From a bacterium (GTDB taxonomy: Bacteria; Patescibacteriota; CPR2; UBA1875; JAJYID01), in assembly GCA_021796415.1 (NCBI GenBank), contig JAJYJC010000001.1, positions 18,742 to 82,741 on the forward strand: DNA of 64,000 bases, read 5' to 3'. The notes under the pieces were generated by a model. That model did not search any database. It had not been told where the DNA came from and worked only from the letters and a program-made list of their open reading frames with translations. The translations under genes were made by a program, and so were the position numbers. Shown here piece after piece: positions 1 to 64,000 of the stretch. Positions within the stretch are counted from its first letter, which is position 1. Each line of letters starts with the position of its first letter.

Positions 1-358
1 CGATGCCGCTTTCGATAACCCTTCCGACATCGTAGTTTTGGAGCACATAGCTAAGTCCGGAGACGTGGTCTGCATCCGGATGGGAAACAAAAACGAGATC
101 GATCTTTTTCCTGTAAAACGGCAGGTTTTTGCCAAGGCATTCCAAGACCTTCTTGTCCGGACCGCCGTCAACCAAAGCGCTTTTGCCGTCGGGGAATTCA
201 AGCAAAGCCGCATCCCCTTGCCCGACATCGCAAAAAATAACTTGAAGCGCATGGTGTTCCGGAGTAAAAACATTTACCCAGATAAATAAGAAAGCGACGC
301 TCAGCACAACGAGAACGGGAAAAGAAAATATCTTTTTTGCTTTGCCTTCAGTTTGCAA
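1..358 (-). CDS. ComEC C-terminal metallo-beta-lactamase domain protein. Partial: it runs off the window start. It is a separate ORF or a frameshifted continuation of the ComEC competence domain gene.
   Basis: The minus-strand reading frame stays open from position 358 to position 1. It encodes ...QVIFCDVGQGDAALLEFPDGKSALVDGG...VFVSHPDADHVSGL, a Lactamase_B start that includes the HxHxDH motif. A TTG lies 4 nt after AGGAGG and overlaps the upstream ORF's stop, in a +1 frame relative to that ORF. Confidence 0.55.
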   Translation of the reverse strand, partial: MQTEGKAKKIFSFPVLVVLSVAFLFIWVNVFTPEHHALQVIFCDVGQGDAALLEFPDGKSALVDGGPDKKVLECLGKNLPFYRKKIDLVFVSHPDADHVSGLSYVLQNYDVGRVIESGI

Positions 359-1862
359 GGCGCCTCCTTCTCAGCCTTTTGATTATAAATATAAGCTCAA
401 GAACAATGATGTAGTAAATCACAGCGCTTAAAAAAGATATGCTGATCCCGCTTACAGCCGCAAACGGCAGGGAGGCAAAGAAGTGAATAGCCCAAATTAT
501 GGATTTCAAGGCAAAAAGTGCCGTCCACGAAAAGACGAGGCCAAACCCTTGCCAAACCATACCTATAACAACCGAGATAAATCCAAGCAGCATGACAAAC
601 GGAATGAAAGGAAGAATTACCAGATTGGCCGCAAATGACACCAGCGAGAAAGTGCCGAAGTAATAAATAATTAAAGGATAAGCCATCACTTGGGCTCCCG
701 CCGTCATGGCAAGCATATCTTTTATAAATTCATTTTTTATCTTCAAAACACTTTTGATGAGAGGCGCTAAATAAACGATGCCGATAAATGCGGCAAATGA
801 GAGCTGAAAACCCACATCGAAACGCAGAATAAACGGGTTTAAAATGACCATTATGGCAGCGCTTATGATAATCGCCATCGTCGCCGAAGATTGCCGGCCG
901 ATTCTATATGCAAGCATCATCATCGCCCCCATGACACCGGCCCTAACCACGGAAGACGAAGAACCCGTCATAATTACGAAAGCGATAATGGCGGCAAGAG
1001 GCATATAAAAACTGAGTTTTGCCGACTTTCGCTTAAATATCAGCCTCAAGCCCTCAATAATGACAGTGATATTGAATCCCGAAAGGGCGATTAAATGCGT
1101 GGTGCCGCTTTTTTGCAAGTCTTGAGTCAGCCAGTTTGGCAGATTCCTCTTTATGCCAAGGAGCAATCCGGCGAGAAATGAAGCCTCCGGTTCGGGAAAG
1201 GTGGAGTTAATGCTATTTTCGAATCGATTTCTGATGCCGTAAAGCGCGCCTTTTAGCCGCATCCATGCCGACATCTCACCCGGCGCGCTCTTTGCAATCA
1301 CGGGAAAAGCCATTTCATATGCTATCCCCTTAACCAATAAAGAATTTTTTTTATTATCAGCCGGTTTTTCTATATTTCCTTGAACCGTGACGTAATCGCC
1401 GTAATGAACATTTGTAAAAGGTTTTAGCACCAAGAGGATTTTCGCCTTCTTTCCATTGTCTGCAAGCACAGCTTGTACCGACTTGTCCGTTTGTTCCGGA
1501 GGCTCGGCTATCTGCCCCTCGATTTTTATATTTTCGCCTGTCGGATAGGTGATATTCTCAAAGCTCGCTTGATAGCTTTGAAATCTTAAAACGCCAAGGA
1601 AAAAGAAGGCGATAGCGATCATGGAAATCCAAAGCCACTTCTGCGGAATGAAAGAGATGCTCAAAATAAAAAAGATACCGAAAAGGGCGAAAAGGCTGAG
1701 ACTTGACACATCAAAATAAGGGGAAACAAGAATGCCAAGCATGATGGCACACAAAATAACCGCCGCAAAAACTGCTTTCATGTTTAGATTATGCTTAACA
1801 AGCATAAAATTTTCAATAACCAAATGCCAACGATCAATCAATTTGCAGATACTAAGCCTCAA
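348..1862 (-). CDS. comEC: ComEC/Rec2 competence-domain integral membrane protein (DNA uptake channel)
   Basis: Polytopic membrane protein containing the Competence-domain motif (HLIALSGFNITVI). The MBL domain is encoded immediately downstream in a different frame. Confidence 0.8.
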   Translation of the reverse strand: MRLSICKLIDRWHLVIENFMLVKHNLNMKAVFAAVILCAIMLGILVSPYFDVSSLSLFALFGIFFILSISFIPQKWLWISMIAIAFFFLGVLRFQSYQASFENITYPTGENIKIEGQIAEPPEQTDKSVQAVLADNGKKAKILLVLKPFTNVHYGDYVTVQGNIEKPADNKKNSLLVKGIAYEMAFPVIAKSAPGEMSAWMRLKGALYGIRNRFENSINSTFPEPEASFLAGLLLGIKRNLPNWLTQDLQKSGTTHLIALSGFNITVIIEGLRLIFKRKSAKLSFYMPLAAIIAFVIMTGSSSSVVRAGVMGAMMMLAYRIGRQSSATMAIIISAAIMVILNPFILRFDVGFQLSFAAFIGIVYLAPLIKSVLKIKNEFIKDMLAMTAGAQVMAYPLIIYYFGTFSLVSFAANLVILPFIPFVMLLGFISVVIGMVWQGFGLVFSWTALFALKSIIWAIHFFASLPFAAVSGISISFLSAVIYYIIVLELIFIIKRLRRRRLAN

Positions 1863-1906
1863 ATTTTCATGACTTTCACATAGTGACTGTTTATGCTTAA
1901 TGCATT

Positions 1907-2028
1907 GTCATTCCCGCGCAGGCGGGAATCCATTCAAGATAAGGGGCTCCTCTACTTTCCACTAATGTAGTGACGGCCCGCCTGCCTGTCCGTCCGGCAG
2001 GCGGGCCGGACGGACAGGTCGGAATGAC
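1907..2028. repeat. Hairpin-repeat cluster: one type-A unit plus a long GAATGAC-terminated palindrome
   Basis: gtcattcccgcgcaggcgggaatcc sits at 1907-1931. A second element at 1972-2028 has the stem cctgtccgtccggc/gccggacggacagg and ends in ggaatgac. Confidence 0.7.
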
Positions 2029-2058
2029 AAAATGGGATTTGTGTCGTACAATAATACT

Positions 2059-3006
2059 ATGGCCAGCGTAAATGACCTTGTCAGCGACTTTTTGGAATAT
2101 TGCGAGATAGAGAAAAATCACTCGGATCTGACGATTCGAAACTACGAACACTATCTCGGCAGGTTTTTGGATTTTGCCGAAAAAAACAGAAGTACCGATC
2201 TGCGCCCCGAACAAATCACTCTGGATATGGTGCGAAAATACCGCCTGCACTTAAACAGGCTGACAAATGGTATGGGGCAGCATCTGGCGAAAATCACCCA
2301 AAACTATCATATAATCGCACTTCGCGCCTTCCTGAAATATCTGGCTAAAAGAGACATTAAGTCATTATCGGCTGAGAAGCTGGAACTTGGCGACGCAAAT
2401 AGAAAGCAAGTTGAGTTTCTGGAAATAACCGAGGTGCAGGATCTTCTCTCGGCGCCCGAAAAATATCCGTCAAAAAAAGAGATTATTACTCTTCGCGATG
2501 CGGCAATTTTTGAGACCCTTTTCTCAACCGGCCTTCGCATCAGCGAGCTGGTCGGTTTAAACCGCGAGCAAATTAATCTGGAAAGGGGCGAGTTTAATGT
2601 CAGGGGCAAAGGCGGCAAAAACAGAGTTGTTTTTCTATCAGACCAAGCGTCAAAAAAAATTAAGGAGTATCTAGCCAAGAGAGCTGACAATGCCAAGCCT
2701 CTTTTTATACATTATTCGGGAGTGAAAGAAGATTTGGATGACGGCGAATACATGCGCCTCACTCCAAGGAGCATCCAGAGAATTGTTTCCCGTTATGCGC
2801 ATCTTTGCGGCATCACGAAAAAAGTGACGCCGCATATGCTTCGCCACTCTTTTGCCACCGATTTATTAATAAACGGCGCCGACATCAGAAGCGTCCAAGC
2901 AATGCTCGGCCATGCTTCCATCACCACAACCCAGATTTATACCCACTTAACTAATACTCGACTCCGCGAAGTCCACAAAAATTTTCACAATAAAAAGAAA
3001 AACTGA
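2059..3006 (+). CDS. Tyrosine site-specific recombinase, XerC/XerD family
   Basis: C-terminal catalytic motifs are present (HMLRHSFATDLLINGADIRSVQAMLGHASITTTQIYTHL). There is an N-terminal SAM-like domain. The ORF is open from 2032, but the ATG at 2059 is the likely start. Confidence 0.85.
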   Translation: MASVNDLVSDFLEYCEIEKNHSDLTIRNYEHYLGRFLDFAEKNRSTDLRPEQITLDMVRKYRLHLNRLTNGMGQHLAKITQNYHIIALRAFLKYLAKRDIKSLSAEKLELGDANRKQVEFLEITEVQDLLSAPEKYPSKKEIITLRDAAIFETLFSTGLRISELVGLNREQINLERGEFNVRGKGGKNRVVFLSDQASKKIKEYLAKRADNAKPLFIHYSGVKEDLDDGEYMRLTPRSIQRIVSRYAHLCGITKKVTPHMLRHSFATDLLINGADIRSVQAMLGHASITTTQIYTHLTNTRLREVHKNFHNKKKN

Positions 3007-3009
3007 TGC

Positions 3010-3052
3010 ACTTGCCAAGGGACTTCCCTAGGCAAGTGCTTTTGAACTTTAA
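3010..3052 (+). terminator. Rho-independent terminator hairpin downstream of the recombinase gene
   Basis: gcacttgccaaggga-c-ttccctaggcaagtgc forms a near-perfect stem, followed by TTTTG. Confidence 0.5.
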
Positions 3053-3087
3053 AATCTCAGTGTGAGAGAGAAGATTATTGAAGGTTC

Positions 3088-3190
3088 TCGGCCACGCCTC
3101 CATCATTATAATCTAAATCTACACCCATCTGACCAATAAGCAGGTTTCGTGAAGTTCACAAAAGTTTCTATAACAAAGGCAATAGAACTT
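3088..3190 (+). pseudogene. Degenerate duplicate of the recombinase gene 3' end
   Basis: Positions 3088-3190 align with 2905-3000 (LGHASI..QIYTHLTN..VHK). The copy carries stop codons and a frame shift. Confidence 0.5.
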
Positions 3191-3270
3191 AGATTTCCAA
3201 ATTAGTTTCCTTTTGAAAACCATCCCATTCTTATTTGATGTCCTGTGATTTTGCGATGAACTTTAAGTTG

Positions 3271-4308
3271 TTATTGTTGCCACCTAAGAAATAGACCAAC
3301 ATTCTCTATGAGCGTATCAGTGCCACTAGTCATTGTGAGTTGGCCAGCTCCACCACGGTCTATAGAAGATGATTGTGGGTAAAAAGCATAATTCGGTGTT
3401 ATTGCAGGAGAATTGTCTAATGTTACAACACCTATGCATGTTCCATTTCCATTATCGTCAACAACTTTCAGGGAAGTCGTGCTTCCCGGCCTATATGTAA
3501 GGATAAATTGGAAAGGGCCTGTTCCGGTGCTGGTATCAATGTAAGTTGATGGTAGTGCCGGAGGCAAAGCACTGCCAAGAGCCATTTGCTCCAGATAAAT
3601 TTTTTTATCTTCTATATCTAGGCCGATTGCATTATTATTGCTATCACCTTCAGCTAAACCGGTTTGGAAACTGCCGCTTACGGGATTTATGTAACCGCTG
3701 AAAGTGTAGGCCGAGGCACCGGGGGGCAGATAAAATCCGATGCCTTGATAATCCTTAGATAAATTAATAAATTGATTGCTGTAACCTGGAACATTAGTTA
3801 GAGCCACATTATTATCGTTAAAAGATATTGAATTACCCTGAGTTAATGGGATGTCGCTCTGGCTGCCTTCTATCCTGCGGGCGATATCACCCGCCTCTCC
3901 CTGGCTGTAATAACAATACACATATTCTCCGAGTCTAGTTGTGGAGCAATTACGCGAGGGATCCCAAGGCAGAGGCTGAGAGTCAGTGCCACCAACTTTA
4001 CCTACTTTAAACACCTGAAAATCGTAGGTTGCAGAAGACGTAGAGTCTACGGGATTATTAGATTTTTTACCTGCTGTATCTATGCTGTTTGCAATATAAT
4101 TATTGACCCTTTCCATACCTGCTTCTGCAGCCATATACGCCTGAGTGGAACTATCAATCTCACTTGATTGCCTGATCTCGGTAATAATGACCGCCGTCAC
4201 CGCGCTAACGCACAAAAAGTACAGGCCTATGGCAAGCATTGTCCATAAAAGCACCGTGCCTTTTTGATTTTTCATGACCTTATTGTTTATCATTTTAAGC
4301 TTTCTCAT
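3271..4308 (-). CDS. Putative pilus-assembly protein (PilX_N-like N-terminus), secreted or membrane-anchored
   Basis: The N-terminus (KGTVLLWTMLAIGLYFLCVSAV) resembles PilX_N. It is the first gene of a minor-pilin cluster. Confidence 0.35.
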   Translation of the reverse strand: MRKLKMINNKVMKNQKGTVLLWTMLAIGLYFLCVSAVTAVIITEIRQSSEIDSSTQAYMAAEAGMERVNNYIANSIDTAGKKSNNPVDSTSSATYDFQVFKVGKVGGTDSQPLPWDPSRNCSTTRLGEYVYCYYSQGEAGDIARRIEGSQSDIPLTQGNSISFNDNNVALTNVPGYSNQFINLSKDYQGIGFYLPPGASAYTFSGYINPVSGSFQTGLAEGDSNNNAIGLDIEDKKIYLEQMALGSALPPALPSTYIDTSTGTGPFQFILTYRPGSTTSLKVVDDNGNGTCIGVVTLDNSPAITPNYAFYPQSSSIDRGGAGQLTMTSGTDTLIENVGLFLRWQQ

Positions 4309-4361
4309 ATTTTACTCCGCCTTTCATGCAACATCACACTATCTTCATACTTTGTCCGGCT

Positions 4362-4410
4362 GGATTCCCGCCGGAGTTTATGCTGAACTCTGATTCAGTG
4401 CGGGAATGAC
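4362..4410. repeat. Hairpin repeat (GGATTC...GAATGAC family)
   Basis: ggattcccgccggagtttatgctgaactctgattcagtgcgggaatgac. Confidence 0.7.
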
Positions 4411-4441
4411 AGTGTGAATGGTTTTTAACATTTTACATCCC

Positions 4442-4987
4442 TTAAAGCTCATTGTGCATTATCAGATAATCTTCAAAGTCCATTTTCTCACCCGTGCCGG
4501 CTGAAGTTTCCCCGTTTGGAAGATTTGTTTCTTCTATTTGCATCTGATATTTCAAGGTTTTCGGATAAGTTGCTACAACTCCGCGAGAGACATTAAAACT
4601 GTCGACTTTTACTTGGTCTGTTGTCAAATTGTACGCACCTGAATCCATTTTCAGTTGGTTGCTTTGGCATTCGAAATTTATGGTTGTGCTATCCATCATG
4701 GTTAAGCTTAGCGTATCACCGGTCGAGCAAAGGTCATCTCCTGTCGATAAATTTCCAGAGCCTGTAACACTTACAGCTTTAGCTTCTCTGGTGATTCTTG
4801 AGAAGGTTTCCGAGGCAAATCTGCCTTCATCCAGCATATTGGAGGTCTGCCGGTACTGCGACTGAAGCTTTTGGATGGTTATAAAAAATCCGACAGTCAA
4901 GGTTAGAACTAGAGTAAAAAGCGCCATACTGACAACCAGTTCGACAAGAGTCATCCCCTTGTTATTTAATTTAAATATCTTCATCAT
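4442..4987 (-). CDS. Type IV minor pilin / pseudopilin (prepilin-type N-terminal domain)
   Basis: The N-terminus is KGMTLVELVVSMALFTLVL (a class III signal). Start and stop overlap the neighbouring genes. Confidence 0.6.
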   Translation of the reverse strand: MMKIFKLNNKGMTLVELVVSMALFTLVLTLTVGFFITIQKLQSQYRQTSNMLDEGRFASETFSRITREAKAVSVTGSGNLSTGDDLCSTGDTLSLTMMDSTTINFECQSNQLKMDSGAYNLTTDQVKVDSFNVSRGVVATYPKTLKYQMQIEETNLPNGETSAGTGEKMDFEDYLIMHNEL

Positions 4988-5547
4988 TGTTTTGACATTA
5001 TGGTTGATACGCTTGTGGTAACATCACTGTTCGGACCGGTGACCGTGACCGTGATGTAATAATATCGGTCAGTACAATCATAGTCATTCGGGCTTATCGG
5101 GGTTTGGCCGCAATCAGAGCCTGTTTGAAAATTAGAGCCAGTGATAATAGGGTCGGAACTCAGAAGACTGCTTAAATTTTGAATGGTTATATTTCGCGAG
5201 AAATTGTCGAAATTTGAAATTTTGTTCGGAGTGCCGGTAGTCTGAATGGTTTCGTCGTTCGTGGATTCAGTGTCTCCTTTGATAACAAAATTTGTAGTCC
5301 CAGAAGCAACGCTAGAGCTAATCGATGAAAAGCTGCAACCGATATCGCGCTGATGCCTGGCTATTTCAATCCCTTCTTCCGCCAAAGTATTGGCTTTGGT
5401 GATGTCTGATGAGTTGTAAACCAGATTTTTAGTGGCAACGGTCAGGCTCATCATAGCTGCCAAGGATATGCCAATAATCCCAAAGGCAACGACAGTTTCG
5501 ACAAGTGTTTGTCCTTTTTTGCTCTTTACTATGAAAAATTTCTTCAT
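4984..5547 (-). CDS. Type IV minor pilin (prepilin-type N-terminal domain)
   Basis: The N-terminus is KGQTLVETVVAFGIIGISLAA. Confidence 0.6.
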   Translation of the reverse strand: MKKFFIVKSKKGQTLVETVVAFGIIGISLAAMMSLTVATKNLVYNSSDITKANTLAEEGIEIARHQRDIGCSFSSISSSVASGTTNFVIKGDTESTNDETIQTTGTPNKISNFDNFSRNITIQNLSSLLSSDPIITGSNFQTGSDCGQTPISPNDYDCTDRYYYITVTVTGPNSDVTTSVSTIMSKQ

Positions 5548-6233
5548 TATTTCAACTCCGCACTGCCCGCCGGGCTTATTACAACTTGGTGCGACGAACC
5601 GCCGTTCGGATCAGCGAATGTAATAGTAACTTGGCCTAAATTAAGCGAATTGGTCGGACTCCAAATCTGAGTAGACTGATCTTTGCTCCAATCGCTTGGT
5701 GAAGACATTGCGTAAAATTTACCATATGGACTTGTGAAAAAAAGGTAAAGAGTACCAGAGATTCCATCCGATGCATTACTTGCTGTTACCTTAAGATTCT
5801 GTTTGAAGTTAACGGACGTAGAAGGATCGAGTGGCGTGGTAGTGCCTTGCGTTGGCGTTGAAGCGCCGGTGTCACAAAATGGAGTAACGCTAAGGGGTGC
5901 CGGTGTGGCGGAAGTGTCGATAGACGTCCCAAGCTGGAGTTTAATCATCTTTATAACTGTTGATCTGCCATCACAAACACCTCCGGGATCGCTAATTTTC
6001 TTGGTCGAAACCGCATCCACAAATGCCTGGCGCATCTGTGTCTGGAAGGTATTTGCCACATAATTGATGTAGTTTTCCTGCCTGGCAACCGTAAATCCGC
6101 TAAAGACCAAAATCATCAGAAAAGAAAGGATACCCATCACCACAACCATTTCAACCAGGGTAAATCCGTCCCGAGATGATATTCTTTTACTTAATCTTGA
6201 AACCCTCCGTAACATAATAAAAACCTTTATCAA
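5547..6233 (-). CDS. Type IV minor pilin (prepilin-type N-terminal domain)
   Basis: Contains DGFTLVEMVVVMGILSFLM, with the G|FTLVE cleavage/methylation motif. Confidence 0.6.
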   Translation of the reverse strand: MIKVFIMLRRVSRLSKRISSRDGFTLVEMVVVMGILSFLMILVFSGFTVARQENYINYVANTFQTQMRQAFVDAVSTKKISDPGGVCDGRSTVIKMIKLQLGTSIDTSATPAPLSVTPFCDTGASTPTQGTTTPLDPSTSVNFKQNLKVTASNASDGISGTLYLFFTSPYGKFYAMSSPSDWSKDQSTQIWSPTNSLNLGQVTITFADPNGGSSHQVVISPAGSAELK

Positions 6234-6236
6234 TTT

Positions 6237-6640
6237 GTCATTCCCGCGCAGGCGGGAATCCAGTCAGTCAATGTTATCATATAAATCTTTCCATTTGGGA
6301 TTAAAATCTTCTATAAGTTTCATCTTCCATTGTCTGTTCCACTTCTTGATTTGTTTTTCTCTTTTGATAGCCTCTTCAATGCTATTTGTTTCTTTAAAGT
6401 AAACAAGATTGTGGCATTTGTATTTTTTGGTAAAGCCTTCGATTAAATCATTTTTATGTTCATATGCTCTTTTCTTTAAATCTTTGGTAACTCCCGTGTA
6501 GAGCGTTCCGTTTCTGTCGCTGGCCATGATGTAGACATAGTAGGATTTCATTAATAATTATTTTAACTCAACTTTATACTTTATTTAAGCCTCACGGTTC
6601 TTGCTTAGCTTGACTGGATTCCCGCCTGCGCGGGAATGAC
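6237..6640 (-). mobile_element. GIY-YIG nuclease gene flanked by inverted palindromic hairpin repeats (copy 1, a REPIN-like unit)
   Basis: gtcattcccgcgcaggcgggaatcc sits at 6237-6261 and its reverse complement at 6616-6640. The entire unit is 100% identical to 10616-11019. Confidence 0.7.
6264..6551 (-). CDS. Stand-alone GIY-YIG nuclease (UPF0213/YhbQ-like), copy 1
   Basis: YYVYIMASDRNGTLYTGVT...RAYEHK...GFT is a GIY-YIG motif. The protein is 95 aa. Confidence 0.85.
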   Translation of the reverse strand: MKSYYVYIMASDRNGTLYTGVTKDLKKRAYEHKNDLIEGFTKKYKCHNLVYFKETNSIEEAIKREKQIKKWNRQWKMKLIEDFNPKWKDLYDNID

Positions 6641-6664
6641 AGAGATGAGAATAAATCATTTTCC

Positions 6665-7564
6665 TTATAAAAACATTCTACCATAAACAGCAAGAATTTG
6701 GACAAGAAAGAAAAAGCTTATAAAGGTTCCTGTCACCAGAAACGGCCCAAAAGGAATCTTTGACCCTAATTTTTTCTGGCCGCTAACTAAACTGATAGCA
6801 CCAAAAACTGCCCCCAAGATAAATCCAGCGTACAAGGCGACAATTATTCCCGGCCAGCCCAAAACAAGCCCCATAAAAGCAACAAGCTTAATGTCGCCAC
6901 CCCCCATCCATTTGCCTCCGGAAATCATCGCCAGAATATAGAAAAACCCTCCTGCGACAAGACCTGAGAGTAGATGGTCAATTAAATACTGATAATGGCC
7001 AAGCAGTGCAGTATTAACTCCCACAAATACAAGCCCCAAAACCAAAAGGGTATAAATAATTTCATTTGGAATGATCTGATGCTTTAAATCATAGACAAAA
7101 ATAGCAGCTAACCCGGCAGCAAAAACAAGCCAAAAGAGGAGGTTGAAAATACCCAACATTGACTGGATTCCCGCCTGCGCGGGAATGACAGAGGAAGGAG
7201 CGGGAATGACAGTGAGAGTAGAAGCAGAAAAATGAATAAAGAAACTACCTGCCTGCCCGGAATCCAATCCGGCACCTGATAAAAAATGAGGTCCGATGGC
7301 AGCAAACAAAAACCCCGTCGCCAGCTCCACTAACGGATATTGATCCGAGATATTTGCTTTGCAATATCTGCATTTTCCGCCCAAAACCAGCCAAGAGACC
7401 ACCGGAAAGAGATCATACCACTTAATTTCTTTTTTACATTTGGGGCAAAATGATCTGCCTCCCAAACCTCTGCCAATTTCCAAACGATAAATCAAAGCAT
7501 TCAAAAAACTGCCAATGATAAGGCCAGCTAGAAAAAATAAAGTCAAAACGATATAAAGATGCAT
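6665..7564 (-). CDS. pilD: Prepilin peptidase (A24 family) carrying an in-frame hairpin-repeat insertion
   Basis: Has an N-terminal CxxC...CxxC zinc domain (CPKCKKEIKWYDLFPVVSWLVLGGKCRYC) and GSFLNALIYRL. The segment [17 protein letters not shown] is encoded by the repeat at 7165-7210. Confidence 0.8.
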   Translation of the reverse strand: MHLYIVLTLFFLAGLIIGSFLNALIYRLEIGRGLGGRSFCPKCKKEIKWYDLFPVVSWLVLGGKCRYCKANISDQYPLVELATGFLFAAIGPHFLSGAGLDSGQAGSFFIHFSASTLTVIPAPSSVIPAQAGIQSMLGIFNLLFWLVFAAGLAAIFVYDLKHQIIPNEIIYTLLVLGLVFVGVNTALLGHYQYLIDHLLSGLVAGGFFYILAMISGGKWMGGGDIKLVAFMGLVLGWPGIIVALYAGFILGAVFGAISLVSGQKKLGSKIPFGPFLVTGTFISFFFLVQILAVYGRMFL

Positions 7565-7639
7565 GAGAATATTATAAGTACTAAAAACCCAAAATACAAA
7601 AGGGAATTTCACTTGCCAAGGGACGGACCCTTGGCAAGC

Positions 7640-8419
7640 TTAGCCGCCTAACTTTTGCAAGATATAATCCTTGAATCCCGTAACTCGCTCTATGTCGCTT
7701 GGATTCATCAGAAAAGGCTGCACATCTTTAGCAAGAGCATCAAAATCAAGCGTCTCAACCTTCGAAAAAAGCTGTTTCTTGATTTGCTTCTCGGAATATC
7801 CATGGGCTTTCTCCAGAAAAACATAGTCCGGCTCTGTTTTGCCCAATAAATAAGAAACATCATAAAAATCACGTCCCTTCTCTCGCTTTCTTTCCATGAT
7901 TGCAATAAGTTTCTGAGCCAAAATAACCGAGATGCTGTTCACTAATATTTTCCTGTAAACATCAAAGTTATTTAAAATATAAATTTCCGGCTTCACAAGC
8001 TCGCGCTTCAGCGTCGCATCAATCCGCACCAGAATCTTCTCCCCTTTCTGGCCGGATATACCATGTTTAAACAGTAAATCGGGAAACTTTATATAGCAAT
8101 GATATGCTTCTTTTTCTACGAAACGAAACTCTATCTCAAAGCCTTTAAGCTCCATCGTCTTTGCAGTTTTGTCAAGAAGTGTTTTGAAACCGTCGAAAGT
8201 AAGGCCAAAGTTGTCAAAGTCCAAATCCTCGGAAAAGCGCGAGCTGCCATACACTATTCTGATAGCTGTCCCTCCGATAAAGCTTAGCTTTTCGCTCTCA
8301 TTTTGCTGAAAAATGGAATCCAAAAGTTCATACTGCAGGTATTCGACCAAAGCAGCTTTTGGATTTTTTCCAAACACATCGCCTGGAAAATTCGTTTTAA
8401 TTTGCTCCATCGTTAGCAT
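7640..8419 (-). CDS. AbiEii-family nucleotidyltransferase toxin (type IV TA / abortive infection)
   Basis: Contains FIGGTAIRIVYGSSRFSEDLDFD, a DUF1814/AbiEii-type motif. Its start is adjacent to the stop of the upstream partner gene. Confidence 0.6.
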   Translation of the reverse strand: MLTMEQIKTNFPGDVFGKNPKAALVEYLQYELLDSIFQQNESEKLSFIGGTAIRIVYGSSRFSEDLDFDNFGLTFDGFKTLLDKTAKTMELKGFEIEFRFVEKEAYHCYIKFPDLLFKHGISGQKGEKILVRIDATLKRELVKPEIYILNNFDVYRKILVNSISVILAQKLIAIMERKREKGRDFYDVSYLLGKTEPDYVFLEKAHGYSEKQIKKQLFSKVETLDFDALAKDVQPFLMNPSDIERVTGFKDYILQKLGG

Positions 8420-9055
8420 TTATTTCTCCACCGTAATCTTTAAAATACGATCTAACTTTTTGCTGTTAAAAACTTCTGCGTACTGCATCAGTTTTTCTTT
8501 ATCGACAGCCTCACCCATGGAAAACCGGTTCAGCCTCAGCTCTTCTATATCTGCCTCGTCATGCAACTTGGCAAGATTCAAATACAAATAGTCTAAAAGC
8601 GCTTTTTCAGGTTCGGCCAAAAGATACATACCCTTGCCGTCATCTACTTTTTTGTATCCAAAAAACAAATCCTTTTTGAGATGACGATAGGCGAATAAGC
8701 CTATATCGTTTTTGAAAGTTCTAGTTGTCTTTGATGTGACAGATGTCACATTATAAACCATCTCGGGGATGATACCGTAGTGCGACAGAGCCCATTCAAG
8801 GCTGATATAGCTTGGTTGATAGATTGTAAAAGCAACGCTTTCATTACTAACTAAATCTTTTCTTGCAGTAAAAAGATATATGCCGTTTTTCAACTTGATC
8901 AACAACTCTTCATCCCTCCACAAAGACAGTTGATATGGGTAGACCCTAAGGCCTGTTTTTCTAATGTCTGCAAGAGAGAAGATTGGCTCTTTGATCTGTC
9001 GATTCATCTCGTTATATTTCATTTTATTATCACTTTCAATAATAAACTGAAACAA
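8420..9055 (-). CDS. AbiEi-like antitoxin / transcriptional regulator partner of AbiEii
   Basis: A ~210-aa protein immediately upstream of the AbiEii gene and end-to-end adjacent to it. This is the typical abiEi-abiEii architecture. Confidence 0.45.
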   Translation of the reverse strand: MFQFIIESDNKMKYNEMNRQIKEPIFSLADIRKTGLRVYPYQLSLWRDEELLIKLKNGIYLFTARKDLVSNESVAFTIYQPSYISLEWALSHYGIIPEMVYNVTSVTSKTTRTFKNDIGLFAYRHLKKDLFFGYKKVDDGKGMYLLAEPEKALLDYLYLNLAKLHDEADIEELRLNRFSMGEAVDKEKLMQYAEVFNSKKLDRILKITVEK

Positions 9056-9062
9056 TATTAAA

Positions 9063-9194
9063 TTAAAAGTTAGCTTGTGTCAAGAATTTTTTGCCTTCAA
9101 AACGGCAGGTGAGAACATTCAAAAAACTGCCGGCAGTAAGACCGAGAAAGAAAAGAAACAAAATCAAAAAGATCAGCATAAATATATTATACAT
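9063..9194 (-). pseudogene. Truncated duplicate of the pilD 5' end (43-codon fragment)
   Basis: The fragment MYNIFMLIFLILFLFFLGLTAGSFLNVLTCRF aligns with the PilD N-terminus LTLFFLAGLIIGSFLNALIYRL. The upstream hairpin ttgccaagggg...ccctttgccaa is also duplicated (7607-7640 versus 9226-9260). Confidence 0.5.
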
Positions 9195-9327
9195 TAAACC
9201 CGGGAGGACAATTTTTTTCATTCACCCATTTGCCAAGGGGCAGCCCTTTGCCAAGCTTGGCAAAAAATGACAAAAATAACATACACAAAATCAGCTTAAT
9301 GAGAGAGTTATCCCCTACATTCCTCTA

Positions 9328-9882
9328 TCACTCTTGATGGAAAATATCGCCAGCCGGAATAATACTAGTGTTAAAATTACATTTACATGTATCAGCAACA
9401 GTGCATACCCCTGTTGCTAAAAGTTTTGCCGCCGTTTCTTCCGTCACAACCCAAAGCCTATATTCGTTCGGTACCGAATACATATGCACATAACAAATAG
9501 TTCCACCGTTTTGAGCCTGGTTTGTAGGAGGGTGAGACGGATCTGGTAAATATTTATTTAGAGATTCACCGTTTTGTAACATGACATAAGCCTGCCTATC
9601 ATTGTTACTACCGGAAACCCCTTGATCAACACCAGGCGGCATACTCTGATTATCACCATAATATTTTTCTATATAAGTTTCTATACTTTTAGCGTCGTTT
9701 CTAAGCTGCGTATCTCTTGCTTGCTGCCTGGCAATAGCAATGGCCCCAATTATCAACGCGGCCAAAACAGCAATAATGGCCATTACTACAACCAATTCAA
9801 TAAGTGTAAAACCTTTTTTTGTACGAAGATTGACTCGCTTTTTAATATTTCCCATAACAACCACGGCGAGTAGCCTCGCCAT
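9328..9882 (-). CDS. Type IV pilin (major pilin-like, PilA family)
   Basis: Contains KKGFTLIELVVVMAIIAVLAALIIGAIAIARQQ, a canonical type IVa pilin N-terminus. There are C-terminal Cys residues. An alternative start lies at 9855. Confidence 0.7.
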   Translation of the reverse strand: MARLLAVVVMGNIKKRVNLRTKKGFTLIELVVVMAIIAVLAALIIGAIAIARQQARDTQLRNDAKSIETYIEKYYGDNQSMPPGVDQGVSGSNNDRQAYVMLQNGESLNKYLPDPSHPPTNQAQNGGTICYVHMYSVPNEYRLWVVTEETAAKLLATGVCTVADTCKCNFNTSIIPAGDIFHQE

Positions 9883-9947
9883 GGCTAGTTATAATGGACA
9901 TCAAAAACCTTCAAGTGAAGAATTTTTGGTAGAAACTGGCACCATCA

Positions 9948-10385
9948 TTAAGGACCCGATATAGTGCCGATGTTATAACCACCTTGACCGTTTGTATTGC
10001 AGTTCCACGGTGCGATTGTAATTGTGTAATTGTGGTTAGTGGAACTACTTACTATATTACCTCCACCACTATTGTCTTGGGTACCACCCCCGTTTCCTGT
10101 ACACGCGCTAGTCGAGAGGTTTGTTGCTGCTATGTTTAGAGTGGTGTCGGTGGTGTTGTCGCTAATCGCCGTACCTAATATGTCAGGATAATTCTTGTTA
10201 GAAGCATAATAAGCCTCCAAAGCAGTTTGAACGGTCCTAGCATTGGACCTGTTGGCAGTTTCAGTAGCTGTGTGTCTGGCGATTGTAATAGCTCCGATGA
10301 TAAGAACCGCTAGAATAGCGATAATTGCCATAACGACAACTAACTCAATAAGGGTAAAACCTTGTTTTTCTTTTAGCTTTCTCAT
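9948..10385 (-). CDS. Type IV pilin (PilA family)
   Basis: Contains KQGFTLIELVVVMAIIAILAVLIIGAITIARH...TALEAYY. Confidence 0.75.
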   Translation of the reverse strand: MRKLKEKQGFTLIELVVVMAIIAILAVLIIGAITIARHTATETANRSNARTVQTALEAYYASNKNYPDILGTAISDNTTDTTLNIAATNLSTSACTGNGGGTQDNSGGGNIVSSSTNHNYTITIAPWNCNTNGQGGYNIGTISGP

Positions 10386-10449
10386 ATTTCACCTCCTTTC
10401 TAATTTTCTTTTTATGTTGATATTTAACCAATATCCTTAAGGTGTGTCA

Positions 10450-10475
10450 ATGATATTCTGTCAGCAGAATATCAT
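10450..10475. promoter_or_regulatory. 11-bp perfect inverted repeat (candidate operator) in the pilin upstream region
   Basis: atgatattctg-tcag-cagaatatcat. It lies about 65 nt upstream of the pilin start and has no T-tract on either side. Confidence 0.3.
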
Positions 10476-10615
10476 CAAATTCTAATCTCTAAATGCTAAA
10501 TGCTAAACAAATCATAAATTTTTAAATTCAAATTATTTAAACACTAATTCGGGATTTATCAAGTATTGCGCCAAGTATTTTCATTGCAACTCATTTTCAA
10601 AAATCATTATCCCCT

Positions 10616-11019
10616 GTCATTCCCGCGCAGGCGGGAATCCAGTCAGTCAATGTTATCATATAAATCTTTCCATTTGGGATTAAAATCTTCTATAAGTTTC
10701 ATCTTCCATTGTCTGTTCCACTTCTTGATTTGTTTTTCTCTTTTGATAGCCTCTTCAATGCTATTTGTTTCTTTAAAGTAAACAAGATTGTGGCATTTGT
10801 ATTTTTTGGTAAAGCCTTCGATTAAATCATTTTTATGTTCATATGCTCTTTTCTTTAAATCTTTGGTAACTCCCGTGTAGAGCGTTCCGTTTCTGTCGCT
10901 GGCCATGATGTAGACATAGTAGGATTTCATTAATAATTATTTTAACTCAACTTTATACTTTATTTAAGCCTCACGGTTCTTGCTTAGCTTGACTGCATTC
11001 CCGCCTGCGCGGGAATGAC
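10616..11019 (-). mobile_element. GIY-YIG nuclease gene flanked by inverted hairpin repeats (copy 2, identical to copy 1)
   Basis: Identical to 6237-6640 except for one mismatch in the right hairpin (gcattc versus ggattc). The flanking sequences differ. Confidence 0.7.
10643..10930 (-). CDS. Stand-alone GIY-YIG nuclease, copy 2
   Basis: The protein is 100% identical to copy 1. Confidence 0.85.
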   Translation of the reverse strand: MKSYYVYIMASDRNGTLYTGVTKDLKKRAYEHKNDLIEGFTKKYKCHNLVYFKETNSIEEAIKREKQIKKWNRQWKMKLIEDFNPKWKDLYDNID

Positions 11020-11133
11020 AGAGAGAGGCAGTTCTTCTTTTTGGATCATATGCCTTTTTGTTTATAATTTCTGTCATTTGATATTGTTTAGTGTTTCGGA
11101 TTTCGTGCTTCGGATTTCGAATTTATTAAAGTA

Positions 11134-12342
11134 CTAGTGTTGCATGAAGATGCCGACATTGTAGATGGGCATGATGATGGAGATAATTATGCTGCCGACA
11201 ATTAGACCCATAACCACTATCATGATAGGCTCAAGCAGCGACTGAAAGCTTTTGACCCAGTTGTCTATCTCGTCGTTATAGTAGTCCGCCAAGTTTGAAA
11301 GCATAGAGTCAATCTCACCGGTGTTTTCGCCGACGCCGATCATCTGCGACACCATGACGGGAAATATGGGATTTTCCTTGATAGCTTGCGACAAACTGCC
11401 CCCTTGTTTTACCTTGCCCCTGGTTTCTCTAATGGCATTTTCATAATGGATGTTTGGCATGGTATCCCCGACGATTTTTAATGCTTCAAGAATGGGCACT
11501 CCGGAGGATATAAGGCTCGACATAGTGCGCGAAAACATCGCCATATAGGACATTTGCAGGAAGTTGCCGAGCAATGGTATGCGGAGCTTCAAGCTGTGCC
11601 AGATGTATCTGCCCGAGTCAGTTTTCACATACATTCTAAGGGCAAAGAAAATAGCCACAACCATCAAAATGACCAGATAATAATAGTGGGCCATCACATT
11701 GCTAAAACCCATAAGTATTTGGGTGGGCAAGGGGAGCTGAGCGTTGCCGAAGCTTGAGTAGAGTGTCTGCATCTGAGGCAAAACGAATATCATCATGAGG
11801 GCGACCACACCGATAACGACACAGAGGAGGAATGACGGATATATAAAGACGGTTTTAATCTTTTTGGCTGTTTTATAGCTTTTTTCAGCTTGGGATGCCA
11901 TATATTCTAAAACCTCATCAATTTTACCGCTTGCCTCGCCGGCCGCAATCATAGAAAGATCAGTTTTGGTAAAGACATCCGGAAATCTCGAAAATGTTGT
12001 TGCCAAGCTATCACCGGCCTCCACATCGCGGATCATTTGCTCTACCATTTTTTTAATCTGATCAGAATGAGTCTGTTCAAGCAATGTGGATAGTGATTGA
12101 GATATTGGAAGGCCGGCATTTGCCATGGTTGCCAGCTGTCGAATAAAGAAAACTTTGTCTTTGACCTTCACCTTATTTAAAAAAGGAATAGCAAATTTTT
12201 CGTGTTTTTCTTCCTTGATTCTGACGGGATATAGCTTCTTGGCAGTAAGCAAAGTTGAAGCTGAACTTTCGGTTTCCGCCTCAACAGTTCCCGTTACCAG
12301 CTCGCCTTGATTATTTCTGGCTTTATATGTAAATTCGCGCAT
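11134..12342 (-). CDS. pilC: Type IV pilus assembly platform protein PilC (GspF family)
   Basis: Two T2SSF-type repeats within a polytopic membrane topology. The ORF's N-terminal extension (IPDQVRNDKKG) is encoded by a hairpin repeat, so the likely start is the ATG at 12342. Confidence 0.85.
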   Translation of the reverse strand: MREFTYKARNNQGELVTGTVEAETESSASTLLTAKKLYPVRIKEEKHEKFAIPFLNKVKVKDKVFFIRQLATMANAGLPISQSLSTLLEQTHSDQIKKMVEQMIRDVEAGDSLATTFSRFPDVFTKTDLSMIAAGEASGKIDEVLEYMASQAEKSYKTAKKIKTVFIYPSFLLCVVIGVVALMMIFVLPQMQTLYSSFGNAQLPLPTQILMGFSNVMAHYYYLVILMVVAIFFALRMYVKTDSGRYIWHSLKLRIPLLGNFLQMSYMAMFSRTMSSLISSGVPILEALKIVGDTMPNIHYENAIRETRGKVKQGGSLSQAIKENPIFPVMVSQMIGVGENTGEIDSMLSNLADYYNDEIDNWVKSFQSLLEPIMIVVMGLIVGSIIISIIMPIYNVGIFMQH

Positions 12343-12354
12343 GATTCCTTTTTT

Positions 12355-12440
12355 GTCATTCCGGACTTGATCCGGAATCAAGTTTTATTTATATGGATCC
12401 TGAATCCCCGCCTGCCGGACGGGCAGGAAGTTCAGGATAA
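12355..12440. repeat. Composite hairpin repeat (two units) at the pilC 5' end
   Basis: gtcattccggacttgatccggaatc followed by ggatcctgaatccccgcctgccggacgggcaggaagttcagga. The same two-unit architecture occurs at 52683-52770 and 38107-38153. Confidence 0.7.
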
Positions 12441-12452
12441 CAATGGAAAAAA

Positions 12453-13529
12453 TTACCCGTGAAGCAATCTTTCAAGCTCCTTCTGGTCGATTGCATAACC
12501 CTTGGCTTCATCAAGGGTAATTCTGCCTGTCTTTATCAAGTTCGCAAGCGTTCTGTCCATAGCCTGCATGCCTTCTGAGGCACCGGTTTGTATTACCGCC
12601 TCGAGCTGATGTGTTTTTTGCTCGCGAATAATGTTTCGTACCGCGGGAGTCACTACTAAAATCTCAGCGGCAGCTACTCTTCCGCCACCAATGGAAGGTA
12701 TAAGCCTTTGGGAAACGATTCCCTGCAAGATATTTGAAAGCTGTACCCTTATCTGCTGCTGCTGATGCGGCGGAAAAACATCAATAATTCTGTCAACTGA
12801 TTGGGCGGCGTTGTTGGTATGCAAAGTAGCAAAAACCAAATGTCCGGTTTCAGCTATGGTAATGGCGGCTGCAATAGTCTCGAGATCGCGCATTTCACCG
12901 ATCAGAACGACATCAGGGTCTTCCCTCAAAACACTGCGAAGGGCGGCTGCAAATGATCTGGTATCATAGTGCACCTCGCGCTGCTCGATTATTGATTTAT
13001 TATGATTATGCGTGTATTCAATCGGGTCTTCAACGGTAATGATGTGGCAGGCTCTTTCTTTATTAATCTTATCAACCATTGCCGCCAGCGTTGTGGACTT
13101 GCCTGATCCGGTCGGCCCGGTTACAAGTACTAAACCTCTCGGATATTCCGTGAACTTTTCAAGGACTTTAGGCATACCCAGTTGCGCCAAACTTCGGATA
13201 TTTACCGGGATAAGCCGGAGAGCTAAACCGACATTGCCTTTTTGGTGGTAAGCATTCGCTCTAAACCTTGCTAAGTCACCATAAGTAAAGGAAAAGTCAA
13301 CCTCTTTGTCACGCTCCAAAATATCTTTTTGGACATCATCTAAGATTGAATATGTGAGAGCCTGTACATCGGTATCTGTTAGACCACTCACCCCGGCTAT
13401 AGGCCTTAACGCACCGTCAATTCGAAGCATGGGAGGCACGCCAACCGTCAGATGAAGATCGCTTGCATCATGCTTAATGACTTCTTCAAGAAAATTCTCA
13501 ATTTTTAATTTTGTGGTCTGCTCAGGCAC
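12453..13529 (-). CDS. pilT: Twitching-motility ATPase PilT
   Basis: Contains LVLVTGPTGSGKSTTLAAMVDKIN (Walker A), HIITVEDPIEY and an Asp box. Confidence 0.85.
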   Translation of the reverse strand: MPEQTTKLKIENFLEEVIKHDASDLHLTVGVPPMLRIDGALRPIAGVSGLTDTDVQALTYSILDDVQKDILERDKEVDFSFTYGDLARFRANAYHQKGNVGLALRLIPVNIRSLAQLGMPKVLEKFTEYPRGLVLVTGPTGSGKSTTLAAMVDKINKERACHIITVEDPIEYTHNHNKSIIEQREVHYDTRSFAAALRSVLREDPDVVLIGEMRDLETIAAAITIAETGHLVFATLHTNNAAQSVDRIIDVFPPHQQQQIRVQLSNILQGIVSQRLIPSIGGGRVAAAEILVVTPAVRNIIREQKTHQLEAVIQTGASEGMQAMDRTLANLIKTGRITLDEAKGYAIDQKELERLLHG

Positions 13530-13585
13530 GCACCCTCCTATTTATTAATATTCTAATGTTTTTTTAAAAATTTGCAAAGGCATAA

Positions 13586-15367
13586 TCATTCCTCAGAAGT
13601 GGTTCTTACAACTTCCTCGACGGTAGTGATACCGGCCAGCGCCTTTAAAAAGCCGTCTTGCTGCATGGTAACCATACCTTCTTTTACTGCCTGATCTTGG
13701 ATATCACTAGCTGAAGACTGGGACGTTATCAGATCCTCTATCGTTGGGCTGACATTAAATATCTCGTATACCCCAATTCTTCCCCAAAACCCTGTATTCT
13801 TGCAGGATTCACAGCCTTTCCCTTTGTAAAGCTTAAAGGTTTCATCTTCGACAAAAGGCAATTTATCAAAACCAAGCTCCGTGGTCTTTTCCTTGGGATC
13901 ATTCTTTGAGGGCAGAACCCCTTTCAATGAAGCTTTAATGGCTTTGGTCAGTGCGAGAGTTGCCCTGTATTCTACCTTGCAGTTTTCACAAATTCTTCTC
14001 ACCAGCCTTTGCGCCACTATTGTATTAACCGTAGATGCGATAAGAAACGGCTCAATGTCCATGTCAATCAATCGCGGCAAAGCGCTTGCGGCTGAGTTTG
14101 TATGCAATGTGGAAAGGACAGTATGGCCGGTCAAAGCTGACTGAACGGCAAGATCAGCCGTCTCTTTGTCGCGAATCTCTCCAACCATTATGACGTCCGG
14201 GTCCTGGCGGAGCATTGACCGAAGACCTGATGCAAATGTAAGCCCGACGCCATTATTTACCTGGATCTGGTTTATGCCCGGCACATTATATTCAACAGGG
14301 TCTTCGATGGTTATAATGTTGACACTCGGAGTATTTAGCTTGGACAAAATAGCGTAAAGTGATGTTGATTTACCCGAACCAGTCGGTCCAGTCGACAGAG
14401 TCATGCCATGAGGTTTCTTGAAGCTTTCCTCAATAATCCTGTAAGCTCTTCCCTTGATGCCTAAGTTTTCTAAGGTAATCATACCGTTTGTCTTATCAAG
14501 AAGCCTGATGACTACCTTCTCTCCATATACTATTGGCGTAATCGAAATACGAAGGTCAATTTCGCGGCCTTCCATATTTAGCTGAAATCTGCCATCCTGA
14601 GGTACCCGATGTTCGTCAATTTTCAGATTAGATAGAATCTTAATTCTGGAAACTAAGGCCGGATGAATATGTTTCGGGAGGGCCATGGTGTTATAAAGCA
14701 AGCCATCAATCCTATAACGAACTTTGATATCCTTGTCTCTCGGTTCAATGTGGATGTCCGAAGCACGAGACTTAGCAGCATATTCCAAAATTGTATTTAA
14801 TGCCCTCGTAATAGGCGCGTCTTGCGTAATCGTTGCGGCATTATTCTCTTTTTCTTTTTTCTTCTCATTTTCCTGCAGGCTGGACTCCGGCTGTTTCTGT
14901 ATATCACCTATAACCGTTTCGACCTCAAATGAATAATCGTCATACTGCCCCAACAGTTTTGAGATGCTTTCTGCTGAAGCTAAATATGGCTTTACTTTTA
15001 GTCCCGTCTTTTTTTCTATAAACTCAATAGACTGAATGTCATTTGGGTTTAACATTGCTACATTTAAAAATTCCCCAACTTTTCCAAAAGGTATAATCTT
15101 GTATTTTTCAGCGACTTTTTTAGAAATAATATCAAGGATCTGTTTGTCAATCCTTTTTGCCTTTAAATCCACATAAGGAAGACCGGAACTGACCGCTACT
15201 ACTTTGGTTAGCTCTTCATTAGATATTCCAGGCATATCACGCAAAATATTCTCGACAGATTTTCCGGTTTCTGCACTCTGTACTTTAATGAGATCAAGCT
15301 GTTTTTGGCTTATGAGACCGAGCTTAACCAGAAGATCTACCAGCTTTTTTTCATCTCTGACAGCCAT
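13586..15367 (-). CDS. pilB: Type IV pilus assembly ATPase PilB (GspE family)
   Basis: Has an N-terminal T2SE_N domain and LSTGPTGSGKSTSLYAIL, plus a C-terminal zinc-binding CxxC pair. Confidence 0.85.
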   Translation of the reverse strand: MAVRDEKKLVDLLVKLGLISQKQLDLIKVQSAETGKSVENILRDMPGISNEELTKVVAVSSGLPYVDLKAKRIDKQILDIISKKVAEKYKIIPFGKVGEFLNVAMLNPNDIQSIEFIEKKTGLKVKPYLASAESISKLLGQYDDYSFEVETVIGDIQKQPESSLQENEKKKEKENNAATITQDAPITRALNTILEYAAKSRASDIHIEPRDKDIKVRYRIDGLLYNTMALPKHIHPALVSRIKILSNLKIDEHRVPQDGRFQLNMEGREIDLRISITPIVYGEKVVIRLLDKTNGMITLENLGIKGRAYRIIEESFKKPHGMTLSTGPTGSGKSTSLYAILSKLNTPSVNIITIEDPVEYNVPGINQIQVNNGVGLTFASGLRSMLRQDPDVIMVGEIRDKETADLAVQSALTGHTVLSTLHTNSAASALPRLIDMDIEPFLIASTVNTIVAQRLVRRICENCKVEYRATLALTKAIKASLKGVLPSKNDPKEKTTELGFDKLPFVEDETFKLYKGKGCESCKNTGFWGRIGVYEIFNVSPTIEDLITSQSSASDIQDQAVKEGMVTMQQDGFLKALAGITTVEEVVRTTSEE

Positions 15368-15369
15368 GA

Positions 15370-15615
15370 TTAAAATCCAGCAAAGGGGTTATCCCTGCCT
15401 ATACCATCCATGGGCACACTTCCATAATCCTTTCTTTCCTGCAGCTTTTGGATAGCAGTATTATCAATATTGGAGTTAAACTCTGTAGTTTGGGTGGTGC
15501 TGCCGGCAGTTTTTACTTGTCCGCCATTACCGCCAACCCCCCCCATAATGAAATAAATACATGCCGCAATAACAATAATACAAACAGCTAGCACTATGAT
15601 GTCCTTTTTCTTCAT
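15370..15615 (-). CDS. Small membrane protein within the pilus operon (function unknown)
   Basis: One N-terminal TM helix. Its coding sequence is end-to-end with pilB and pilO. Confidence 0.3.
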   Translation of the reverse strand: MKKKDIIVLAVCIIVIAACIYFIMGGVGGNGGQVKTAGSTTQTTEFNSNIDNTAIQKLQERKDYGSVPMDGIGRDNPFAGF

Positions 15616-16268
15616 TGCTTAGATCCTCCTGTTTGCCCGGATTGTCTGTAATACGCTTTGTAGTTCAAGCTAACTTTAAAGCTGTCCCCTTGTGATGTAT
15701 CCACTTGGAAGCTATTTAAATAAACAAATCTGTGGGCATTTTCGGAAATTGACAGGAAATTTTTAAAGTCATTATAACTCGGGAATGTCACATCATAACT
15801 ATAATCAGAAGATGTAAGATTGATTCCGGAAGATCCGGTTGCTGACTCTCCGGAGACGGCTGCTGAAGATTGAGCTCCAGAAGCAGTTGTTGCAGCGGGC
15901 GCAGAGCTAGCGCTTGAGTTTGCTGAGGCTTCCTTGATCCCGGTAGTGCTTCCGTTGGCCGCAGCTATCATTCCGTCAATTTGCACAAATAAACCGCCGA
16001 CATCTTTCTGGTCCGGGATGGCACCATTTACCACGTTTTCCTGGTCTTTTAAGTCTGATTCTTTATCTTTTAAGACCCTGAGTTTGTCTAGTTTGTCCTT
16101 CAAAAGTGAGAGTTCTTGTTTGTTTGTCTTTAAATCCTGCCCGCTTTTCCCGATACCCTTAAAAAGAGGGACCATAATAAATAATATTAAGATAAACATT
16201 GCAATAAGCGTTATGACAACCACGCCCAACGTCCAATAATATTTTTCAAATTTTTTGTTTCCTACCAT
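15612..16268 (-). CDS. pilO: PilO-like pilus biogenesis protein
   Basis: An N-terminal TM helix followed by a coiled coil. Located between pilN and pilB. Confidence 0.55.
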   Translation of the reverse strand: MVGNKKFEKYYWTLGVVVITLIAMFILILFIMVPLFKGIGKSGQDLKTNKQELSLLKDKLDKLRVLKDKESDLKDQENVVNGAIPDQKDVGGLFVQIDGMIAAANGSTTGIKEASANSSASSAPAATTASGAQSSAAVSGESATGSSGINLTSSDYSYDVTFPSYNDFKNFLSISENAHRFVYLNSFQVDTSQGDSFKVSLNYKAYYRQSGQTGGSKQ

Positions 16269-16837
16269 AAGACACCTTGCTTAAGATCAAAGGAAATGTC
16301 GAACTTTACATTTCCATTTGTACCTTGGTCATATCCGGTAACAACAACGTTATTAAAAAGTTTTTGATTCTGATTATTCCCGCTTTGCTGATAATTATAA
16401 TCATCTAAAGCTTTGATTGCCCTGGCAATAGAAACTACATTCTTGCCAACTGCACTGGCTTTGAATGTATTGCCATTTTGCGAAAACTGCGTATATTGAA
16501 TGTCGTTTGGCGTCACCTTTTCAAGCTGGGGCAAGAAAAGCGACCATTTAGGTTCTTGTGCCTGAACCTGATTGATAGCCGCGAGTCCCTGGTTGATATC
16601 ATCCACAATTCTCTCAATATCGGCGTAATTTTTCAGCTCATCATTTGTGCTCGCAATATCCTGTTTAGTCCTTGATAAATTATAATCTAAAGCCCACTTG
16701 TAGCCTTGCAATACTAGCAAGGCAAGGATTGTGATTGCTAAAATAGCCATAGCCGCAATAGTAACAAAAAAGTTTCGGCGCTTAGTTTTGATCTTTTCTT
16801 GTTTTACATCGGGCATTAGATTTATTTTTGACATCAT
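16262..16837 (-). CDS. pilN: PilN-like fimbrial assembly protein
   Basis: Starts with the KINLMPD (INLLP-type) motif followed by a TM helix. Confidence 0.6.
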   Translation of the reverse strand: MMSKINLMPDVKQEKIKTKRRNFFVTIAAMAILAITILALLVLQGYKWALDYNLSRTKQDIASTNDELKNYADIERIVDDINQGLAAINQVQAQEPKWSLFLPQLEKVTPNDIQYTQFSQNGNTFKASAVGKNVVSIARAIKALDDYNYQQSGNNQNQKLFNNVVVTGYDQGTNGNVKFDISFDLKQGVLW

Positions 16838-17874
16838 AGCCCCCTCATGGCCAGCCCGACAGCCACTGCATAATCGGCGGCATTTTGGTTTAGCTGATTT
16901 GTGATATCCGGCTTATGAACCACTGAAGCCCAGGGATTACCGTAAACAACATTTATTCCCAGATTGTCCGACAGAAAATCTTGCATACCCAAGAGCTTAG
17001 AGCAGCCGCCAGTCATTTTAAGCAAGGTTATATTTTGGCTGTATTGATCCTGATAATATTTAGTTGAGCGTTCTATCTCTTCGGTGAGATTATTTAAAAT
17101 AGACCTAGCTGCCTTAAATATTTTCCCTTCCATCTTGTCTTTATCAATGCCAAACTTGGTTTTGAACTGTTCTGCTTGAGTAGTTTCCATACCAAGATTT
17201 TGCGCTATCGCCCTGGTTATCACTTGCCCTCCCACGGGAACAGTTCTCGTAAGAGTCAAGACACCATTTTGCACCACGCTTAGCTCTGTCATAAAGGTGC
17301 CGATATCAACTATCATATAGAGCGGTTCATTGGTATGCAATGCCCTGGCGACGGCTATTGCATTTATTTCGATCGCATCAAGGTCTAAACCGGCCTCCTC
17401 TACCACATTAGCCATTTTCTGGGTTTTTTGGATAGGGGCAGCAATAATCATAACGGATATTTCCCCTGTATCCGGAGATTGTCCGATTACCTGCCAATCA
17501 ATCTTTATCTCTGAAATTTTCAGGGGAACATTTTGTTCCGCTTGATAGCTGATGGCCTTTTTCACTTCAGCCATTGGCATTTTGGGTATTTTAACCACTG
17601 TAGTAAATATAGATCCGCCGGGCAACGAGACTATGACATTTTTTGTCACTAAATGCATTGAATGCACTAATTCCTTTACTATTCCGCCCAGCCTCTTCAC
17701 ATCAACGGCGCTGTCACTCTGGGCTAATCCTTCAGGAATTGGAGCACTGCCAAAGGATATCAGCTCAAACTTACCGAAAGATTTTTTCAGCTGAACGATT
17801 TTTACCGCGCTTGTTCCTATATCAATCCCAAAATAGTTGGTATTTTCTTTTAAAATATTGAGGCCAGGTAACAT
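16834..17874 (-). CDS. pilM: Type IV pilus assembly protein PilM (actin-like ATPase fold)
   Basis: Contains FGIDIGTSAVKIVQL. It is the first gene of the pilMNO-B-T-C operon. Confidence 0.8.
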   Translation of the reverse strand: MLPGLNILKENTNYFGIDIGTSAVKIVQLKKSFGKFELISFGSAPIPEGLAQSDSAVDVKRLGGIVKELVHSMHLVTKNVIVSLPGGSIFTTVVKIPKMPMAEVKKAISYQAEQNVPLKISEIKIDWQVIGQSPDTGEISVMIIAAPIQKTQKMANVVEEAGLDLDAIEINAIAVARALHTNEPLYMIVDIGTFMTELSVVQNGVLTLTRTVPVGGQVITRAIAQNLGMETTQAEQFKTKFGIDKDKMEGKIFKAARSILNNLTEEIERSTKYYQDQYSQNITLLKMTGGCSKLLGMQDFLSDNLGINVVYGNPWASVVHKPDITNQLNQNAADYAVAVGLAMRGL

Positions 17875-18057
17875 TTACCCTCCAAAAGTAATAAGTTGTT
17901 ATCCTTGTAAACCATTAAACAGCAAAAGAGGAATAAGAGTCAAGGAGAAATTCGCTAATCGCTCATAATTTCCAATTCCCAATTTCTAATTTCCAATCAA
18001 AAGCCCAATGATTAAATGCCAAAATAAGAAATCGTACAAGACCACCTTACAAGATAT

Positions 18058-18137
18058 GTCATTCTGGCTTGTCCAGAATCAATTTTTAAGATTTAAGGAA
18101 AAGGATTCCGGCCTCCTAGATGTCGCCAGAATGACGA
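18058..18137. repeat. Composite hairpin repeat (two units)
   Basis: gtcattctggcttgtccagaatc followed by ggattccggcctcctagatgtcgccagaatgac. Confidence 0.7.
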
Positions 18138-18275
18138 GTTTAGATACTTTTTCAACGGTCTCGAATTTTGAGTGGTAGAATATGGAATTTATCTTGACGA
18201 TCTGCCAACTCGCCGAATTCAATATTCCAAATTCTCATTCTATTATTCAACTATTCTAGATTCAAAATTATAATT

Positions 18276-19526
18276 CTAGTGCGGCGGCACCGGCTGCGAT
18301 GATCCGGACTTATTGGGTTCTACTGTTACTTTCACCCCGCCACTAGGGCATGTTTCACTTAATTTTCCGGAACTGTCCTTTGCTTTATACGTTACAGCTA
18401 AATCATAATTAGTGGTTAGCGAAGGCACAGTCTGAAGGCTGCCTCCTGAAACAGTAACGCCATTTATGCTGGCGAGGGCACCTGAACTTGGATGCTGTTC
18501 AATATTAATAGTAGAGACATCGCTGCCGCCGCCCCAACTGAGAGTTACCGGCGTGCCCTGCAGTACCGTGGCGCTATCGCCACCATTTACATGAAGATAG
18601 GGACAAGAGTTAGTAGGAGCGGCTGGTTGTGGTGCAGAACAGTTCGGGCTCGTCATGGGTGATCCAATAAGCAATGCATTGGGATCATTTCCGGATACAT
18701 CGATGCCGTAAGCATAAAACGAATGTACGCCGCTTAAGTTGATAAAGGTATAATCAAATCCATAAGGGCCGACGTCTTGACGGCTCACATTGGCTTTGCC
18801 GATATCGTACCCTTGAGTGGTGCCGTCGACATAGACATGGACATCAGTTTGCGCAGCCAGATTTGTATAATCAGGGTCCATACTCCAACCCTTAACCTCT
18901 ATACCACCGCCCGTAGCGCATGTTACACTGTCAAGGTAGCCCTGTGGCTGCTTTTTAATCAGATGAAATGTATGTATAACATAACCAGTATTAGTAACGG
19001 TTGTATCCCAGGTTGTGCCGTCTGTAGCTATATAATCGCTGGGGACGGTAATGGTCACCCTTATAGTATTACCAGAGGATGGAACAATGCCAGGATTGCC
19101 TGGATTGCAAGCGCATGATGCGCCATCGCCCCATAAGAGTTGTCCCGGTGAAACGCCCCAAAAACCGGTCTGTCCCGGAGCATTTTGATAATTCGTGTTA
19201 TTACTTTGGGTGCCTTGATAGGCATGGCCATTATCACCCGTGCTGCCATACCAAGTGGTATCGGGCTTCGCATCAGGAGGGTTTGACGAAGGACCATCAT
19301 AGAAAATTACCCCATTGTTGCAAGACACGCTGCCATATCCAAGGTACGTGTAACTGCCGCTTACAAGGCTGTCTATCCTAACCGGCACACCATTAATAGG
19401 ATTACCACCCGTATCCTGAACGTTAACCCAAACACCGCCCAGATTATCAGCTTTTGCCACTTGCGGCGCAAGCGAGAATATCCATAAAACCACGGGCGTT
19501 AATAAGAGGAAAATCAGCTTTTTCAT
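18276..19526 (-). CDS. Secreted protein of unknown function
   Basis: Has a signal peptide (MKKLIFLLLTPVVLWIFSLAPQVAKA). The mature region is rich in Gly, Thr and Asn. Confidence 0.4.
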   Translation of the reverse strand: MKKLIFLLLTPVVLWIFSLAPQVAKADNLGGVWVNVQDTGGNPINGVPVRIDSLVSGSYTYLGYGSVSCNNGVIFYDGPSSNPPDAKPDTTWYGSTGDNGHAYQGTQSNNTNYQNAPGQTGFWGVSPGQLLWGDGASCACNPGNPGIVPSSGNTIRVTITVPSDYIATDGTTWDTTVTNTGYVIHTFHLIKKQPQGYLDSVTCATGGGIEVKGWSMDPDYTNLAAQTDVHVYVDGTTQGYDIGKANVSRQDVGPYGFDYTFINLSGVHSFYAYGIDVSGNDPNALLIGSPMTSPNCSAPQPAAPTNSCPYLHVNGGDSATVLQGTPVTLSWGGGSDVSTINIEQHPSSGALASINGVTVSGGSLQTVPSLTTNYDLAVTYKAKDSSGKLSETCPSGGVKVTVEPNKSGSSQPVPPH

Positions 19527-20572
19527 AATTTTATTCTATCAACATAAGTTTTTACTTGATATAGCTTTTCTTCATTTTGAAGCCAACTGGTAAAGTCGTT
19601 AGTTTCACCTTTATAACCATCCTTTATGTAAACTACAGCATACATAACACCCTGTTTTACGTTATCTTTGCCTTGCCCCTCAACTCGTACCAGATAATAT
19701 TTATTTTTCTCGGGACTTAATGCAACTAACTGAGGTGAACTCTGAAAAACAGTAGTTACGTATTGTGTACTATTGTCAGCAGATGGAGGTGTTCCGTTTG
19801 GAGCCGGTGGCACCAGTCCTAGAGAAGCATCCTTTTTAAGTTCTTGTCCAAAATCCATTGTATAGGGGCGCCAAGCAGCTTCTCCAATCACAGGATCTGC
19901 CTTAAGTTTGGCTAATTCGTTGCTGTAATCTGCTGTACCGGCTTCAAGCCTTTGCTCAACCTTTGTGCAATAGTCTTTGGCATATGCTTCTTGGCTTGCG
20001 CGCTTCGCGGCTGCATCGGGTTTTCCTGACATGTCGCTCATGTCTGAACGATTAAAATAACAGTAGAGAGCATATCCTTCCCGCCAGCTTTGTATTTTCG
20101 ACTGAAGCTTTGTCTTGCCTATTTGAAGTTTCACGAAATTCCGATATGCACTTTGTGCTTCCCTTCCTACATTGTCATAATTTTTATATTTACTTTTGGC
20201 GGCAACGGTAATCTCCGAATCTGTAATTTGTATATTTCTCTTTGCCAGTTCTTTATCAATAATTTTTGAATCGATAACATCGTCAAGAATAGAACCTTTA
20301 ATATTATCATTTAAATAAGCAGGATTTTCTGGAGTGCCTTCATTTGTAGCAGCAAAAAGCCATGTCTTATATTCCGGCAAATGAATCTCTTGTCCGGCTA
20401 CCTCGGCTACAACGTCAGAATTTACAGGGGCTGCTTTTTTTATGAAAAATTGATAACCCAAAAAACCGCCGGCTACTAAGACAAGTGCTGCACAGACTGT
20501 CAAAATTACAGCCATAGTCTTTTTGCTGAACCGTTTTTGATTTTTTTGATTTTGGTTGTAGACTTCCGCCAC
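19523..20572 (-). CDS. Membrane-anchored protein, possibly with a SurA/PrsA-like chaperone N-domain
   Basis: One TM helix near the N-terminus. No clear PPIase motif is present. Confidence 0.3.
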   Translation of the reverse strand: MAEVYNQNQKNQKRFSKKTMAVILTVCAALVLVAGGFLGYQFFIKKAAPVNSDVVAEVAGQEIHLPEYKTWLFAATNEGTPENPAYLNDNIKGSILDDVIDSKIIDKELAKRNIQITDSEITVAAKSKYKNYDNVGREAQSAYRNFVKLQIGKTKLQSKIQSWREGYALYCYFNRSDMSDMSGKPDAAAKRASQEAYAKDYCTKVEQRLEAGTADYSNELAKLKADPVIGEAAWRPYTMDFGQELKKDASLGLVPPAPNGTPPSADNSTQYVTTVFQSSPQLVALSPEKNKYYLVRVEGQGKDNVKQGVMYAVVYIKDGYKGETNDFTSWLQNEEKLYQVKTYVDRIKL

Positions 20573-20709
20573 TACCCCTCCGAAAAATATGATATTAAGT
20601 TAACATAAGTATAACATTAGGATGGCAATGTTTGTCAATTCTTTTTTGCAACGAAAACGGCCGCTTGCCCTGAAGGGCAAGCGGCCGCGTGGAGGAGAAA
20701 ACCGGGGAC

Positions 20710-22416
20710 TCAGTTTATTACGGTCCCCAGCACTTCATTGAAGTAGCCGTTCCACATCACCCGCTGGGAAGACATCACTTTAGCAGGCGTCCCTTTGGTC
20801 GGATCCGGATCTCCGGTCCAAGCCTGAACCTCAACCGGTCCGCCCATCACGCCGGGGAACATCGGTGTTACCTTGCCGCCGGCTTTGATAAATCCGGGAT
20901 TGTCGGAGGTATTGGGCTCGACAGCGCCGCCGACGATTATATGGTAATAGACATCATCGGAGGCCGAGGGATTGGCCACCAAAACCCAGTTGAGTGAACC
21001 GGGGCTTTGCTGGTCGTACCAAGTCCAGTGGTAATCACTGGATAAAGCCGAGGACGAGTAGCCGGGCACTTCTTCGAACGAAGGGCCGGCAATGACTCTC
21101 TGCGAGGCAATCAAATTCGGAGATGTTCCGGAACATGCCCCATACTGGTCAAAGACCGCGCTGCAGCTTTTGACCTCGACCGGCCCGCCCATCACGCCGG
21201 GGAACATCGGTGTTACCTTGCCGCCGGCTTTGATAAATCCGGGATTGTCGGAGGTATTGGGCTCGACAGCGCCGCCGACGATTATATGGTAATAGACATC
21301 ATCGGAGGCCGAGGGATTGGCCACCAAAACCCAGTCGGTCATCCCCGCACTCTGCTGGTCGTACCACGTCCAGAGATAATCTCCAGAAAGATCGCCAGCC
21401 GTTATGCCAGGAACCTCATTGAAGGCATTGCCGTAATTTGATAACACCCTCTGTGACGCCATGACATTGACAGGTGTTGTCTTGCTGCTGTCGGTCCATG
21501 CCTGGACTTCGACAGGACCACCTATTTTCCCAGGGAAGGTGGGGGTGATATTCTGGTGGCCCAGTAGCCATCCTGAAGAACAATTGGGTCCTGTACCGTG
21601 ATAGCATGCTGTTCCCGGATCCTGGCCGGCGATCGTGATTTCGTAATAGATCATCGAGTCGTTCGGGTTGGCTATCAACACCCAGTCGGTCATCCCTGAG
21701 CTTTGCTGGTCGTACCAGGTCCAGTAGTAGTGATCGGAGAGGCTCGATTCGTCTGTCCCCAACACTTCTTCAAGCGAGTTGCCTCCCTTGGGCCAGAGAA
21801 TGCGCTGGCTGACGATTCCTTTGTCTCCGGTCATAGACGATGCTGTGACCGGTCCACCCATAATGCCGTATCGCGGCGTGATGGTCTGTCCCGGACCGAT
21901 AGCTCCGCCATTGGGCAGAGCTTTATTACTGCCGGCAATGCTTAACTGGAAGTTAAGCGGAGCGGCAGCGCTAGCCGGATTGGACAGAAGTACCCAGTTG
22001 TCGCCACCTGCATCGTCGTACCAGGTCCACAGATAGTTCCGTACCGTTGGAGCGTTTTCGACATTAATAGTTACCTGGTTAGAAGAACAACCGCTTTGCG
22101 CGGGGACAAAATATTCGTAATAAGTCCCCGGGGTTGATGGCGGCGTTACACTATATGTAACGGGAGTGCTATCAAGTCCACCCCAGCCACCGCCTCCTCC
22201 CCAGCTGTTATACTCAAGATAAGCAGCTGAGGGATTTGAAGCCACCGTAATTGTAACTGACTGACCAGGGGCCACCGTAACCGACGGATTTGCTTCCGCC
22301 GTCGGTGCCGTAAAGGTCAGTGTGGGGCATGTAGCCGCCATCGCCGTTGAGGCGAAAGCAGCCAGAGCCATCACCGCAATGAGTGCGGCGATGAATATGA
22401 CGAATAACTTCTTCAT
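20710..22416 (-). CDS. Secreted repeat protein with five ~90-aa W-x-W-Y-D repeats
   Basis: Has a signal peptide (MKKLFVIFIAALIAVMALAAFASTAMA). WTWYDQQS...DWVLVANP modules recur. An internal ~160-nt segment is duplicated perfectly (20855-21000 and 21179-21340). GC is elevated. Confidence 0.5.
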   Translation of the reverse strand: MKKLFVIFIAALIAVMALAAFASTAMAATCPTLTFTAPTAEANPSVTVAPGQSVTITVASNPSAAYLEYNSWGGGGGWGGLDSTPVTYSVTPPSTPGTYYEYFVPAQSGCSSNQVTINVENAPTVRNYLWTWYDDAGGDNWVLLSNPASAAAPLNFQLSIAGSNKALPNGGAIGPGQTITPRYGIMGGPVTASSMTGDKGIVSQRILWPKGGNSLEEVLGTDESSLSDHYYWTWYDQQSSGMTDWVLIANPNDSMIYYEITIAGQDPGTACYHGTGPNCSSGWLLGHQNITPTFPGKIGGPVEVQAWTDSSKTTPVNVMASQRVLSNYGNAFNEVPGITAGDLSGDYLWTWYDQQSAGMTDWVLVANPSASDDVYYHIIVGGAVEPNTSDNPGFIKAGGKVTPMFPGVMGGPVEVKSCSAVFDQYGACSGTSPNLIASQRVIAGPSFEEVPGYSSSALSSDYHWTWYDQQSPGSLNWVLVANPSASDDVYYHIIVGGAVEPNTSDNPGFIKAGGKVTPMFPGVMGGPVEVQAWTGDPDPTKGTPAKVMSSQRVMWNGYFNEVLGTVIN

Positions 22417-22696
22417 CTTCTTCACCCTTTCCTTGTTTTTGTTTTTTTTGATTGAATGAATAAAGCTATATCTCCACAAGAAGAGTCTCCTCCGATCTCT
22501 TCTTGATTATTCTTATTACAAGGAACAAATCAACTTAAGTACATCTTCTTCCTTAGTATTGGACACTAAATAAATTTTATCCTTAAGCTGATTTGTTATC
22601 ATATCACATAAGCATTATTTTGGCAAGATTTTTTTGCTGAACCACATGCACTTTTTGTCATCCATGGATTTTTACTAGGAATTTGTGCTTTAAAAT

Positions 22697-22719
22697 GATT
22701 CTGGTCAAGCCAGAATGAC
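22697..22719. repeat. Hairpin repeat (type B)
   Basis: gattctggtcaagccagaatgac. Confidence 0.7.
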
Positions 22720-22846
22720 GCTATTGGTTTTTTTTATGAACGATTTTAAAAAGTGCACGTGAGTCAGATTTTTTTGATTGATTTAATGGCTCCTGTCAAT
22801 TATCTTCCGTTTGTGCTAAAATTAACTGGTTAATCTAAGGAGCTCT

Positions 22847-24013
22847 ATGGGCCTATCTATCGGAATAGTCGGTCTGCCGAATGTCGGCAAAAGTACGCTT
22901 TTCAACGCCTTGACAAAAAACCAAGCGGAAGCTTCAAATTACCCCTTTTGCACCATCGATCCAAATGTAGGCATTGTGGTGGTCCCGGACGAACGGTTGC
23001 AAAAGCTGGCTGAAGTTATTCCAACCCAGAAAATCGTCCCGGCAATCGTTGAATTTATCGATATTGCGGGAATAGTGAAGGGCGCAGCAGAAGGCGAAGG
23101 CCTCGGCAATAAATTTCTGGCCAATATACGCGAGTGTGACGCGATTGCTGAAGTCGTACGTGTATTTTCAGATACAAATATCACTCATGTGGCCGGAAAA
23201 GTTGATCCAACCTCCGACATGGAAACCATTAAAATGGAACTGGTGCTTTCCGATCTCGAAACAGTGGGGAAAAGGGCAGCCAAGCTGGCTAAAGAAGTAA
23301 AAGGCGATCCAAAACTCAAAGAAGCTTTGGATTTAGTCCAAAAAATTCAGACCGAACTTGAGAAAGGAAGGGCAGCCCGAGAATTGGATTTGTCTGAAAA
23401 AGATATCGAGAAAATTAAAGACTTAAACCTGCTTACTTTAAAGCCGCATATTTATATTTTCAATGTCGATGAAGAAAATCTTACCTCTCATGTCATTCCC
23501 GCGCAGGCGGGAATCCAGGACATTATTGGTATAGATTCCCGCCTGCGCGGGAATGACAAAGATGACAGAAATGACAAAAATAGTGGAGAAAATAAAGTCG
23601 CTCAAAATGACAACAACCATGTCTTAATTTCAGCAAAGATTGAATCTGAACTAAACGAGCTTTCCGAGGAAGAAAAGAAAGAATATCTTTCAGAGCTGGG
23701 ACAATCTGAGACGGGATTAAACCGGCTAATCAAGATAGGATATGATCTGCTTGGCCTCCAAACCTACTTCACAGCCGGAGAAAAGGAGATCAAGGCATGG
23801 ACCATTCATAAAGGGGACAAAGCGCCGCAAGCCGCCGGCGTCATCCATACCGACTTTGAAAAAGGGTTCATCAAAGCCGAGACTGTTTCCTGGCAGGATC
23901 TAGTTGAACATAAAGGCTGGGCAGGCGCTAAAGCGGCTGGCAAAGTCCGCCTCGAGGGCAAAGATTACACCGTCCAAGACGGCGATGTGATGGTGTTTAA
24001 GTTTAATGTTTAG
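22847..24013 (+). CDS. ychF: Ribosome-binding ATPase YchF (Obg-like GTPase) carrying an in-frame hairpin-repeat insertion
   Basis: Contains [18 protein letters not shown] (G1) and a TGS domain at the C-terminus. The roughly 45-aa insert [10 protein letters not shown]...[11 protein letters not shown] is encoded by repeats at 23492-23556. Confidence 0.9.
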
Positions 24014-24044
24014 GGAGATCGTCAATCCACTACTTTTTTCGCTC

Positions 24045-24400
24045 GTCATTCCCGCGCAGGCGGGAATCCAGCCTAAATAATTTCATTATACAAATCTCTC
24101 CATTCAGGATTAGATTTTTCGATTAGTCGCAGCTTCCATCTTCTTTCCCATTTCTTAAGCCGTTTTTCTCGTTTTATTGCTGCTTCAGCTGTCTGATGTT
24201 CTTCGAAGTAAACTAAAAGGTGCGTTTGATATTTATTACTGAATCCCCCAACAAGATCATTTTTGTGTTGGTAAACTCTTTTAATTAGCTCAGAGGTAAC
24301 CCCAATATAAAGAGTCCCATTTTTCTTACAGGCCAAAATATAAACCCAAAATTTTTTCATATCTCACAACTTTCTGGATTCCCGCTTGCGCGGGAATGAC
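24045..24400 (-). mobile_element. GIY-YIG nuclease gene flanked by inverted hairpin repeats (copy 3)
   Basis: gtcattcccgcgcaggcgggaatcc sits at 24045-24069 and ggattcccgcttgcgcgggaatgac at 24376-24400. Confidence 0.7.
24073..24360 (-). CDS. Stand-alone GIY-YIG nuclease, copy 3 (divergent paralog)
   Basis: Contains FWVYILACKKNGTLYIGVT...RVYQHK. Confidence 0.85.
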   Translation of the reverse strand: MKKFWVYILACKKNGTLYIGVTSELIKRVYQHKNDLVGGFSNKYQTHLLVYFEEHQTAEAAIKREKRLKKWERRWKLRLIEKSNPEWRDLYNEII

Positions 24401-24433
24401 GCTATCTCCCCATTCAAGTTCAGAATGACAGAA

Positions 24434-26509
24434 TCACGATGATAATTTATTGCTAATTCTCCCCACGAAAAACAAATATCCTATTCCTGCAAAACCGAGC
24501 GCAATACCGGTCCAGTCGATCCAACCGTACGTGAAATACAACCTCACATGATGCGAAGTGGGCACGACCATCATATAAGCAGGGGATACCAGATAGGGGC
24601 CATTTGCGCCCTGAGCTCTCCAGGTAGGAAAGTAAGATATTTTCACCACAACCGGTGAGCCGATTTTATCAGTATCGAACTCAATCGAATCATTAGTTTG
24701 TTTAATGTTGCTTATCTTGGCCGCCTCAAACTTTGAGTCCTTAGGCTTTAAGTTTGATAATATCGTTTCCTGGGCATTACTCTGGGCAAATACTATGGGC
24801 TTAGACGGGTCTGCATGCTCGTACCAATTAAACGATTCGTTTAACCAGTTCTTATCTTTCAGTTCCACTGAAAAATCTTCAATTGACTCAACCATTTCGG
24901 AATTTTTAACTTTATAAACATTAAAAGGGCCAACATCTTGTATTTTTTCAAGGTCGTGATTTGCATTTGCATCTTTTTTAATTAAATCAGAATAAGCCAC
25001 AAAGTAGCTAGCCCCAGACATTTGCAAATGTTTTACGCCTTTATCAAAGTCAAACGGCGGGTATTTAAATCCGGCGACTGCCGAGGTAGGCTTATCGGTA
25101 GTTTCAGCTTGGTTGACGAAATGAAACGGTCCGGTTAGCCCTGATTCTATCAAAAGCCCTTCATATGTCGGTTGGCCGGAAAAAACGGGAATAGTTTCTA
25201 GAATGCGCGGCGTCCCGTATTTATCATATTCCGGCCTATACTCCCACATCACCCTTCCTTTCGGTAAAGCGCCCAGATACTTGAAGAGGCTGTCAGCTTC
25301 GGGCCATGGCGATTTTGCTTCATAACCTTCAAAGTTCCACTTAAACCAAGCCGGCAGGAATGAGATATTTACCCTAACCAGAGCTACCGAAAGCCCGGAA
25401 ACGATTAGAAAAATCACCATCATCACTGCATGAGATTTCTTTTTCATAAATGCCAAGATGTCGCCGCCAAAGTACGCCGCCAAAAATATTATGGAAAATG
25501 AAATGTATGGCAAAAAACGAGTGTTCCAAACGGTCGAGTTGTTTAGGTGAAGATACACGGCAGAAGATAAAATTAAAAGCCCGAAAAACGCCAGCAAGCT
25601 TCTTTCCTTTTTGTAAATTGCCAAAACTATCCCTCCAATAGCCGAGACGACGAGGGGCAGCCAATAGGCTGGAAAAAGTTCATCCAATTTTATTTGGGCC
25701 ACCCATTGCATGGTGCCGCTATAGCCCTTATACCACACCAGCCCCAACGTCCAAAAAGCGCTAAGTAAAAATATCCCCAAAAATACAAGAGCCGTATAAA
25801 TGAAGTTGTTTTTATATTTGTTTGTCTGAAAAGGGAAAATTATGGCGATAGCTATCATCAAAAGCCCGGAAATTGGATGAGTCAAAATAACCGCGGAACC
25901 AAGTAGGATATTCCAAACGAGATATTTTTGCTCCCTTAAGCCTTTATACATAAGCCCGACAAACATAAAAAGAAGAGCAATACTTGCGGTGTGGGCAAAC
26001 TGTCCGGCGAGAAGCGAGGCCGCATTACCTCCATAAATAGTATATTTTTCCAGAAATATCAGAAACAAACTAAGCACGGCGCCAAGCTGAGGGACGGGAT
26101 ACTTTATGCCAAGCCACTTAAGCGACAAATAAAAAGCTACTGGAAAAATCAAAATACCGGAAAAAATGACAAGCTTGAAAGCTATATTTAGAGGGATCAA
26201 GAAGCTCAAAATAACGGTAACGGCATACAGAAGAGGCGGATAGAAATACAGAAAAGGAAATCCGCTGTACCAATCCGGCGACCACCATCTGATCCGGGGA
26301 AAGATTTGCTTTAGATAGTAGGGAATGTAGATATGGGAACCCGTGTCTCCGCCGGCCACATGGGTATTGGTAAAAACCAGGCCTACGTTAAACATAAAGA
26401 AGATGAATCCATAGGCTATCAGAAAACTTATAACCGTTAGGCTCGCTTCCGGATGAGTGGCAAAAAAATCCCAGACCCTTTTTAAACTTCCTCTGAATTT
26501 TGCTCGCAT
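24434..26509 (-). CDS. Large polytopic membrane protein, putative GT-C-fold glycosyltransferase (PMT/ArnT/YfhO-like)
   Basis: About 12 TM helices followed by a soluble C-terminal domain. It is adjacent to a GT2 gene (DPM-synthase-like) and their coding sequences overlap. Confidence 0.45.
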   Translation of the reverse strand: MRAKFRGSLKRVWDFFATHPEASLTVISFLIAYGFIFFMFNVGLVFTNTHVAGGDTGSHIYIPYYLKQIFPRIRWWSPDWYSGFPFLYFYPPLLYAVTVILSFLIPLNIAFKLVIFSGILIFPVAFYLSLKWLGIKYPVPQLGAVLSLFLIFLEKYTIYGGNAASLLAGQFAHTASIALLFMFVGLMYKGLREQKYLVWNILLGSAVILTHPISGLLMIAIAIIFPFQTNKYKNNFIYTALVFLGIFLLSAFWTLGLVWYKGYSGTMQWVAQIKLDELFPAYWLPLVVSAIGGIVLAIYKKERSLLAFFGLLILSSAVYLHLNNSTVWNTRFLPYISFSIIFLAAYFGGDILAFMKKKSHAVMMVIFLIVSGLSVALVRVNISFLPAWFKWNFEGYEAKSPWPEADSLFKYLGALPKGRVMWEYRPEYDKYGTPRILETIPVFSGQPTYEGLLIESGLTGPFHFVNQAETTDKPTSAVAGFKYPPFDFDKGVKHLQMSGASYFVAYSDLIKKDANANHDLEKIQDVGPFNVYKVKNSEMVESIEDFSVELKDKNWLNESFNWYEHADPSKPIVFAQSNAQETILSNLKPKDSKFEAAKISNIKQTNDSIEFDTDKIGSPVVVKISYFPTWRAQGANGPYLVSPAYMMVVPTSHHVRLYFTYGWIDWTGIALGFAGIGYLFFVGRISNKLSS

Positions 26510-27210
26510 AACGAAATTTTAGCATCTTTATAACTATGAAATCTAATCCTTATCAGGTCTCGAACAAAAAAGATGCCTTCTCGGAAGTTAAAATAGCTTA
26601 ATCTTTTCGGGTAATGCGATACGTCTAAAGTGACGGTTTGAATCTTGGATTGCGCTTGTTTGGCAAGAAAAAGCATCTCAACATCACTGGCAAATCCGGA
26701 TACGAAGGTTTTGGGGAATATTTTTCCAGCCGCCACTCTTGAAAAACCCTTGAGTCCGGCTTGCGTATCGTGGAACGGAAGCAAAAAGACAACTCTGATA
26801 AAAATGTGAACTATTTTTCGGGCAAATTTGTATGCAAGCGATCTGCTATATGCATTTTTCTCCGCTATAACCACATCCAAGGTCGGATCTTTTTCAAAGG
26901 CCAAGATAATATCTTTGATTCCGCTTGTGCCAAATGGCAGATCGGCATCGGTAAATATGACAATATCACCTTTGGCGGCAAGCACCCCCCGCTTTATAGA
27001 GTAGCCTTTGCCTCTATTTACCGTATTTCTTATGTATTTGGCTTGCTTGAATTTTCTTCCTGCACTCTTTGTTCCATCTGTGCTTGCATCGTCAACTAAA
27101 ATAACTTCGGCATCTGGAAAATTTTCCATAACGCTTTTCAGATTCTTTACTATGCTGCCTTCTTCGTTGTATGCAGGTATGATTATTGAAATCTTCATTT
27201 TCCCAGCCAT
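26482..27210 (-). CDS. Family 2 glycosyltransferase (dolichyl/polyprenyl-phosphate sugar synthase-like)
   Basis: Contains ISIIIPAYNEEGSI...VILVDDASTDGT...DADL. Confidence 0.75.
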   Translation of the reverse strand: MAGKMKISIIIPAYNEEGSIVKNLKSVMENFPDAEVILVDDASTDGTKSAGRKFKQAKYIRNTVNRGKGYSIKRGVLAAKGDIVIFTDADLPFGTSGIKDIILAFEKDPTLDVVIAEKNAYSRSLAYKFARKIVHIFIRVVFLLPFHDTQAGLKGFSRVAAGKIFPKTFVSGFASDVEMLFLAKQAQSKIQTVTLDVSHYPKRLSYFNFREGIFFVRDLIRIRFHSYKDAKISLCEQNSEEV

Positions 27211-28034
27211 ATTAGAAATTCCTTATTTCCTTTCGCGCCCGTTATCGGCGATTCGGTCATGCCCTTTACTTTAAATCCTTGCTCGCTTGCAAAGGCTTTA
27301 ATGCCAGTTACTACTTCTTGCCTTAAATTTTCATCTTTTATAACACCTTTGGTTTTGTCGGCTTCTTTCTTGCCAACTTCGAATTGGGGCTTGATCAGTA
27401 AAACACATTCGGTCTTGTAATCGGCAATTTTTTTGATCTGGGGCATGATCTTTTTGAGTGATATAAATGAAACATCGCAAAGGAAATAATCTACCTGATC
27501 AACCGTCATTCTGGCTTGGCCAGAATCTGTGTTTTGATCATGGTTTTTTGATCCTGGACAAGCCAGAGCCTGTTCTGGTCGTAATCCAGAAATAACCCGC
27601 TTAGAAAAATCTTGCCAAGAATCAATATTACGAAAATTAGTCCGCTCCATCACAACGACGAGCGGATTTTCCCTCAGCTTTTGGTCAAGCTGCCCCCAAC
27701 CGACATCTATAGCATAAACTTTTCGAGCGCCTTTTTGTATGGCAAAATCCACAAAACCGCCCGTTGAAGCGCCAATATCACAAATTACCTTGTCTTTAAA
27801 GCACAACTGGAAATCTTCGTAAGCCTTTTGAATCTTTAAAGCACCGCGGGAAACATAGGGCAATTTTCCCTTTATCTCAATGTCAGAAGCCTCGTCAATC
27901 GTTGTGCCGGCTTTATCAATCCTCTGCCCGCTGGCAAAAACCTGCCCGCTCATAAGCAGGGCTTGGGCTTTGGTTCTCGAGTCAGCCAAACCCCTTTCAA
28001 CTAATAATATGTCGATTCGCTTTTTCATTTTCAA
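27195..28034 (-). CDS. tlyA: TlyA-family rRNA 2'-O-methyltransferase carrying an in-frame hairpin-repeat insertion
   Basis: Has an S4 domain (RIDILLVERGLADSRTKA) and an FtsJ-like MTase (VICDIGASTGGF). The insert ...SGQARMTV... is encoded by the repeat at 27505-27571. Confidence 0.85.
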   Translation of the reverse strand: MKMKKRIDILLVERGLADSRTKAQALLMSGQVFASGQRIDKAGTTIDEASDIEIKGKLPYVSRGALKIQKAYEDFQLCFKDKVICDIGASTGGFVDFAIQKGARKVYAIDVGWGQLDQKLRENPLVVVMERTNFRNIDSWQDFSKRVISGLRPEQALACPGSKNHDQNTDSGQARMTVDQVDYFLCDVSFISLKKIMPQIKKIADYKTECVLLIKPQFEVGKKEADKTKGVIKDENLRQEVVTGIKAFASEQGFKVKGMTESPITGAKGNKEFLIWLGK

Positions 28035-28036
28035 TT

Positions 28037-28439
28037 GTCATTCTGAACTTGATTCAGAATCCAGGGATTTCTCATACAAACCATCCCAATTTGGATTTAC
28101 GCCTTCAATCAAATCTAGCTTCCACTTACATTTCCAATTCTTAATTTGTTTTTCTCTTTTAATGGCCTCTCCTACGCTATTCGTTACTTCAAAATAAACT
28201 AGCTTATGAACCGGGTATTTACCAGTAAATGATTCTGATTTAATGTTTTTGTGTTCGTAAATTCTTTTTATTAAATCATTTGTAGCACCAGTATAAATAG
28301 TTCCGTTTCTTTGATTTGCTGTCATGCAAACATAATATGATTTAATTGCTTTTTATTTCTGGATTCCGGATCCACCTGCGCTAAAGCTACGGAGGGACAG
28401 GTCAACTGATTATATATTTATTGTATAGTCCGGAATGAC
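28037..28439 (-). mobile_element. GIY-YIG nuclease unit flanked by hairpin repeats (copy 4, decaying)
   Basis: gtcattctgaacttgattcagaatcc (28037-28061) encodes the C-terminus and the stop codon. A composite hairpin lies at 28361-28439. Confidence 0.6.
28038..28325 (-). CDS. Stand-alone GIY-YIG nuclease, copy 4 (ancestral start codon apparently mutated to ATT)
   Basis: The in-frame upstream sequence reads IKSYYVCMTANQRNGTIYTG, compared with MKSYYVYIMASDRNGTLYTG in copy 1. The C-terminal LDSESSSE* is repeat-encoded. Confidence 0.65.
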   Translation of the reverse strand: MTANQRNGTIYTGATNDLIKRIYEHKNIKSESFTGKYPVHKLVYFEVTNSVGEAIKREKQIKNWKCKWKLDLIEGVNPNWDGLYEKSLDSESSSE

Positions 28440-28508
28440 AAGGCGATTGCGTATAGTCAATGAGTGCGGAAGTCGTGTTTGATCAAGTTCAGAATGGCAG
28501 AGGAAAAA

Positions 28509-29069
28509 CTATTTAGCCCGTTCGACATATGATCCGCCACGGGTGTCAATGCGGATCCTGTCTCCCTTTTTTATGAAAAGAGGCACGTTCACTTTGAGTC
28601 CCGTTTCGATTTTAACAACCTTCGTTGCTCCGGTTGCCGAATCTCCCTTCAGACCCTTTTCAGCTTCGGTTACGGTAAAGTCCATTTTTATAGGAAGATC
28701 GATAGCAATAGCTTTCCCTTCAAACAGTTGCAGCTGGTAAGCCTCTCCTTCAATCAAATACTTAGACGCTTCACCGACAAAATCTCCGCTAAGCGCAACT
28801 TGCTCGTAAGTTGCCTGGTCCATAAAATTGAAATTGTCGCCGTCTCTATATAAGAATTGGGCTTTTTTTCTCTCTATCGACACTGGCGGGAATTTCTCCC
28901 CGCCGCGGAATGTCTTTGAAATAATGACCCCGGTCATTAAATTTTTTATCTTTGTCTTTAAGACTGCTCCGCCGCGGCCCATTTTGGAATGCTGATATTC
29001 GAGCACGACATATGGCTCTCCTTCAAATTCAAAGACTATGCCTGTTTTTAGATCTGTTATTCCGTACAT
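28509..29069 (-). CDS. efp: Elongation factor P
   Basis: Contains GIVFEFEGEPYVVLEYQHSKMGRGGAVLKTKIKNLMTG. Confidence 0.9.
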   Translation of the reverse strand: MYGITDLKTGIVFEFEGEPYVVLEYQHSKMGRGGAVLKTKIKNLMTGVIISKTFRGGEKFPPVSIERKKAQFLYRDGDNFNFMDQATYEQVALSGDFVGEASKYLIEGEAYQLQLFEGKAIAIDLPIKMDFTVTEAEKGLKGDSATGATKVVKIETGLKVNVPLFIKKGDRIRIDTRGGSYVERAK

Positions 29070-29159
29070 AATTGGTTATCGGGTAATTAGGTTAATAGGT
29101 AAGTCGGTAATAATTTTATCCCATGAACCGACAAACCGAACAACCCATAAACCCATCTC

Positions 29160-29402
29160 CTATCTATTCACAAAAGGAAGCAAAGCTATAATTCTTGCGC
29201 GTTTTATTTCAAGAGCAACCTTGCGCTGATGTTTAACGCAGTTGCCTGTTCTCTTTCGCGACTCTATCTTGCCATAGCCGGAAATGAACTTCTGAAGCCC
29301 TTTGACATCTTTGTAGTCAATTTTCAAATCCTTGTCTATGCAAAATCTGCACCCTTTTCTGGGCACAAATGTGGTTTGTTTGTCTCTAGAACGGTATGTC
29401 AT
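29160..29402 (-). CDS. rpsR: 30S ribosomal protein S18
   Basis: Contains CRFC...IDYKD...GKI..RKRTG.C.KHQRK...IKRARIIALLPF. Confidence 0.85.
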   Translation of the reverse strand: MTYRSRDKQTTFVPRKGCRFCIDKDLKIDYKDVKGLQKFISGYGKIESRKRTGNCVKHQRKVALEIKRARIIALLPFVNR

Positions 29403-29859
29403 CGATATTTATCTCCTCTTCTTCCGCTTCAACTTTAGCGGATTCTTTGTCATCTTTTTTCGCTTTTTTGCTATCGGCTTTTTTCACCGCCGGTTTTTCA
29501 TCATCTATCGGGAAGTCGCCGCCATCACGCCTCGAATCAACAAAGGCTATGTCCTGGGCAACAATCTCGGTTTTTTGCCTTTTTGCGCCGTCTTGTCCTT
29601 CCCAGCTTCTGGTTTGGAGGCGGCCCATCACGTGAACCTTTCTGCCTTTTGTTAAATACTGGCTGCAGAGTTCGGCCAGCTTGCCCCATACAACAACTTC
29701 GTGGAATTCCACTTCGTCTTTTTTCTCGCCGTTTGCATCTTTCCAAGAACGATTAGTGGCTACCCCAAATGATGTTACCGGTTGGCCGTTCGGTGTGTAT
29801 CTAAGCTCCGGATCGCGCGTTAGATTACCCATTATGATTGCCAGGTTTACATTTTGCAT
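29386..29859 (-). CDS. ssb: Single-stranded DNA-binding protein
   Basis: Has an OB-fold N-terminus (NLAIIMGNLTRDPELRYTPNG) and an acidic tail ending in DDIPF. Confidence 0.9.
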   Translation of the reverse strand: MQNVNLAIIMGNLTRDPELRYTPNGQPVTSFGVATNRSWKDANGEKKDEVEFHEVVVWGKLAELCSQYLTKGRKVHVMGRLQTRSWEGQDGAKRQKTEIVAQDIAFVDSRRDGGDFPIDDEKPAVKKADSKKAKKDDKESAKVEAEEEEINIDDIPF

Positions 29860-29962
29860 GGCTTTCTCCTTTTGTCCTAGTAAACTAGGAACTTAGTTAA
29901 TTGGTTGATTAGGTTATTTTTATATCCCGCCCGAATTCCTAATTACCTAGGTACCTATGCAC

Positions 29963-30436
29963 CTAATTTCCTTCTCCCTCTCCTATTATTTCTTTTAACT
30001 TTTCGTCGAGTTCTTTTTGTCTTTCTTTTTCTTCCTTTGCCGTTTCGGTTTTTGTTTTCTTTTGTGAAATTTTTGGTGCCTCGTCTTTCTTCGCCGGTGA
30101 CTCTTTTTTCATTGTTGTTTTCTTCTTCGTGGTTTCAGCCTTGACTTCTCGGCCTTCCACAACCAATACTATCATTTGACGGATAATCTCTTCTGAAAGC
30201 CGTAATAGCCTTTCAACTTCATTGATAGCGGCTGGGTCGATTTCTACAACCATATATTCATAAATCCCATATGTATTGTGCTTTATCTCATATGCTAGCT
30301 TTTTCTTCCCCCAGCTTTCTTCACTAAGAATTTTGCCTTTCCTGCCTTCAACGTCTTTTTTGACCTTTTCTGTAATTTTGGCGGTACTACCTTCAAGATC
30401 TGGGTGTATAATGTAGACGATTTCGTATTTTTTCAT
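29963..30436 (-). CDS. rpsF: 30S ribosomal protein S6
   Basis: Starts MKKYEIVYIIHPDL. This is the classic rpsF-ssb-rpsR arrangement. Confidence 0.85.
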   Translation of the reverse strand: MKKYEIVYIIHPDLEGSTAKITEKVKKDVEGRKGKILSEESWGKKKLAYEIKHNTYGIYEYMVVEIDPAAINEVERLLRLSEEIIRQMIVLVVEGREVKAETTKKKTTMKKESPAKKDEAPKISQKKTKTETAKEEKERQKELDEKLKEIIGEGEGN

Positions 30437-30557
30437 TAAAAAAATTCCTTTCCACGGACCCTTATAGGGGCTTCTGGCTTTTAGCCGAAGCAAAAACGAA
30501 AATTATTTATTATTATTTAACTGTAGATATTATATAAAATTTAAGAATATAAGTCAA

Positions 30558-31085
30558 ATGCAAAAACTGTTCTCTGAGTTTAATAAAACGCTCGTTATCA
30601 GCCGGCAGGAAAAAGCCGCCATTGGTTTTTTGAAAAATGTGATACTCAACCCGGAAAACGGTAAAGCTGTGGGCATATCTTTCAAAACTCCCGATAGAGA
30701 CAATATGACATTGGTAGCAAGCACTTCGGCCATAGTGGGCACCGGGCTTAACTTTATAATGATCGACAAGATAGATTCAGTAGGTTCGCCCGATGAGATA
30801 ATAAGGGTGAAAGAGATTTTGGACAAGGGCATTGAACTGATTGATTCCAAAGTCATAGATGAAGATGGCAGAAATATGGGCAGAGTCAATAATTATTCCA
30901 TAAACCTTAAGACCTTAAGACTGCGCAGGTTGTATGTTTTAAGCTCAAGCCTTATAAAGATCATTGCGAAGGAAATCATTATCCCCGAAGAAGACATTAT
31001 AAAGATAGAGAAGAATAAAATTACCGTTAGAAGCGGCAAGATTAAGGCAGGTAAAAAAATCCCCGCTCTGGCGGAAGAGCCTTAA
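30558..31085 (+). CDS. Hypothetical protein (tentatively two PRC-barrel-like modules)
   Basis: Repeated GKAVG/GRNMGRV motifs, each followed by a hydrophobic beta stretch. The similarity is weak. Confidence 0.3.
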   Translation: MQKLFSEFNKTLVISRQEKAAIGFLKNVILNPENGKAVGISFKTPDRDNMTLVASTSAIVGTGLNFIMIDKIDSVGSPDEIIRVKEILDKGIELIDSKVIDEDGRNMGRVNNYSINLKTLRLRRLYVLSSSLIKIIAKEIIIPEEDIIKIEKNKITVRSGKIKAGKKIPALAEEP

Positions 31086-31152
31086 CCTAAAAACACCTCG
31101 ATTTAAGCGCAAAGAAATTATTGGATAGTATATTTTACTTTAGAATATTATA

Positions 31153-32172
31153 ATGAGTTCAATGGAGGACCATAGCACTAAACAAATAAACTTGGCGCTG
31201 TTGGGCAACTTTTTAGTGGCTGTTTTAAAATTTCTGGTTGCTGCCGTTTCCGGGTCTGCCGTAATGTTTTCGGAAGGATTGCATTCTGTTGCCGACACAG
31301 CAAATGAGGTATTTCTCCTTTTTGGTCTGAAAATGTCAGGCCGGCCGGCAAACAAGGAGCATCAGTTCGGTTTTGGCAAAGAAAGATTTTTTTGGAGCCT
31401 GATCGCTGCCTTTGGTATCTTGATAGTCGGCTGCGTGTTGTCTATTCAAAAGGGAATGAATGCGATACTTCACCCGGAGGAAATAAAGCTTATTCAGTGG
31501 CCGCTCCTTGTGATTATTATCTCAATCATCATCGAAGGATACACACTTTTTGTCACTTATCGTTTCCTGCACAAAACGAAAGGCAAGGCAAATCTCTTGA
31601 AATTTCTCGACGATTCATCTGAAACGGCTGTCATTACCGTTTTCTTCGAGGATACGGCGGCTGTTACCGGATTGATTATCGCGGCATGCGGCATCTTGCT
31701 CTCATACTTCTTCAGAACCTCGCTCTATGACGGCATCGCATCGGTTGCGATAGGCGTCCTTCTGGGGCTGGTTGCCATTTTTTTAGCCAATAAGAACAAG
31801 GATCTCCTAACCGATCAGGCGCATCTAACGATTAATAAAAGAGCAGGTGAAATTCTGATGAGACATCCTGCCGTGGAAAAATTCCATGATCTTCGCACTA
31901 TAATTTTCGGACCAAAACACGTTGTGGTGGTTTCAGATGTCGAGTTTAAGGAAGAATTTATATATGATAATATCGAGAATGATCCGGGGAAAGACCGAAA
32001 GGAGTATACGGAAGAAGTCATTAAAACAATCGGAGATCTCACTGACCAGCTGGAAGCACAGATAAGGAATGCCTGCCCGGAAGTCAAAGAAATTTACCTC
32101 GAAGTTGAGCAGGGTAAGGCTTTGACACTAGGTAATAATATCTCAACATTGAATCAAAAGAATACAACCTAA
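31153..32172 (+). CDS. Cation diffusion facilitator (CDF) family metal efflux transporter
   Basis: Has six TM helices (LHSVADTANEVFLLFGL) and a C-terminal cytoplasmic domain. Confidence 0.8.
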   Translation: MSSMEDHSTKQINLALLGNFLVAVLKFLVAAVSGSAVMFSEGLHSVADTANEVFLLFGLKMSGRPANKEHQFGFGKERFFWSLIAAFGILIVGCVLSIQKGMNAILHPEEIKLIQWPLLVIIISIIIEGYTLFVTYRFLHKTKGKANLLKFLDDSSETAVITVFFEDTAAVTGLIIAACGILLSYFFRTSLYDGIASVAIGVLLGLVAIFLANKNKDLLTDQAHLTINKRAGEILMRHPAVEKFHDLRTIIFGPKHVVVVSDVEFKEEFIYDNIENDPGKDRKEYTEEVIKTIGDLTDQLEAQIRNACPEVKEIYLEVEQGKALTLGNNISTLNQKNTT

Positions 32173-32420
32173 AAAGCACTTGACAGTGGATAGTATAAGG
32201 AGTATCATTTGTTGCGTCGTCTTAAAAGAGAGGATGTTGATGTTGACAATAGTTTTGTGGGTAATCGCCCTTGGCTTTACCTACGGTGTAATAGCACGAT
32301 AAAAAAGTTCCCCGAAAGGGAATTTTTTTATTTCCGGAGCAAAAAATCTTAAGTCTCTTCAATAAAACTAAAGTAGTTTGTTTAATATATCTAAAAGTTC
32401 GAACCTGCTATGGTCCATCA

Positions 32421-33023
32421 TTAAATATTCATTTCAATGACAACCTTTTTAAAAATATCGTACGAAAAACCTCTCCGGGATAGGTTCTCATAGAGCTTTT
32501 GTTTTTTTGTTTGTGAATCTTCTTTTTCGTATTTTTTCAGAACCTTCTCAGCAGCTTTTTTTGCATTCTCCAACTCTATTGCATCATCCTTTTCCTGAAT
32601 TACTTGTTCAATAGTCTCCTTATCAATGCCTTTTTTTTGAAGCTCAAGTCGCACTAATCTTTTGCCTTTCTTGCTATCTTCGGCAAAATGTTGCGCAAAT
32701 TCCTTGTCATTTAAAAGGCCCGATTTTTCTAACCGGCAAATAACCTTATCAATTATCGGTTTTTCAAAGTTTTTACTCAGCTTTTGTCTCATTTCACCCG
32801 AACTATTCGCCCGGTATGAAAGTATCAGCAGGCTTCTATCAAATGCTTTCGACTCCGGGTCCTTTTCTTTCAGCTCTTGAATTTGTTTCTCTGATAATTT
32901 CTCATTTTCCTGTAATCCAGAGTCTTCAAGTGTTCTTCTTGCCAGCGAAAATCTATAAACGCCATCGAGATAGATGTTGCATCTATCTCGCTTGGACTGT
33001 TTTTCTATTTTGGTGATTTTCAT
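32421..33023 (-). CDS. recX: RecA regulator RecX
   Basis: Has a helical-repeat architecture and lies downstream of recA. The ORF's N-terminal extension (RFWPSQNDAT) is hairpin-repeat-encoded, so the likely start is at 33023. Confidence 0.65.
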   Translation of the reverse strand: MKITKIEKQSKRDRCNIYLDGVYRFSLARRTLEDSGLQENEKLSEKQIQELKEKDPESKAFDRSLLILSYRANSSGEMRQKLSKNFEKPIIDKVICRLEKSGLLNDKEFAQHFAEDSKKGKRLVRLELQKKGIDKETIEQVIQEKDDAIELENAKKAAEKVLKKYEKEDSQTKKQKLYENLSRRGFSYDIFKKVVIEMNI

Positions 33024-33042
33024 TCTAAGCTCCCGAGTGGCG

Positions 33043-33385
33043 TCATTCTGGCTTGGCCAGAATCTATCTAAGAATTTCTCCATACAAATCCTTAAATTCA
33101 GGATTTTCCTTTCTGATTAAATCCAATTTGTCTCTTCTGTTCATGTCTTTAATTTGTTTCTCTCGAACAATAGCTTTTATAGCTGTATCAAATACCTCAA
33201 AATAAACTAATTTATGAATATGATACCTTTTCGTAAATCCTTCAACCAGCTCATTTTTATGCTGGTAAACCCTTTTTCTGAGGTCATTAGCTATACCGGC
33301 GTAGAGCGTTGGTCTTTCGTTTGTCATAATATATGTGAAGTATTGTTTATTCATAGGCTTTGATTCTGGCCAAGCCAGAATGACG
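33043..33385 (-). mobile_element. GIY-YIG nuclease unit flanked by type-B hairpins (copy 5), inserted between recA and recX
   Basis: gtcattctggcttggccagaatc sits at 33043-33065 and gattctggccaagccagaatgac at 33363-33385. Confidence 0.7.
33064..33354 (-). CDS. Stand-alone GIY-YIG nuclease, copy 5 (divergent paralog)
   Basis: Contains YFTYIMTNERPTLYAGIAN...RVYQHK. Confidence 0.85.
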   Translation of the reverse strand: MNKQYFTYIMTNERPTLYAGIANDLRKRVYQHKNELVEGFTKRYHIHKLVYFEVFDTAIKAIVREKQIKDMNRRDKLDLIRKENPEFKDLYGEILR

Positions 33386-33409
33386 AGAAGGAAGGATGCT
33401 TAGGTCTAG

Positions 33410-34414
33410 TTACTTCTTTACCGGAAAGTATTTGTCTCGTAAAACTTTTTCAAGTTCTGAGAATACTTTTTCATTATCTTTCAAGAACTGCTTGGCCGCT
33501 TCTCTGCCTTGCCCGATTTTCTTGTCCTTATATTCATACCAAGCTCCGCTTTTTTTAATAAGGTCGTCCTTTACCGCCAAGTCTAGGAGGTCGCCGTATT
33601 TTGATATACCTTCGTTATACATCACATCAAATTCCGCCGATCTAAATGGCGGCGCAACCTTATTTTTTACTACTTTTACCATCACGTGGTTTCCGATAAC
33701 GGTATCTCCGTCTTTGATCTGCTCTTTTCTGCGGATATCCATTCTGACCGAGGAGTAGAATTTTAGGGCATTCCCGCCGGTTGTTACCTCTGGATTTCCA
33801 AACATGACACCTATTTTCATTCTCAACTGATTAATGAAAACTAGAGTGGTATTTGACTTTGATGTCGCTCCTGTTAGTTTTCTTAGAGCCTGTGACATAA
33901 GCCGAGCCTGAAGGCCGAGGTGAGAATCCCCCATTTCCCCTTCTATTTCATTTTTTGGCACAAGAGCCGCTACAGAATCTACAACAACCACATCAACAGC
34001 ATTCGAGCGGACTAAGGTTTCTGTAATTTCGAGAGCCTGTTCCGCCGTATCAGGCTGAGAAACAAGCAACTTATCAATGTTTACCCCAATGTTTTTGGCA
34101 TACTCGGTATCCAGAGCATGTTCTGCGTCAATGAAAGCGGCCACTCCGCCCTTCCTTTGGGCCTCACTTACGATGTGGTATGCAAGCGTTGTTTTTCCGC
34201 TGGATTCAGGACCATATATTTCGATAACCCTTCCTCGCGGTACACCGCCGACACCGAGCGCAATATCTAGTGACAGCGACCCGGTCGGTATAACCTGCAC
34301 ATTTTGAGTCCCGGCATCACCGAGCTTCATTATAGAACCCTTACCAAACTGCTTTTCAATCTGATCTACGGCCATCTGAATGGCTTGCGTTTTCCCTGAT
34401 TTTTCGTCTGTCAT
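33410..34414 (-). CDS. recA: Recombinase RecA
   Basis: Contains [20 protein letters not shown] (Walker A) and the L1/L2 loops. Confidence 0.95.
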
Positions 34415-34478
34415 TTCTTCCTCCTTTTGTAACTAATTACTAATATTAAACGAATCTACAAATATTACGAATTGTATA

Positions 34479-34880
34479 CTAATCGCTCAAGTTAAGAATT
34501 CTTTTAAATCTTACTTCATCAGGACCAAAATTTACCAAGATTCCAAGTTTTAATCCTGTGGTTCTCAAATATTCACTTATCTGTTTTACACTAGCCCTAT
34601 TAAGTCTATTTCCTGCTTTCAGCTCTATAATTATTTTGTCTTCTATTAAGAAGTCAAGGAAGCGGCTACCAACTTTTTCGCCCTTAAAGTAAATCGGGCA
34701 ATGAATCTGTCTCGTATAGTTTAAAGCTGCTTCCTTAAAGGCCAATTCCAAAGAATCTTCATAGGATTTTTCTCGCAGCCCGGGCCCCAATTCATTATGC
34801 ACTTTGAACATCAATCCTATTAGCTTGTAGGAAAGTTCAGGATAAGCTATTTCTTTTCTAATAGTTGTATTTATAAACAT
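34479..34880 (-). CDS. GxxExxY family protein (PD-(D/E)XK-like)
   Basis: Contains ...EYLRTTGLKLGILVNFG..., a family often associated with 23S rRNA intervening sequences. Confidence 0.55.
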   Translation of the reverse strand: MFINTTIRKEIAYPELSYKLIGLMFKVHNELGPGLREKSYEDSLELAFKEAALNYTRQIHCPIYFKGEKVGSRFLDFLIEDKIIIELKAGNRLNRASVKQISEYLRTTGLKLGILVNFGPDEVRFKRILNLSD

Positions 34881-34936
34881 TGATTTGTTTTTGTAATATT
34901 TGTAGATTCGTTTGGCTTTGTAATTCGTTACAAGAT

Positions 34937-35329
34937 TTATTTTGCGAATTTTAAATTAAATAAGTATTGTTCTTTGACCTTATTTCTTTTCTCAACCTTG
35001 ATCAATCCTTCGAGCAATCTGATCAAAAGGTCCCCTTGGGTTTTTATCATTTTGTAGCTGGCTAAGGTTATCCTATTGTATTCCTTAAACAGCCTGGCAT
35101 AAAACAAGACATTTTCACAAAGCTTTATCGCTTTTCTGTAACACTCAATTCTTTCTTTTTCGTTATAGCATTCATAACTCATGGAAACCAGTGATGTTAT
35201 CTCGACCGAATCCTCTCTCATTGCTTCCAGAAAATTACTGTATTTTTTAATCTTTTTTGTTTTTGATTCCACCAGCGCAAAAAATTCGTTGGCTTTTTTG
35301 ATGATTTGCACTTCGATATACTCTCTCAT
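34937..35329 (-). CDS. Hypothetical protein
   Basis: An ORF predicted to be helical, with no recognisable motif. Confidence 0.3.
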   Translation of the reverse strand: MREYIEVQIIKKANEFFALVESKTKKIKKYSNFLEAMREDSVEITSLVSMSYECYNEKERIECYRKAIKLCENVLFYARLFKEYNRITLASYKMIKTQGDLLIRLLEGLIKVEKRNKVKEQYLFNLKFAK

Positions 35330-35345
35330 GGCTCGCTCCCTTGCG

Positions 35346-35981
35346 TTACTCTTTAAAATTTTTAATAACCCCTATCACCTTTCCCTGGATCATAAATGTG
35401 CCAGGTTCCGGAATAATAGTCTTGTGATCTTTGTTCGAGCTCATCGGCTCAAACATCGCCTTGCCCTTATCGGTTCGCAGTTTTTTGACTGTTGCTTCCG
35501 TCCCAATCAAAACAACTACCTTGTCACCGTTCTCAGCATGGCTTGTCTTTCGAAAAACAATATAGTCGCCATCATCGATACCGGCAAGGTTCATGGAATC
35601 GCCTTTTGCCGTCAGCATAAAGACGTCTTGCGCTCTTTTGACCAGTTTGGTTGAAAGGGGAATCCAATCCTCAATCATTTCCTCGGCATATATCGGCATA
35701 CCGCAGGCAACCCGGCCGACAAGAGGGACATTGACCACGCCTTCATTTTCGGCAACCGGCTTTCGCCCATCTAATATGACAATTCCTCTGGCTTGGTTCT
35801 CCAATCTTCGAATTTGCCCTTTGCTTTCAAGCGCTCTTAAGTGGGAAACAACTCCCATCGGAGAAGAACAGCCGATCTTTTCCTGCAATTCCCGCACTGT
35901 CGGCGCACCGCCGGTTTTATCGACGGATTCCTTAATCCAGCTAAGGACTTTCTTTTGTTTGTCAGTTAATTCTTTTGCCAT
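35346..35981 (-). CDS. lexA: SOS repressor LexA
   Basis: Has an N-terminal wHTH and a C-terminal S24 peptidase domain (GDSM...K). Confidence 0.9.
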   Translation of the reverse strand: MAKELTDKQKKVLSWIKESVDKTGGAPTVRELQEKIGCSSPMGVVSHLRALESKGQIRRLENQARGIVILDGRKPVAENEGVVNVPLVGRVACGMPIYAEEMIEDWIPLSTKLVKRAQDVFMLTAKGDSMNLAGIDDGDYIVFRKTSHAENGDKVVVLIGTEATVKKLRTDKGKAMFEPMSSNKDHKTIIPEPGTFMIQGKVIGVIKNFKE

Positions 35982-36036
35982 GATTGTCTCCGTTTTAATT
36001 GTTGTAAATGTTTTAGCTGTTCTAAATGTTATAATA

Positions 36037-36127
36037 CTATACAGCTTAATTATTTTGTATAGTGTAAGTGTATACTATAACTTATCCACAGGTCAAGGGT
36101 TTTGTATAGTATAAACGAGTATACAAA
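36037..36127. promoter_or_regulatory. Cluster of TATACA/TGTATA inverted repeats in the lexA promoter region (candidate SOS operators)
   Basis: ctataca-N12-tgtatag lies at 36037-36062 and ttttgtata-N11-tatacaaaa at 36099-36127, with gtatac at 36071. A related tacaa-N10-ttgtatac lies upstream of recA (34455-34480). Confidence 0.35.
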
Positions 36128-36175
36128 ATGAAAAAGAACCTCAGCTAGGCTCTTTTTCTGTCAGTGTTTTTTTAT

Positions 36176-37957
36176 TTAGACTTCGATAATCACCGAGATG
36201 ACCATCGGGCTGCGCTTGGTGTGTTGATAGAGGAACGAGCTGACATGATCGCGAATCTTAACCTTCATGTTTGCCCAGTTCGGCAATGGCTCGCCTTCCC
36301 GCCGTGACATCATCCTTTTGACTTCATTGCGCGCGTTATTGACCAACTGTTCGTTCTCGCGCATATAGATGAAGCCGCGGGAAATAATGTCCGGACTCGT
36401 AAGCAGCCGTCCGGTTTTTTTATCAACCGTGCAAATGACCACAAATATGCCTTCTGTCGCCATAACCTTGCGATCACGCAGGACTATTTCGCCGACATCG
36501 CCGATGCCAAGCCCGTCTACCAACACTACGCCGTTTTGAACTTTCTTCTCAGCTTTGGCCACCCGTCCGTTTGCAATTTCCAGAACATCACCGTTATCGC
36601 AAACAAAGGTGTTCTCGACCGGAATACCGACGCTTTGAGCAAGCTCGGCGTGATGAACTAGGTGATGCACCTCGCCGTGCCAGGGGATTAGATACTTTGG
36701 ATGCACAAGCTCAATCATAAGCTTCAGCTCTTCCTGTCCCGGATGTCCGGTCACATGAGTTCTGGAGCCGTTTTTCTCGTCAAAAACTACTTCTGCGCCC
36801 CGCCTAAAAAGATCATCTATGACAGTAGTGATGGCTGACTCATTGCCCGGAATGGGAGAAGATGAGAATACCACTGTATCGCCTCTTTTAATCTTGATCT
36901 GTTTGTGTTCGCCTCGAGCCATTCGTGATAATGCAGACATCGACTCGCCTTGAGAGCCCGTACTCATAACTGACACCTGATTGTCGGCGTATTTGCCGAT
37001 GTCTTGGATTTTTATAACCGTATCTTGCGGAATTTTTAAATATCCAAGCCGGACTGCCACCTCCACATTCTTAAGCAAGCTTCTGCCCGAGAAGGCGAGC
37101 TTCCTCTTGTGCGCTTTTGCGGCATTTATAATGAGTTGAATCCTGTTTATCTGGGATGAGAAAGACGCGATGATAATTCTGCCCGTGGCTCGATCAAAAA
37201 TCTTGTCAAATGTTACCGCCAGCTCTTTCTCGCTGATGGAATATCCCGGCACCTCAGCGTTGGTTGAGTCCGAAAACATCGCCAAGACACCTTTCTCTCC
37301 GAGAGCCGAGAGCTTTGGAATGTCGGTTTTGCGCCCGTCGACAGGGGAGTGGTCAAATCGAAAGTCTCCGGTGTAGAAAACCCGGCCGGCTGGAGTATTT
37401 ATAACCACGCCAACCGCATCGGGAATGGAGTGAGCCACGCGCACCCATTCGATTTCGAATGCGCCAAGTTTCAACTTGTCCTTGTCCGGATCAATGACGT
37501 TTAATTTTAGACCTTTGTAAGGGTGTTCCGCCATTTTGGCTTCAATTAAACCGCAGGTTAGTTTCGGCGCGTAAATCGGCGCATTTATTTGCGGCATTAT
37601 AAACGGAATAGCGCCGATGTGATCTTCGTGTCCGTGCGTGATCAAGACACCGCGGATTTTGTCCTTTTTATCCTGCAGATAAGAGATGTCGGGTATGAGG
37701 TAATCAATGCCAAGCATGTCCCCGTCAGGGAAGTTAAATCCCATATCGACGATAATTATGTCGTTTTCGTACTCATAAACAGTCATGTTTTTGCCGACCT
37801 CGCCCAAACCGCCGAGGGGAATGACTTTCAAGACGCCTTTCCCTGGTCTGGCTTGAGCAGAGCTTTGCATCACTGATTCGTTTTTTGTCTTTATATTTTT
37901 GTTTTTGAGCGACGCGTCATATGGCGTCTGTTTTCTTTGCTTTGTCTTTGCGTTCAT
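36176..37957 (-). CDS. rnj: Ribonuclease J (beta-CASP metallo-beta-lactamase RNase)
   Basis: Contains VIPLGGLGEVGKNMTVYEY...ITHGHEDHIGAIPF. Confidence 0.9.
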   Translation of the reverse strand: MNAKTKQRKQTPYDASLKNKNIKTKNESVMQSSAQARPGKGVLKVIPLGGLGEVGKNMTVYEYENDIIIVDMGFNFPDGDMLGIDYLIPDISYLQDKKDKIRGVLITHGHEDHIGAIPFIMPQINAPIYAPKLTCGLIEAKMAEHPYKGLKLNVIDPDKDKLKLGAFEIEWVRVAHSIPDAVGVVINTPAGRVFYTGDFRFDHSPVDGRKTDIPKLSALGEKGVLAMFSDSTNAEVPGYSISEKELAVTFDKIFDRATGRIIIASFSSQINRIQLIINAAKAHKRKLAFSGRSLLKNVEVAVRLGYLKIPQDTVIKIQDIGKYADNQVSVMSTGSQGESMSALSRMARGEHKQIKIKRGDTVVFSSSPIPGNESAITTVIDDLFRRGAEVVFDEKNGSRTHVTGHPGQEELKLMIELVHPKYLIPWHGEVHHLVHHAELAQSVGIPVENTFVCDNGDVLEIANGRVAKAEKKVQNGVVLVDGLGIGDVGEIVLRDRKVMATEGIFVVICTVDKKTGRLLTSPDIISRGFIYMRENEQLVNNARNEVKRMMSRREGEPLPNWANMKVKIRDHVSSFLYQHTKRSPMVISVIIEV

Positions 37958-38106
37958 TTTGTTGTAATTTTCTCCTTTTTACCCCGAGTATTTGGGGTCT
38001 GCCCCGAACAATCACCGAGGACTTTGAGTTCTTTAATTAATATTAGTTTTTAATAATTTACCTTGTCATTCTGAAACATGACTTAAGAATCTATATAATA
38101 AATGCT

Positions 38107-38153
38107 GGATTCCGGATCCCCGCCTGCCGGACGGGCAGGAAGTCCGGAATGAC
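38107..38153. repeat. Hairpin repeat (long unit)
   Basis: ggattccggatccccgcctgccggacgggcaggaagtccggaatgac. Confidence 0.7.
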
Positions 38154-38162
38154 CGCGATTTG

Positions 38163-38921
38163 TCAAATTAATTTTTGTTGTTTAGGTTGATTGTCATTAT
38201 TATTTAAATTTTCTTCTTCAATTCTCTTCAGAATCTTGGGGATTTTATTGAAATCTGCTTGCAGTGTTTTCTTCATGCTTCCGTTATAAAGCGCGACTGC
38301 GGGATGATATAGTGCCAAAAATACTTGTTTTCGGCCACCCTTTGCCTGCCCCACACTTGAAATAGTGCGTGGGTCATTCTCATCCCCCCCTTTGTCATCC
38401 CCGCCTTCTCTTTTGTCATTCCCGCGCAGGCGGGAATCCAGTCCTTCAAAATGCAATTCCTTGCGAAATGCATTGCCATGAGCCTTTGAAATCTGTAATG
38501 ACGGGAAAAATCTGTTCATGGCATGCCGGCCTAGAAATACGATTAACTTTGGATCAATAAGTTCAATTTGCTTTTTCAAATACGGCCAGCACATTTGCGC
38601 CTCTTCCGGCAATGGATCGCGGTTGTTCGGCGGCCTGTGCTTCAAAACATTTGCTATGTAGACATCTTTTCGCTGCCAGCCTAAGCTTTGAATCAATTCA
38701 GTTAGAAGCTGTCCCGCTCGGCCGACAAATGGTTCGCCTTGCTGGTCTTCATCCTTGCCCGGCGCCTCGCCGATAAACATGACGTCAGCCGTTTCGCTGC
38801 CGACTCCCGGCACATCCTTGGTTTTTGTCTTAAACAGCGAACATCGCTCGCAAGCAGAAATAAGCTTATTCAAAGCCGAAATACTATCAGCACCTAAAAT
38901 ATCCTCGTCAGTTATTTTCAT
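38163..38921 (-). CDS. Family 4 uracil-DNA glycosylase carrying an in-frame hairpin-repeat insertion
   Basis: Contains [32 protein letters not shown]. The insert [19 protein letters not shown] is encoded by repeats at 38373-38439. Confidence 0.8.
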
Positions 38922-39067
38922 TTTGTTTGTCAGCGTAAATCCGCGTATATTCCGCGTGAATCTGCGAATTATTTATTAGAGAACTTCAAAACGTTGGCTC
39001 AAGTATAGCAAATTCAAAGGTATATGTCAATGACATTTCTGCCCGCAATGGGACAGTTTCTTGGCAG

Positions 39068-40039
39068 CTAAATCTCGCTGATTATTTCAAACCCTTTGAA
39101 ACTCCCCGTGATTGCCAGGCCAATAATTTTGCCTTTTACGAGACCTTTTTGGCGAATCTTCTTAGCCGTTTCATTCAAAGTCGCTCCTGAGCCAACGGCA
39201 TCATCTATCAGAAGCACATTTTCATAAACCCCGCTATCTTCCACCACGATCGTTTCGCGGGCATTTGCCACCCTATCTTCAATTTTATTCAATGTCTTTT
39301 GCGGCACAATGATGGGAGTTTTGACCTTTGTGATTGAGAGCCTTCGCATGTCCAAACTCAAATGTTTTTCCAACTGCTTCATCAGCTGAAGTTCTCTTTT
39401 GACCGTCGGCGGAATAAATCCCACGCCGTCAATTTTATAGTCTTTAATCAGTTTCAAAATAGCGGGCTTCACCATATCTGCAATTTCATTGATCATTTGC
39501 CTATCCTGGCTTTGTTTTGCAAAAAGCAGCAGCTGCCCTAGCTTGGTTTTGCCAAATATTTCAAGGCTGTAAAAATCCAGATAGAAGACGCGATCGAGAG
39601 CTACATCGCGAAATGTAGATTTCATCTTGTACATGCCGTCAATCAGGCCGTTTTTTCTGTATTTTTCGTAGTATTTAAGCTTTGAGATATAAGTTTGCGC
39701 CATTTTTACCGTATCCAAACCTCGTTCTTGGCACCAATAAGCAAACCCTTCCCAGCCGCTCATCATTGCACCAAGCGGAGTAATATAGAGGAAATTCCTG
39801 TCAATAATCTTTTTAGCCGCTTCATCAATGGCAATGCCATCGGCCGTGAACTCAGCTTTTTGGGAAATAGAATAGAAAACCTTCGGCGGCTTGCCGGATT
39901 TAGTGATTTGACCGTTTTCAAGCAATTTTCTCAAAATCTTGTGCGTCGCCTGCCTGGAAATACCCAAATATTCCGTAAGTTCATTAACGGTTGTTTGATT
40001 TCTCTCAAGATGTTTAATTATTTTTTCTGAATTATTCAT
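39068..40039 (-). CDS. wHTH plus phosphoribosyltransferase-domain protein (PurR-like regulator)
   Basis: Has an N-terminal HTH (TVNELTEYLGISRQATHKILRKL) and a C-terminal PRTase motif (VLLIDDAVGSGATL). Confidence 0.4.
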   Translation of the reverse strand: MNNSEKIIKHLERNQTTVNELTEYLGISRQATHKILRKLLENGQITKSGKPPKVFYSISQKAEFTADGIAIDEAAKKIIDRNFLYITPLGAMMSGWEGFAYWCQERGLDTVKMAQTYISKLKYYEKYRKNGLIDGMYKMKSTFRDVALDRVFYLDFYSLEIFGKTKLGQLLLFAKQSQDRQMINEIADMVKPAILKLIKDYKIDGVGFIPPTVKRELQLMKQLEKHLSLDMRRLSITKVKTPIIVPQKTLNKIEDRVANARETIVVEDSGVYENVLLIDDAVGSGATLNETAKKIRQKGLVKGKIIGLAITGSFKGFEIISEI

Positions 40040-40124
40040 ATAAGCAACATTATATCATAGTTTACAGTTCACTGTAAACTGTAAACTTTTCAAATAAAAA
40101 ATATACTTTGTCTGTCATTCCGAG

Positions 40125-40167
40125 CGACTTCGCGGAACGACGAGTCGAGGAATCCCTTGAAAGATCA
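40125..40167. repeat. Hairpin repeat at the left border of the high-GC island
   Basis: gtcattccgagcgacttcgcggaacgacgagtcgaggaatccc. Confidence 0.7.
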
Positions 40168-40268
40168 TGTTATCTGATCTCCAACTTCTAATCTTTAACA
40201 AATGGAAAAGGCGGTTCCTTCAACTGAGTTTTATCTCAGCTCAAGTAACCGCCCGTTTTGGCTTTGGC

Positions 40269-41063
40269 TTAATTTGCCAGATCTAATCCGGCCTTTCGAA
40301 AAGCCCGCGCCATTGCGGTTTCTGTCTCTCCCTCCAGTGAAGAAACCGGGGTACCCAACACCGTGTCGGCAATATACCCGACTACGCGGTTGGGGTCGGC
40401 GCCCATAAAGAAGTCGGGGTCTCTCGAGACCTCCTCGAGATGGGCCTTCACCCTCGCTCGACCACACTGTAGGATGATGTGATCATCCAGACGATCGAGC
40501 GGAAGCCCCGCGACCTTGGCCATGAACTGACGAGTCAACTCCTCGTCGCCCCGGAAGGCAATGAAAAGCTCCCGTGGCAGACCATTCTCCTTCTCACCGG
40601 CATTGTCCGGTTTGTAGGAAATTATTTGTCCGCCATAGTCCCTCTCATCTACAAACTGGCTGGCGATATTCTCCGCCCAGCCAATTGGAGCAGAAACGAG
40701 GACCCAAGTTTCGCCACCCGATCCTCCGCTTGTAGAAGCGTCAGAGAGCTGGCGAACCTCGGACCCAAACTCGACATGGAAGCTCGGCCACCGCTTGGCA
40801 CCGGATCCGTTGCTATACTGCTGGACCAGCACCAGTTCCTTTTGAGGCTCGCCCTCGTAAGGAACCAGCACGACTCCTTCATCCACGATAGCCACATGGA
40901 CTTTATTCAAGTTGCCATCGGGCGCGGAAGTACTGGCAAGTAGTCCGGTGTTGTGCCGCGTCATCCCCGAATGGGGATTGAACGGAACTTGGCCATCGTT
41001 GACCGCAATCCCGTTCTCGACGCTGTTGCCACGGAGCGTGAGGGCGATATGTGTGGTTTTCAT
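40269..41063 (-). CDS. Hypothetical protein on the high-GC island (no recognisable domain)
   Basis: GC-rich codon usage. GGAGGTGA lies 6 nt before the ATG. Its start overlaps the stop of the upstream gene. Confidence 0.5.
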   Translation of the reverse strand: MKTTHIALTLRGNSVENGIAVNDGQVPFNPHSGMTRHNTGLLASTSAPDGNLNKVHVAIVDEGVVLVPYEGEPQKELVLVQQYSNGSGAKRWPSFHVEFGSEVRQLSDASTSGGSGGETWVLVSAPIGWAENIASQFVDERDYGGQIISYKPDNAGEKENGLPRELFIAFRGDEELTRQFMAKVAGLPLDRLDDHIILQCGRARVKAHLEEVSRDPDFFMGADPNRVVGYIADTVLGTPVSSLEGETETAMARAFRKAGLDLAN

Positions 41064-41578
41064 AGCCACTCACCTCCCCCCTGCTCGACCTTCTGCAAGG
41101 CCAAGCGAGCTTTCCGCTCCTCGGGGCTCTCCACCTGCCACTCTGTTCCGGTCCACATGTACCACGTGGAGGCGTACTTAGAGTTGAGGCGGAAAGTCGC
41201 GCCCGGCGCGACAATCGCGAGAATTTCCTCGCCGCTATTCGTCCGGCCCGCTTGCCCAAAGGCAATGGTGCCGGATAAAATAGCTTCGACGCCCTGTGCG
41301 TCAAAGATGCCATATGACCGGTAACGGTCGTAGCCGCCCACGGCGTTGATCACCGCGAGACACCGACCCTCGTCGTCCCAGTTACCGCGGACTAGGACAA
41401 CGCCATCATCCGTTTTTTTGACCCGAACATCAGGGCCCTCCCCGATAATGGGGATAATCCCTTCTTCGCGACCTCGACCAGCCTCTCCAAGCCGGACCTC
41501 TGACAACGGTCCGGCTTCGGTATCAAGCCCCAAGTGAGATGGGGCTGACCCCGGGTATTCTATCTGATAGAGCTTCAA
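41060..41578 (-). CDS. Hypothetical protein on the high-GC island
   Basis: AGGAGG precedes a TTG start. Coding sequence overlaps the downstream gene (translational coupling). Confidence 0.45.
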   Translation of the reverse strand: MKLYQIEYPGSAPSHLGLDTEAGPLSEVRLGEAGRGREEGIIPIIGEGPDVRVKKTDDGVVLVRGNWDDEGRCLAVINAVGGYDRYRSYGIFDAQGVEAILSGTIAFGQAGRTNSGEEILAIVAPGATFRLNSKYASTWYMWTGTEWQVESPEERKARLALQKVEQGGGEWL

Positions 41579-41993
41579 AACTCCTCCTTTGGTTGTATTT
41601 TTTTCAAATTGCCTGCATATGAGATTTCATATGCAAATTGTTTGATGAAAATTTTGGATTTGGGGAGGCACCGAAGTGCCTCCCCATTTGGCTTTTCGGG
41701 GCTTTTGTTTTTGAGCCGTCTCGGCATCAAGGCAGCTGCCTGACCGACTGCCACTCTTTAAAGCCCCTCTTGACTGATGAGGTCTCGCCCTCCTTAGAAA
41801 ACACCGCCATTTTTAGGCATTTTCTAAGGATGGGTCCCCTCTCTAGCTGTCAGTCGCGGCATCCCCAGCCACCATAATCATCACCTGCAACTCTCCGATG
41901 AGAGCCACATGGTGACTAGATGACCGCCTTCATTACTGAAGGCTTAACCCAGGGTGGGGTTACGGAGCTCCCGGCGGGTGCCCTGAACTCGCC

Positions 41994-42890
41994 TTAGAGC
42001 GAGTTCAGCTTCCCGAGCGCCTCATCCAGCCGTGAAGCCGGAATCGACACTCGGAAAGGCGCCCCCGAAGGCAGGCCGAAGACCTCGACCAAGCTCACGT
42101 CTTTGCGACGCGTAGCTATGGTTAGGTAGTCCTCGCCTGCCCGGAGGTTCTGCGACACCACCACCGCGAACGGAGCAAGGCCCTGACCGGCCAGCAAAAG
42201 CTGGGTCCGGTCATAGTTGCGCTCGCTCTCGCGAGCATCAACCACCGCCACATTACCGGTTACCTGGTAAGTGGCAGAAAGCCGCTCCGTCTCCGCCTGG
42301 ATCGCCGCATACCTTTCGGCGGCGGATTCCAGGACGGAGCGCTGATTCTCGTCGCCGAGGAGCCAGTAAAACGCGGCCTCGCGGACAGAATCGTCCGAAA
42401 GGTCGGCCTTACAGGCCCGCTCGATCAGGTCCGCTTTCTTCGAAAGCGAGCCCTGACGAGTGTCGGCCGCGGTGGCGTCAGCCGCCAAGGGTGTCCAGTT
42501 ATCCTCCTCGCAGAGGATGCTGGCACAGGAGAGAGCTTCTTCGTCAATGATGAATCTCTCATCATCATCGACAAGCCCCTCCCACCCATGGTGGTGGTCA
42601 TACCACCGGTAGAGCTTGTCGCCCAGGCGTTCGACGAAATCGAGCGTCTGCTGCGGATTACGGTTATTCACCGCAATATCCACAACAAACACCGCCTCGA
42701 CCTCCTCGACCTCGACCTTATCCAGCGTAAATGGCTGGACAAAAGTCACCAAGGTTTCAGCTTGGCCCCCAAATTCTTTCCAGGAGTCATGCCAATCCCT
42801 CGCGACCAGCACCGCCGAAACGATGCCGTCGAGGTCGCCGTGAGCGACGATGAGGGTACGACGCTGAATCGCACCCGCATCTCTTGCCAT
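41994..42890 (-). CDS. DHH-motif phosphoesterase-like protein on the high-GC island
   Basis: Contains LIVAHGDLDGIVSAVLV (DHH motif I-like) and YRWYDHHHGW (DHH motif III-like). There is a strong RBS (aaaggaggtgatatatATG). No DHHA1 GGGH motif was seen. Confidence 0.5.
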   Translation of the reverse strand: MARDAGAIQRRTLIVAHGDLDGIVSAVLVARDWHDSWKEFGGQAETLVTFVQPFTLDKVEVEEVEAVFVVDIAVNNRNPQQTLDFVERLGDKLYRWYDHHHGWEGLVDDDERFIIDEEALSCASILCEEDNWTPLAADATAADTRQGSLSKKADLIERACKADLSDDSVREAAFYWLLGDENQRSVLESAAERYAAIQAETERLSATYQVTGNVAVVDARESERNYDRTQLLLAGQGLAPFAVVVSQNLRAGEDYLTIATRRKDVSLVEVFGLPSGAPFRVSIPASRLDEALGKLNSL

Positions 42891-43099
42891 ATATATCACC
42901 TCCTTTAAAAAGGTGAGGCCCGATCATGCCGCTTATAAAACGCGGTTCTGTATCATGTCGGGATTGGTAATGGCTTCATAAATAAGAATTGATTCTCACT
43001 CACAAAGCCACTACCAAATCAATATGGCTTTTGTTTTCTAACTTTCTCTCAAATTACCTGCCCGCAAATGATTCACGAGCAAATTGTTTGATGAAATGA

Positions 43100-43222
43100 G
43101 ATTCTTCGTTACACTCAGAATGACACGTCTAGTTTGTTTCTTATTATTCAATTGTCAAATTGCGTTTTCTGGAACCCGGATTCTGGTCAAGCAACGTCAA
43201 ACGTTGTTATGCCAGAATGACG
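43100..43222. repeat. Two hairpin repeats at the right border of the high-GC island
   Basis: gattcttcgttacactcagaatgac sits at 43100-43124. ggattctggtcaagcaacgtcaaacgttgttatgccagaatgac sits at 43177-43222. Confidence 0.65.
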
Positions 43223-43737
43223 AATTATTTCTACTCTCCAGATCCTTGTGGACGAGTGAGCACAAAGCTTTTTTCATAGGCCTTACATTCACTTCTGCCT
43301 CCTACCCTCCACAAGTCATCTTGAGACTAGTTTTGGTCTTTCGATATACCTTTTAGACATCTATCAGCCGAGCCGTCTCCTCGGATCCGCACCTTCCTTA
43401 GTTCACCTCCATCGCGTAAAGCTATGGAAGTCAGTCGGACTGTTTGGATCACCCCGGTTCGGGCTTAACCGCTAAGCCATGCGGTGGCCGAAATCTATTA
43501 GGTAATGTGGTTCAATGTTCGTCAACCTTGACTAAAAGTCGTTTTGATTGGTTGATGTGCATATAGTACCACGGCGCTAACGCTCTGTCAATACTTTCTT
43601 GTCTTTTCATGTTTTCTTTTTCGTGCCTAGAATAGCAATTTCATACTGCTTTGTCAGAATGTACTTGACAGATATGTACGGGAAAAGTAAAATGGAAAAT
43701 GGAAAAGGTTATGTAAAACATTCAAAAGAAAAGGTAA

Positions 43738-44121
43738 ATGTCAGAAGAAAAAGGAATAATCAAAGAAGACTTCAGTGAATTCTTTCAAAAGAAGATTTAT
43801 CGATTCACTTTGGATTTAATTAAATTCTTGGAAGATCTTAAATATGATGCGACCGTAAAAGTTATACGAGATCAGCTTCTGAGAAGCGGGACAAGCATCG
43901 GAGCAAACCAAATGGAAGCACAATCCGCAAGCACTAGAAAGGATTTCACCAACTTTTACCATTATTCGCTTAAATCTGCCAACGAAAGCAAGTTCTGGCT
44001 TTATCTTTTGAGAGACACAGAGAAAGCAGATCCACAAAAAGTTGAAGCCCTTTTAAGTGAGTTAGGGGAGATATCAAAAATTCTAGGAAAATCAATCATA
44101 AACCTGAAGAAGCAAAAGTAA
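43738..44121 (+). CDS. Four-helix-bundle protein (23S rRNA intervening-sequence protein family)
   Basis: Contains SIGANQMEAQSASTRKDFTNFYHYSLKSANESKFWL. Confidence 0.65.
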   Translation: MSEEKGIIKEDFSEFFQKKIYRFTLDLIKFLEDLKYDATVKVIRDQLLRSGTSIGANQMEAQSASTRKDFTNFYHYSLKSANESKFWLYLLRDTEKADPQKVEALLSELGEISKILGKSIINLKKQK

Positions 44122-44166
44122 TGCATTTACATTTACCCTTTTACCTTTAACATTTAACATTGCCCT

Positions 44167-44922
44167 ATGAAAACTGATGTTTTGGAAAAAATCGGTTTAA
44201 ACTCAAACGAAAGCTACATATACAACATCCTGCTTACAAACGGAGAGCTGAACGCACCGGCCGTCGCCGAGAAGGCTCACTTGAAGATAACCAGGCAAAA
44301 TACCTACACCGTGCTCAAGTCACTGGTCAAGAAGGGATTGATAGAGGAGTTCGACAAGCGCAAAAAACTTACTTACCGCGTAGAGCATCCGCAAAAGCTG
44401 CTTGAAACAATAGAAAACCAGAAAAAAGAGCTTGAAGAGAACGAAAAAACGATCGAAGCGCTCATGCCCGAGATTATTTCTGACTACAATCTCGCCCACA
44501 ATAAGCCGGGAATCGTGTACTACGAGGGGTTAAGCGGCGTAAAGAAAATTTTCGAAGATGTGTATTCACCTGGTAAGGATGAGGTATGTGGCTGCGTGGA
44601 TCCCACGCTTTTTGATAAAAGCTTTGATATAGTCTTTAAGACCTTAGTTCCGCAAAGAATAAAAAATAAGCTTTTTTCTAGGGCAATCTTGACTGATTCC
44701 GCCTTTTCCAAGGCAATGCAAAAAAAGGATAATGAACAACACAGGAAAAGCATCCTAGTTGACCCCCAAAAATACCCCATAACAGCAGAAATAGATGTAT
44801 ATGAGGACAAGATAGCAATGATGGATATTTCTAAAGGAAAAAACTTTGTGGGTATAGTGATTGAGAATAAAGCTATTTCCGAAACCCTCCGCAGTATTTT
44901 TAAGTTAGCTATGAATGAGTAG
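44167..44922 (+). CDS. TrmB-like HTH transcriptional regulator
   Basis: Has an N-terminal wHTH (YIYNILLTNGELNAPAVAEKAHLKITRQNTYTVLKSLVKKGLI) and an extended C-terminal domain. Confidence 0.45.
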   Translation: MKTDVLEKIGLNSNESYIYNILLTNGELNAPAVAEKAHLKITRQNTYTVLKSLVKKGLIEEFDKRKKLTYRVEHPQKLLETIENQKKELEENEKTIEALMPEIISDYNLAHNKPGIVYYEGLSGVKKIFEDVYSPGKDEVCGCVDPTLFDKSFDIVFKTLVPQRIKNKLFSRAILTDSAFSKAMQKKDNEQHRKSILVDPQKYPITAEIDVYEDKIAMMDISKGKNFVGIVIENKAISETLRSIFKLAMNE

Positions 44923-47668
44923 GATATCCCCTACGAAAAGCCATTGACGAAGATGCTTCGCCTGTTTTTTGTGCAATAACGGTCATGCGAGGCCTACCGG
45001 CTTGAGTGCGCCATTCTGGCGCCATAAATGGATCCTCGGTAACAGCTCCTAAATCTTGGCCGCCTTGTACAAGCACGCCATTTAAACCATTTTGCGCATT
45101 AAGGACATGGAATCCATTTTCACGCAAAAAGTCCAAAAGTTCTAAGCGTGGATATAAATGAAAGTTTTTAGCTTGCGTACTTCCCCCTGAGGCAAACTCA
45201 ACTTCCATGGTGCCATAGGGTTTATCCGGATGTTCTTCATGATATTTTCTTGCTCCTTCTTCATAGCTACCTACCCCGCCTTCAAGCCAAGGGACATCGA
45301 GATAAAGTAAACCACCCTTCTTTAAAACTCTTGAATATTCTCTAAATGCTTTATTTTGCTCATCTCTGCCAAGCAGATCGTTGATTATTGACCAGTTATT
45401 TACCACGGCATCAACACTTTCGCTTGCAATCTGCTCTTTCATGTCTGTGATGCTACCCTTCTTATACTCGATATTTTCACCACCTAAATGATCAGATTGC
45501 AATGAATCTATTCCTATAACTTTTGCCGCAAGTCGCTCCTTTTTGGCAAATCGTGCCATAGGTTCAGTCATTCTAACCCCATCACCACAACCAGCATCCA
45601 GTATGACGCCCTTATGAGGAACTGCTCTTTTGACGAAATCAAAAAGCCTTGCCTGTTCCTTTTCCGTATCAGCAGTTGTTTCAGAGGCATCTTTGTTCAT
45701 CTCTTGATACTCGGTATAAAACTTATCCCTTGTTTCTCCGGTCAAAGAACTTGTTGCATTCTTCTCGCTTATAGCCTCATGTAGAGTTATGGCTTCCCTT
45801 AAAGTTCTGGGGATACTTGCTAAATTCGGATCCTTTGTTGTATAAACATCACATAAATAAAGTATTTTGTCGCTATTTTTCAATAAATCATTTGCGACTT
45901 TAGCCAAATCTTCAGGTCCATTTGGCATATCAAAATAAGCTCGCAAATACACCTGATATACTTTGAGGGCATTCTCAGGATTTATACCAAGTGCCTCAAA
46001 TGGATTTTCACTGTTATGCTTCCTTGCCACCTGCATTCTTTTTTCATAGGGAAGCGACCCGACTAAAATCTCCTTGGCCCTTCTCATAATGCCTTCGTAT
46101 AAATAGCTTAATTCCTTTTCGGTCATTCCTCCTCCAAGCATATCTACGTACTGGGATGCGAGATTATATACTTCGGTATACTCTTTAAATATTTTTGCAG
46201 CCAATGCAGGGTTTACTTCTGCAAGTGCTATCACGGCATCACTATTCTCAAGACCATATTCAACTGACAAAAAAGCGGTGAGGCCCTCTCTGCCAAAATC
46301 TCGAGCAAAACTGAGCAGTTCTGCCTCCTGCTTATCTCTCAGACCTTCATGCTTGTGCATATTCAGTGCAACAGAGGCCAAAGAACAAATTTCATGGATA
46401 TTGAATCCATAAATGTTTTCTTCTCCCATCTCCTGCGATAGTTTTGCGGCCAGATCAAGTCCATAAACAAAGTTCTCTGTAAGTTCCTTGAGTCTAAGTT
46501 GGTAGGCGTGTTCATTTTCATCGGCCCTCTGCGGGAAAAAGGATTCCGGTCTAAATCTTTCGATATTCATCTCTTCTTGCTTAATATAGTCAGTACCGGA
46601 CCTAGGCTTGTTATTCAGAGAAAAAATATGGGTCGGTTCAGTTCTATCTTTCATTCTTTCTAAAACAACCGCAATGTCGTCATTTACCTTTTGAACTTCT
46701 TTCCCCCTGAAAATTTCACCCTTCAAGACGTATCTTTTTGAATCAATCATGAATTGACCGTTTCCGGGAATTTCCTTTGATATTCTCCTTTTTTGGCCTC
46801 CTCTCTCCGAAAGTACCTGGAAATCCTCCTGAACTAACAAATGATTCTTCACAAGATCGGGCACAACCTTCTCAGCATCTGTTGAAATACCGACAATAGT
46901 CTGGCTGCCCATACCATAAGATTCAAAAAAATCATAAGATATCGGCCGCGGTTCGCTCGCGCCTTTACTCAAAACCATAAGATCACCCTCGGCATTCCTT
47001 TGTCCGGCGCCGTATCTGGGATGGAAGATAGTGTAAGCCATTCTAGCCTCCATATATGGAATTTTTTCTTTTGAGAAAGGGTAGTCTCCACCCGGCGAGC
47101 GAGACATTTCCCATGGTGCTATTTGAAACCTTGACCCGGCAATGGCATGCGGGCTAAATGCCTCCTTCTTGGTTTTAGGAATGTAAAACAATGGTTTCTC
47201 TTCTTTCAAACCCCTGCGCCAATCTTGCTTTGCAACAACACCACCTTCTCCTAATGCGGCAAAAAGGAATTCGTTTTTTGTTGGCGGTTGCGCAAAAAAA
47301 CCCTTGTCATTATGCGTATCTCTTTCTTTCTGCCTGTACCAATCTTCGATTCTATCTCTGTTCTCCAGCGGAGTATTTTCCAGGAATTGCAACCTATTTG
47401 AGGTACCGTTTTCCCTTTGTATAGCTCTCATTTTCTTATCACTGGTTTCCTTGAGCGCCTCCACATCTAAAACTTTGTATTCTTTGCCACCCTCTTTATG
47501 GATTTCAAGAAAACCTTCTTTTTCTAATGTCTCAAGCAGTACGTTGGCTTCACCTTGCTCAGATTGCTCTGCTTGACCGCCTCGAAGCAGAGTCAAGTTT
47601 GGACCTGACTCTGTAATTTCCGGGGTTATATGTCTTTCTGCATTTTCCATAAGCACATTGTAGCACAA
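44909..47668 (-). CDS. Large (919 aa) protein with a class I SAM-dependent methyltransferase domain near the C-terminus; function unknown
   Basis: Contains GVILDAGCGDGVRM (motif I) ...VVNNWSII...KKGGLLYL. The N-terminal ~600 aa carry no recognised motif. Confidence 0.6.
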   Translation of the reverse strand: MCYNVLMENAERHITPEITESGPNLTLLRGGQAEQSEQGEANVLLETLEKEGFLEIHKEGGKEYKVLDVEALKETSDKKMRAIQRENGTSNRLQFLENTPLENRDRIEDWYRQKERDTHNDKGFFAQPPTKNEFLFAALGEGGVVAKQDWRRGLKEEKPLFYIPKTKKEAFSPHAIAGSRFQIAPWEMSRSPGGDYPFSKEKIPYMEARMAYTIFHPRYGAGQRNAEGDLMVLSKGASEPRPISYDFFESYGMGSQTIVGISTDAEKVVPDLVKNHLLVQEDFQVLSERGGQKRRISKEIPGNGQFMIDSKRYVLKGEIFRGKEVQKVNDDIAVVLERMKDRTEPTHIFSLNNKPRSGTDYIKQEEMNIERFRPESFFPQRADENEHAYQLRLKELTENFVYGLDLAAKLSQEMGEENIYGFNIHEICSLASVALNMHKHEGLRDKQEAELLSFARDFGREGLTAFLSVEYGLENSDAVIALAEVNPALAAKIFKEYTEVYNLASQYVDMLGGGMTEKELSYLYEGIMRRAKEILVGSLPYEKRMQVARKHNSENPFEALGINPENALKVYQVYLRAYFDMPNGPEDLAKVANDLLKNSDKILYLCDVYTTKDPNLASIPRTLREAITLHEAISEKNATSSLTGETRDKFYTEYQEMNKDASETTADTEKEQARLFDFVKRAVPHKGVILDAGCGDGVRMTEPMARFAKKERLAAKVIGIDSLQSDHLGGENIEYKKGSITDMKEQIASESVDAVVNNWSIINDLLGRDEQNKAFREYSRVLKKGGLLYLDVPWLEGGVGSYEEGARKYHEEHPDKPYGTMEVEFASGGSTQAKNFHLYPRLELLDFLRENGFHVLNAQNGLNGVLVQGGQDLGAVTEDPFMAPEWRTQAGRPRMTVIAQKTGEASSSMAFRRGYPTHS

Positions 47669-47678
47669 GATAGAAGAT

Positions 47679-48287
47679 TTATTTTAGGATTTTGAGCTCG
47701 GCTTTTAGGGTTTTTAGGTCAAAAACGGCAAAACTGGCGCGGCCGAACTGGCCGGCTACTTCTCCGGGATTAATCAATTGGGTTTTGCCAATCTGTTCCT
47801 CCCAAGGAGTGTGAGTGTGGCCGTAGAATACGGTGTCGTATCGTTCGGACTCGGCTAATTCTTTAGCCTTTCGATTGTTATGGACATAGGCAATTTTACG
47901 CTTTTCAAGCACGACTTCGCCGAAATCCGGGGCAAAAACCACATTCTCCGGAAAGAGTCCACCACCCCTGTCATTCCCGCCCTCCTTTGTCATTCCGAGC
48001 GACTTCGCGGAGCAACAAGCCGAGGAATCCCTTTCGCCTTTATCAGTACCATCTGGGCAGGCGGATAAACTCCGGCGGGAATCCAGTCCATTTTTCAATT
48101 CAAAATCTAAGTTCCCCAAGTTTAAGTAAAGAATTTCAAATGACTTTGCCACTTCGCTCACTGTGTCTAAATCGCCAATATCCCCGCAGCAAAAGCCAAT
48201 TTTAACTCTTTCAGCTTTAATAATCTCCGCCGCTTCCCGCCAGCGCTCTAAGTTGTCATGCACATCGCTAAAAACCGCTATTTTCAT
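47679..48287 (-). CDS. YfcE-like metallophosphoesterase carrying an in-frame composite hairpin-repeat insertion
   Basis: Contains MKIAVFSDVHDN...CCGDIGD...GHTHTP. A roughly 45-aa insert LDSRRSLSA...GMTKEGGNDRGGG is encoded by repeats at 47970-48089. Confidence 0.75.
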   Translation of the reverse strand: MKIAVFSDVHDNLERWREAAEIIKAERVKIGFCCGDIGDLDTVSEVAKSFEILYLNLGNLDFELKNGLDSRRSLSACPDGTDKGERDSSACCSAKSLGMTKEGGNDRGGGLFPENVVFAPDFGEVVLEKRKIAYVHNNRKAKELAESERYDTVFYGHTHTPWEEQIGKTQLINPGEVAGQFGRASFAVFDLKTLKAELKILK

Positions 48288-48310
48288 AGCTTATATTATA
48301 CACTACCTCT

Positions 48311-48376
48311 GTCATTCTGAACTCGATTCAGAATCTATTAAATAAGGCCTGGATTCCGGATCAAGTCCGGAATGAC
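48311..48376. repeat. Composite hairpin repeat (two units)
   Basis: gtcattctgaactcgattcagaatc followed by ggattccggatcaagtccggaatgac. Confidence 0.7.
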
Positions 48377-48419
48377 AATATAAAAAGACCCTTGAGGTGG
48401 GTCTTTTTTATTTGAAGCT

Positions 48420-50585
48420 TTATTTCTTCACTGCTTTCATAGAGAGGTTGTTGCGGCCTTGCGAATCGATTTCGACAAGTTTAACGTCTACCTCTTGCCC
48501 TTCTTTCAATACATCCGTCACCTTGTTCACTCTCTCTTGGGAAATTTGGGATATGTGGACCAGGCCTTCTTTACCAGGCATGAACTCGACGAAGGCGCCG
48601 AAGTCCATGATTTTAACCACTCTGCCTTTATAAACCTTGCCGATTTCCGGTTCGGCGGTGATTGATTTGATCCAATCGATAGCTTTCTGGGCGTTTTCAC
48701 CATTTACGGCGGCAATAACCACATTCCCGTCATCATCGATATCGATTTCGACACTGCATTCGGCAATAATTTTATTAATCATTTCTCCGCCTTTGCCGAT
48801 AACATCGCGGATTTTTTCGGGATTGATGTGTAGTGTAGTCAGTCTCGGCGCGTAACCGGAAAGGTCGCCTCGAGGCTCAGAAATGGCTTTGTCCATAGCG
48901 TCCAGGATCTGAAGTCTGGCGTCCTTGGCGCGCTTTATAACCTCGACCAAAAACGCATGGGTGAGGCCTTTGACCTTGATGTCCATCTGGATGGCGGTCA
49001 TGCCGCCTCTAGTGCCCGCCAGCTTGAAGTCCATATCGCCGGCAAAGTCCTCCGCTCCTTGAATGTCGGTCAGAATGACGTATTTTTTGGAAAGATCGCC
49101 GCCTTCAGTCATAAGTCCCATGGCCACGCCGGCAACAGCCGCTTTGATAGGCACGCCCGCATCCATAAGAGCCAGCGATGAGCCGCAGACCGAACCCATT
49201 GAGGATGAGCCGTTTTCGGATAAGATTTCACTGACAACGCGAATAGTGTAAGGAAAGTCTGTTTCCTTGGGTAAAACCGGTTCAAGCGCTTTTTCTGCCA
49301 GAAATCCGTGGCCGATGGCGCGCCTTCCCGGGCCAAGCCGTTTGATATCACCGTACGAAGCGCCCGTATCTACATAATGATGGATGTATCGCTTGTTGAA
49401 ATCCTGATCCATTGAGTCGATCATCTGCGCTTTTGATGGAGAGGCGAGAGTGGTAATGGAAAGAATCTGTGTTTCGCCGCGAGTGAAAAGGCCGCTTCCG
49501 TGGGTTCTCGGTAGTAACCCAACTTCAGCAGACAGCGCCCTAACTTCGTCCATTTTCCTGTGGTCCGGACGGATGCCTTCCTCAAGTATTACCTTTCTCA
49601 CTTCTTCTTTGATAACCTTATCAAACACAAGAGAGATTTCCTCTTCCTCAAATTCTTCTTTGAATTGCTCATGAACCACGTCTTCCAGCTCGTTGATAAT
49701 TAAGTTTCGAGCCATCTTGTCCTGATGTCTGACTGCCTCACCAAGCTTGTCTTCCAGGTATTTGGTAATGGCAAGATAGGCGCCTTCATGAGGCTTATTC
49801 AGTTCATACTCGCGCGCTTTCACCTTCATTTCTTTAATGAGTTTTTCTTGAGCTTCAATCAAAGGCTGCATGCCTTTGTGGGCAAACTCAAGCGCCCCTG
49901 CAACAATGTCTTCAGAAACTTGATCTCCGCCGCCTTCAATCATCGTAATGGCTTCCTTCGTGCCGGCAACCAAAATATCAAGATCTGATTTTTCCATTTC
50001 CTCGTAGCTTGGGTTTAGTATGAGTTTTCCGTCAACCCGGCCAACCCTGGCGGCACTTATCGGCCCCTCGAAGGGCGCGCCACTGAGCATCAGAGAAGCT
50101 GAAGCTGCGTTCATACCCAAAACAACGGGGTCTATTTCCAAATCCATAGAAAGGGGAGTAACAATAACCTGCACTTCGTTCATGTATCCCTTCGGGAACA
50201 TCGGCCGGATTGGCCTATCAATCATGCGTGAGCGCAAAATACCAAGCTCTGATCCCCGGCCTTCACGCTTCACAAACCTGGAACCGGAAATTTTACCGGT
50301 CGCGTACCATTTGTCCTGGAAATCAACTGAAAGAGGGAAGTAGTCGATGCCTTCCTTTATTCCTTCCGAGACCACGACCGTTGCCATAACAATAGAATCG
50401 CCGCTCGATACTACACACGATCCGCTTGCAAACTTGTTTAGTTTGCCTGTTTCAAATTTAAATTCTTTACCGTCTGATTTTGCATCAACACGGACTTTTC
50501 CCAGAGATTTTCCTTTCTCCATTTTTTCCTTTCTATCCGGCAGCTGCCGGACCCTTTCCAAAACGGAGATTTCAAACGAGTTCAA
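48420..50585 (-). CDS. pnp: Polynucleotide phosphorylase
   Basis: Two RNase PH domains followed by KH and S1 domains at the C-terminus. Confidence 0.95.
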   Translation of the reverse strand: MNSFEISVLERVRQLPDRKEKMEKGKSLGKVRVDAKSDGKEFKFETGKLNKFASGSCVVSSGDSIVMATVVVSEGIKEGIDYFPLSVDFQDKWYATGKISGSRFVKREGRGSELGILRSRMIDRPIRPMFPKGYMNEVQVIVTPLSMDLEIDPVVLGMNAASASLMLSGAPFEGPISAARVGRVDGKLILNPSYEEMEKSDLDILVAGTKEAITMIEGGGDQVSEDIVAGALEFAHKGMQPLIEAQEKLIKEMKVKAREYELNKPHEGAYLAITKYLEDKLGEAVRHQDKMARNLIINELEDVVHEQFKEEFEEEEISLVFDKVIKEEVRKVILEEGIRPDHRKMDEVRALSAEVGLLPRTHGSGLFTRGETQILSITTLASPSKAQMIDSMDQDFNKRYIHHYVDTGASYGDIKRLGPGRRAIGHGFLAEKALEPVLPKETDFPYTIRVVSEILSENGSSSMGSVCGSSLALMDAGVPIKAAVAGVAMGLMTEGGDLSKKYVILTDIQGAEDFAGDMDFKLAGTRGGMTAIQMDIKVKGLTHAFLVEVIKRAKDARLQILDAMDKAISEPRGDLSGYAPRLTTLHINPEKIRDVIGKGGEMINKIIAECSVEIDIDDDGNVVIAAVNGENAQKAIDWIKSITAEPEIGKVYKGRVVKIMDFGAFVEFMPGKEGLVHISQISQERVNKVTDVLKEGQEVDVKLVEIDSQGRNNLSMKAVKK

Positions 50586-50658
50586 GGAGCTAATAGCATG
50601 CTATTTACTCATCTTACCCGACCAAAATTCCGTTTTAATTTATTAATGTTCTCTTGCT

Positions 50659-50884
50659 GTCATTTCGACTCCGCCTTCGGAACGGATAAACTCCGTGGAG
50701 AAATCCATTTTTCCTTTAGCAACTTGCCAACTTATAATCTTAGTAACTCTTTCAAGGGATTCTTCGGCTCCGCTCAGAATGACAATATTTTTATTTTATT
50801 AATGTTCTTTTTTTGTCACTCGGATCCTTCTTGTCCGTCATCCTGGCTTGGCCAGGATCTATTTCTACAGGATTCTGGACAAGC
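50659..50884. repeat. Hairpin-repeat cluster in the rpsO-pnp intergenic region
   Basis: gtcatttcgactccgccttcgg...cgctcagaatgac runs to 50783. gtcatcctggcttggccaggatc and ggattctggacaagccagaatgac cover 50806-50884. Confidence 0.65.
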
Positions 50885-50935
50885 CAGAATGACTCTCAAT
50901 ACTATATACTCAATACCCAATACTGAAACTTGGAG

Positions 50936-51205
50936 CTACTTCCTAAGTCCAAGTTTCTTCACCACTTCGGCATATCGCTTCTTGTTCGTATTCATAAGGT
51001 AATCAAGCAGTTTTCGCCTTTTGGAAACCATTTTCAAAAGCCCGCGCCTTGAGTGGTTATCTTTCTTGTGAGTCTTAAGATGATCGGTAAGCTTTTTTAT
51101 CTTTTCGGTAAAAATAGCAATCTGAACTTCCGGCGATCCGGTATCCTTTTCATGTGTCTGGACATCTTCGATTACTTTTTCTTTTTCTTCCTTTTGTAAA
51201 GCCAT
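50936..51205 (-). CDS. rpsO: 30S ribosomal protein S15
   Basis: Starts [33 protein letters not shown]...GLRK. This is the rpsO-pnp arrangement. Confidence 0.9.
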
Positions 51206-51366
51206 TATTACTCCTTGATTAGCAAATACTATTTGTATCGCCATACTATTTTACCACTGAACAGCCCTATCTTCAAGGCAATTCAAAAATTTTCCTATCA
51301 CGAAGCTATATTTTAGCAAAAAAGCGTTGTGTAGTCAACCAGTTTTCATTCGTGAATCTAACCTCT

Positions 51367-51525
51367 GTCATCCCGAGCTCGCCTTCGCAAAGCTACGAAG
51401 CGGAGAAACTCCGCGATAGCGGAGTCGAAGGATCCCTTAAAATATTTAAATAAAGTTCAAGAGATTCCTCCGCTCGCAACTCACGTGGTGTCGGCCCGCC
51501 TGCCGGACAGACAGGTCGGAATGAC
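51367..51525. repeat. Hairpin repeats (a long hairpin-repeat unit plus a cccgcctgccggacagacaggtcggaatgac unit)
   Basis: gtcatcccgagctcgccttcgcaaagctacgaagcggagaaactccgcgatagcggagtcgaaggatccc sits at 51367-51436. A second unit lies at 51495-51525. Confidence 0.65.
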
Positions 51526-51566
51526 AACACATTCTGATTTATGGCAGGCTAAAGGATTCACGGGTT

Positions 51567-52412
51567 CTAATTCATTAAGTTTAATGCAGGATCTATCTCG
51601 GCTGCTTTTTTACCTTGTTCACTTGCCTTGCTCTGATCGCCCATTTTTTCATAAATCTTTGAGCTAAGAATATAAGCATCTCGATAATTATCTTTTTCTC
51701 TCTCTAAGGCTAGCGTGTCACTCAGTGCCAATTGCAGATAATTGTGCTCGTAATAGAAATTTGCTGCTTCCAGCTTTACGTAAAGAGGGCTTTGAGTATC
51801 TTTGCGCTTGGCAAAATACTTATCTATTCCGAAAATATTACAACCTTTTACTTTCCCAAAAGCATTTTCGGCTTTTTTGAAGTTATTCAAATAAACAAAG
51901 GCGGCATAACAGTTGCTTGAATCTGAATCTAGGGCAGAAAGCTGACTTAAGTAATTTTCAGCCTCTCCCCTATCGCCTTTTTGAAGCTGAGACAGAACAA
52001 GGCCCTTTAATGAATCTGGGTTTAAATTTTTATTTTTTGCCTTTGTAAAAACATCTTCTGCTTCTTGGGCCTTATTTTCATCTAGATACAAATTTCCTAA
52101 TTTGTTTAAAATTTGAACCTCTCCCCTACCCACCATGATTTTCTCCGCAAGATCGTCCCTGCCGATAGAAACATAGAGATCGGCAAGGGTAATAATATTG
52201 TCAGGTTTTGAATACAATTCAACAGACTTTTCTAGAGCCAATATCTTTGCTTGTTTATCGTTTGTTTCACGTGAAACATCTGCATAATAATCAGCCCTAC
52301 CACTTGCCCAAAGAAAATAACCAGTCGATAATCCAACAAGTAAAATCGGAATTAATGACAAGATTATTATCTTCTTTTTCTTCATATAATCAGTATAACA
52401 CTCTTGGGCCAT
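51567..52412 (-). CDS. TPR-repeat protein with an N-terminal membrane anchor
   Basis: A TM helix followed by several TPR-like helix pairs. Confidence 0.55.
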   Translation of the reverse strand: MAQECYTDYMKKKKIIILSLIPILLVGLSTGYFLWASGRADYYADVSRETNDKQAKILALEKSVELYSKPDNIITLADLYVSIGRDDLAEKIMVGRGEVQILNKLGNLYLDENKAQEAEDVFTKAKNKNLNPDSLKGLVLSQLQKGDRGEAENYLSQLSALDSDSSNCYAAFVYLNNFKKAENAFGKVKGCNIFGIDKYFAKRKDTQSPLYVKLEAANFYYEHNYLQLALSDTLALEREKDNYRDAYILSSKIYEKMGDQSKASEQGKKAAEIDPALNLMN

Positions 52413-52415
52413 AGA

Positions 52416-52476
52416 GTCATTCCGGTTTGTCCGGATTCAAAAAAGATCAATACGATTCTGGTCAAGCCGGAATGAC
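52416..52476. repeat. Composite hairpin repeat
   Basis: gtcattccggtttgtccggattc followed by gattctggtcaagccggaatgac. Confidence 0.7.
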
Positions 52477-52682
52477 AACCTATTAGACGGGCGAGCTAAA
52501 ATGATGAAATTGGTATAGTATCCGTTTGTCCGTTATTCTGTTATTCCGTTCCTTAGTTCTTTATTTTTCTGTCTACAAGCTGTGCATAAAAACGTATCCT
52601 AGCTCAGCTTGTTCTCAAAAAGTTTTATTTTGAGCACAAATTTGACAAATTTTTCAGATTATTGTTTTTCCACAAGACTGCT

Positions 52683-52770
52683 GTCATTCCGGACTTGATC
52701 CGGAATCCAGATAATTTTATATAGATTCTGAATCCCCGCCTGCCGGACGGGCAGGAAGTTCAGAATGACA
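52683..52770. repeat. Composite hairpin repeat (same two-unit architecture as 12355-12440)
   Basis: gtcattccggacttgatccggaatcc followed by gattctgaatccccgcctgccggacgggcaggaagttcagaatgac. Confidence 0.7.
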
Positions 52771-52813
52771 AAACATTTGTTTCACGTGAAACAACGCCTA
52801 ACGTTGTGAAACC

Positions 52814-55165
52814 TTACAGACTTATAACCTTCTCGACTCTTTGGGTCTTTTCCAAGAATTCTTTTTGTGAGTCAGCCAATTTCTCTTTCGTTTTATATTC
52901 CGGGATTTCTTTTCCGATAGAAATTCCTTGCTTGGTTTTATGGGTGCGGATTTGATCTACAAGTTTCAAAATTCTTTCAAATTCTTTTGATTTTCCGTAT
53001 AAATCTTCTTTTTCCGGCCAGCTTGCAAGGTGGATGCTTTTATCTTTATCGATGTTTTTGAAGTAATTTTGGTATATTTCCTCTGTTATGAAAGGTAGAA
53101 TTGGCGCATACAGTTTTAAAATAGAACTTAAAACCTTCGAAACCATATATAATGCGGCATTTTTGCTTTGTTTATTGTTTCCATAAACACGATATTTGAT
53201 AAATTCCAGATAATAATCACAAAAGTCATTCCAGAAGAAACCGTCTACTTCATTTCTGGCCTTGGAATATTCATAATTATCAAAGTATCTCTCACAATAT
53301 CCAATAGTACTCATAAGCCTGTCATGTATCCATTTGTCAGCATCTTCAAGCTCATTTTCGGCTGGATTTTCAATATTTTCACTCTCCAGGAACCCGATTA
53401 CAAACTTGGAGGCATTCCAAAGCTTGGTAACTGTTTTCTTTCCCTTCTTTATCTCCTCTTCATTCCAACGCATATTACCGCCCAGGGTTGCGCCCGTTGC
53501 CCAGTACCTAAGCGCATCAGCACCGTACTGCTCTACAATATCGTGCGGATTTACATAGTTTTTGAGCCTCTTTGAGATTTTTCGGCCATGCTCATCTAAA
53601 CCATGCCCCGAGATCATAACATCTGTAAAGGGAACTGAATTGTCATGATAAAGCGACTTAACAACGGTATAAAAAAGCCAGGTTCGGATAATCTCAAAAG
53701 CCTGAGGCCTTAAACTTGATGGGTATAATTTTCCTTGAATCTTCTCGTCCTGAACTAGCGTAGCGCCGATTTTTGGTGTTAGCGATGAGGTCATCCAAGT
53801 GTCCATAACATCATTTTCAGCTTCAAATTCCGTACTTTTACACTTTGGACAAGGTCTTTGGGGCATATCGCTAGTCGGATCAACTGGTAGATCCTTTTCA
53901 TCCGGCAATATAACTTCACCGCATTTTTTACAGTACCACACAGGAAAAGGAACACCGTAGTAGCGCTGCCGGGAAATGCACCAATCCCATTTGAGGCCCT
54001 CTACCCAGCTTTCATAAAGCTGCTTCATGTTTGTCGGATACCAGCTTAGCTCCCGTCCCTTCTTGAGCAGTTCTTCTTTGGCGCTTAAAATATCAATAAA
54101 CCAGTTTTTGGTCATTATGTATTCTACGTCAGTGCCGCATCGTTCATGGGTAAAGGTTACATTTTCTCTATCTTCGACTTTTTCTAGCGCATCGGCCCTC
54201 TTTAAGTCTTCGACAATTTTTTCTCTTGCATCACAAATCTTCAAACCGGCGTATTTTCCGGCCTTTTCATTGAATTTGCCATCGGTATCAAGCATGTGCA
54301 CGGGTTTTGCGTCAGGATGTTCGGTAAGCCACTCGATGTCGTCATGGCCGCCAAACGAACAGTAGTACACAACCCCTGTCCCCATCTTGGGATCCACATT
54401 TTCGTCGGCGTAAATATATACTTTTTGCTTTGTCAAAGGCAATATCGCCTTTTTTCCGATTAAATCCTTGTACCTTTTATCGGTCGGGTTAACGCTCATA
54501 CCCATGCAAGCCGGCAGCATCTCCGGACGGGTTGTGGCAAAAGTTAGCTCTCCCCCATCGTCAGTTTTGGCTTTAATGAAGTAAAACTTGCTTTTGCGCT
54601 CTTCGGCTTCCAGATCGGCTTGCGAGATGGCCGTTTGGCAGTGCGTACACCAAAGTACGGGCGCTTCCTTGCGATAAATTTTATCTTTTTTATATAAATC
54701 CAGAAATGACCATTGCGACAGCCTCTGGCAATGCTGGTTGATTGTGCTGTAAGTTTTGCTCCAATCCACCGAAATCCCTATTGATCGCCATAAGTCTTGG
54801 TAGTTCTTTGCGCCGATTTTGGTTTCCTCAAGGCATTTTTCGACAAATTCTTTTCTTGAGATTTTTGACTTGTCTATATTGTATTTTTTCTCAACAAATC
54901 TTTCGGTTGGCAAGCCATTATCATCAAATCCCATCGGATAGTAAACATTGAAACCCTTCATCCTCTTGTAGCGGACAATGAATTCAGCTTGTGAATAGCT
55001 CATTATGTGGCCCGCATGAAGGTGCTCGGCTGAAACATAAGGCGGGGGAGTGTCTACTGAGTAGATTGGCTTGTTTGAGCTCTCATCAAAGCGATAAATG
55101 CCTTCTTCTTCCCAGAAGTTTCTCCAATGTTCTTCTCTTTCCTTGAAATCATATTTCTTCTGCAT
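52814..55165 (-). CDS. valS: Class I aminoacyl-tRNA synthetase, most likely valyl-tRNA synthetase
   Basis: Contains PPPYVSAEHLHAGH (a HIGH-like motif) ...RYKRMKGFNV...WCISRQRYYGVPFPVWYC...KISKR (KMSKS-like). A candidate T-box leader with a GUA (Val) specifier lies upstream. Confidence 0.6.
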   Translation of the reverse strand: MQKKYDFKEREEHWRNFWEEEGIYRFDESSNKPIYSVDTPPPYVSAEHLHAGHIMSYSQAEFIVRYKRMKGFNVYYPMGFDDNGLPTERFVEKKYNIDKSKISRKEFVEKCLEETKIGAKNYQDLWRSIGISVDWSKTYSTINQHCQRLSQWSFLDLYKKDKIYRKEAPVLWCTHCQTAISQADLEAEERKSKFYFIKAKTDDGGELTFATTRPEMLPACMGMSVNPTDKRYKDLIGKKAILPLTKQKVYIYADENVDPKMGTGVVYYCSFGGHDDIEWLTEHPDAKPVHMLDTDGKFNEKAGKYAGLKICDAREKIVEDLKRADALEKVEDRENVTFTHERCGTDVEYIMTKNWFIDILSAKEELLKKGRELSWYPTNMKQLYESWVEGLKWDWCISRQRYYGVPFPVWYCKKCGEVILPDEKDLPVDPTSDMPQRPCPKCKSTEFEAENDVMDTWMTSSLTPKIGATLVQDEKIQGKLYPSSLRPQAFEIIRTWLFYTVVKSLYHDNSVPFTDVMISGHGLDEHGRKISKRLKNYVNPHDIVEQYGADALRYWATGATLGGNMRWNEEEIKKGKKTVTKLWNASKFVIGFLESENIENPAENELEDADKWIHDRLMSTIGYCERYFDNYEYSKARNEVDGFFWNDFCDYYLEFIKYRVYGNNKQSKNAALYMVSKVLSSILKLYAPILPFITEEIYQNYFKNIDKDKSIHLASWPEKEDLYGKSKEFERILKLVDQIRTHKTKQGISIGKEIPEYKTKEKLADSQKEFLEKTQRVEKVISL

Positions 55166-55391
55166 TTTCGCCTTTCCTAAAATAAAAAAGCCCGCTCTTG
55201 GGGTCCGGTATTTACCGGAGGTACCACCCCAATTCCACGTGGCACTTCATTTTGCTTAACGGAGCTTCCCGGCAGGTTCTACTCCGGCGGTTGCCGGATC
55301 TTCCTGCAGCTTGCAAGGTGACATTAATCCTTGCTCAAACGCCTTTTCATATTTGACCTAATTTTACTTGAAATGAAGAAAAAGTCAAGTT
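55166..55391 (-). promoter_or_regulatory. Candidate T-box riboswitch leader of valS
   Basis: The minus strand reads ...GGAGUAGAACC...GAAUUGGGGUGGUACCUCCGG..., against the T-box consensus AAUUAGGGUGGNACCGCGG. UGGU would pair with an ACCA tRNA 3' end (discriminator A). This is followed by GGACCCCAAGAGCGGGCUUUUUU. Confidence 0.45.
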
Positions 55392-56561
55392 CTAAGTTAG
55401 TTTCAGATTTGGGTTAGCTACTAGGCTTCTTGGCTCGATAAAGCCAAATTCCTTCTGTTTGTAGTATGCGGCGGCACCGATCATGGCCGCATTATCGGTG
55501 CAATAATTTAAATCGGGCATGTGAAACTCAACCTTCAATTCCTTGCATAATTTTTCTAGCCCTGAGCGCAAAAGGGGATTGGCCGCCACGCCTCCGGACA
55601 ATATGAATGATTTTGGTTTGTACTGGGCTATCGCTCTCTGGTTGTTTTGAACTAGGGTATCGACCAAAGTTTTCTGAAAAGAGGCGGCAATATCCGCTTT
55701 TGTTTTGCTCTCAATCCCACACCCGGTGTGGGATTGGCATTGTTTTACAATATTCAAAACAGACGTTTTGAGGCCGGAGAGTGAAAAGTCGAGGCTGGGT
55801 TTGGGGTAAACGAGAAAGCCATCTTTGCCGCGTTTTGGTTCGGGAGTGAGATCTATAACAGGAAATTCATATTTATCAGCGTTACCATTCTCTGCTAATT
55901 TGCTAATATTCGGCCCGCCGGGGTAGGGGAGGGCAAGCAGTGCTGCAACCTTGTCGAAAGCTTCGCCGGCAGCATCATCGCGGGTTGCTCCCACAATTTG
56001 AAAATTGTAATGCCTTTTCATGTAAATTAGCATTGTATGCCCACCCGAAACTACTAGGGCCACGAGAGGAAATTGCGGGACAGTATTGTGTATTGGGTAT
56101 TGGGTATTGAGGTTGGGATTCTTCATTGCCTCAGAATGACTTTTTTTATTTTGAATTTGATTGGAAATTGCTGATTGGAAATTGGAAATTTTGCCAACAA
56201 TCCAATTCGCATACACGTGTCCTTCGAGATGATTCACGGCAATTAGCGGCTTGTCCTTTAAAATTGCAAGTGTCCTTGCCGTTTCGATCCCGGCAATCAA
56301 ACTTCCAACAAGTCCCGGTCCTTGGGTTACGGCGATAGCGTCGATCTGGGGCCAATCCAGTTTTGCCGCATTTAAAGCCTCCTTGATCGTTGGAATAATG
56401 GCCTGTACATGAACCCGCGCCGCTACCTCCGGCACCACACCGCCATACTTGGCATGAAGATCAACTTGCGAAGCGACCACATTCGATAAAACATTCCGAC
56501 CGTCACTCACAACTGCAGCCGCTGTCTCGTCACAGCTCGATTCTATAGCTAAAATATTCAT
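55392..56561 (-). CDS. tsaD: tRNA N6-adenosine threonylcarbamoyltransferase TsaD carrying an in-frame hairpin-repeat insertion
   Basis: Contains MNILAIESSCDETAAAVV...NHLEGHV. A roughly 40-aa insert (..SHSEAMKNPNLNT..) is encoded by the repeat at 56116-56140. Confidence 0.9.
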   Translation of the reverse strand: MNILAIESSCDETAAAVVSDGRNVLSNVVASQVDLHAKYGGVVPEVAARVHVQAIIPTIKEALNAAKLDWPQIDAIAVTQGPGLVGSLIAGIETARTLAILKDKPLIAVNHLEGHVYANWIVGKISNFQSAISNQIQNKKSHSEAMKNPNLNTQYPIHNTVPQFPLVALVVSGGHTMLIYMKRHYNFQIVGATRDDAAGEAFDKVAALLALPYPGGPNISKLAENGNADKYEFPVIDLTPEPKRGKDGFLVYPKPSLDFSLSGLKTSVLNIVKQCQSHTGCGIESKTKADIAASFQKTLVDTLVQNNQRAIAQYKPKSFILSGGVAANPLLRSGLEKLCKELKVEFHMPDLNYCTDNAAMIGAAAYYKQKEFGFIEPRSLVANPNLKLT

Positions 56562-56617
56562 AACAGTGAAGATTATATCAAATTTTTCCCTGTATTTATA
56601 CGTTAATTTGTGCTTAA

Positions 56618-57694
56618 ATGGGTCCTATGGAAATGCTGAGTATTCTGGCAAAGAAGTCAAATAACCTTTTTCAGTCCGGCGTTTGGGCTGATTTTCAGGC
56701 AGATCTGAAGCGCAAATCATTTTTAATCAAAAGTGATCATGTGGAAGCCTTGGTCATCAAATATCCTTTGATTGGGCGAAATTTATTTTCAAAAATAGAT
56801 TCCCGCCGGAGTTTATCCGCCCGAAGCTCTGCGAAGGAGGACGGGAATGACAAAGGAAGGGGAGATAAGTATTATTTTTATTCCCCTCGAGGACCGATTG
56901 CTGATTCAAAAGTGAAGCTGAAGGACTTGAAAGTATTCTTCAGAAAAGTCGAGTCTCTTGCCAAAGAAGAGAATGCTGTATTTTACCGAATAGAGCCTTA
57001 TTCTTTAGGTCAGGTTGATATTTATAAGTTCGGTTTTAGAAAAATCGCAAAACACGCACCGCTATCAGCACAATCCTCACCCGAAAATACTCTCGTTTTA
57101 GATATCACAAAACCTGAAGAAAAAATTCTAGCCGAAATGAAGCCGAAGTGGAGATACAACATCAACTTGGCGTCAAGAAAGGACGTCAAAGTGCGCCAGG
57201 GGAAAAGTCTAAATGATATCAAGATTTTCTATAACCTCACTTTGGAAATGGAAAAAAGGGGAGGGTACAAGGGGCATGAGTTTGAATACTACAAAAAGAT
57301 GTTTGAGGTTTTAAGCAGCAAAAATGTGCTGAAACTTTATATCGCAGAATACGAAGGTGAGCCTTTGGCGGCGATTTTGGTTTCTTTCTACGGCCAAGTC
57401 GCAACATACTTGCACGGCGCCTCGGGGAATGAAAAGAGGGAACTGATGCCAACTTACGCGCTTCAGTGGGCGGCTATCCAAGACGCAAAGAAAAAGGGCT
57501 GCAAGATTTATGATTTTTGGGGCATAGCGCCAGATGGCGCAAAAAATCATTCGTGGGCAGGCGTCACCAGATTTAAAAAGGGTTTTGGTGGAGAGGCCCT
57601 TCATTTTAGCGGCGCATACGATATGGCATTTGACAAAAATTATTACCGCCTGCTTTCTGCGGCAAACAGAGTTAGAAAGGTTTTGAAAAGATAA
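56618..57694 (+). CDS. FemAB-family peptidoglycan aminoacyltransferase-like protein carrying an in-frame hairpin-repeat insertion
   Basis: Has a FemAB/GNAT-fold C-terminal half (LYIAEYEGEPLAAILVSFYGQVATYLHGAS...WAGVTRFKKGFGG). The insert IDSRRSLSARSSAKEDGNDK is encoded by the repeat at 56798-56850. Confidence 0.6.
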   Translation: MGPMEMLSILAKKSNNLFQSGVWADFQADLKRKSFLIKSDHVEALVIKYPLIGRNLFSKIDSRRSLSARSSAKEDGNDKGRGDKYYFYSPRGPIADSKVKLKDLKVFFRKVESLAKEENAVFYRIEPYSLGQVDIYKFGFRKIAKHAPLSAQSSPENTLVLDITKPEEKILAEMKPKWRYNINLASRKDVKVRQGKSLNDIKIFYNLTLEMEKRGGYKGHEFEYYKKMFEVLSSKNVLKLYIAEYEGEPLAAILVSFYGQVATYLHGASGNEKRELMPTYALQWAAIQDAKKKGCKIYDFWGIAPDGAKNHSWAGVTRFKKGFGGEALHFSGAYDMAFDKNYYRLLSAANRVRKVLKR

Positions 57695-57798
57695 TGTAAC
57701 TAACAAGGGACTAATTGGGACTAATCGTTGCTTATAGGGGCTAATAGACAATAAGCCACAAAAAGCAACCACAAGTTACAATAAGTCACATTTATCAC

Positions 57799-59118
57799 AT
57801 GGAAAAGTTATTGAAATTAATTAAAAAAATTATTCCCAAGCCGGTTTTCTTGTTTTTCCAACCGGCATACCATTTCCTTCTCGCTGTAACCGGCAATGTA
57901 TTGTATCGTTTTCCGGGATATAAACTGATCGTCATCGGAGTTACCGGCACAAACGGCAAAAGCACAACGTGCGATCTTATCGCAAGGATTCTAAAGGAAT
58001 CTAATGAGTTGGTGGGCATGATATCAACAGTGTCTATAGAAATTGCCGGGAAGAGATACGACAACGTCACAAACCGCACAACCCTAGGCAGATGGAAAAC
58101 CCACAAACTGATGCGCCAAATGGTTCGGCAAAATTGCAAATATGCGGTTATCGAGGTAGCAAGCGAAGGGATCGCCTGGTACCGAATCTTTGGCATACCT
58201 TTTGATGCGGCGGTTTACACCAATCTTTCGCCCGAACATTTGAACTTCCACAAAACGATGGAAAACTATCGAAACACCAAAGGCAAACTGTTTGCCAAAC
58301 TGGACAGTCCCTTCAATTTCAAGAAGACCAAGAGAGTAAGCATAGTCAATGCCGACGATAAAGAAGCGCCGTATTTCTCCGGTTTCAAAGCAGGTGAAAA
58401 AATGACTTACGGTATAAAAAACGGCTCTGTGCGAGCAAAAAATATTGAACACTTGCCAAGCTGTATAAACTACCAAATTGAAAATGGAGCAACTATCACC
58501 GGTGTCACAACAAAGACGATAGGGGAATTTAATGTCTACAACGAGCTGGCGGCATTTTGCGTCGGTCTTGCATACGGCATAAAGCCGGAAATTATGGCAA
58601 AGGCTTTCAAAAATTTTGCCGGAACAAAGGGCCGGGTTGAAAAAATTGAGGAAGGACAGAAGTTCCAAGTCATTGTGGACTACGCCCACACCCCGGATGC
58701 CCAAGAGAAGGTCTACACCGAGCTTCGCAGATTTTCAAAAGGCAGGATAATCAGCGTTTTTGGAGCAACGGGGGATAAAGATAGGGGAAAAAGACCTGAA
58801 ATGGGAAGGGTGGCAGCTCATCTGACAGACATTGCCATCATTACCGATGATGAAACATACGGTGAAAAATCAGAGAAGATTATTCAAGAAATATATGCGG
58901 GTGTGCCTCAAAAACTGCAAAAAAAGGTCAAAATAGTACCGGATAGATTTGCCGCTATCAAGGAGGCGCTTTTAATTGCGCGCCCTGAGGATATCGTCAT
59001 TATCACTGGTATAGGCCACCAAAAATATAGAATTATGGGTGGCAAAAGAACCGGGTGGAATGAAAGAAAAATCGTTTCAGATTTGTTAAAAAATTTAAAG
59101 AAAAGAAAGGTAAAATAA
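57799..59118 (+). CDS. murE: UDP-N-acetylmuramoyl-tripeptide synthetase (Mur ligase; MurE-like)
   Basis: Contains VIGVTGTNGKSTT and the Mur ligase middle and C-terminal domains. Confidence 0.75.
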   Translation: MEKLLKLIKKIIPKPVFLFFQPAYHFLLAVTGNVLYRFPGYKLIVIGVTGTNGKSTTCDLIARILKESNELVGMISTVSIEIAGKRYDNVTNRTTLGRWKTHKLMRQMVRQNCKYAVIEVASEGIAWYRIFGIPFDAAVYTNLSPEHLNFHKTMENYRNTKGKLFAKLDSPFNFKKTKRVSIVNADDKEAPYFSGFKAGEKMTYGIKNGSVRAKNIEHLPSCINYQIENGATITGVTTKTIGEFNVYNELAAFCVGLAYGIKPEIMAKAFKNFAGTKGRVEKIEEGQKFQVIVDYAHTPDAQEKVYTELRRFSKGRIISVFGATGDKDRGKRPEMGRVAAHLTDIAIITDDETYGEKSEKIIQEIYAGVPQKLQKKVKIVPDRFAAIKEALLIARPEDIVIITGIGHQKYRIMGGKRTGWNERKIVSDLLKNLKKRKVK

Positions 59119-60474
59119 ATGCCCACGCAATCAAGCATTAATCCCAAGATTTTTAAAGCTTATGACATAAGAGCGCTCTATCCCGAGGAAATTAACGAAG
59201 AAGCAGCCTACAAGATAGCCAAAGCATATGCCGCCTGGCTAAAGCCCAAAAAGGTAGCACTCGGCTATGATGTGCGCACTTCAAGCAAACCTCTTTTTGA
59301 GGAAGTAAAGAGGGGGCTTACTGAAATGGGCGTGGAGGTTTTTGATGTCGGCCTTATCACAAGCGACATGATAGTCTTTGCTACGGGAAATTATAATCTG
59401 GACGGGGGCATCGTTGTGACTGCTTCCCACAATCCGGCTGAATATAACGGCATGAAGCTTTACCGCGAAAATGCGGCGCCAATTTCGATAGATAGCGGCC
59501 TGGCGGAAATCCGGGATATCGCGCTTGCCGGAAAGTTCCCGGAGAGTAGCGCGCTTGGCAAAGTTACAAAGTTGGAAATAAAAGCAGATTACTTGAAAAA
59601 GGTTTTCTCGCTCGTTGACACATCAAAAATCAAACCGATGAAAGTGGTGGTCAATCCAAATTTCGGGGCAGCGGGAGAAATGATTGAGCATATTGCGAAA
59701 AAACTAAACCTTGAGCTAGTCAAGCTAAACTTTGAGCCTGACGGCACTTTTCCGAAAGGCCAGCCCGACCCTTCACAACTTGAAAACCAGAAGGAAACCG
59801 GTGAGCTGGTCAGAAAGTCCGGCGCTGCTTTTGCCGCCATGTGGGACGCTGATGCCGACAGATGCCTTTTCCTGGATGAAAACGGTGAGTTTGTGATGGG
59901 CTGCTATGCCACAGCTATTCTGGCAGAGGCAATGCTTGATCAGCACCCGAAGTCAAAAATCGTATTTGACACAACCCTCATCTGGCCGGCAATAGACAGA
60001 GTCACAGCTGCCGGAGGTGTGCCTCTGGTAAATAAGGTGGGGCATCCGTTCATTAAAGAGCGAATGAAAAAAGAAGATGCCATTTTCGGCGGGGAAACAT
60101 CAGGGCATTTTTACTTCAAGAATTATTGGTATTGCGATAACGGGATGGTGCCGTTTCTTTTAATGTTAAAAAAGCTAAGCACTTCCGGCAAAAAGATGTC
60201 AGATTTGGCAAACTACCTGAGAAATAAATACCCAAACGGATTCAAGCTAATCCGAAAAGAAGAAGGAATTCCCGAGAAACTAAAGGAAATCGAAAAGAAA
60301 TATGCCGACGCTAAAATCGAGCACATCGACGGGGTTTCGGTCGAATATCCGGATTGGAGATTTAATGCCAGAGCTTCAAACACCGAGCCTCTGCTCAAGG
60401 TCTTCCTTGAGGCAAAAAGCCAAAAACTAGTTGATGAAAAACTAAAAGAGGTGGTTGATTTAATCGAGAACTAG
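59119..60474 (+). CDS. Phosphomannomutase/phosphoglucomutase family protein
   Basis: Contains TASHNPAEYNGMKL (the active-site Ser loop). The architecture is alpha-D-phosphohexomutase. Confidence 0.8.
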   Translation: MPTQSSINPKIFKAYDIRALYPEEINEEAAYKIAKAYAAWLKPKKVALGYDVRTSSKPLFEEVKRGLTEMGVEVFDVGLITSDMIVFATGNYNLDGGIVVTASHNPAEYNGMKLYRENAAPISIDSGLAEIRDIALAGKFPESSALGKVTKLEIKADYLKKVFSLVDTSKIKPMKVVVNPNFGAAGEMIEHIAKKLNLELVKLNFEPDGTFPKGQPDPSQLENQKETGELVRKSGAAFAAMWDADADRCLFLDENGEFVMGCYATAILAEAMLDQHPKSKIVFDTTLIWPAIDRVTAAGGVPLVNKVGHPFIKERMKKEDAIFGGETSGHFYFKNYWYCDNGMVPFLLMLKKLSTSGKKMSDLANYLRNKYPNGFKLIRKEEGIPEKLKEIEKKYADAKIEHIDGVSVEYPDWRFNARASNTEPLLKVFLEAKSQKLVDEKLKEVVDLIEN

Positions 60475-60508
60475 GGTTATTCCGCTGCAAGGGTCGGACC
60501 CTTGCAAA

Positions 60509-61696
60509 CTAGAGGCCTAGACCGACGGCCTTTTTGACGCGGGACAATGTGTCTTTTGCGCGAGGCGCGACCGCTTCGGCGCCATCGGCGAGAATTTTGC
60601 GAACTTTATCTTCATTTTTATCGTACTCGGCAAGTTTTGCTTGAATGGGTTTTAACATTTCGATCACACATTCGGCAACATCAGCTTTAAACTGGCCGTA
60701 ATTTGAGCTTGCATACTTCTTTTCGAGATCGGAAATCGGAATTTCGGTACAAACTGACATAATGTTTAAGAGATTTGAAATGCCAGGTTTCTTTTCTTTA
60801 TCGAATTTAATTTTATTGTCGGAATCTGTGACCGCACGGGCAAATTTCTTGCGAATCGTTTCGGCATCGTCGCGAAGAAGCACATAGCTGTTTTCGTTCT
60901 GGTCGCTTTTGGACATCTTCTTGGTCGGATCAGTAAGGCTCATGATGCGAGCACCCTCTTTTTTAATCACCGGTTGCGGTACAACCACAACTTTGCCGAC
61001 TCGCTTATTTAATCTTTGGGCAATATCGCGAGCGATTTCAACGTGCTGCTTCTGGTCCTCGCCAACCGGCACTTCCTCGGTGTCGTACAGCAAGATATCT
61101 CCGGCCATAAGTACCGGATAGTCAAAAAGCCCAACAGTTGATACACCCTCAAGTTTATCAATAACTCCATCCAGAATGTCATCAACCAGACCTTTATTCA
61201 CTATTTGGTCTAATTGTTTCTGGATGGTTAGTTCCATCTTCAACCCATCAAAAGGTCCTTCTTGACTCGGCAATTTATAATTTTTTACCAATTCTTCTCT
61301 TATTTTTTCTTGTACAAATTGCCTTAACACATGCAAATTAACATCTAGCCCAGATTTCTGCTTATACTGAATCATTTTTTTCAGTTCACCCATACGTGTA
61401 AAGCAATTCAAGATCCAGGCCATTTCAGAGTGTTCCGGCCGTTCTGATTGGACAAAAAGTGTGGATTTCTTCGGGTCAATGCCGGAGGCCAGGAGAACTT
61501 TGGCAAGCTCCATGGTATTTGCCTTCAATTTATTTGGATCCTGAGGAACAGTTATGGCGTGAAGGTCGACAATACAAAAGATGTTATCGTGCGCGTCTTG
61601 CCCGCGAACCCAATTCACGATGGCGCCCAGATAGTTGCCGATATGAAGATCGCCGCTTGGCTGAATGCCTGAAAAAACTCTTTTCTTATTGCTCAT
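60509..61696 (-). CDS. trpS: Tryptophanyl-tRNA synthetase
   Basis: Contains FSGIQPSGDLHIGNYLGAI and KMSKS. There is an internal insertion relative to ~330-aa TrpRS. Confidence 0.8.
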   Translation of the reverse strand: MSNKKRVFSGIQPSGDLHIGNYLGAIVNWVRGQDAHDNIFCIVDLHAITVPQDPNKLKANTMELAKVLLASGIDPKKSTLFVQSERPEHSEMAWILNCFTRMGELKKMIQYKQKSGLDVNLHVLRQFVQEKIREELVKNYKLPSQEGPFDGLKMELTIQKQLDQIVNKGLVDDILDGVIDKLEGVSTVGLFDYPVLMAGDILLYDTEEVPVGEDQKQHVEIARDIAQRLNKRVGKVVVVPQPVIKKEGARIMSLTDPTKKMSKSDQNENSYVLLRDDAETIRKKFARAVTDSDNKIKFDKEKKPGISNLLNIMSVCTEIPISDLEKKYASSNYGQFKADVAECVIEMLKPIQAKLAEYDKNEDKVRKILADGAEAVAPRAKDTLSRVKKAVGLGL

Positions 61697-61828
61697 GGCT
61701 ATAAATATAGCAGGGAAAGGCACATTAGTAAACATTAGGCTTTGGTCCACTAAACTGGTTTAGTGTATTTGGAAATCCTTCCGTTACACTAATATGTATT
61801 AGTGTAACGACCTATTAAAATCTTAATA

Positions 61829-61851
61829 GATTCTGGACAAGCCAGAATGAC
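61829..61851. repeat. Hairpin repeat (type B)
   Basis: gattctggacaagccagaatgac. Confidence 0.7.
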
Positions 61852-61867
61852 GAATTATAATTGAATT

Positions 61868-62137
61868 ATGGAATTAAACGATATAAGAGACGGGATCGAC
61901 AAAATTGATAATCAAATTTTCGATTTAATTGTCGAGCGCGTCGATCTTGCAAGGGAAGTCGTAAAGGCCAAAAGCGCGCTTGGAAAACCGATTTATGACG
62001 CCGAGAGGGAAAAGGTTGTGATCGGTAAGCAAGTCGAAAAAGCAGAAAAGCTAGGGCTGCCAACAGAGTTTGTGGCTGACATTTATAAAGCATTGATTCG
62101 CGGCTGCACCAAGGTAGAAGAAGAACTAGGGGACTAA
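61868..62137 (+). CDS. Chorismate mutase (AroQ class), small stand-alone
   Basis: Contains IRDGIDKIDNQIFDLIVERVDLAREVVKAK, with the CM_2 helix pattern. Confidence 0.55.
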   Translation: MELNDIRDGIDKIDNQIFDLIVERVDLAREVVKAKSALGKPIYDAEREKVVIGKQVEKAEKLGLPTEFVADIYKALIRGCTKVEEELGD

Positions 62138-62147
62138 ACTGCCTATC

Positions 62148-62219
62148 TGTCATTCTGGGGACGAAGGACTCCAGAATCTAAAGCGCATATATCCTTGATT
62201 CTGGACAAGCCAGAATGAC
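62148..62219. repeat. Composite hairpin repeat
   Basis: gtcattctggggacgaaggactccagaatc followed by gattctggacaagccagaatgac. Confidence 0.7.
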
Positions 62220-62315
62220 AATTATGAAAATATTGACAAAGATTTTACGCTTTGTTATATTGATTTAGCACTCGTGGGGGTAAGAGTGCTAATTTGAACT
62301 AAAATATTATTAAAT

Positions 62316-62368
62316 GTCATCCTGAGTGAAACGAAGGATCCAGAGATTCTTCCTTGTTTCAGAATGAC
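62316..62368. repeat. Hairpin repeat immediately upstream of groES
   Basis: gtcatcctgagtgaaacgaaggatccagagattcttccttgtttcagaatgac. Confidence 0.7.
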
Positions 62369-62388
62369 GAATTTGAGGAGAATATTAT

Positions 62389-62652
62389 ATGGCAAAACTA
62401 AAACCATTGGGCTACAAAATTATTGTGGAACGCCAAGCAGCAAGCGAGAAGACCGCTGGCGGAATTGTCATACCCGACAATGCAAAAGAGAAGCCGGAGC
62501 AGGGCAAAGTTATCGCAGTAGGCAAAGACGTCGAGGAAGTAAAAGTTGGCGATACTATTATTTTGGGAAAATTCGCCGCCACAGAAGTCAAAATTAACGG
62601 AAATGAATATTTAATTGTAAGGGAAAAAGAAGTTTTAGCAATTATTTCATAA
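62389..62652 (+). CDS. groES: Co-chaperonin GroES
   Basis: Contains KPLGYKIIVERQAASEKTAGGIVIPDNAKEKPEQGKVIAVG. Confidence 0.9.
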   Translation: MAKLKPLGYKIIVERQAASEKTAGGIVIPDNAKEKPEQGKVIAVGKDVEEVKVGDTIILGKFAATEVKINGNEYLIVREKEVLAIIS

Positions 62653-62685
62653 TTTCAAATCCCAATTAATCAATCCCAAAAAAAT

Positions 62686-62708
62686 GATTCTGGCCAAGCC
62701 AGAATGAC
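62686..62708. repeat. Hairpin repeat between groES and groEL
   Basis: gattctggccaagccagaatgac. Confidence 0.7.
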
Positions 62709-62741
62709 AGGATGGAATTAGTAGATTAGTATCATTAGTAA

Positions 62742-64000
<1,259 letters not shown>

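Follow-up and report, generated by a model that had tools for sequence, protein, structure and literature searches.

Five Ssn-family nuclease genes, each within its own SRM/NTS hairpin pair, in a Patescibacteria genome: a probable selfish or domesticated cassette

We propose, with a probability of roughly 85%, that a Patescibacteria (CPR) genome encodes five Ssn nucleases, each gene lying within its own pair of SRM/NTS hairpins, and that this arrangement is a selfish or domesticated cassette. The evidence comes from a 64-kb window, by which we mean the whole stretch of DNA analyzed here, and from comparisons with other genomes. The system in the window is the Ssn nuclease/SRM hairpin system of Chenal et al. 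2025 (Nat Commun 16:2388; PMC11893778), who defined the Ssn family and the SRM/NTS hairpins. An earlier note on this DNA knew of no described REPIN-like system with a GIY-YIG enzyme, but the 2025 paper describes one. Since the core discovery of a GIY-YIG nuclease with flanking hairpins, similar to RAYT and REP, is already published (PMC11893778), the finding in the window opens no new class. What it still offers is material for comparing genomes on whether NTS-ssn-NTS is or was mobile and how the hairpins multiply. From the window come five paralogues in a Patescibacteria host, a near-identical pair of units, and multiple paralogue and hairpin subtypes in a small CPR genome. The window also adds cassette replacement at an orthologous site, strain-level presence and absence, and gene-less doublets, including heterotypic ones mirroring the ends of unit 4.

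Nuclease genes and their flanking hairpins

Five single-domain GIY-YIG ORFs encoding 95–96 residues are located on the minus strand within 30 kb of the window, in the following units:

6237..6645, minus strand: ssn unit 1, between pilD and a pseudopilin gene (SRM-A 6237-6263, plus; ssn1 ORF 6264-6551, minus; SRM-A 6614-6640, minus; then 5 shared nt)
10616..11024, minus strand: ssn unit 2, between pilC and a pseudopilin gene (ORF 10643-10930, minus; upstream SRM 10996-11019)
24045..24400, minus strand: ssn unit 3 (ssn3 ORF 24073-24360, minus; SRM-A on both sides, the copy at 24377-24400 with the loop variant GCAA)
28037..28439, minus strand: ssn unit 4 (ssn4 ORF 28038-28325, minus; downstream SRM subtype D 28037-28061; upstream SRM subtype B 28362-28439, with a 53-nt insert in its loop)
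33042..33384, minus strand: ssn unit 5, between recA and recX (ssn5 ORF 33064-33354, minus; SRM subtype C on both sides)

The earlier note had correctly placed five GIY-YIG genes of this length at these positions, each bracketed by a hairpin and its inverted partner. Pfam PF01541 (GIY-YIG) is the sole significant domain in all five proteins (E 1e-12 to 1e-16), spanning residues 3–77, and the hairpins flanking all five genes face outward. A relaxed tblastn search of the 64-kb window found no sixth ssn copy. Units or hairpins adjoin comEC, type IV pilus genes, and recA.

The protein of unit 2 equals Ssn1; Ssn3 and Ssn5 are 59% and 53% identical to Ssn1, respectively. Ssn1 matched a 94-residue ORF of N. 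gonorrhoeae (L118:613-897, from a chromosome record mislabelled as a plasmid in PLSDB) with 55% identity by BLASTP (E 2e-37; tblastn E 1e-26). Judging by its length, its Y6, Y17, and E64 residues, and its NTS flanks, we infer that this ORF is the gonococcal SsnA orthologue. Membership of the Ssn family is drawn at E < 1e-10 to Neisseria SsnA (PMC11893778), and the window protein lies within that range. In N. meningitidis, SsnA is NMB0047/NMV_0044 (CDD cd10448), and the catalytic residues mutated in the SsnA study were Y6, Y17, and E64 (PMC11893778). With the meningococcal numbering, Y17 and E64 are invariant in the alignment that includes the window paralogues. Y6 is found in Ssn1, Ssn3, and Ssn5, and in Ssn4 only with a start at the ATT upstream of its ATG. 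In ssn4, ATT stands in place of the canonical ATG, the homology extends to 28346, and the open frame continues across the downstream hairpin; unit 4 is possibly decaying. By homology, the five proteins are members of the Ssn single-strand nuclease family. The likeness to E. coli YhbQ (UPF0213) suggested earlier is loose because the solved structures of that family match at about E 3e-4 at best (1zg2, E 2.7e-4; 1ywl, E 6.4e-4), which is short of close similarity.

Hairpin subtypes, folding, and distribution

The pattern GTCATTCC-N6-20-GGAATC occurs 13 times in the 64-kb window, compared with 0.01 expected. A strict structural scan for GTCAT[TC]C, with a stem of at least 6 bp beginning at ATTC and then C, gave 37 matches, about 34 of them distinct, compared with 0.69 in random sequence. 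About eight degenerate copies beyond the strict scan make "more than 35", as counted in the earlier note, a fair figure, and the overall density is about 35–40 hairpins per 64 kb with fewer than one expected by chance. A loose scan with one mismatch allowed in GTCATT was discarded in favor of the strict scan (93 matches versus 52 expected).

Subtype A corresponds to the Neisseria NTS consensus CGTCATTCCCGCGMAVGCGGGAATCYRG, with which the copy at 24044-24071 agrees at 28 of 28 positions and most other copies at 27 of 28, their first C being T. The published degenerate SRM search motif gave 10 matches (0.21 expected), all of subtype A. Subtypes B, C, and D escape this motif, yet they retain GTC and ATTC..GAAT followed by C, with altered inner stems (CCGGA, CTGGC, and CTGAA). 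The published motif under-counts such divergent subtypes. From their adjacency, subtypes B, C, and D would be the cognates of Ssn4 and Ssn5.

All four subtypes fold as DNA hairpins with an 8-bp stem (−5.6 to −8.9 kcal/mol; z −2.9 to −5.4). Among 34 distinct flanking hairpins, 99.3% of the cells pair, and we counted 20 double-sided changes versus 3.8 in shuffles, a number that none of 500 shuffles reached. The hairpin stem is kept by compensatory change and is under selection. An Rfam scan of the whole window returned no family at the gathering score.

It had also been suggested that each nuclease lineage co-evolves with its own hairpin. The subtypes do differ among the paralogues, and the two hairpins of one gene are more alike than hairpins of other loci (0.13 versus 0.25, permutation p<1e-4). 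However, protein distance does not track hairpin distance over 44 loci (Mantel r 0.06, p 0.23), and subtype A is common to three paralogues (6264, 10643, and 24073) despite the 59% identity between Ssn1 and Ssn3. Taken together, these data only faintly suggest co-evolution of a nuclease lineage with its hairpin.

Seven gene-less inverted doublets were found in the 64-kb window, all in the plus-then-minus order seen around the genes:

18058..18135: inverted doublet, subtype C or a variant, gene-less
23492..23557: SRM-A inverted doublet, GTCATTC ends outward, in frame within ychF
48311..48376: heterotypic doublet, D (plus) / B (minus), with the same end types as unit 4
50837..50893: inverted doublet, subtype C, gene-less
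52416..52476: degenerate inverted doublet, B/C-like
52683..52769: heterotypic doublet, B (plus) / long-loop D (minus), mirror image of the doublet at 48311
62149..62219: inverted doublet, subtype C or a variant, gene-less

The D/B heterotypic doublets carry the pair of end types that ssn unit 4 has. A resemblance between the doublet spacers and the 3' ends of ssn, as judged by eye, was too weak to claim. Solo, split, and nested copies are distributed as follows:

1907..1930, plus strand: solo SRM-A between comEC and a Xer-like recombinase gene
7166..7210, minus strand: solo SRM-A after a half-SRM, in frame within pilD, translated as a 17-residue stretch
12355..12379, plus strand: solo SRM subtype B just upstream of pilC
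38108..38153, minus strand: solo SRM of subtype B whose loop contains a nested hairpin
38373..38438, plus strand: SRM-A with two half-copies upstream, in frame within a uracil-DNA glycosylase gene
47970..48083, plus strand: split SRM-A with an SRM-like element nested in its loop, within a Metallophos ORF
56798..56851, minus strand: long-loop SRM-A variant within a FemAB-family ORF
62686..62708, minus strand: solo SRM subtype C
22697-22719, 27505-27527, 43179-43221, and 61829-61851: further solo copies of subtype C

In-frame hairpin insertions affect at least three housekeeping genes, and the insertion in PilD is visible in the metagenome scan with PilD. The inserted peptides read VIPAQAGIQ / LDSRLRGND. 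The hairpins are therefore able to sit in frame inside housekeeping proteins.

Duplication and turnover of the units

Units 1 and 2 had been described as 100% identical over about 404 bp. They are near-identical rather than identical (403/404), differing solely in the C directly after the palindrome (6617 versus 10996), which is G in the upstream SRM of unit 2. The identity extends 5 nt beyond the right end (AGAGA, to 6645/11024), giving 408/409. The 300-nt flanks are 28–30% identical, as random sequences would be, and units 1 and 2 therefore lie outside any larger duplicated block, in agreement with the earlier claim that the outside flanks differ and that no segmental duplication is involved.

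The hairpin-bounded arrangement extends well beyond this genome. Outward-facing hairpins flank both sides of 44 of 84 ssn loci, the 84 being drawn from nearly all bacterial phyla (CPR, Omnitrophota, Nitrospirota, Planctomycetota, Proteobacteria, Cyanobacteria, Chloroflexota, and others). The median gaps at ssn loci are 18 nt from the hairpin to the ATG and 6 nt from the stop codon to the hairpin. Paralogous units in other genomes share 75–91% identity, which starts and stops at the hairpins. The SRM-to-SRM unit is a duplicating module, both here and in other genomes.

The sites themselves turn over. Between recA and recX, a relative with 92% identical RecA (L112) has an Ssn1-like gene with SRM-A, whereas the window has Ssn5 with subtype C; one ssn cassette has been replaced by another lineage in a related species. 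An ssn unit is likewise present at the unit 2 site in L085, a related species with only 65% identical PilC, and this speaks for an old resident and against a recent newcomer. Strain L083, which is 98.7% identical over pilB-pilT-pilC, has neither ssn nor SRM after pilC, and its whole downstream pilin region also differs (84% identity), which points to allelic replacement and not to precise insertion or excision. No clean empty site was found in the relatives, L083 lacking unit 2 through this block difference. Look-ups of the flanking proteins with ATG starts recovered nothing beyond the same strain (100% identity) and so no empty sites.

The earlier reading of units 1 and 2 as recent transposition is no more than plausible; gene conversion between resident units would produce the same pattern. 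Gene conversion or homologous recombination between long-resident paralogous units, and not a new insertion, might account for the near-identity, although we regard this as the less probable course. The unit 2 site occupied in the relative with 65% PilC identity indicates an old unit, the identity stops with the hairpins, as homology between two units would be expected to do, and recA is encoded in the window. On the other hand, on one side the identity overshoots the hairpin by 5 nt, and further pairs of paralogous units, in this genome and elsewhere, reach only 59–91% identity, so homogenization is not general. For the unit 1 site, the metagenome scan with PilD gave only distant near-full-length homologues (30–41% identity).

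The model of the earlier note, an autonomous REPIN/RAYT-like transposon whose GIY-YIG protein would be the transposase, cutting out and inserting DNA bounded by hairpins, appears unlikely. It would fit the near-identical units at two loci with unrelated flanks, the gene-less inverted doublets and solo copies (about 35–40 hairpins in 64 kb), the in-frame insertions in genes, and the unit-bounded paralogy in other genomes. The same analogy was raised as a hypothesis by Chenal et al., who likened NTS-ssnA-NTS to IS elements, IS200/IS605, and REP/BIME/RAYT domestication (PMC11893778). However, no direct repeat flanks unit 1 or unit 2 that could be a target-site duplication, and the two near-identical copies share no conserved target sequence. 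The protein is not of the HUH/Y1 type. Moreover, the sites are also occupied in a related species, so vertical residence with cassette exchange fits better, and the role demonstrated in Neisseria is restriction of incoming ssDNA in transformation (PMC11893778). A classical insertion sequence was likewise rejected, given the missing direct repeats at units 1 and 2 and the absence of a transposase domain in the Ssn proteins. GIY-YIG enzymes are hydrolytic nucleases, and the superfamily is not known to have a covalent intermediate or strand-transfer activity. Copying would thus most likely proceed via host recombination or repair and not by transposase-type strand transfer.

It is improbable that another enzyme, such as an IS110/Piv-type enzyme, a tyrosine recombinase, or a RAYT encoded elsewhere, spreads the hairpins while ssn only rides along or uses the sites. 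Neisseria dRS3 is the target of a phage recombinase according to work cited in PMC11893778, 19% of SRM-rich genomes have no ssn homologue (PMC11893778), and a Xer-like tyrosine recombinase gene (2032-3006) is located about 100 nt from a solo SRM. Against this, neither an HUH/Y1 nor an IS110 transposase was found among the 34 window ORFs scanned with Pfam, a subset of the ORFs. The tight spacing, fixed orientation, and pan-bacterial linkage suggest a direct functional tie, and binding and cleavage by Ssn were demonstrated in vitro (PMC11893778). Finally, the duplicated unit is hardly an artefact of a metagenome-assembled genome: short-read assemblies do break at these repeats, and L001, L002, and L119 end at or inside units, but the window contains four distinct junctions, two of which (unit 2 left and unit 1 right) are connected, across a unique 4.1-kb sequence that is 100% identical, by an independent contig from another sample (ERZ27233565 k141_1126428; L001/L119) that starts within unit 2 and ends within unit 1, and a second assembly (L002) confirms the other junction of unit 2.

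Proposed mechanism and comparison with known systems

For the selfish or domesticated cassette that we favor, the mechanism might resemble that of the characterized homologues. Neisseria SsnA binds the hairpin CGTCATTCCCGCGMAVGCGGGAATCYRG solely in ssDNA and cuts just upstream; four homologues showed ssDNA-only, strand-specific cleavage next to the hairpin, and activity was lost when the stem sequence was changed with the structure kept (PMC11893778). Our literature search found no follow-up work on SsnA. By homology, the window Ssn proteins would cleave ssDNA specifically, each recognizing its own hairpin only in the single-stranded state, such as in incoming transforming DNA or in replication or repair intermediates. 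Recognition would require GTC 5' of the stem and C after it, and Ssn would nick a few nucleotides 5' of GTCATTC on the hairpin-bearing strand only. With its two hairpins pointing outward, a unit would offer one cleavable site per strand, at the 5' boundary of that strand. SRM-ssn-SRM is duplicated in genomes and exchanged for other ssn lineages at the same site, apparently leaving solo hairpins and gene-less doublets behind, both between genes and, in frame, inside them. Cleavage by Ssn might conceivably drive the copying, and the evidence for mobility of the units is indirect.

A bolder view is tentative: SRM-ssn-SRM might be currently active mobile cassettes, with several orthogonal nuclease/hairpin pairs (A, C, and B/D) per genome, which copy or displace each other at hairpin-marked landing sites, shed doublets, and seed in-frame hairpins into essential genes. 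If true, this would be direct genomic evidence for the mobility hypothesized in PMC11893778 and a GIY-YIG-based counterpart of REPIN/RAYT populations.

Several known systems share parts of this architecture. GIY-YIG homing endonucleases such as I-TevI and Seg share the catalytic domain and selfish-element behavior, but they have a C-terminal DNA-binding domain and cut dsDNA. An I-TevI-type enzyme was rejected for the window, where no second domain was found and TIGR01453 (NCBIfam) scored 19.8–21.2 bits against a cut-off of 56. Rickettsia palindromic elements reportedly lie in frame in conserved coding genes with the ORF intact. At about 100–150 bp, they are larger than the window hairpins, with which they share in-frame insertion of palindromic repeats without destroying the ORF.

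Neisseria dRS3/NIMEs have an ATTCCC-N8-GGGAAT core equal to the subtype A stem, their inverted pairs bracket short spacers, and they occur at variable-region boundaries, like the pilC junction of the window. They differ in having been described in Neisseria alone and historically without an enzyme, and are now placed under NTS/SRM. The parallel with REPIN/RAYT drawn in the earlier note holds for the short hairpin repeats, which occur as solo copies and inverted doublets and flank one small enzyme gene. Common to both are also an enzyme acting on ssDNA hairpins and several repeat subtypes per genome. The parallel does not extend to the enzyme, as RAYT is an HUH/Y1 enzyme with a covalent intermediate, whereas the window has a GIY-YIG hydrolytic nuclease; an HUH/Y1 (IS200/IS605-type) transposase identity was rejected, only the GIY-YIG domain being found. 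The 5' tail is GTAG-type in REPIN/RAYT and a conserved GTC in the window.

The closest system is Ssn/SRM itself. Homologues flanked by SRM motifs were reported across bacteria, with Rickettsia among the SRM-rich genera, and 71% of Ssn homologues had at least one flanking SRM and 42% had SRMs on both sides (PMC11893778). The window shares the single-domain GIY-YIG protein of 94–96 residues (55% identity with its gonococcal counterpart, both catalytic tyrosines and the catalytic glutamate being retained), the hairpin consensus of GTC, ATTCCCGCG..CGCGGGAAT, and CYRG, and the gene between hairpins. Hundreds of solo copies per genome were reported, and the window has about 35–40 per 64 kb. About one fifth of the window copies are in frame inside genes, compared with 2% reported for N. 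meningitidis, and around the window genes the hairpins all face outward, in contrast to the more mosaic gonococcal locus. The window also differs in its five paralogues within 30 kb, in its subtypes B, C, and D outside the search motif, and in its Patescibacteria host, which is absent from the paper.

Nuclease genes and their family

Five stand-alone GIY-YIG genes of 95–96 aa had been read from the sequence in the earlier note, and all five ORFs were recovered.

Nuclease genes and neighbouring competence and recombination genes in the window
348–1862, ComEC
2032–3006, Xer-like recombinase
6264–6551, minus strand, GIY-YIG ORF (PF01541), ssn1
10643–10930, minus strand, GIY-YIG ORF (PF01541), ssn2
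24073–24360, minus strand, GIY-YIG ORF (PF01541), ssn3
28038–28325, minus strand, GIY-YIG ORF (PF01541), ssn4
33064–33354, minus strand, GIY-YIG ORF (PF01541), ssn5

In Pfam, each ORF matched the GIY-YIG catalytic domain PF01541 (E 1e-12 to 1e-16) over nearly the entire protein, with no second domain, and NCBIfam returned a group I intron endonuclease model below threshold only. A relaxed tblastn search found no sixth ssn copy in the window. With Ssn1 as query, tblastn against the N. gonorrhoeae chromosomes in PLSDB hit one place per genome (E 1e-26). The SsnA orthologue was taken from NZ_CP119140.1, a 2.17-Mb chromosome mislabelled 'plasmid' in PLSDB; its ORF (L118:613–897) encodes 94 aa, sits amid copies of the Neisseria Transformation Sequence (NTS) and is 55% identical to Ssn1 (E 2e-37). 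It carries Y6, Y17 and E64, the residues mutated by Chenal et al. (PMC11893778), and alignment showed that these catalytic positions are kept in the window paralogues. The match to solved UPF0213 proteins is weak (E about 3e-4), which fits Ssn being a family separate from the YhbQ-like proteins. Judged by sequence, the window genes are members of the Ssn family, and the system is one already described.

In that description (PMC11893778), ssnA of N. meningitidis (NMV_0044/NMB0047) encodes a 94-aa single-domain GIY-YIG protein (CDD cd10448), and the NTS, defined as CGTCATTCCCGCGMAVGCGGGAATCYRG, extends the dRS3 repeat and gives it an orientation. The ssnA homologues across bacteria are flanked by the NTS or a degenerate Ssn-related motif (SRM), 71% having at least one flanking motif and 42% a motif on both sides. 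SsnA binds the hairpin solely as ssDNA, has no activity on dsDNA or RNA, cuts a single strand only, a few nucleotides upstream of the hairpin, and reduces transformation by NTS-bearing DNA in N. meningitidis; four Ssn homologues have partly distinct specificities. The Discussion notes that NTS-ssnA-NTS is built like an insertion sequence and puts forward IS200/IS605, REP/BIME and domesticated transposases as a hypothetical parallel (PMC11893778). Because Ssn and its hairpins were thus already defined, the central claim that no such REPIN-like GIY-YIG system had been described is superseded; the REPIN/RAYT-like interpretation was right in spirit, but the analogy is not new.

The best named relatives of PilC are Patescibacteria. 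The ssn units lie amid DNA-uptake and recombination genes (348–17874 and 32421–38921), the window also encoding pseudopilins, PilD, an AbiEii toxin, PilC, PilT, PilB and PilM and, further along, LexA, RecA, RecX and uracil-DNA glycosylase (UDG). This placement near transformation genes is suggestive given the Neisseria phenotype, although it is a correlation in one window and possibly a coincidence. The AbiEii-family gene (type IV toxin-antitoxin, PF08843; 7640–8419) and an unannotated 211-aa ORF (8420–9055) share the pilD-pseudopilin interval within the pilin cluster. Near 56 kb (about 56000–56700), GC skew flips from negative to positive, and gene orientation switches between tsaD (55392–56561, minus) and a femAB-family gene (56618–57694, plus), which may mark a replication origin or terminus.

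Hairpin subtypes and their proposed pairing with nucleases

In gene orientation, GTCATTC-stem-loop-stem-GAATC(CAG) precedes each ssn gene and the reverse-complement hairpin follows a few bases past the stop codon, so that both GTCATTC ends point outward; the proposed bracketing by inverted partners was seen at all five genes. The exact pattern GTCATTCC-N6-20-GGAATC occurs 13 times in the window against 0.01 expected. A structural scan gave 37 matches, about 34 of them distinct, against 0.69 in random sequence, and with several additional degenerate copies the suggested number of more than 35 hairpins is borne out. Four main subtypes, each predicted to fold as an 8-bp DNA hairpin, share GTC, an ATTC/GAAT outer stem and the C that follows; what varies is the inner stem and the loop.

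Inner stem-loops of the hairpin subtypes
Subtype A: CCCGCG-CAGG-CGGG
Subtype B: CGGA-CTTGA-TCCG
Subtype C: TGGC-TTG-GCCA
Subtype D: TGAA-CTTGA-TTCA

Subtype A fits the NTS consensus, the copy at 24044–24071 at 28/28 positions. The published degenerate SRM motif has 10 matches in the window (0.21 expected), all of subtype A, and subtypes B, C and D are unmatched by it.

About a fifth of the window hairpins lie in frame within conserved genes, far more than the 2% of in-gene NTS in N. meningitidis (PMC11893778). They add peptides such as VIPAQAGIQ or LDSRLRGND and leave the ORF unbroken. Homologues or solved structures lack the PilD, YchF and UDG inserts: that of PilD (about 40 aa; hairpin 7166–7210) is missing from six homologues, YchF holds an entire doublet, an inverted hairpin pair without a gene between (23492–23557), in a segment unaligned to solved YchF structures, and UDG (38373–38438) has LDSRLRGND.. 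within an insert of about 33 aa. Judged by reading frame alone, Metallophos, FemAB, TsaD and FtsJ-like methyltransferase ORFs also hold hairpins and stay intact; in-frame copies other than those of PilD, YchF and UDG lie at 27505–27527, 47970–48083, 56118–56138 and 56798–56851.

Relatives of the nuclease number in the thousands at 55–75% identity, in very different phyla. We surveyed 84 loci, comprising the four distinct window units and 80 loci fetched from CPR, Omnitrophota, Nitrospirota, Planctomycetota, alpha-, beta-, gamma- and delta-proteobacteria, Cyanobacteria, Chloroflexota, Ignavibacteria, Verrucomicrobiota and others. An outward-facing hairpin stood on both sides in 44/84, with a median of 18 nt separating the upstream hairpin from the ATG and 6 nt separating the stop codon from the downstream hairpin, spacings in line with the published figures. 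Base pairing holds in 99.3% of stem cells across 34 distinct flanking hairpins of 24 nt, and both-sided stem changes affect 20 cells against 3.8 in shuffles (reached in 0/500), a signal that comes from the four inner pairs since the search pattern fixes the four outer ones. Hairpins flanking the same gene are more alike than those taken from different loci (normalised edit distance 0.13 vs 0.25; permutation p<1e-4), but no correlation emerged between protein and hairpin distances (Mantel r 0.06, p 0.23). The idea that each nuclease lineage co-evolves with its own hairpin is therefore weakly supported, by the likeness of same-gene hairpins and not by the distance comparison.

Copying and exchange of cassettes

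Units 1 and 2 (6237–6640 and 10616–11019) are identical at 403/404 positions, one short of the 100% first reported, and the identity extends 5 nt (AGAGA) beyond the right end. Their 300-nt flanks do differ, being 28–30% identical, the random level, so there is no larger duplicated block and segmental duplication does not account for the pair. Neither unit is bordered by a target-site duplication. An assembly artefact as the source of the pair is very unlikely because the junctions recur in independent contigs: one from another sample runs from within unit 2 to within unit 1 and is 100% identical over the intervening 4.1 kb, and a second confirms the other junction of unit 2. The sole mismatch (6617 vs 10996) affects the C that directly follows the palindrome of the hairpin upstream of the gene, the nucleotide most critical for SsnA binding (PMC11893778); the upstream hairpin of unit 2 (C to G) may thus be a dead site.

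Gene conversion between resident units is a live alternative explanation for the near-identity of units 1 and 2. Further loci bear on the copying and exchange of whole units. Paralogous units elsewhere share 75–91% nucleotide identity, bounded by hairpins, in unrelated flanks (locus pairs L046/L076, L008/L016 and L112/L115), which indicates that the SRM-to-SRM unit is the duplicating module in general. A related species, whose RecA, LexA and PilC are 92%, 89% and 65% identical to those of the window, has a subtype A ssn unit downstream of pilC, in the position that unit 2 takes in the window (L085). At its recA-recX site stands an Ssn1-like gene (85% to Ssn1, 53% to Ssn5) with subtype A, and in the window Ssn5 with subtype C; different cassettes hence occupy one orthologous site. 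A strain 98.7% identical over pilB-pilT-pilC (L083) has neither ssn nor hairpin past the pilC stop; a 23S_rRNA_IVP-family gene (PF05635; L083:4242–4622) takes the place of unit 2 and identity falls to 84% in the pilin region further downstream, so that the difference is a block replacement rather than a clean empty site. All seven gene-less doublets are arranged '+ then -', as in gene-bearing units, and two heterotypic ones (D with B) have the subtype pair of the unit 4 ends. Taken together, these observations show that SRM-ssn-SRM units have been copied and exchanged, as indirect evidence for cassette mobility.

A second 23S_rRNA_IVP (PF05635) copy lies at 43738–44121, and a PDDEXK_3 gene beside recA (34479–34880) has no counterpart in the related species (L112). 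Such genes sit in similar intergenic slots and may represent additional small cassettes that move or are exchanged. A half-copy (GTCATTCCCGC) and an 8–10-nt C/T-rich spacer, e.g. CCTCCTTT, lie ahead of many subtype A hairpins (7190–7210, 38373–38414, 23558–23575 and 47970–47988; L112:2933–2952), the 5' flanks at predicted Ssn cut positions are generally pyrimidine-rich, and some hairpins are nested within the loops of others (38108–38153, 52724–52769 and 47970–48083). All three may be footprints of a copying mechanism.

Possible mechanism and relation to known systems

In homologues, cutting requires the 5' GTC of the hairpin and binding the 3' C, in ssDNA, the nick is placed a few nucleotides upstream, and altering the stem sequence with the structure kept abolishes activity (PMC11893778). 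Each Ssn paralogue would act on its own flanking subtype, and with the hairpins facing outward each strand would have a single site open to cleavage, at the 5' edge of the unit. More speculatively, ssDNA cleavage at hairpins might stimulate recombination or repair and in this way lead to cassettes being copied or swapped. Because GIY-YIG enzymes act by hydrolysis, the cut-and-join activity of RAYT is unlikely for the Ssn nuclease alone.

The in-frame hairpin inserts in conserved protein-coding genes, with the ORF unbroken, resemble the Rickettsia palindromic elements. Compared with the published Ssn systems, the window differs in its Patescibacteria host, multiple paralogues and divergent hairpin subtypes, and its locus adds modest value as indirect evidence that the cassette is mobile.

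Follow-up and report, generated by a model that had tools for sequence, protein, structure and literature searches.

How did an AbiE-like toxin-antitoxin pair come to lie inside a type IV pilus operon of an uncultured, ultrasmall relative of Patescibacteria, between the pilin genes and pilD, with a degenerate second copy of the pilD start on its far side? The type IV pilus is a phage receptor, and the original prediction read this locus as a defence module integrated there with duplication of its target. We analyzed the pair, the repeat that brackets it and the corresponding loci of other lineages. The window refers throughout to the whole 64-kb stretch of DNA that was analyzed.

The AbiE pair in the pilus operon

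The genes at the locus, and the promoter-like site ahead of the pair, are as follows.

6665..7564, minus strand: intact pilD, prepilin peptidase of 299 aa per public records (the longest ORF reaches 7612)
7640..8419, minus strand: abiEii, nucleotidyltransferase toxin of 259 aa (Pfam PF08843, PADLOC AbiEii and motifs I-IV)
8420..9022, minus strand: abiEi, candidate antitoxin and autorepressor of 200 aa (PADLOC AbiEi and structure model)
9055..9083, minus strand: promoter-like site of the AbiE operon, TTGACA-N17-TAATAT (10/12, best match in 6200-10600)
9328..9882, minus strand: pilin gene of 184 aa, directly upstream, type IV pilus operon (Pfam N_methyl, E 5.8e-08)

PilD was recognized by the Pfam families A24_N_bact (E 1.9e-29) and Peptidase_A24 (E 7.8e-18), shows CPxC/CxxC and GGGDIKL motifs in its translation and is 100% identical to P0001. 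Its promoter has a TATAAT box 7 nt ahead of the ATG. The upstream pilin and its counterpart in the sister lineage L023 lack conservation in the C-terminal part, and a ComEC gene stands at the end of the pilus operon. Sequences from three other samples (L041, L042 and L001) are 100% identical across the region, which is not an assembly artefact. Known RNA families were not found in 6000-11200, nor tRNA genes in the 64-kb window.

The predicted assignment of the pair to AbiE held. AbiEii matched PF08843 (E 2.3e-22, 80.5 bits, cut-off 22.5) and, over residues 1-253, the PADLOC AbiEii profile (E 1.1e-87). Toxins of the DUF1814 family are described by motifs I (hG[GS]), II (R..DhD), III (KLxAaxxR-like) and IV (+DxxD) (PMC3985639), all of which are intact here: I48-G49-G50, RFSEDLD at 61-67 (R61, S63, D65, D67), KLIAIMER at 170-177 (K170...R177) and RDFYD at 183-187 (R183-D184..D187). 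For AbiEi, the Pfam AbiEi_4 match that had been expected alongside that of the toxin stayed below threshold (E 0.21), as did the NCBIfam TAA_AbiEi equivalog (30.7 bits vs a cut-off of 150), and a PDB sequence search returned chance kinase matches only. Membership was therefore settled by the PADLOC AbiEi profile (full length, E 3.8e-63) and by an AlphaFold2 model (pLDDT 94.5), whose top Foldseek match in the PDB was AbiEi of Streptococcus agalactiae (6y8q; E 5e-06, probability 1.0, 191 aligned columns, TM 0.5) and whose third was 1zel (Rv2827c).

The longest abiEi ORF reaches 9055 (211 aa); however, the start is most likely at 9022, because all homologues and the PADLOC profile begin there. 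An exact look-up of the 211-aa ORF gave no match, since public calls use later starts. As had been predicted, the two genes abut end to end, the abiEi stop codon (TAA, 8420-8422) being followed directly by the abiEii ATG (8419). The pair is thus bicistronic, antitoxin gene upstream of toxin gene, with one promoter-like site, upstream of abiEi. This predicted sigma-70-like promoter is the module's own and marks the left boundary of the cassette.

The segment is, by profile and structure model, a complete AbiE module with a winged-helix antitoxin/autorepressor and a DUF1814 nucleotidyltransferase toxin, whose functions are assigned by analogy. As in AbiE/MenAT systems, AbiEii would stop translation by nucleotide addition to tRNA 3' ends, and AbiEi would restrain it by inducing toxin auto-phosphorylation and by repressing the operon. 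Such a pair would serve as a growth-arrest, phage-abortive or addiction module. Composition does not set the cassette apart (GC 0.37-0.41 vs 0.35-0.46 in the flanks). Taken by itself, the window's AbiE is an ordinary member in a modestly interesting context.

The pilD relic and the hairpin

Five further elements bracket the pair.

7478..7644, minus strand: downstream repeat copy, with the hairpin, promoter and first ~29 codons of intact pilD
7613..7637: perfect palindromic hairpin of the downstream copy (folding energy -24.9 kcal/mol, z -4.2)
9063..9179, minus strand: pilD' fragment ORF, 38 codons from the ATG homologous to the pilD start
9096..9261, minus strand: upstream repeat copy, the pilD 5' relic, with degenerate hairpin, TATAAT box and codons 1 to ~38
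9230..9254: degenerate palindromic hairpin of the upstream copy (folding energy -21.3 kcal/mol, z -1.8)

The ~167-bp imperfect direct repeat spans the palindrome, the promoter of pilD and about 38 codons from the gene's start, and the predicted degenerate duplicate was borne out by alignment of the flanks. Globally, the copies share 113 of 159 positions (71.1%) with a score of 43, compared with -11.8 +/- 5.9 for shuffles (z 9.3) and 2 for the best of ~1000 random window segments. Their local DNA score is 43 vs 21 +/- 3 for shuffles, the two best blocks of a repeat search are in register (spacings 1618 and 1617 nt), and at the protein level the fragment ORF scored 85 against PilD vs 32 +/- 5. 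The upstream copy, first placed at 9063-9260, does contain the repeat, but pilD similarity stops near 9090; 9055-9083 is the AbiE promoter and not pilD-derived.

The fragment ORF does not have the 43 codons first ascribed to it. In its longest form (9063-9221) it has 52 from the first ATG (9221), and 38 from the homologous ATG (9179). It matched Pfam A24_N_bact with an E value of 0.13 only, its copy in L023 is frameshifted by a 1-nt deletion, and it is probably a non-functional relic. For annotation, this means that the pilD-like ORF of 38-52 codons should be treated as a relic, not a gene, and that abiEi should begin at 9022.

From the TATAAT box to codon 29, the repeat copies are 60% identical, and against the pilD genes of all the other lineages the window relic reaches 59-72%; the relic is thus no closer to its own gene than to the others. 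Divergence between the copies equals that between pilD genes of different lineages. In addition, the relic keeps the EGKK form of other lineages, compared with EIGRGLGG in the intact window pilD. The proposal that the window's own pilD was duplicated at integration is therefore not supported.

The hairpin pattern TTGCCAAGGGnnnnnCCCTTGGCAA has arms of 10 nt and a spacer of 5 nt; the 64 kb contain just two copies of it, where none is expected by chance. Its downstream copy lies 2 nt past the abiEii stop and ~50 nt ahead of the pilD start, at the right cassette boundary. A canonical terminator is ruled out here because a downstream T-run is lacking, and no terminator was found between abiEii and pilD. 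Elsewhere, lineage L031 has five hairpin copies in 15 kb, of which three lie within or beside a PF01797 (Y1_Tnp) gene, and L030 has one within its pilD ORF, so that the hairpin may be a dispersed REP/MITE-like repeat. Set against the REP/Y1-family pattern, the window has its two copies and no Y1 transposase gene in 64 kb. The two ends of the cassette also share 9 nt in inverted orientation (CTAACTTTT, near 7648-7657 and 9065-9074); we put this down to chance, since other type A cassettes (defined below) lack the match.

Lineage comparison and origin of the cassette

Nine lineages were sampled, all metagenomic, with relatedness judged by PilD identity only. Cassette-free pilD loci, which the original prediction had proposed to look for, were found in three related lineages (L003, L030 and L043-46), where pilD follows the pilins directly. 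Judged against these loci, the AbiE pair is an insertion relative to an ancestral pilin-pilD arrangement; this part of the predicted integration stood. AbiE lies directly upstream of pilD in the window, L023-28, L029, L031/32 and L035, and after the pilins in L036. Position and orientation of the pair are the same in all six lineages, in which the other PilD proteins are 57-87% identical to that of the window, and each has either of two AbiE types. Type A (window, L029 and L035, 64-83% identical among these three; the L036 cassette is also type A) and type B (L023 and L031, 65-74% identical: 65-73% in one comparison, 74% for AbiEii by tblastn) are 37-44% identical to each other. Within type A, AbiEii and PilD identity rankings disagree.

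Every type A and B cassette starts at the TTGACA box. All type A cassettes have a putative operator, an inverted repeat between the -10 box and the abiEi start, which reads TTATTA...TAATAA in three of them (window, L036, L040) and TTGATA..TATCAA in the other two (L029, L035); its arms change on both sides and its spacer is 4 to 10 nt. This site also hosts further genes of toxin-antitoxin or selfish kind, namely ParE/Phd in L036 and Fic in L035. A JGI metagenome scan with PilD returned distant relatives only (<=39% identity, partial matches aside), none with AbiE, and a viral-contig scan with AbiEii found no close relative of the cassette.

AbiE might instead be an ancestral, functionally integrated member of the pilus operon that some lineages lost, the pilD' repeat being an unrelated local tandem duplication. 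Constancy of position and orientation across six lineages, the terminator-free gap before pilD and the resemblance of the L035 relic to its own pilD would agree with this. Yet AbiE is missing from all of the more distant pilD loci (28-40% identity), same-type homologues at 60-62% identity occur in unrelated contexts, the left edge of the cassette coincides with the relic in every case, and types ~40% identical within flanks that are 85-95% identical cannot reflect vertical divergence. We find this account scarcely credible.

The PilD of the sister lineage L023 is 87% identical to that of the window, and L023 shares the relic and left junction, but its AbiE is of the other type, ~40% identical. 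The relic (9077-9284) is 95.2% identical between the two, the relic plus left flank (9077-9306) 92.6% and pilD (6665-7635) 85.5%, whereas the 1441 bp between the flanks are unalignable except for a 76-nt patch. The swap is bounded by the -35 box and by the hairpin, at which homology resumes (7613-7637). Because the insertion is common to the sister lineage, it would be old. Together with four more lineages that have other junctions, L023 also shows that the event is not specific to this genome.

Left junctions fall at no fewer than four positions among the carriers. In L031 the join follows the hairpin and in L036 it interrupts the TATAAT box, while L035 is joined at codon 35 and both the window and L023 at codon ~38. 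In L030 and L043, whose sites are empty, a U-type promoter, CTCTCYGCAAGGGAGTTTTTTGTTGCTATAAT, stands directly ahead of the intact gene; in L029 and L035 this promoter is found in the relic, and another sequence precedes the intact pilD that lies behind AbiE. Since it keeps the native promoter, the relic in L029 and L035 is the resident end. Spacers after the two relics are homologous, which favours a shared origin for these insertions. Synonymous variants specific to L035 are found both in its relic and in its pilD, which points away from import and towards gene conversion or a duplication on the spot. A bootstrapped NJ tree of ~100-nt pilD 5' ends and relics gave support of <=55%, too low to decide between one and several insertion events.

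We lean, with slightly better than even confidence, towards a recombination hot spot at which the cassette arrived with a replacement pilD start through homologous and illegitimate joins, and at which the AbiE type was later exchanged. DNA carrying an AbiE cassette, a pilD promoter and a pilD 5' end would have recombined into the locus and would thus have supplied the pilD start now used. On the pilD side the join would be homologous; on the other it would be illegitimate, at the A-rich microhomology GGCAAAAAA, a match short and A-rich enough that it could be coincidence. The upstream 167-bp repeat would be the scar, that is, the displaced original pilD 5' end with hairpin, promoter and first ~38 codons. 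Later, the AbiE pair would have been swapped for a ~40% identical type between sister lineages, and in other lineages the same cassette would have joined elsewhere in the pilD promoter/5' region. We infer this mechanism from junction anatomy only. It has been documented in naturally competent bacteria that one homologous and one illegitimate join can combine (PMC3240628), and natural competence is known within the CPR from Saccharibacteria (PMC10187176/PMC10633639). So read, the locus is a tidy, unsurprising case of gene exchange.

Direct repeats around an insert, and relatives with empty sites, could also suggest a mobile defence or toxin-antitoxin element integrated site-specifically in the pilD 5' end, its ~150-bp flanks being a duplicated att-like target. 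An Xer-like tyrosine recombinase gene does lie 4.6 kb away (2032-3006), but it occupies the same place beside the empty sites of L003 and L043 and is therefore a conserved neighbour, not cargo. The 1.4-kb insert holds only abiEi and abiEii, with no recombinase, transposase, terminal inverted repeats or short target-site duplication; it is not a recent target duplication of the transposon style. Moreover, its repeats are 60-71% identical and not each other's closest relatives, junctions vary among lineages, and viral contigs held no close cassette relative. This already disfavoured account is improbable. A self-mobile element with target-site duplication was rejected on the same grounds (no recombinase of its own, at least four left junctions, repeats 71% identical), and an integron cassette was also rejected (no intI, no attC; the Xer-like neighbour as the only tyrosine recombinase nearby; a simple 10-5-10 palindrome that is absent from L035 and L036).

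The hairpin itself could be the recombination site, with the cassette moved in trans by a Y1 (IS200/REP-associated) transposase or by Xer, as in dif modules. The cassettes of the window, L023 and L031 have hairpins on both sides, the A/B swap ends on its right at the hairpin, the L031 left junction falls exactly at the hairpin end, and the same hairpin family flanks the Y1_Tnp gene of L031. However, the type A cassettes of L035 and L036 have no hairpin, ~140 bp of pilD relic separate the left hairpin from the cassette in the window, no Y1 transposase is present in the 64 kb and one hairpin copy sits inside the L030 pilD ORF. A palindrome with 10-nt arms and a 5-nt spacer, multi-copy in L031, is also unlike dif, and the dif/Xer variant was discarded, its Xer-like gene being found beside empty sites as well. 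We give movement at the hairpin little credence.

One ancient Campbell-type integration has more to recommend it, although we still consider it unlikely. A circle with AbiE and the pilD promoter/5' region would have entered by a single crossover in the clade ancestor, followed by descent, erosion, losses and one A/B replacement. Such a crossover yields exactly homology, insert and homology; the relic and left junction common to the window and L023, the homologous spacers of L029 and L035, and a 115-bp duplication of the pilD-upstream region, hairpin included, on both cassette sides in L031 are all in line with it. It requires, however, scarless loss in three lineages whose pilD directly follows the native promoter, and deletions that each end precisely at the cassette -35 box (L031 and L036); the conflicting identity rankings of type A AbiEii and PilD also count against it. 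Most of the different junctions could nevertheless come from a single ancient insertion with lineage-specific erosion of the relic.

Under the hot-spot reading, ultrasmall bacteria that are probably naturally competent can pass small defence or toxin-antitoxin modules among themselves although the modules have no recombinase of their own, with the conserved, essential pilD as a homologous landing pad and gene-start relics as scars. L023-type and window-type sister lineages co-occur in one sample. Two co-occurring populations that differ by an exact swap of AbiE type would form a natural experiment: the metagenomes they come from could be used to track the frequencies of the alleles and the pressure from phages. 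A long shot is that AbiE is wired into the pilus/competence operon, with an AbiEi-repressed promoter reading into pilD and the minor pilins and so tying prepilin processing to the abortive-infection switch. Three observations bear on this: six lineages have AbiE in its place upstream of pilD even though its type has changed, a terminator is lacking ahead of pilD, and the non-coding relic/promoter region is 95% identical between the sister lineages vs 85% for pilD. If true, pilus attachment, DNA uptake and pilus-phage entry would be tied to that switch.

Comparison with known systems

AbiE systems, classed as type IV toxin-antitoxin and recently reclassified as type VII, act by abortive infection. 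The window module shares with AbiE of Lactococcus lactis and S. agalactiae the bicistronic order with the antitoxin gene first, a DUF1814/PF08843 toxin with motifs I-IV and an inverted repeat in the promoter region. S63 of its AbiEii, two residues ahead of the first catalytic Asp, corresponds in position to the auto-phosphorylated T65 of S. agalactiae AbiEii. Although the AbiEi fold matches 6y8q, sequence identity to S. agalactiae AbiEi is only ~18%, and the window AbiEi, unlike those of the known systems, falls below the Pfam AbiEi_4 and NCBIfam equivalog thresholds. Those two systems lie on a plasmid or integrative element; the window module is chromosomal and in a Patescibacteria-like pilus operon. 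When placed in E. coli, AbiE of S. agalactiae reportedly did not protect against phages (bioRxiv 10.64898/2026.01.19.700257). MenAT of Mycobacterium tuberculosis (MenT1/3/4 with MenA; Rv2827c) has a toxin of the same superfamily and the same COG5340-type antitoxin fold (1zel = Rv2827c), but is very distant in sequence; the activity expected of this type is nucleotide addition to tRNA acceptor ends (PMC7450476 and PMC10435456).

Like defence or toxin-antitoxin hot spots between core genes, the site is flanked by conserved sequence, namely the pilins with the relic and, opposite them, pilD, and has alternative cargo (type A, type B or nothing) as well as extra toxin-antitoxin or selfish genes in L036 and L035. 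Unlike the usual hot spots, it is tiny (1.4 kb, one system), lies inside an essential surface-machine operon and has a relic of the downstream gene itself as its left flank. Gene-end-targeting integrative elements, such as tRNA/tmRNA 3' islands, likewise displace the original end as a partial duplicate and complete the functional gene with incoming sequence; in contrast, the window cassette has no integrase and no conserved crossover point, and here the 5' end and promoter, not the 3' end, are replaced. Homology-facilitated illegitimate recombination (PMC3240628) combines a homologous anchor, here pilD, with a short-microhomology join, both read from scars in the present case. Competence is putative in these bacteria, and the natural-transformation route (PMC3240628) is consistent with the pilus and ComEC uptake genes found at the same locus in the host clade.

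The AbiE pair and its host operon

The host region is a type IV pilus operon on the minus strand, into which an AbiE pair is inserted between the pilin genes and pilD; the ATG of abiEii directly follows the abiEi stop codon.

Genes of the host region (positions in the window)
13586-15367, minus strand: pilB
12453-13529, minus strand: pilT
11134-12381, minus strand: pilC
9948-10385 and 9328-9882, minus strand: two pilin genes
8420-9022 (longest ORF to 9055), minus strand: abiEi, inserted
7640-8419, minus strand: abiEii, inserted
6665-7564 (longest ORF to 7612), minus strand: pilD
3271-6233, minus strand: minor pilins
2032-3006, plus strand (opposite to the operon): Xer-like recombinase gene
348-1862, minus strand: comEC

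The AbiE assignment in the original prediction was confirmed for both proteins. AbiEii matched Pfam PF08843 (E 2.3e-22) and, over its full length, the PADLOC AbiEii profile (E 1.1e-87), and all four AbiEii/DUF1814 toxin motifs as defined by Dy et al. 2014 (PMC3985639) were present: IGG 48-50; R61, S63, D65 and D67; KLIAIMER 170-177; and RDFYD 183-187. S63, two residues ahead of the first catalytic Asp, occupies the position of T65 of S. agalactiae AbiEii, the auto-phosphorylated residue of that protein (bioRxiv 10.64898/2026.01.19.700257). AbiEi fell below the curated Pfam and NCBIfam thresholds and had no PDB match by sequence search; over its whole length it matched PADLOC AbiEi profiles (E 3.8e-63), and a structure model from 47 homologues (pLDDT 94.5) had as its top PDB match 6y8q, the S. 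agalactiae AbiEi (E 5e-06, probability 1.0), with M. tuberculosis Rv2827c ranked after it. Judged from homology, AbiEii is expected to act as a tRNA-modifying nucleotidyltransferase, and AbiEi would hold it inactive and repress the operon. The pair may serve in defence against pilus-dependent phages, as the phage-receptor argument of the original prediction would have it, or may stabilise the locus or be purely selfish.

A 381-nt unit encoding a 95-aa GIY-YIG protein is present twice in the pilus operon, as 100% identical copies in two of its intergenic gaps (6236-6616 and 10615-10995); the palindrome TGTCATTCCCGCGCAGGCGGGAATCCAGTCA flanks each copy on both sides, in inverted orientation. Homologues of this unit occur in the related loci L003, L029, L031 and L037, and the unit resembles a small family of mobile elements. 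The palindrome family is also present inside pilD of the window (7159-7218), as an in-frame insertion in the linker that joins both PilD domains, and in pilD of L023 (2924-2962), L029 (3066-3103) and L030 (1208-1239); pilD of L031 contains a different dispersed repeat at 6840-6900, with a 92% match to window 4358-4418. In addition, the pilus operons of relatives contain small PF05635 genes ("23S rRNA intervening sequence protein") at sites that differ between them (L003 2181-2570; L031 7438-7797), another sign that this operon tolerates small insertions.

The pilD relic and the distribution of AbiE

As noticed in the original prediction, the start of pilD is repeated upstream of the cassette; on alignment the two copies (7478-7644 and 9096-9261) had 71.1% identity (113/159; z 9.3 versus shuffles), and no second segment of the window is comparable to this pair. 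Both copies comprise a 10-5-10 palindrome, found only at these two sites in 64 kb, a TATAAT box 5-7 nt before the ATG, and the first pilD codons. In the upstream copy, hereafter the relic, likeness to pilD stops at GAAGGCAAAAAA (about 9090), the start of the AbiE promoter. Contigs of three other samples were 100% identical over 6476-10995, 7226-9115 and 7484-9148, so the arrangement is no assembly artefact. Equivalents of the TATAAT box of the window (7565-7580) were detected before pilD in L003, L023, L029, L030, L031, L035 and L043, and also upstream of pilD relics; its spacing to the ATG suggests that the pilD transcript may be leaderless.

We compared pilD loci whose PilD was 57-87% identical to that of the window, plus loci reached via AbiEii homologues. 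Empty sites, in which pilins or another upstream gene are followed directly by pilD, were found in three lineages (L003, L030 and L043-46). An AbiE pair directly upstream of pilD and in the same orientation was present in five further lineages: L023-28 (the sister lineage), L029, L031/32, L035 and L036. No AbiE was detected within 6 kb of more distant pilD loci (28-40% identity). The AbiE family is widespread in Patescibacteria, and homologues of the same type (60-62% identical) occur in unrelated contexts.

Two cassette types were distinguished, with 37-44% identity between them. Type A (window, L029, L035 and L036) has a 200-aa AbiEi abutting AbiEii and 64-83% identity within the type; type B (L023 and L031) has a 209-aa AbiEi with a 14-nt overlap with AbiEii and 65-74% identity, the upper figure being from tblastn with AbiEii and the other comparison giving 65-73%. 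The best sigma-70-like site in 6200-10600, TTGACA-N17-TAATAT at 9083-9055, lies directly upstream of abiEi. It is followed by an inverted repeat (TTATTA-N10-TAATAA) that is kept in the same place in the type A cassettes of other lineages with both arms changed, suggesting a putative AbiEi operator, as known from S. agalactiae.

Other toxin or selfish genes were observed at this site in relatives. In L036 a ParE/PhdYeFM pair (4915-5458) follows AbiE before the contig ends, and in L035 a Fic gene (3861-4913) lies ahead of the pilD relic. A palindrome, TCGTATCA-N3-TGATACGA, recurs beside the Fic gene, ahead of relics, and in front of the AbiE promoter in L029 and L035.

The relic of the window is 60% identical to its own pilD and 59-72% identical to pilD of other lineages, i.e., no closer to its own gene; it retains the ...RFEGKK form, whereas the intact pilD has ...RLEIGRGLGG. 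The ORF of the L023 relic is broken by a 1-nt deletion, implying that the relic is not conserved as coding sequence. A U-type sequence, CTCTCYGCAAGGGAGTTTTTTGTTGCTATAAT, precedes the relic in L029 and L035 and directly precedes intact pilD in the empty-site loci L030 and L043, and in L036 the cassette is attached to this promoter truncated within TATAA. Sequences upstream of intact pilD genes behind AbiE differ from the U-type; upstream-sequence alignments scored 35-64 versus a null of 12.6 +/- 2.4. Given that the U-type promoter is found both on the relics of L029 and L035 and on empty-site pilD, the relic is the resident gene start in these two lineages, and their working pilD start would be sequence that arrived with, or was rebuilt beside, the cassette.

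The left end of the cassette is always an A-rich run followed by TTCTTGACA, joined at lineage-specific points; for three of the loci (window, L023 and L031) this point lies within GGCAA(A/G)AAAA.

Left junctions of the cassette
Window and L023: codon ~38
L035: codon 35
L029: relic with an internal deletion
L036: inside the -10 box
L031: end of a hairpin; the flanking duplication includes no coding part and comprises 115 bp of upstream sequence and the hairpin

The cassettes may go back to several independent gains or to a single old gain with later erosion; the second reading is favoured for L029 and L035, as these lineages have a spacer in common and the L035 relic resembles its own pilD.

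Cassette exchange between sister populations

The window and L023 are close relatives holding type A and type B, respectively. Between the window and L023/L024, identity is 87% for PilD protein, 85.5% for pilD DNA, 82-83% for the minor pilin genes and 95-96% for the Xer-like gene (1926-2987). The non-coding relic and promoter region (window 9077-9284 versus L023 822-1028) is 95.2% identical, a level for which recent recombination between these populations is the better explanation. DNA homology continues through the relic to the -35 box, is interrupted by a gap of 1441 bp, and returns exactly at the hairpin. Both the window strain (L041) and a type B sister (L026) occur in sample ERZ27233565. 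Recombination tracts make the locus a mosaic, and exchange of A and B cassettes between co-occurring sister populations is demonstrable.

After the type B abiEii stop codon, L023 has a 22-nt spacer (2488-2511) that resembles the last codons of the type A abiEii of the window (7638-7665; GCAGGTTAGATAGC versus GCAAAAGTTAGGCGGC); it may be the scar of a replaced type A cassette, a likeness too short to be sure of. The major pilin genes (window 9328-10385 versus L023 199-750) differ outside the conserved N-terminal methylation region and form a second variable segment, adjoining the AbiE site yet separate from it.

The hairpin (7613-7637, with a degenerate copy at 9230-9254) is a stable palindrome (-24.9 kcal/mol at 7613-7637) without a T-run, which rules out a canonical terminator. 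Its family, GCCAAGGnnnnnCCTTGGC, is multi-copy in L031 (4840, 6430, 11347, 11828 and 12051), where a Y1 (IS200-like) transposase gene has several copies in and around it, and the pilD ORF of L030 contains one (1398). The only copies in the window are the two flanking AbiE, and no Y1 transposase gene is present there; the hairpin is missing beside the cassettes of L035 and L036. The best reading of the hairpin is a dispersed REP/MITE-like repeat, located by chance upstream of pilD and duplicated along with the pilD start. A direct role has a small probability, given that the right boundary of the swap coincides with the hairpin.

Route of acquisition

Integration with target duplication had been predicted for this module. 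The cassette is indeed an insertion relative to the empty sites; however, it has neither a recombinase gene nor terminal repeats nor a short duplication of the target, and neither the variable junctions nor the divergence of the relic from its own pilD fits this mechanism. On one side the cassette boundary is in homologous pilD sequence; on the other it varies in position and has short microhomology. The gene start of the resident pilD has been displaced, and cassettes are swapped as wholes while their flanks are conserved. We infer from this pattern that acquisition was probably homology-anchored. It could have occurred through homology-facilitated illegitimate recombination of linear DNA (PMC3240628) or, in a topologically equivalent route, through one crossover with a fragment that had been circularised; later, cassettes would have undergone ordinary allelic exchange by double crossover. 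Uptake of DNA from relatives is plausible because natural competence has been shown for Saccharibacteria (PMC10187176/PMC10633639) and comEC is present in the operon.

This clade of Patescibacteria-like bacteria has a small recombination hot spot upstream of pilD; the cassette lodged there in the window is an ordinary AbiE member, and the gene-start relic is a scar. We found no report of this AbiE/pilD arrangement in the searchable literature; it is a variation on well-known themes.

Follow-up and report, generated by a model that had tools for sequence, protein, structure and literature searches.

We find that an uncultured CPR/Patescibacteria bacterium carries palindromic hairpins in frame within at least six of its conserved genes, and probably within a seventh, confirming the central claim of the initial annotation of this DNA. 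The window, by which we mean the whole 64-kb stretch that was analyzed, carries these hairpins in ychF, pilD (prepilin peptidase), tlyA, a family-4 UDG (UDG4) gene, a metallophosphoesterase gene, tsaD, and a FemAB-like gene, and all seven host identities are supported by Pfam. Judged from their sequences, the repeats are members of the CGTC-tagged REP superfamily, which includes the Neisseria dRS3/NTS repeats, the Ssn-related motifs, and the Rickettsia palindromic elements RPE-4 and RPE-6, and they do not form a new class. Taken as a whole, the locus is best explained by REP-like hairpins and an ssn (GIY-YIG) unit that behave as a mobile unit and whose intragenic copies have been filtered, a reading to which we assign a probability of roughly 0.75.

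The ychF gene (22847..24013, plus strand; Pfam MMR_HSR1 and YchF-GTPase_C; E = 2.7e-119 to 1jal) contains a type A doublet at 23492..23557, in which a GTCAT-hairpin is followed by an 18-nt spacer and an inverted hairpin. Positions 23492-23515 read GTCATTCCCGCGCAGGCGGGAATC, and the exact reverse complement stands at 23534-23557, giving a perfect 24-nt inverted pair. The 66 nt lie in frame within the 388-aa ORF and are translated into 22 aa; this repeat had previously been placed correctly in the reading frame but ended one base short, at 23556. The insert continues on the plus strand to 23625, where positions 23558..23625 complete it with partial and now decayed copies of the GGGAATGAC end (GATGAC, AAATGAC, AAAATGAC). 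Within this decayed tail, one relative (L076) retains GGCGGGAATGAC, and three clustered changes separate two strains, while the doublet itself is unchanged in a strain with 2.7% nucleotide divergence. The doublet matches the hairpins that bracket ssn genes at 100% identity over 27-28 nt. Computational folding of its RNA gives a stem of 25 bp with -55.4 kcal/mol, and a perfect stem of this kind could affect expression of ychF.

When compared to the structure 1jal, the YchF insert occupies aa 214-258 in place of 19 aa. YchF orthologs of 359-362 aa do not have the insert, and the closest orthologs of YchF and TsaD are 74-83% identical (a range given for the two proteins together). The same position is variable more widely: the G4-G5 linker is 33-89 aa long in 16 of 104 YchF homologs versus 13-27 aa in the others, and most of the 16 long linkers contain recognizable hairpin-derived peptides. 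In an AlphaFold2 model built on the 104 sequences (a 22-sequence alignment gave an unusable pLDDT of 43), the mean pLDDT is 84.9, with values of 39-64 in the insert blocks and >90 in the flanks, although a low score in the insert is partly expected from an alignment that is almost without it.

Two further host genes carry type A hairpins accompanied by partial copies at 21-nt spacing. In pilD (6665..7612, minus strand; Pfam A24_N_bact and Peptidase_A24; 299 aa in the NCBI call), a hairpin at 7166-7189 and a partial copy 21 nt away (7200-7210) make up an element at 7163..7210 on the minus strand that is translated into 16 aa, and 35 nt of it match one end of ssn unit 1 at 100% identity. PilD orthologs measure 253-273 aa versus 299 aa here; the insert-free close orthologs are 55-62% identical, while an ortholog with 85% identity (P0242) is without the 7-aa partial copy. 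An older, decayed type B remnant is also found in pilD (7244..7267, minus strand), where the alignment places GLDSGQAG here against GLDSGQARMT in relatives. In the UDG4 gene, the element spans 38373..38441 on the plus strand (23 aa translated) and consists of a hairpin at 38415-38438 preceded by partial copies at 38373 and 38394. Over 32 nt, this element likewise matches that end of ssn unit 1 at 100% identity, and the insert (aa 143-199, versus 24 aa in 4zbx) holds the repeats inside an alignment gap. The tlyA gene instead contains a type B doublet (27505..27571), with an intact hairpin at 27505-27527 and a degenerate inverted partner at 27548-27571, translated as QALACPGSKNHDQNTDSGQARMT. It shares 25 nt at 100% identity with the hairpin flanking ssn copy 5, and again falls inside an alignment gap (TlyA insert aa 140-183 versus 10 aa in 3hp7).

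The remaining three inserts are composite, decayed, or of the long-loop type. The metallophosphoesterase gene carries a nested composite (47970..48089, plus strand), in which a type E element (47989-48029) sits within the loop of a long-loop type H hairpin; the inner type E copy has no stable fold alone, and the composite lies inside an alignment gap (insert aa 62-114 versus 16 aa in MJ0936). The tsaD insert (56073..56198, minus strand) consists of a decayed type F hairpin (56116-56140, SHSEAMKNP) within an older low-complexity insert (ISNFQ..., NTQYPIHNT) that is lineage-specific. This hairpin copy has no stable fold, and further copies of its family, GTCATTCTGAG...GAAGAATC, occur at 43118, 50777, 62316, and 62362. 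The TsaD insert covers aa 122-163 versus 6 aa in 6nak, and orthologs of 348-354 aa are without it. Finally, the FemAB-like gene contains a long-loop type H hairpin (56798..56851, minus strand) translated as DSRRSLSARSSAKEDGND, both ends of which are common to the phosphoesterase insert and to an intergenic long-loop hairpin at 4364-4410; alignments of this protein to PDB entries begin downstream of the insert.

Because the closest orthologs do not have the inserts, and in other relatives these loops are filled by hairpin peptides of a different kind, we interpret the inserts as lineage-specific insertions rather than ancestral sequence, clean in six of the hosts. The alignments of YchF, TsaD, and PilD thus bear out the proposal of clean in-frame insertion, and the proposal of tolerated surface loops agrees with the position of all seven inserts between conserved blocks and with the contrast in AlphaFold2 confidence between the YchF insert and its flanks. 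It had further been suggested that the repeats were shaped to be free of stop codons or that disruptive insertions were purged. The type A hairpin is stop-free in five of six frames, the sixth carrying the TGA of GAATGAC, and copies are scarce in coding sequence (15 of 38 hairpins versus 32 expected, p = 5e-10; a coding depletion of about 14-fold). Given this depletion, purging of disruptive copies is enough and special shaping is not needed; together with the five stop-free frames, it leads us to read the intragenic copies as rare survivors in permissive loops. The description of the host genes as essential was overstated for ychF and pilD. Of the terminal residues attributed to the repeats, the stop codon of GIY-YIG copy 4 does lie within GAATGAC, as had been stated, while the supposed N-terminal extensions of pilC and recX belong to the 5' portion of maximal ORFs, whose true starts probably lie farther downstream.

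The general form of the hairpins is N-GTCAT(T/C)C, a stem of ~8 bp, a loop of 3-5 nt, and GAATC-C(A/T)(G/T), and translation of their arms accounts for the peptides VIPAQAGIQ, LDSRLRGND, and DSGQARMT. They are arranged as singlets, as head-to-head doublets (at 23492, 27505, 48311, 50837, 52683, and 62149), and as pairs bracketing a 95-aa GIY-YIG gene. The arrangement ATTCCCGC-N4-GCGGGAAT is present in 11 copies in the window versus 0 in 100 shuffles, and the published SRM pattern (Chenal et al. 2025) has 10 matches versus a shuffle mean of 0.16. These SRM matches comprise type A copies only; types B to H, which fail the strict pattern, were located with a purpose-made hairpin finder and assigned through the shared GTCAT...GAATC frame and through their bracketing of ssn paralogs. 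Matches of the finder at 6732, 15768, 16512, 40960, 53225, and 56753 were set aside as chance. Scans of the window for Rfam families and tRNAs returned no matches, so the GC-rich stretch at 40-42 kb is not rRNA.

Our assignment to the superfamily follows from four observations. The hairpin at 24044-24071 agrees exactly with the Neisseria NTS consensus CGTCATTCCCGCGMAVGCGGGAATCYRG (consensus from PMC11893778); the SRM pattern is in excess over shuffles; 97% of 33 hairpins in the window have a C directly after the stem, as do 97% of 190 hairpins from other phyla; and the traits of CGTC-1 REPs are found here, namely an 8-bp stem beginning with AT, a loop of 4 nt, a CCA tail, and an arrangement in head-to-head dimers. 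The 5' flank of the hairpins is G-poor, and the base preceding GTC is not invariably C but T (67%) or C (27%). The tie to RPE-4 and RPE-6 is drawn through the literature (PMC3733652) and not through a sequence comparison of our own.

Five ssn-like genes of 95-96 aa are present in the 64-kb window, each with GIY-YIG as its only Pfam domain, and all five are bracketed by an inverted hairpin pair. The same hairpin-ssn-hairpin architecture, bracketed on both sides, is observed at 53 of 80 homologous loci from many phyla. All units in the window are on the minus strand. Unit 1 (6236..6646; gene 6264-6551) and unit 2 (10615..11025; gene 10643-10930) are two copies of one sequence, unit 3 (24044..24401; gene 24073-24360) carries the hairpin that matches the NTS consensus, and unit 5 (33041..33385; gene 33064-33354) has type B hairpins on both sides. 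In unit 4 (28037..28500), which has a type D hairpin, the ORF runs into the hairpin and ends at the TGA of GAATGAC; with a Tyr to Cys change in the GIY motif and an aligned N-terminus without ATG, this copy is probably dead. Stem variants of types A, B, and D are each associated with different ssn paralogs. In the window proteins, Tyr7, Tyr18, and Glu65 correspond by residue count to Y6, Y17, and E64 of Ssn, and we identify the predicted GIY-YIG products as the probable cognate Ssn-type nucleases of the hairpins. The initial annotation listed these genes, yet did not recognize them as such. NCBIfam gives them no family name, PDB searches return distant UPF0213 matches only, and a scan of viral contigs found no ssn relatives, lending no support to phage carriage. 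A further 95-aa ORF between hairpins (61866-62153, minus strand) was rejected, as it is not GIY-YIG and the real gene there is on the plus strand.

The mobility of the ssn unit is supported by near-identical copies with unrelated flanks and by their absence from syntenic sites in a relative. Units 1 and 2 differ by one mismatch over about 410 bp, from T-GTCAT to GAATGAC+AGAGA, in flanks that are unrelated, and their identity reaches 5 nt upstream of GTCAT on the ssn-sense strand. Unit 1 is missing from the syntenic pilD-pseudopilin spacer of one relative (L084), and both units are missing at syntenic sites in a relative. The intragenic copies are in turn 100% identical to ssn unit ends over 27-35 nt. 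In the reading we favor, hairpin-ssn-hairpin would be the discrete mobile unit, with doublets and singlets as its gene-less derivatives, and the Ssn nuclease would drive hairpin spread. Copies would land mainly between genes, and an intragenic copy would persist only if its length is a multiple of three, its frame is stop-free (as it would be in five of six frames for the common hairpin types), and its site is a permissive loop; the inserts would then be translated and functionally neutral. Transposition has not been observed, here or in the literature, and neither a clean empty site nor a target-site duplication is definable from L084, owing to the divergence of its spacers. No GIY-YIG nuclease is known to rejoin DNA, so any spread would need host repair or recombination.

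The perfect uniformity of copies over 27-35 nt, despite diverged host genes, could also be expected if the hairpins were immobile now and served as host sites for a domesticated Ssn, for example in the control of incoming ssDNA during natural transformation, with recombination and gene conversion accounting for spread and uniformity and the intragenic copies being by-products. SsnA modulates transformation in Neisseria (PMC11893778), competence and type IV pilus genes are abundant in the window (ComEC, PilB/T, PilC, PilD, PilM, and pseudopilins), and two ssn units lie within the competence/type IV pilus locus. We nonetheless consider this unlikely, as sharp unit ends, unrelated flanks, and presence/absence in relatives fit insertion better than conversion, different hairpin subfamilies reached the same loops independently, and one ssn copy seems dead, which is expected for a selfish element. 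If the hairpins do move, the enzyme might be a Y1 transposase (RAYT or IS200-type) encoded elsewhere, which would make them REPINs and place the GIY-YIG gene between them by chance. In one preprint, the identical hairpin of Neisseria, ATTCCCGCGCAGGCGGGAATC, counts as a REPIN moved by a Group 2 RAYT, and a Y1_Tnp gene is present in the close relative L087. That IS200-type gene, however, is flanked by unrelated hairpins, with no GTCAT hairpin found nearby, and a comparison to Pfam of 60 window ORFs, covering nearly all those of at least 100 aa (except 59119-60474, 60509-61750, and 63395-63988), found no Y1 transposase. No RAYT with CGTC-repeat flanks was found in any species by Di Nocera et al. 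(PMC3733652), and chance is hard pressed by both-side bracketing of ssn genes at 5/5 loci here and 53/80 elsewhere, so that we regard this reading as quite improbable.

Selection of the inserts for a function, whether as useful protein loops or as expression-tuning mRNA structures, is a still weaker candidate. The same loops are occupied repeatedly across lineages, and the ychF doublet is both a very stable RNA stem and constant between strains differing at 2.7% of sites; however, simple loop tolerance also predicts such a hotspot, close relatives are without inserts, the peptides vary by lineage in family, frame, and length, and copies decay (tsaD, the pilD type B remnant, and the ychF tail). 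That the inserts are assembly artefacts or mark pseudogenes is very improbable indeed. The source is a metagenome-assembled genome, and assemblers can be misled by repeats, but each host gene has both halves in frame around the repeat, and the k141 contig names point to an assembly k-mer that is longer than the repeats (24-66 nt). Moreover, identical insert-bearing proteins are found in at least three independent assemblies (ENA ERZ27233565, ENA ERZ27236928, and NCBI GCA_027334665.1), and a 97%-identical variant with the same insert is found in a fourth (JAJYFH01).

Among known systems, CGTC-tagged REPs are hairpins tagged with (C/T)GTC, with a stem of 8-9 bp that begins with AT, a loop of 4-5 nt, and a CCA tail; they are mostly head-to-head dimers and mostly intergenic, with a minority wholly in ORFs and in frame, where dimers contribute 20-30 aa and clusters 43-82 aa and where their ends can give start-proximal or terminal residues (Di Nocera et al. 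2013, PMC3733652). The same survey describes them as being without a dedicated enzyme. The window hairpins share this tag, stem, loop, and tail, the head-to-head dimers, and the mainly intergenic location with a minority in ORFs. They differ in that the host phylum is outside the 2013 survey, several stem variants coexist, and seven host genes are found in 64 kb. CPR/Patescibacteria were largely unknown at that time. With the NTS/SRM-Ssn system, the window shares the exact NTS consensus, the hairpin-ssn-hairpin arrangement, a single-domain protein of ~94 aa with the Tyr/Tyr/Glu positions, wide phyletic spread, and oriented non-palindromic flanks with GTC upstream and C right after the palindrome. 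The window differs in that hairpins are inserted into coding sequence, duplicated units are near-identical and end sharply, and stem variants B to H fall outside the SRM pattern. Ssn nucleases act on ssDNA, cleaving it a few nucleotides before the hairpin, and affect transformation, their mobility being only hypothesized, and intragenic or in-frame copies are not mentioned (Chenal et al. 2025, PMC11893778).

RPE-1-like elements are palindromic repeats found in frame in unrelated conserved proteins at fold-compatible positions (Ogata et al.; PMC10969869). In-frame insertion into conserved proteins whose orthologs do not have the segment is seen here as well, and the likeness is closer than originally claimed, as RPE-4, RPE-6, and dRS3 have been placed in the same superfamily (PMC3733652). 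Classical RPEs, however, are about 100-150 bp long with a conserved peptide, form ten families in Rickettsia only, and have no known enzyme, whereas in this CPR host a unit measures 24-66 nt and composites reach 120 nt. REP/REPIN-RAYT systems resemble the window in their short hairpins, in the doublet as replicating unit, and in a small nuclease gene that has its own hairpins on either side, but the tag here is GTCAT rather than GTAG, and the bracketed gene encodes a GIY-YIG nuclease rather than an HUH/Y1 transposase; a Y1/HUH transposase gene flanked by window-type hairpins was found neither among the scanned window ORFs nor in L087. Correia/NEMIS elements and TIR-type MITEs (e.g., the Coxiella QMITE) are likewise small non-autonomous repeats with occasional in-frame fusions, but have terminal inverted repeats and IS-type target-site duplications, none of which are seen here. 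The likeness to Correia elements that had been proposed is weaker than that to RPEs, as Correia elements are classical TIR-type MITEs.

The phenomenon is a known one, of which the window gives a new and dense example. The window brings together three literatures, on Rickettsia coding palindromes, on CGTC-tagged REPs/dRS3, and on the 2025 Ssn nucleases, as concerning one repeat superfamily, and it presents all three aspects at one locus in a phylum without an earlier report; our literature searches returned no paper joining RPEs to GIY-YIG nucleases or CPR to in-frame hairpins. The mobility of the ssn unit, only a hypothesis in the Ssn paper, gains sequence-level support from near-identical, sharp-ended copies and their presence/absence. 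A bolder proposal, possible but doubtful in our view, is that the ssn unit actively transposes by a mechanism that would make it a new class of transposable element, that Ssn is the missing mobilizer of CGTC REPs including RPE-4, RPE-6, and dRS3, and that its gene-less hairpin derivatives in CPR bacteria are an ongoing source of loops in core proteins, re-entering the same permissive or preferred sites. If this were true, a GIY-YIG ssDNA nuclease would hold the role that HUH transposases have for REP/IS200. For CPR genomes, gene callers extend ORFs through hairpins, and many "extra" segments and odd hypothetical peptides in CPR proteins would be translated hairpins.

The repeat within ychF is a doublet (a head-to-head pair of short GTCAT...GAATC hairpins), in which the left hairpin (23492-23515, GTCATTCCCGCGCAGGCGGGAATC) is followed after an 18-nt spacer by its exact reverse complement (23534-23557). 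The initial annotation was right that a repeat lies here but ended it one base short, at 23556. The doublet spans 66 nt and reads as 22 aa within a 388-aa ORF (22847-24013, + strand); as RNA it gives a 25-bp stem (-55 kcal/mol), which could have consequences for expression. The window has 11 copies of its core, ATTCCCGC-N4-GCGGGAAT, versus none in 100 shuffles, and 67 heptamers that read GTCAT(T/C)C or G(A/G)ATGAC, versus approximately 16 by our own estimate under uniform base composition. The majority of these heptamers head hairpins built as GTCATTC-stem-loop-stem-GAATC, and multiple stem variants lie side by side: types A (CCGCGCAGGCGG), B (TGGCTTGGCCA), C (CGGACTTGATCCG) and D (TGAACTTGATTCA), and the longer or looser types E to H.

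Seven genes had been proposed to carry such repeats in frame, and Pfam bears out their identities as YchF, prepilin peptidase (PilD), TlyA (S4 + FtsJ), UDG, Metallophos_2, TsaD and FemAB. In YchF, TsaD, UDG4, TlyA, the phosphoesterase and PilD, the repeats coincide with segments that do not align to relatives. The insert occupies aa 214-258 of YchF (versus 19 residues in H. influenzae YchF) and aa 122-163 of TsaD (versus 6 in T. maritima TsaD), and, compared with aligned relatives, aa 143-199 of UDG4 (versus 24), aa 140-183 of TlyA (versus 10) and aa 62-114 of the metallophosphoesterase (versus 16).

Comparison with close relatives is the strongest test of insertion. YchF orthologs of 80-83% identity, 359-362 aa in length, lack the insert, and so do TsaD orthologs of 74-77% identity. 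At the YchF site, other relatives carry different hairpin peptides (among them SGQARMT, IPAFAGMT, WIPASAGMT, CHPERSGAESKDP...GRND and VIPAT...(+11 aa)). The G4-G5 linker, 13-27 aa in 88 of 104 parseable YchF homologs, reaches 33-89 aa in the other 16, most of which contain recognisable hairpin-derived peptides. Other TsaD relatives have hairpin peptides in the same loop and in three further loops; the tsaD copy in the window is a decayed member of the GTCATTCTGAG...GAAGAATC subfamily that has lost its folding. When YchF is modelled with AlphaFold2 (mean pLDDT 84.9), pLDDT falls below 50 only in the insert and in N-terminal aa 30-35, the low value of the insert being partly due to an alignment that mostly lacks it. 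A second, non-hairpin repeat, AATTTCCAATTTCCAAT (ISNFQ or FPISNFQSNPN), is found at 56141-56198, in the TsaD insertion loop, and at 17966-17998 (3 window copies versus 0.06 expected). In relatives, it also occupies the YchF insertion loop (YchF/TsaD proteins P0004, P0005, P0008, P0012, P0014 and P0125).

Several inserts are composite. PilD is 299 aa long in the window versus 253-273 aa in orthologs, and its alignment is layered: a type B remnant, the older layer, is common to several relatives, a type A hairpin came later, and an 85%-identical ortholog has no counterpart of a 7-aa (21-nt) partial copy. The probable insert in the FemAB-like gene has the same two ends as a long-loop hairpin found between genes at 4364-4410; the phosphoesterase insert is built with this hairpin on the outside and a second element nested in its loop. 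Partial copies of the tagged arm (GTCATTCCCGC; other strand GCGGGAATGAC) recur 19-21 nt from a full hairpin with a purine-rich tract between, at 7183/7204, 38373/38394/38415 and 47970/47989, and beside ssn genes in four loci of other genomes (L011, L026, L050 and L060). Such partial copies may have been left behind by successive rounds of cleavage and repair at the Ssn site.

The alternative that the insert-bearing genes are pseudogenes or artefacts is contradicted by identical insert-bearing proteins in two ENA assemblies and the NCBI MAG GCA_027334665.1. In another MAG, YchF is 97% identical and also carries the doublet, which is unchanged between these two strains (2.7% of sites differ); the adjoining partial copy has three clustered changes. 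It had also been suggested that the repeats were shaped to lack stops or that other frames were purged. Types A and B indeed lack stops in five of six frames, the remaining frame having the TGA of GAATGAC; every open frame is in use among the inserts of the window and its relatives, and no frame shaping need be assumed. Hairpins are concentrated in non-coding DNA, which makes up ~16% of the window: only 15 of 38 hits fall in CDS versus 32 expected (p = 5e-10). Without chance hits and ORF-edge copies, ~23 are intergenic versus ~9 internal, a ~14-fold lower density in genes.

The window contains five GIY-YIG (ssn) genes of 95-96 aa, each within an inverted hairpin pair: copies 1 (6264-6551), 2 (10643-10930) and 3 (24073-24360) with type A, copy 4 (~28071-28346) with type D and copy 5 (33064-33354) with type B hairpins. 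Copy 4 has Cys for the GIY tyrosine and no ATG at its aligned N-terminus and, as proposed, runs into its own hairpin to end at the TGA of GAATGAC. Intragenic hairpins match the ends of these hairpin-ssn-hairpin units at 100% identity over 27-35 nt, including a few bases inside and outside the palindrome. Units 1 and 2 differ by one mismatch over ~410 bp, from T-GTCAT (6236) to GAATGAC+AGAGA (6646), with unrelated flanks, and so mark a discrete unit bounded by hairpin tags. A relative with an 85%-identical PilD and conserved gene order carries no ssn unit in its pilD-pseudopilin spacer of 12 nt; in place of unit 2 it has an IS200-type Y1 transposase gene (ENA ERZ27233565 k141_1484476, positions 1-560) flanked by unrelated hairpins of its own (CCACCAGGCTCTGCCTGGTGG and CCACCAACTCTGTTGGTGG). 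In a scan of GTDB species genomes, ssn homologs at 60-71% identity appear in Omnitrophota, Smithella, Saccharibacteria and other CPR, Zixibacteria, Nitrospirota, Dehalococcoidia, Planctomycetota and Proteobacteria; among 80 retained loci, the GTCAT hairpin lies upstream in 68, inverted downstream in 62, and on both sides in 53.

Units 1 and 2 lie within a competence and type IV pilus locus (348-17874: ComEC, a XerC/D-like integrase, five pseudopilins, PilD, PilC, two PilB/T ATPases and PilM), as does an AbiEii toxin gene pair (7640-9055). Given that transformation in Neisseria is modulated by SsnA, this setting may matter. Small PD-(D/E)XK_3 (PF13366; 34479-34880) and 23S rRNA intervening-sequence protein (PF05635; 43738-44121, hairpins upstream at 43118 and 43215) genes belong to families of often stand-alone, possibly selfish ORFs. 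Type B hairpins flank each of two genes whose translations, judged by eye, are those of a small chorismate-mutase-like gene (61866-62137, +) and groES (62389-62652, +), so ordinary genes, not ssn alone, are bracketed by hairpins; an ORF at 61866-62153 was rejected as a wrong-strand product of greedy ORF picking. A 589-aa ORF (20710-22479) without a Pfam match, which contains three tandem ~345-nt units (74-85% identity) and lies in locally GC-rich DNA, may encode a repeat-containing surface protein.

Searching the literature by sequence string pointed to the Neisseria NTS hairpin (CGTCATTCCCGCGMAVGCGGGAATCYRG, dRS3 included), which SsnA, a 94-aa single-domain GIY-YIG nuclease typically encoded between two such hairpins, binds as ssDNA and cuts a few nucleotides upstream; both Ssn homologs and "Ssn-related motifs" (SRM) occur widely (Chenal et al. 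2025, PMC11893778). NTS matches the window exactly at 24044-24071, and the SRM pattern has 10 window copies versus 0.16 in shuffles. The 14 nt 5' of GTCAT are G-poor and pyrimidine-rich in 33 window hairpins and 190 from ssn-homologue loci elsewhere (G at 3-12% in the window versus 20% background); the reported cut falls in this flank, where the published motif fixes only one base (PMC11893778). Such hairpins were earlier defined as CGTC-tagged REPs, with CGTC-1 being Neisseria dRS3, and CGTC-1 and CGTC-4 were equated with Rickettsia RPE-6 and RPE-4 (Di Nocera et al. 2013, PMC3733652). The suggested analogy to Rickettsia palindromic elements is thus, as the literature draws it, a family relationship. 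Copies entirely within ORFs are described there too, dimers encoding 20-30 aa and clusters 43-82 aa, and CGTC REPs were concluded to have no dedicated transposase. In a preprint, the Neisseria NTS hairpin is taken to be a REPIN mobilised by a RAYT, which gives weight to the absence of Y1 and RAYT transposases among the ORFs of the window that were scanned by Pfam (all but three of those of at least 100 aa).

The initial observation is confirmed and its interpretation supported. An insertion process would centre on the hairpin-ssn-hairpin unit, and the intragenic copies are most plausibly its rare survivors, kept where their length, frame and protein position are harmless. We infer that Ssn itself drives hairpin spread and that the inserts are translated. 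The phenomenon is already known, both as ORF-internal copies of CGTC REPs and RPEs and as the hairpin-nuclease association of the SRM-Ssn system. A literature search of incomplete coverage returned no report of in-frame hairpins in CPR or of RPEs tied to GIY-YIG nucleases. To this the locus adds a new host phylum (CPR/Patescibacteria), an unusually high local density of seven host genes in 64 kb, loops that different relatives have filled repeatedly and independently, layered and nested composites, and sequence-level backing for mobility of the ssn unit.
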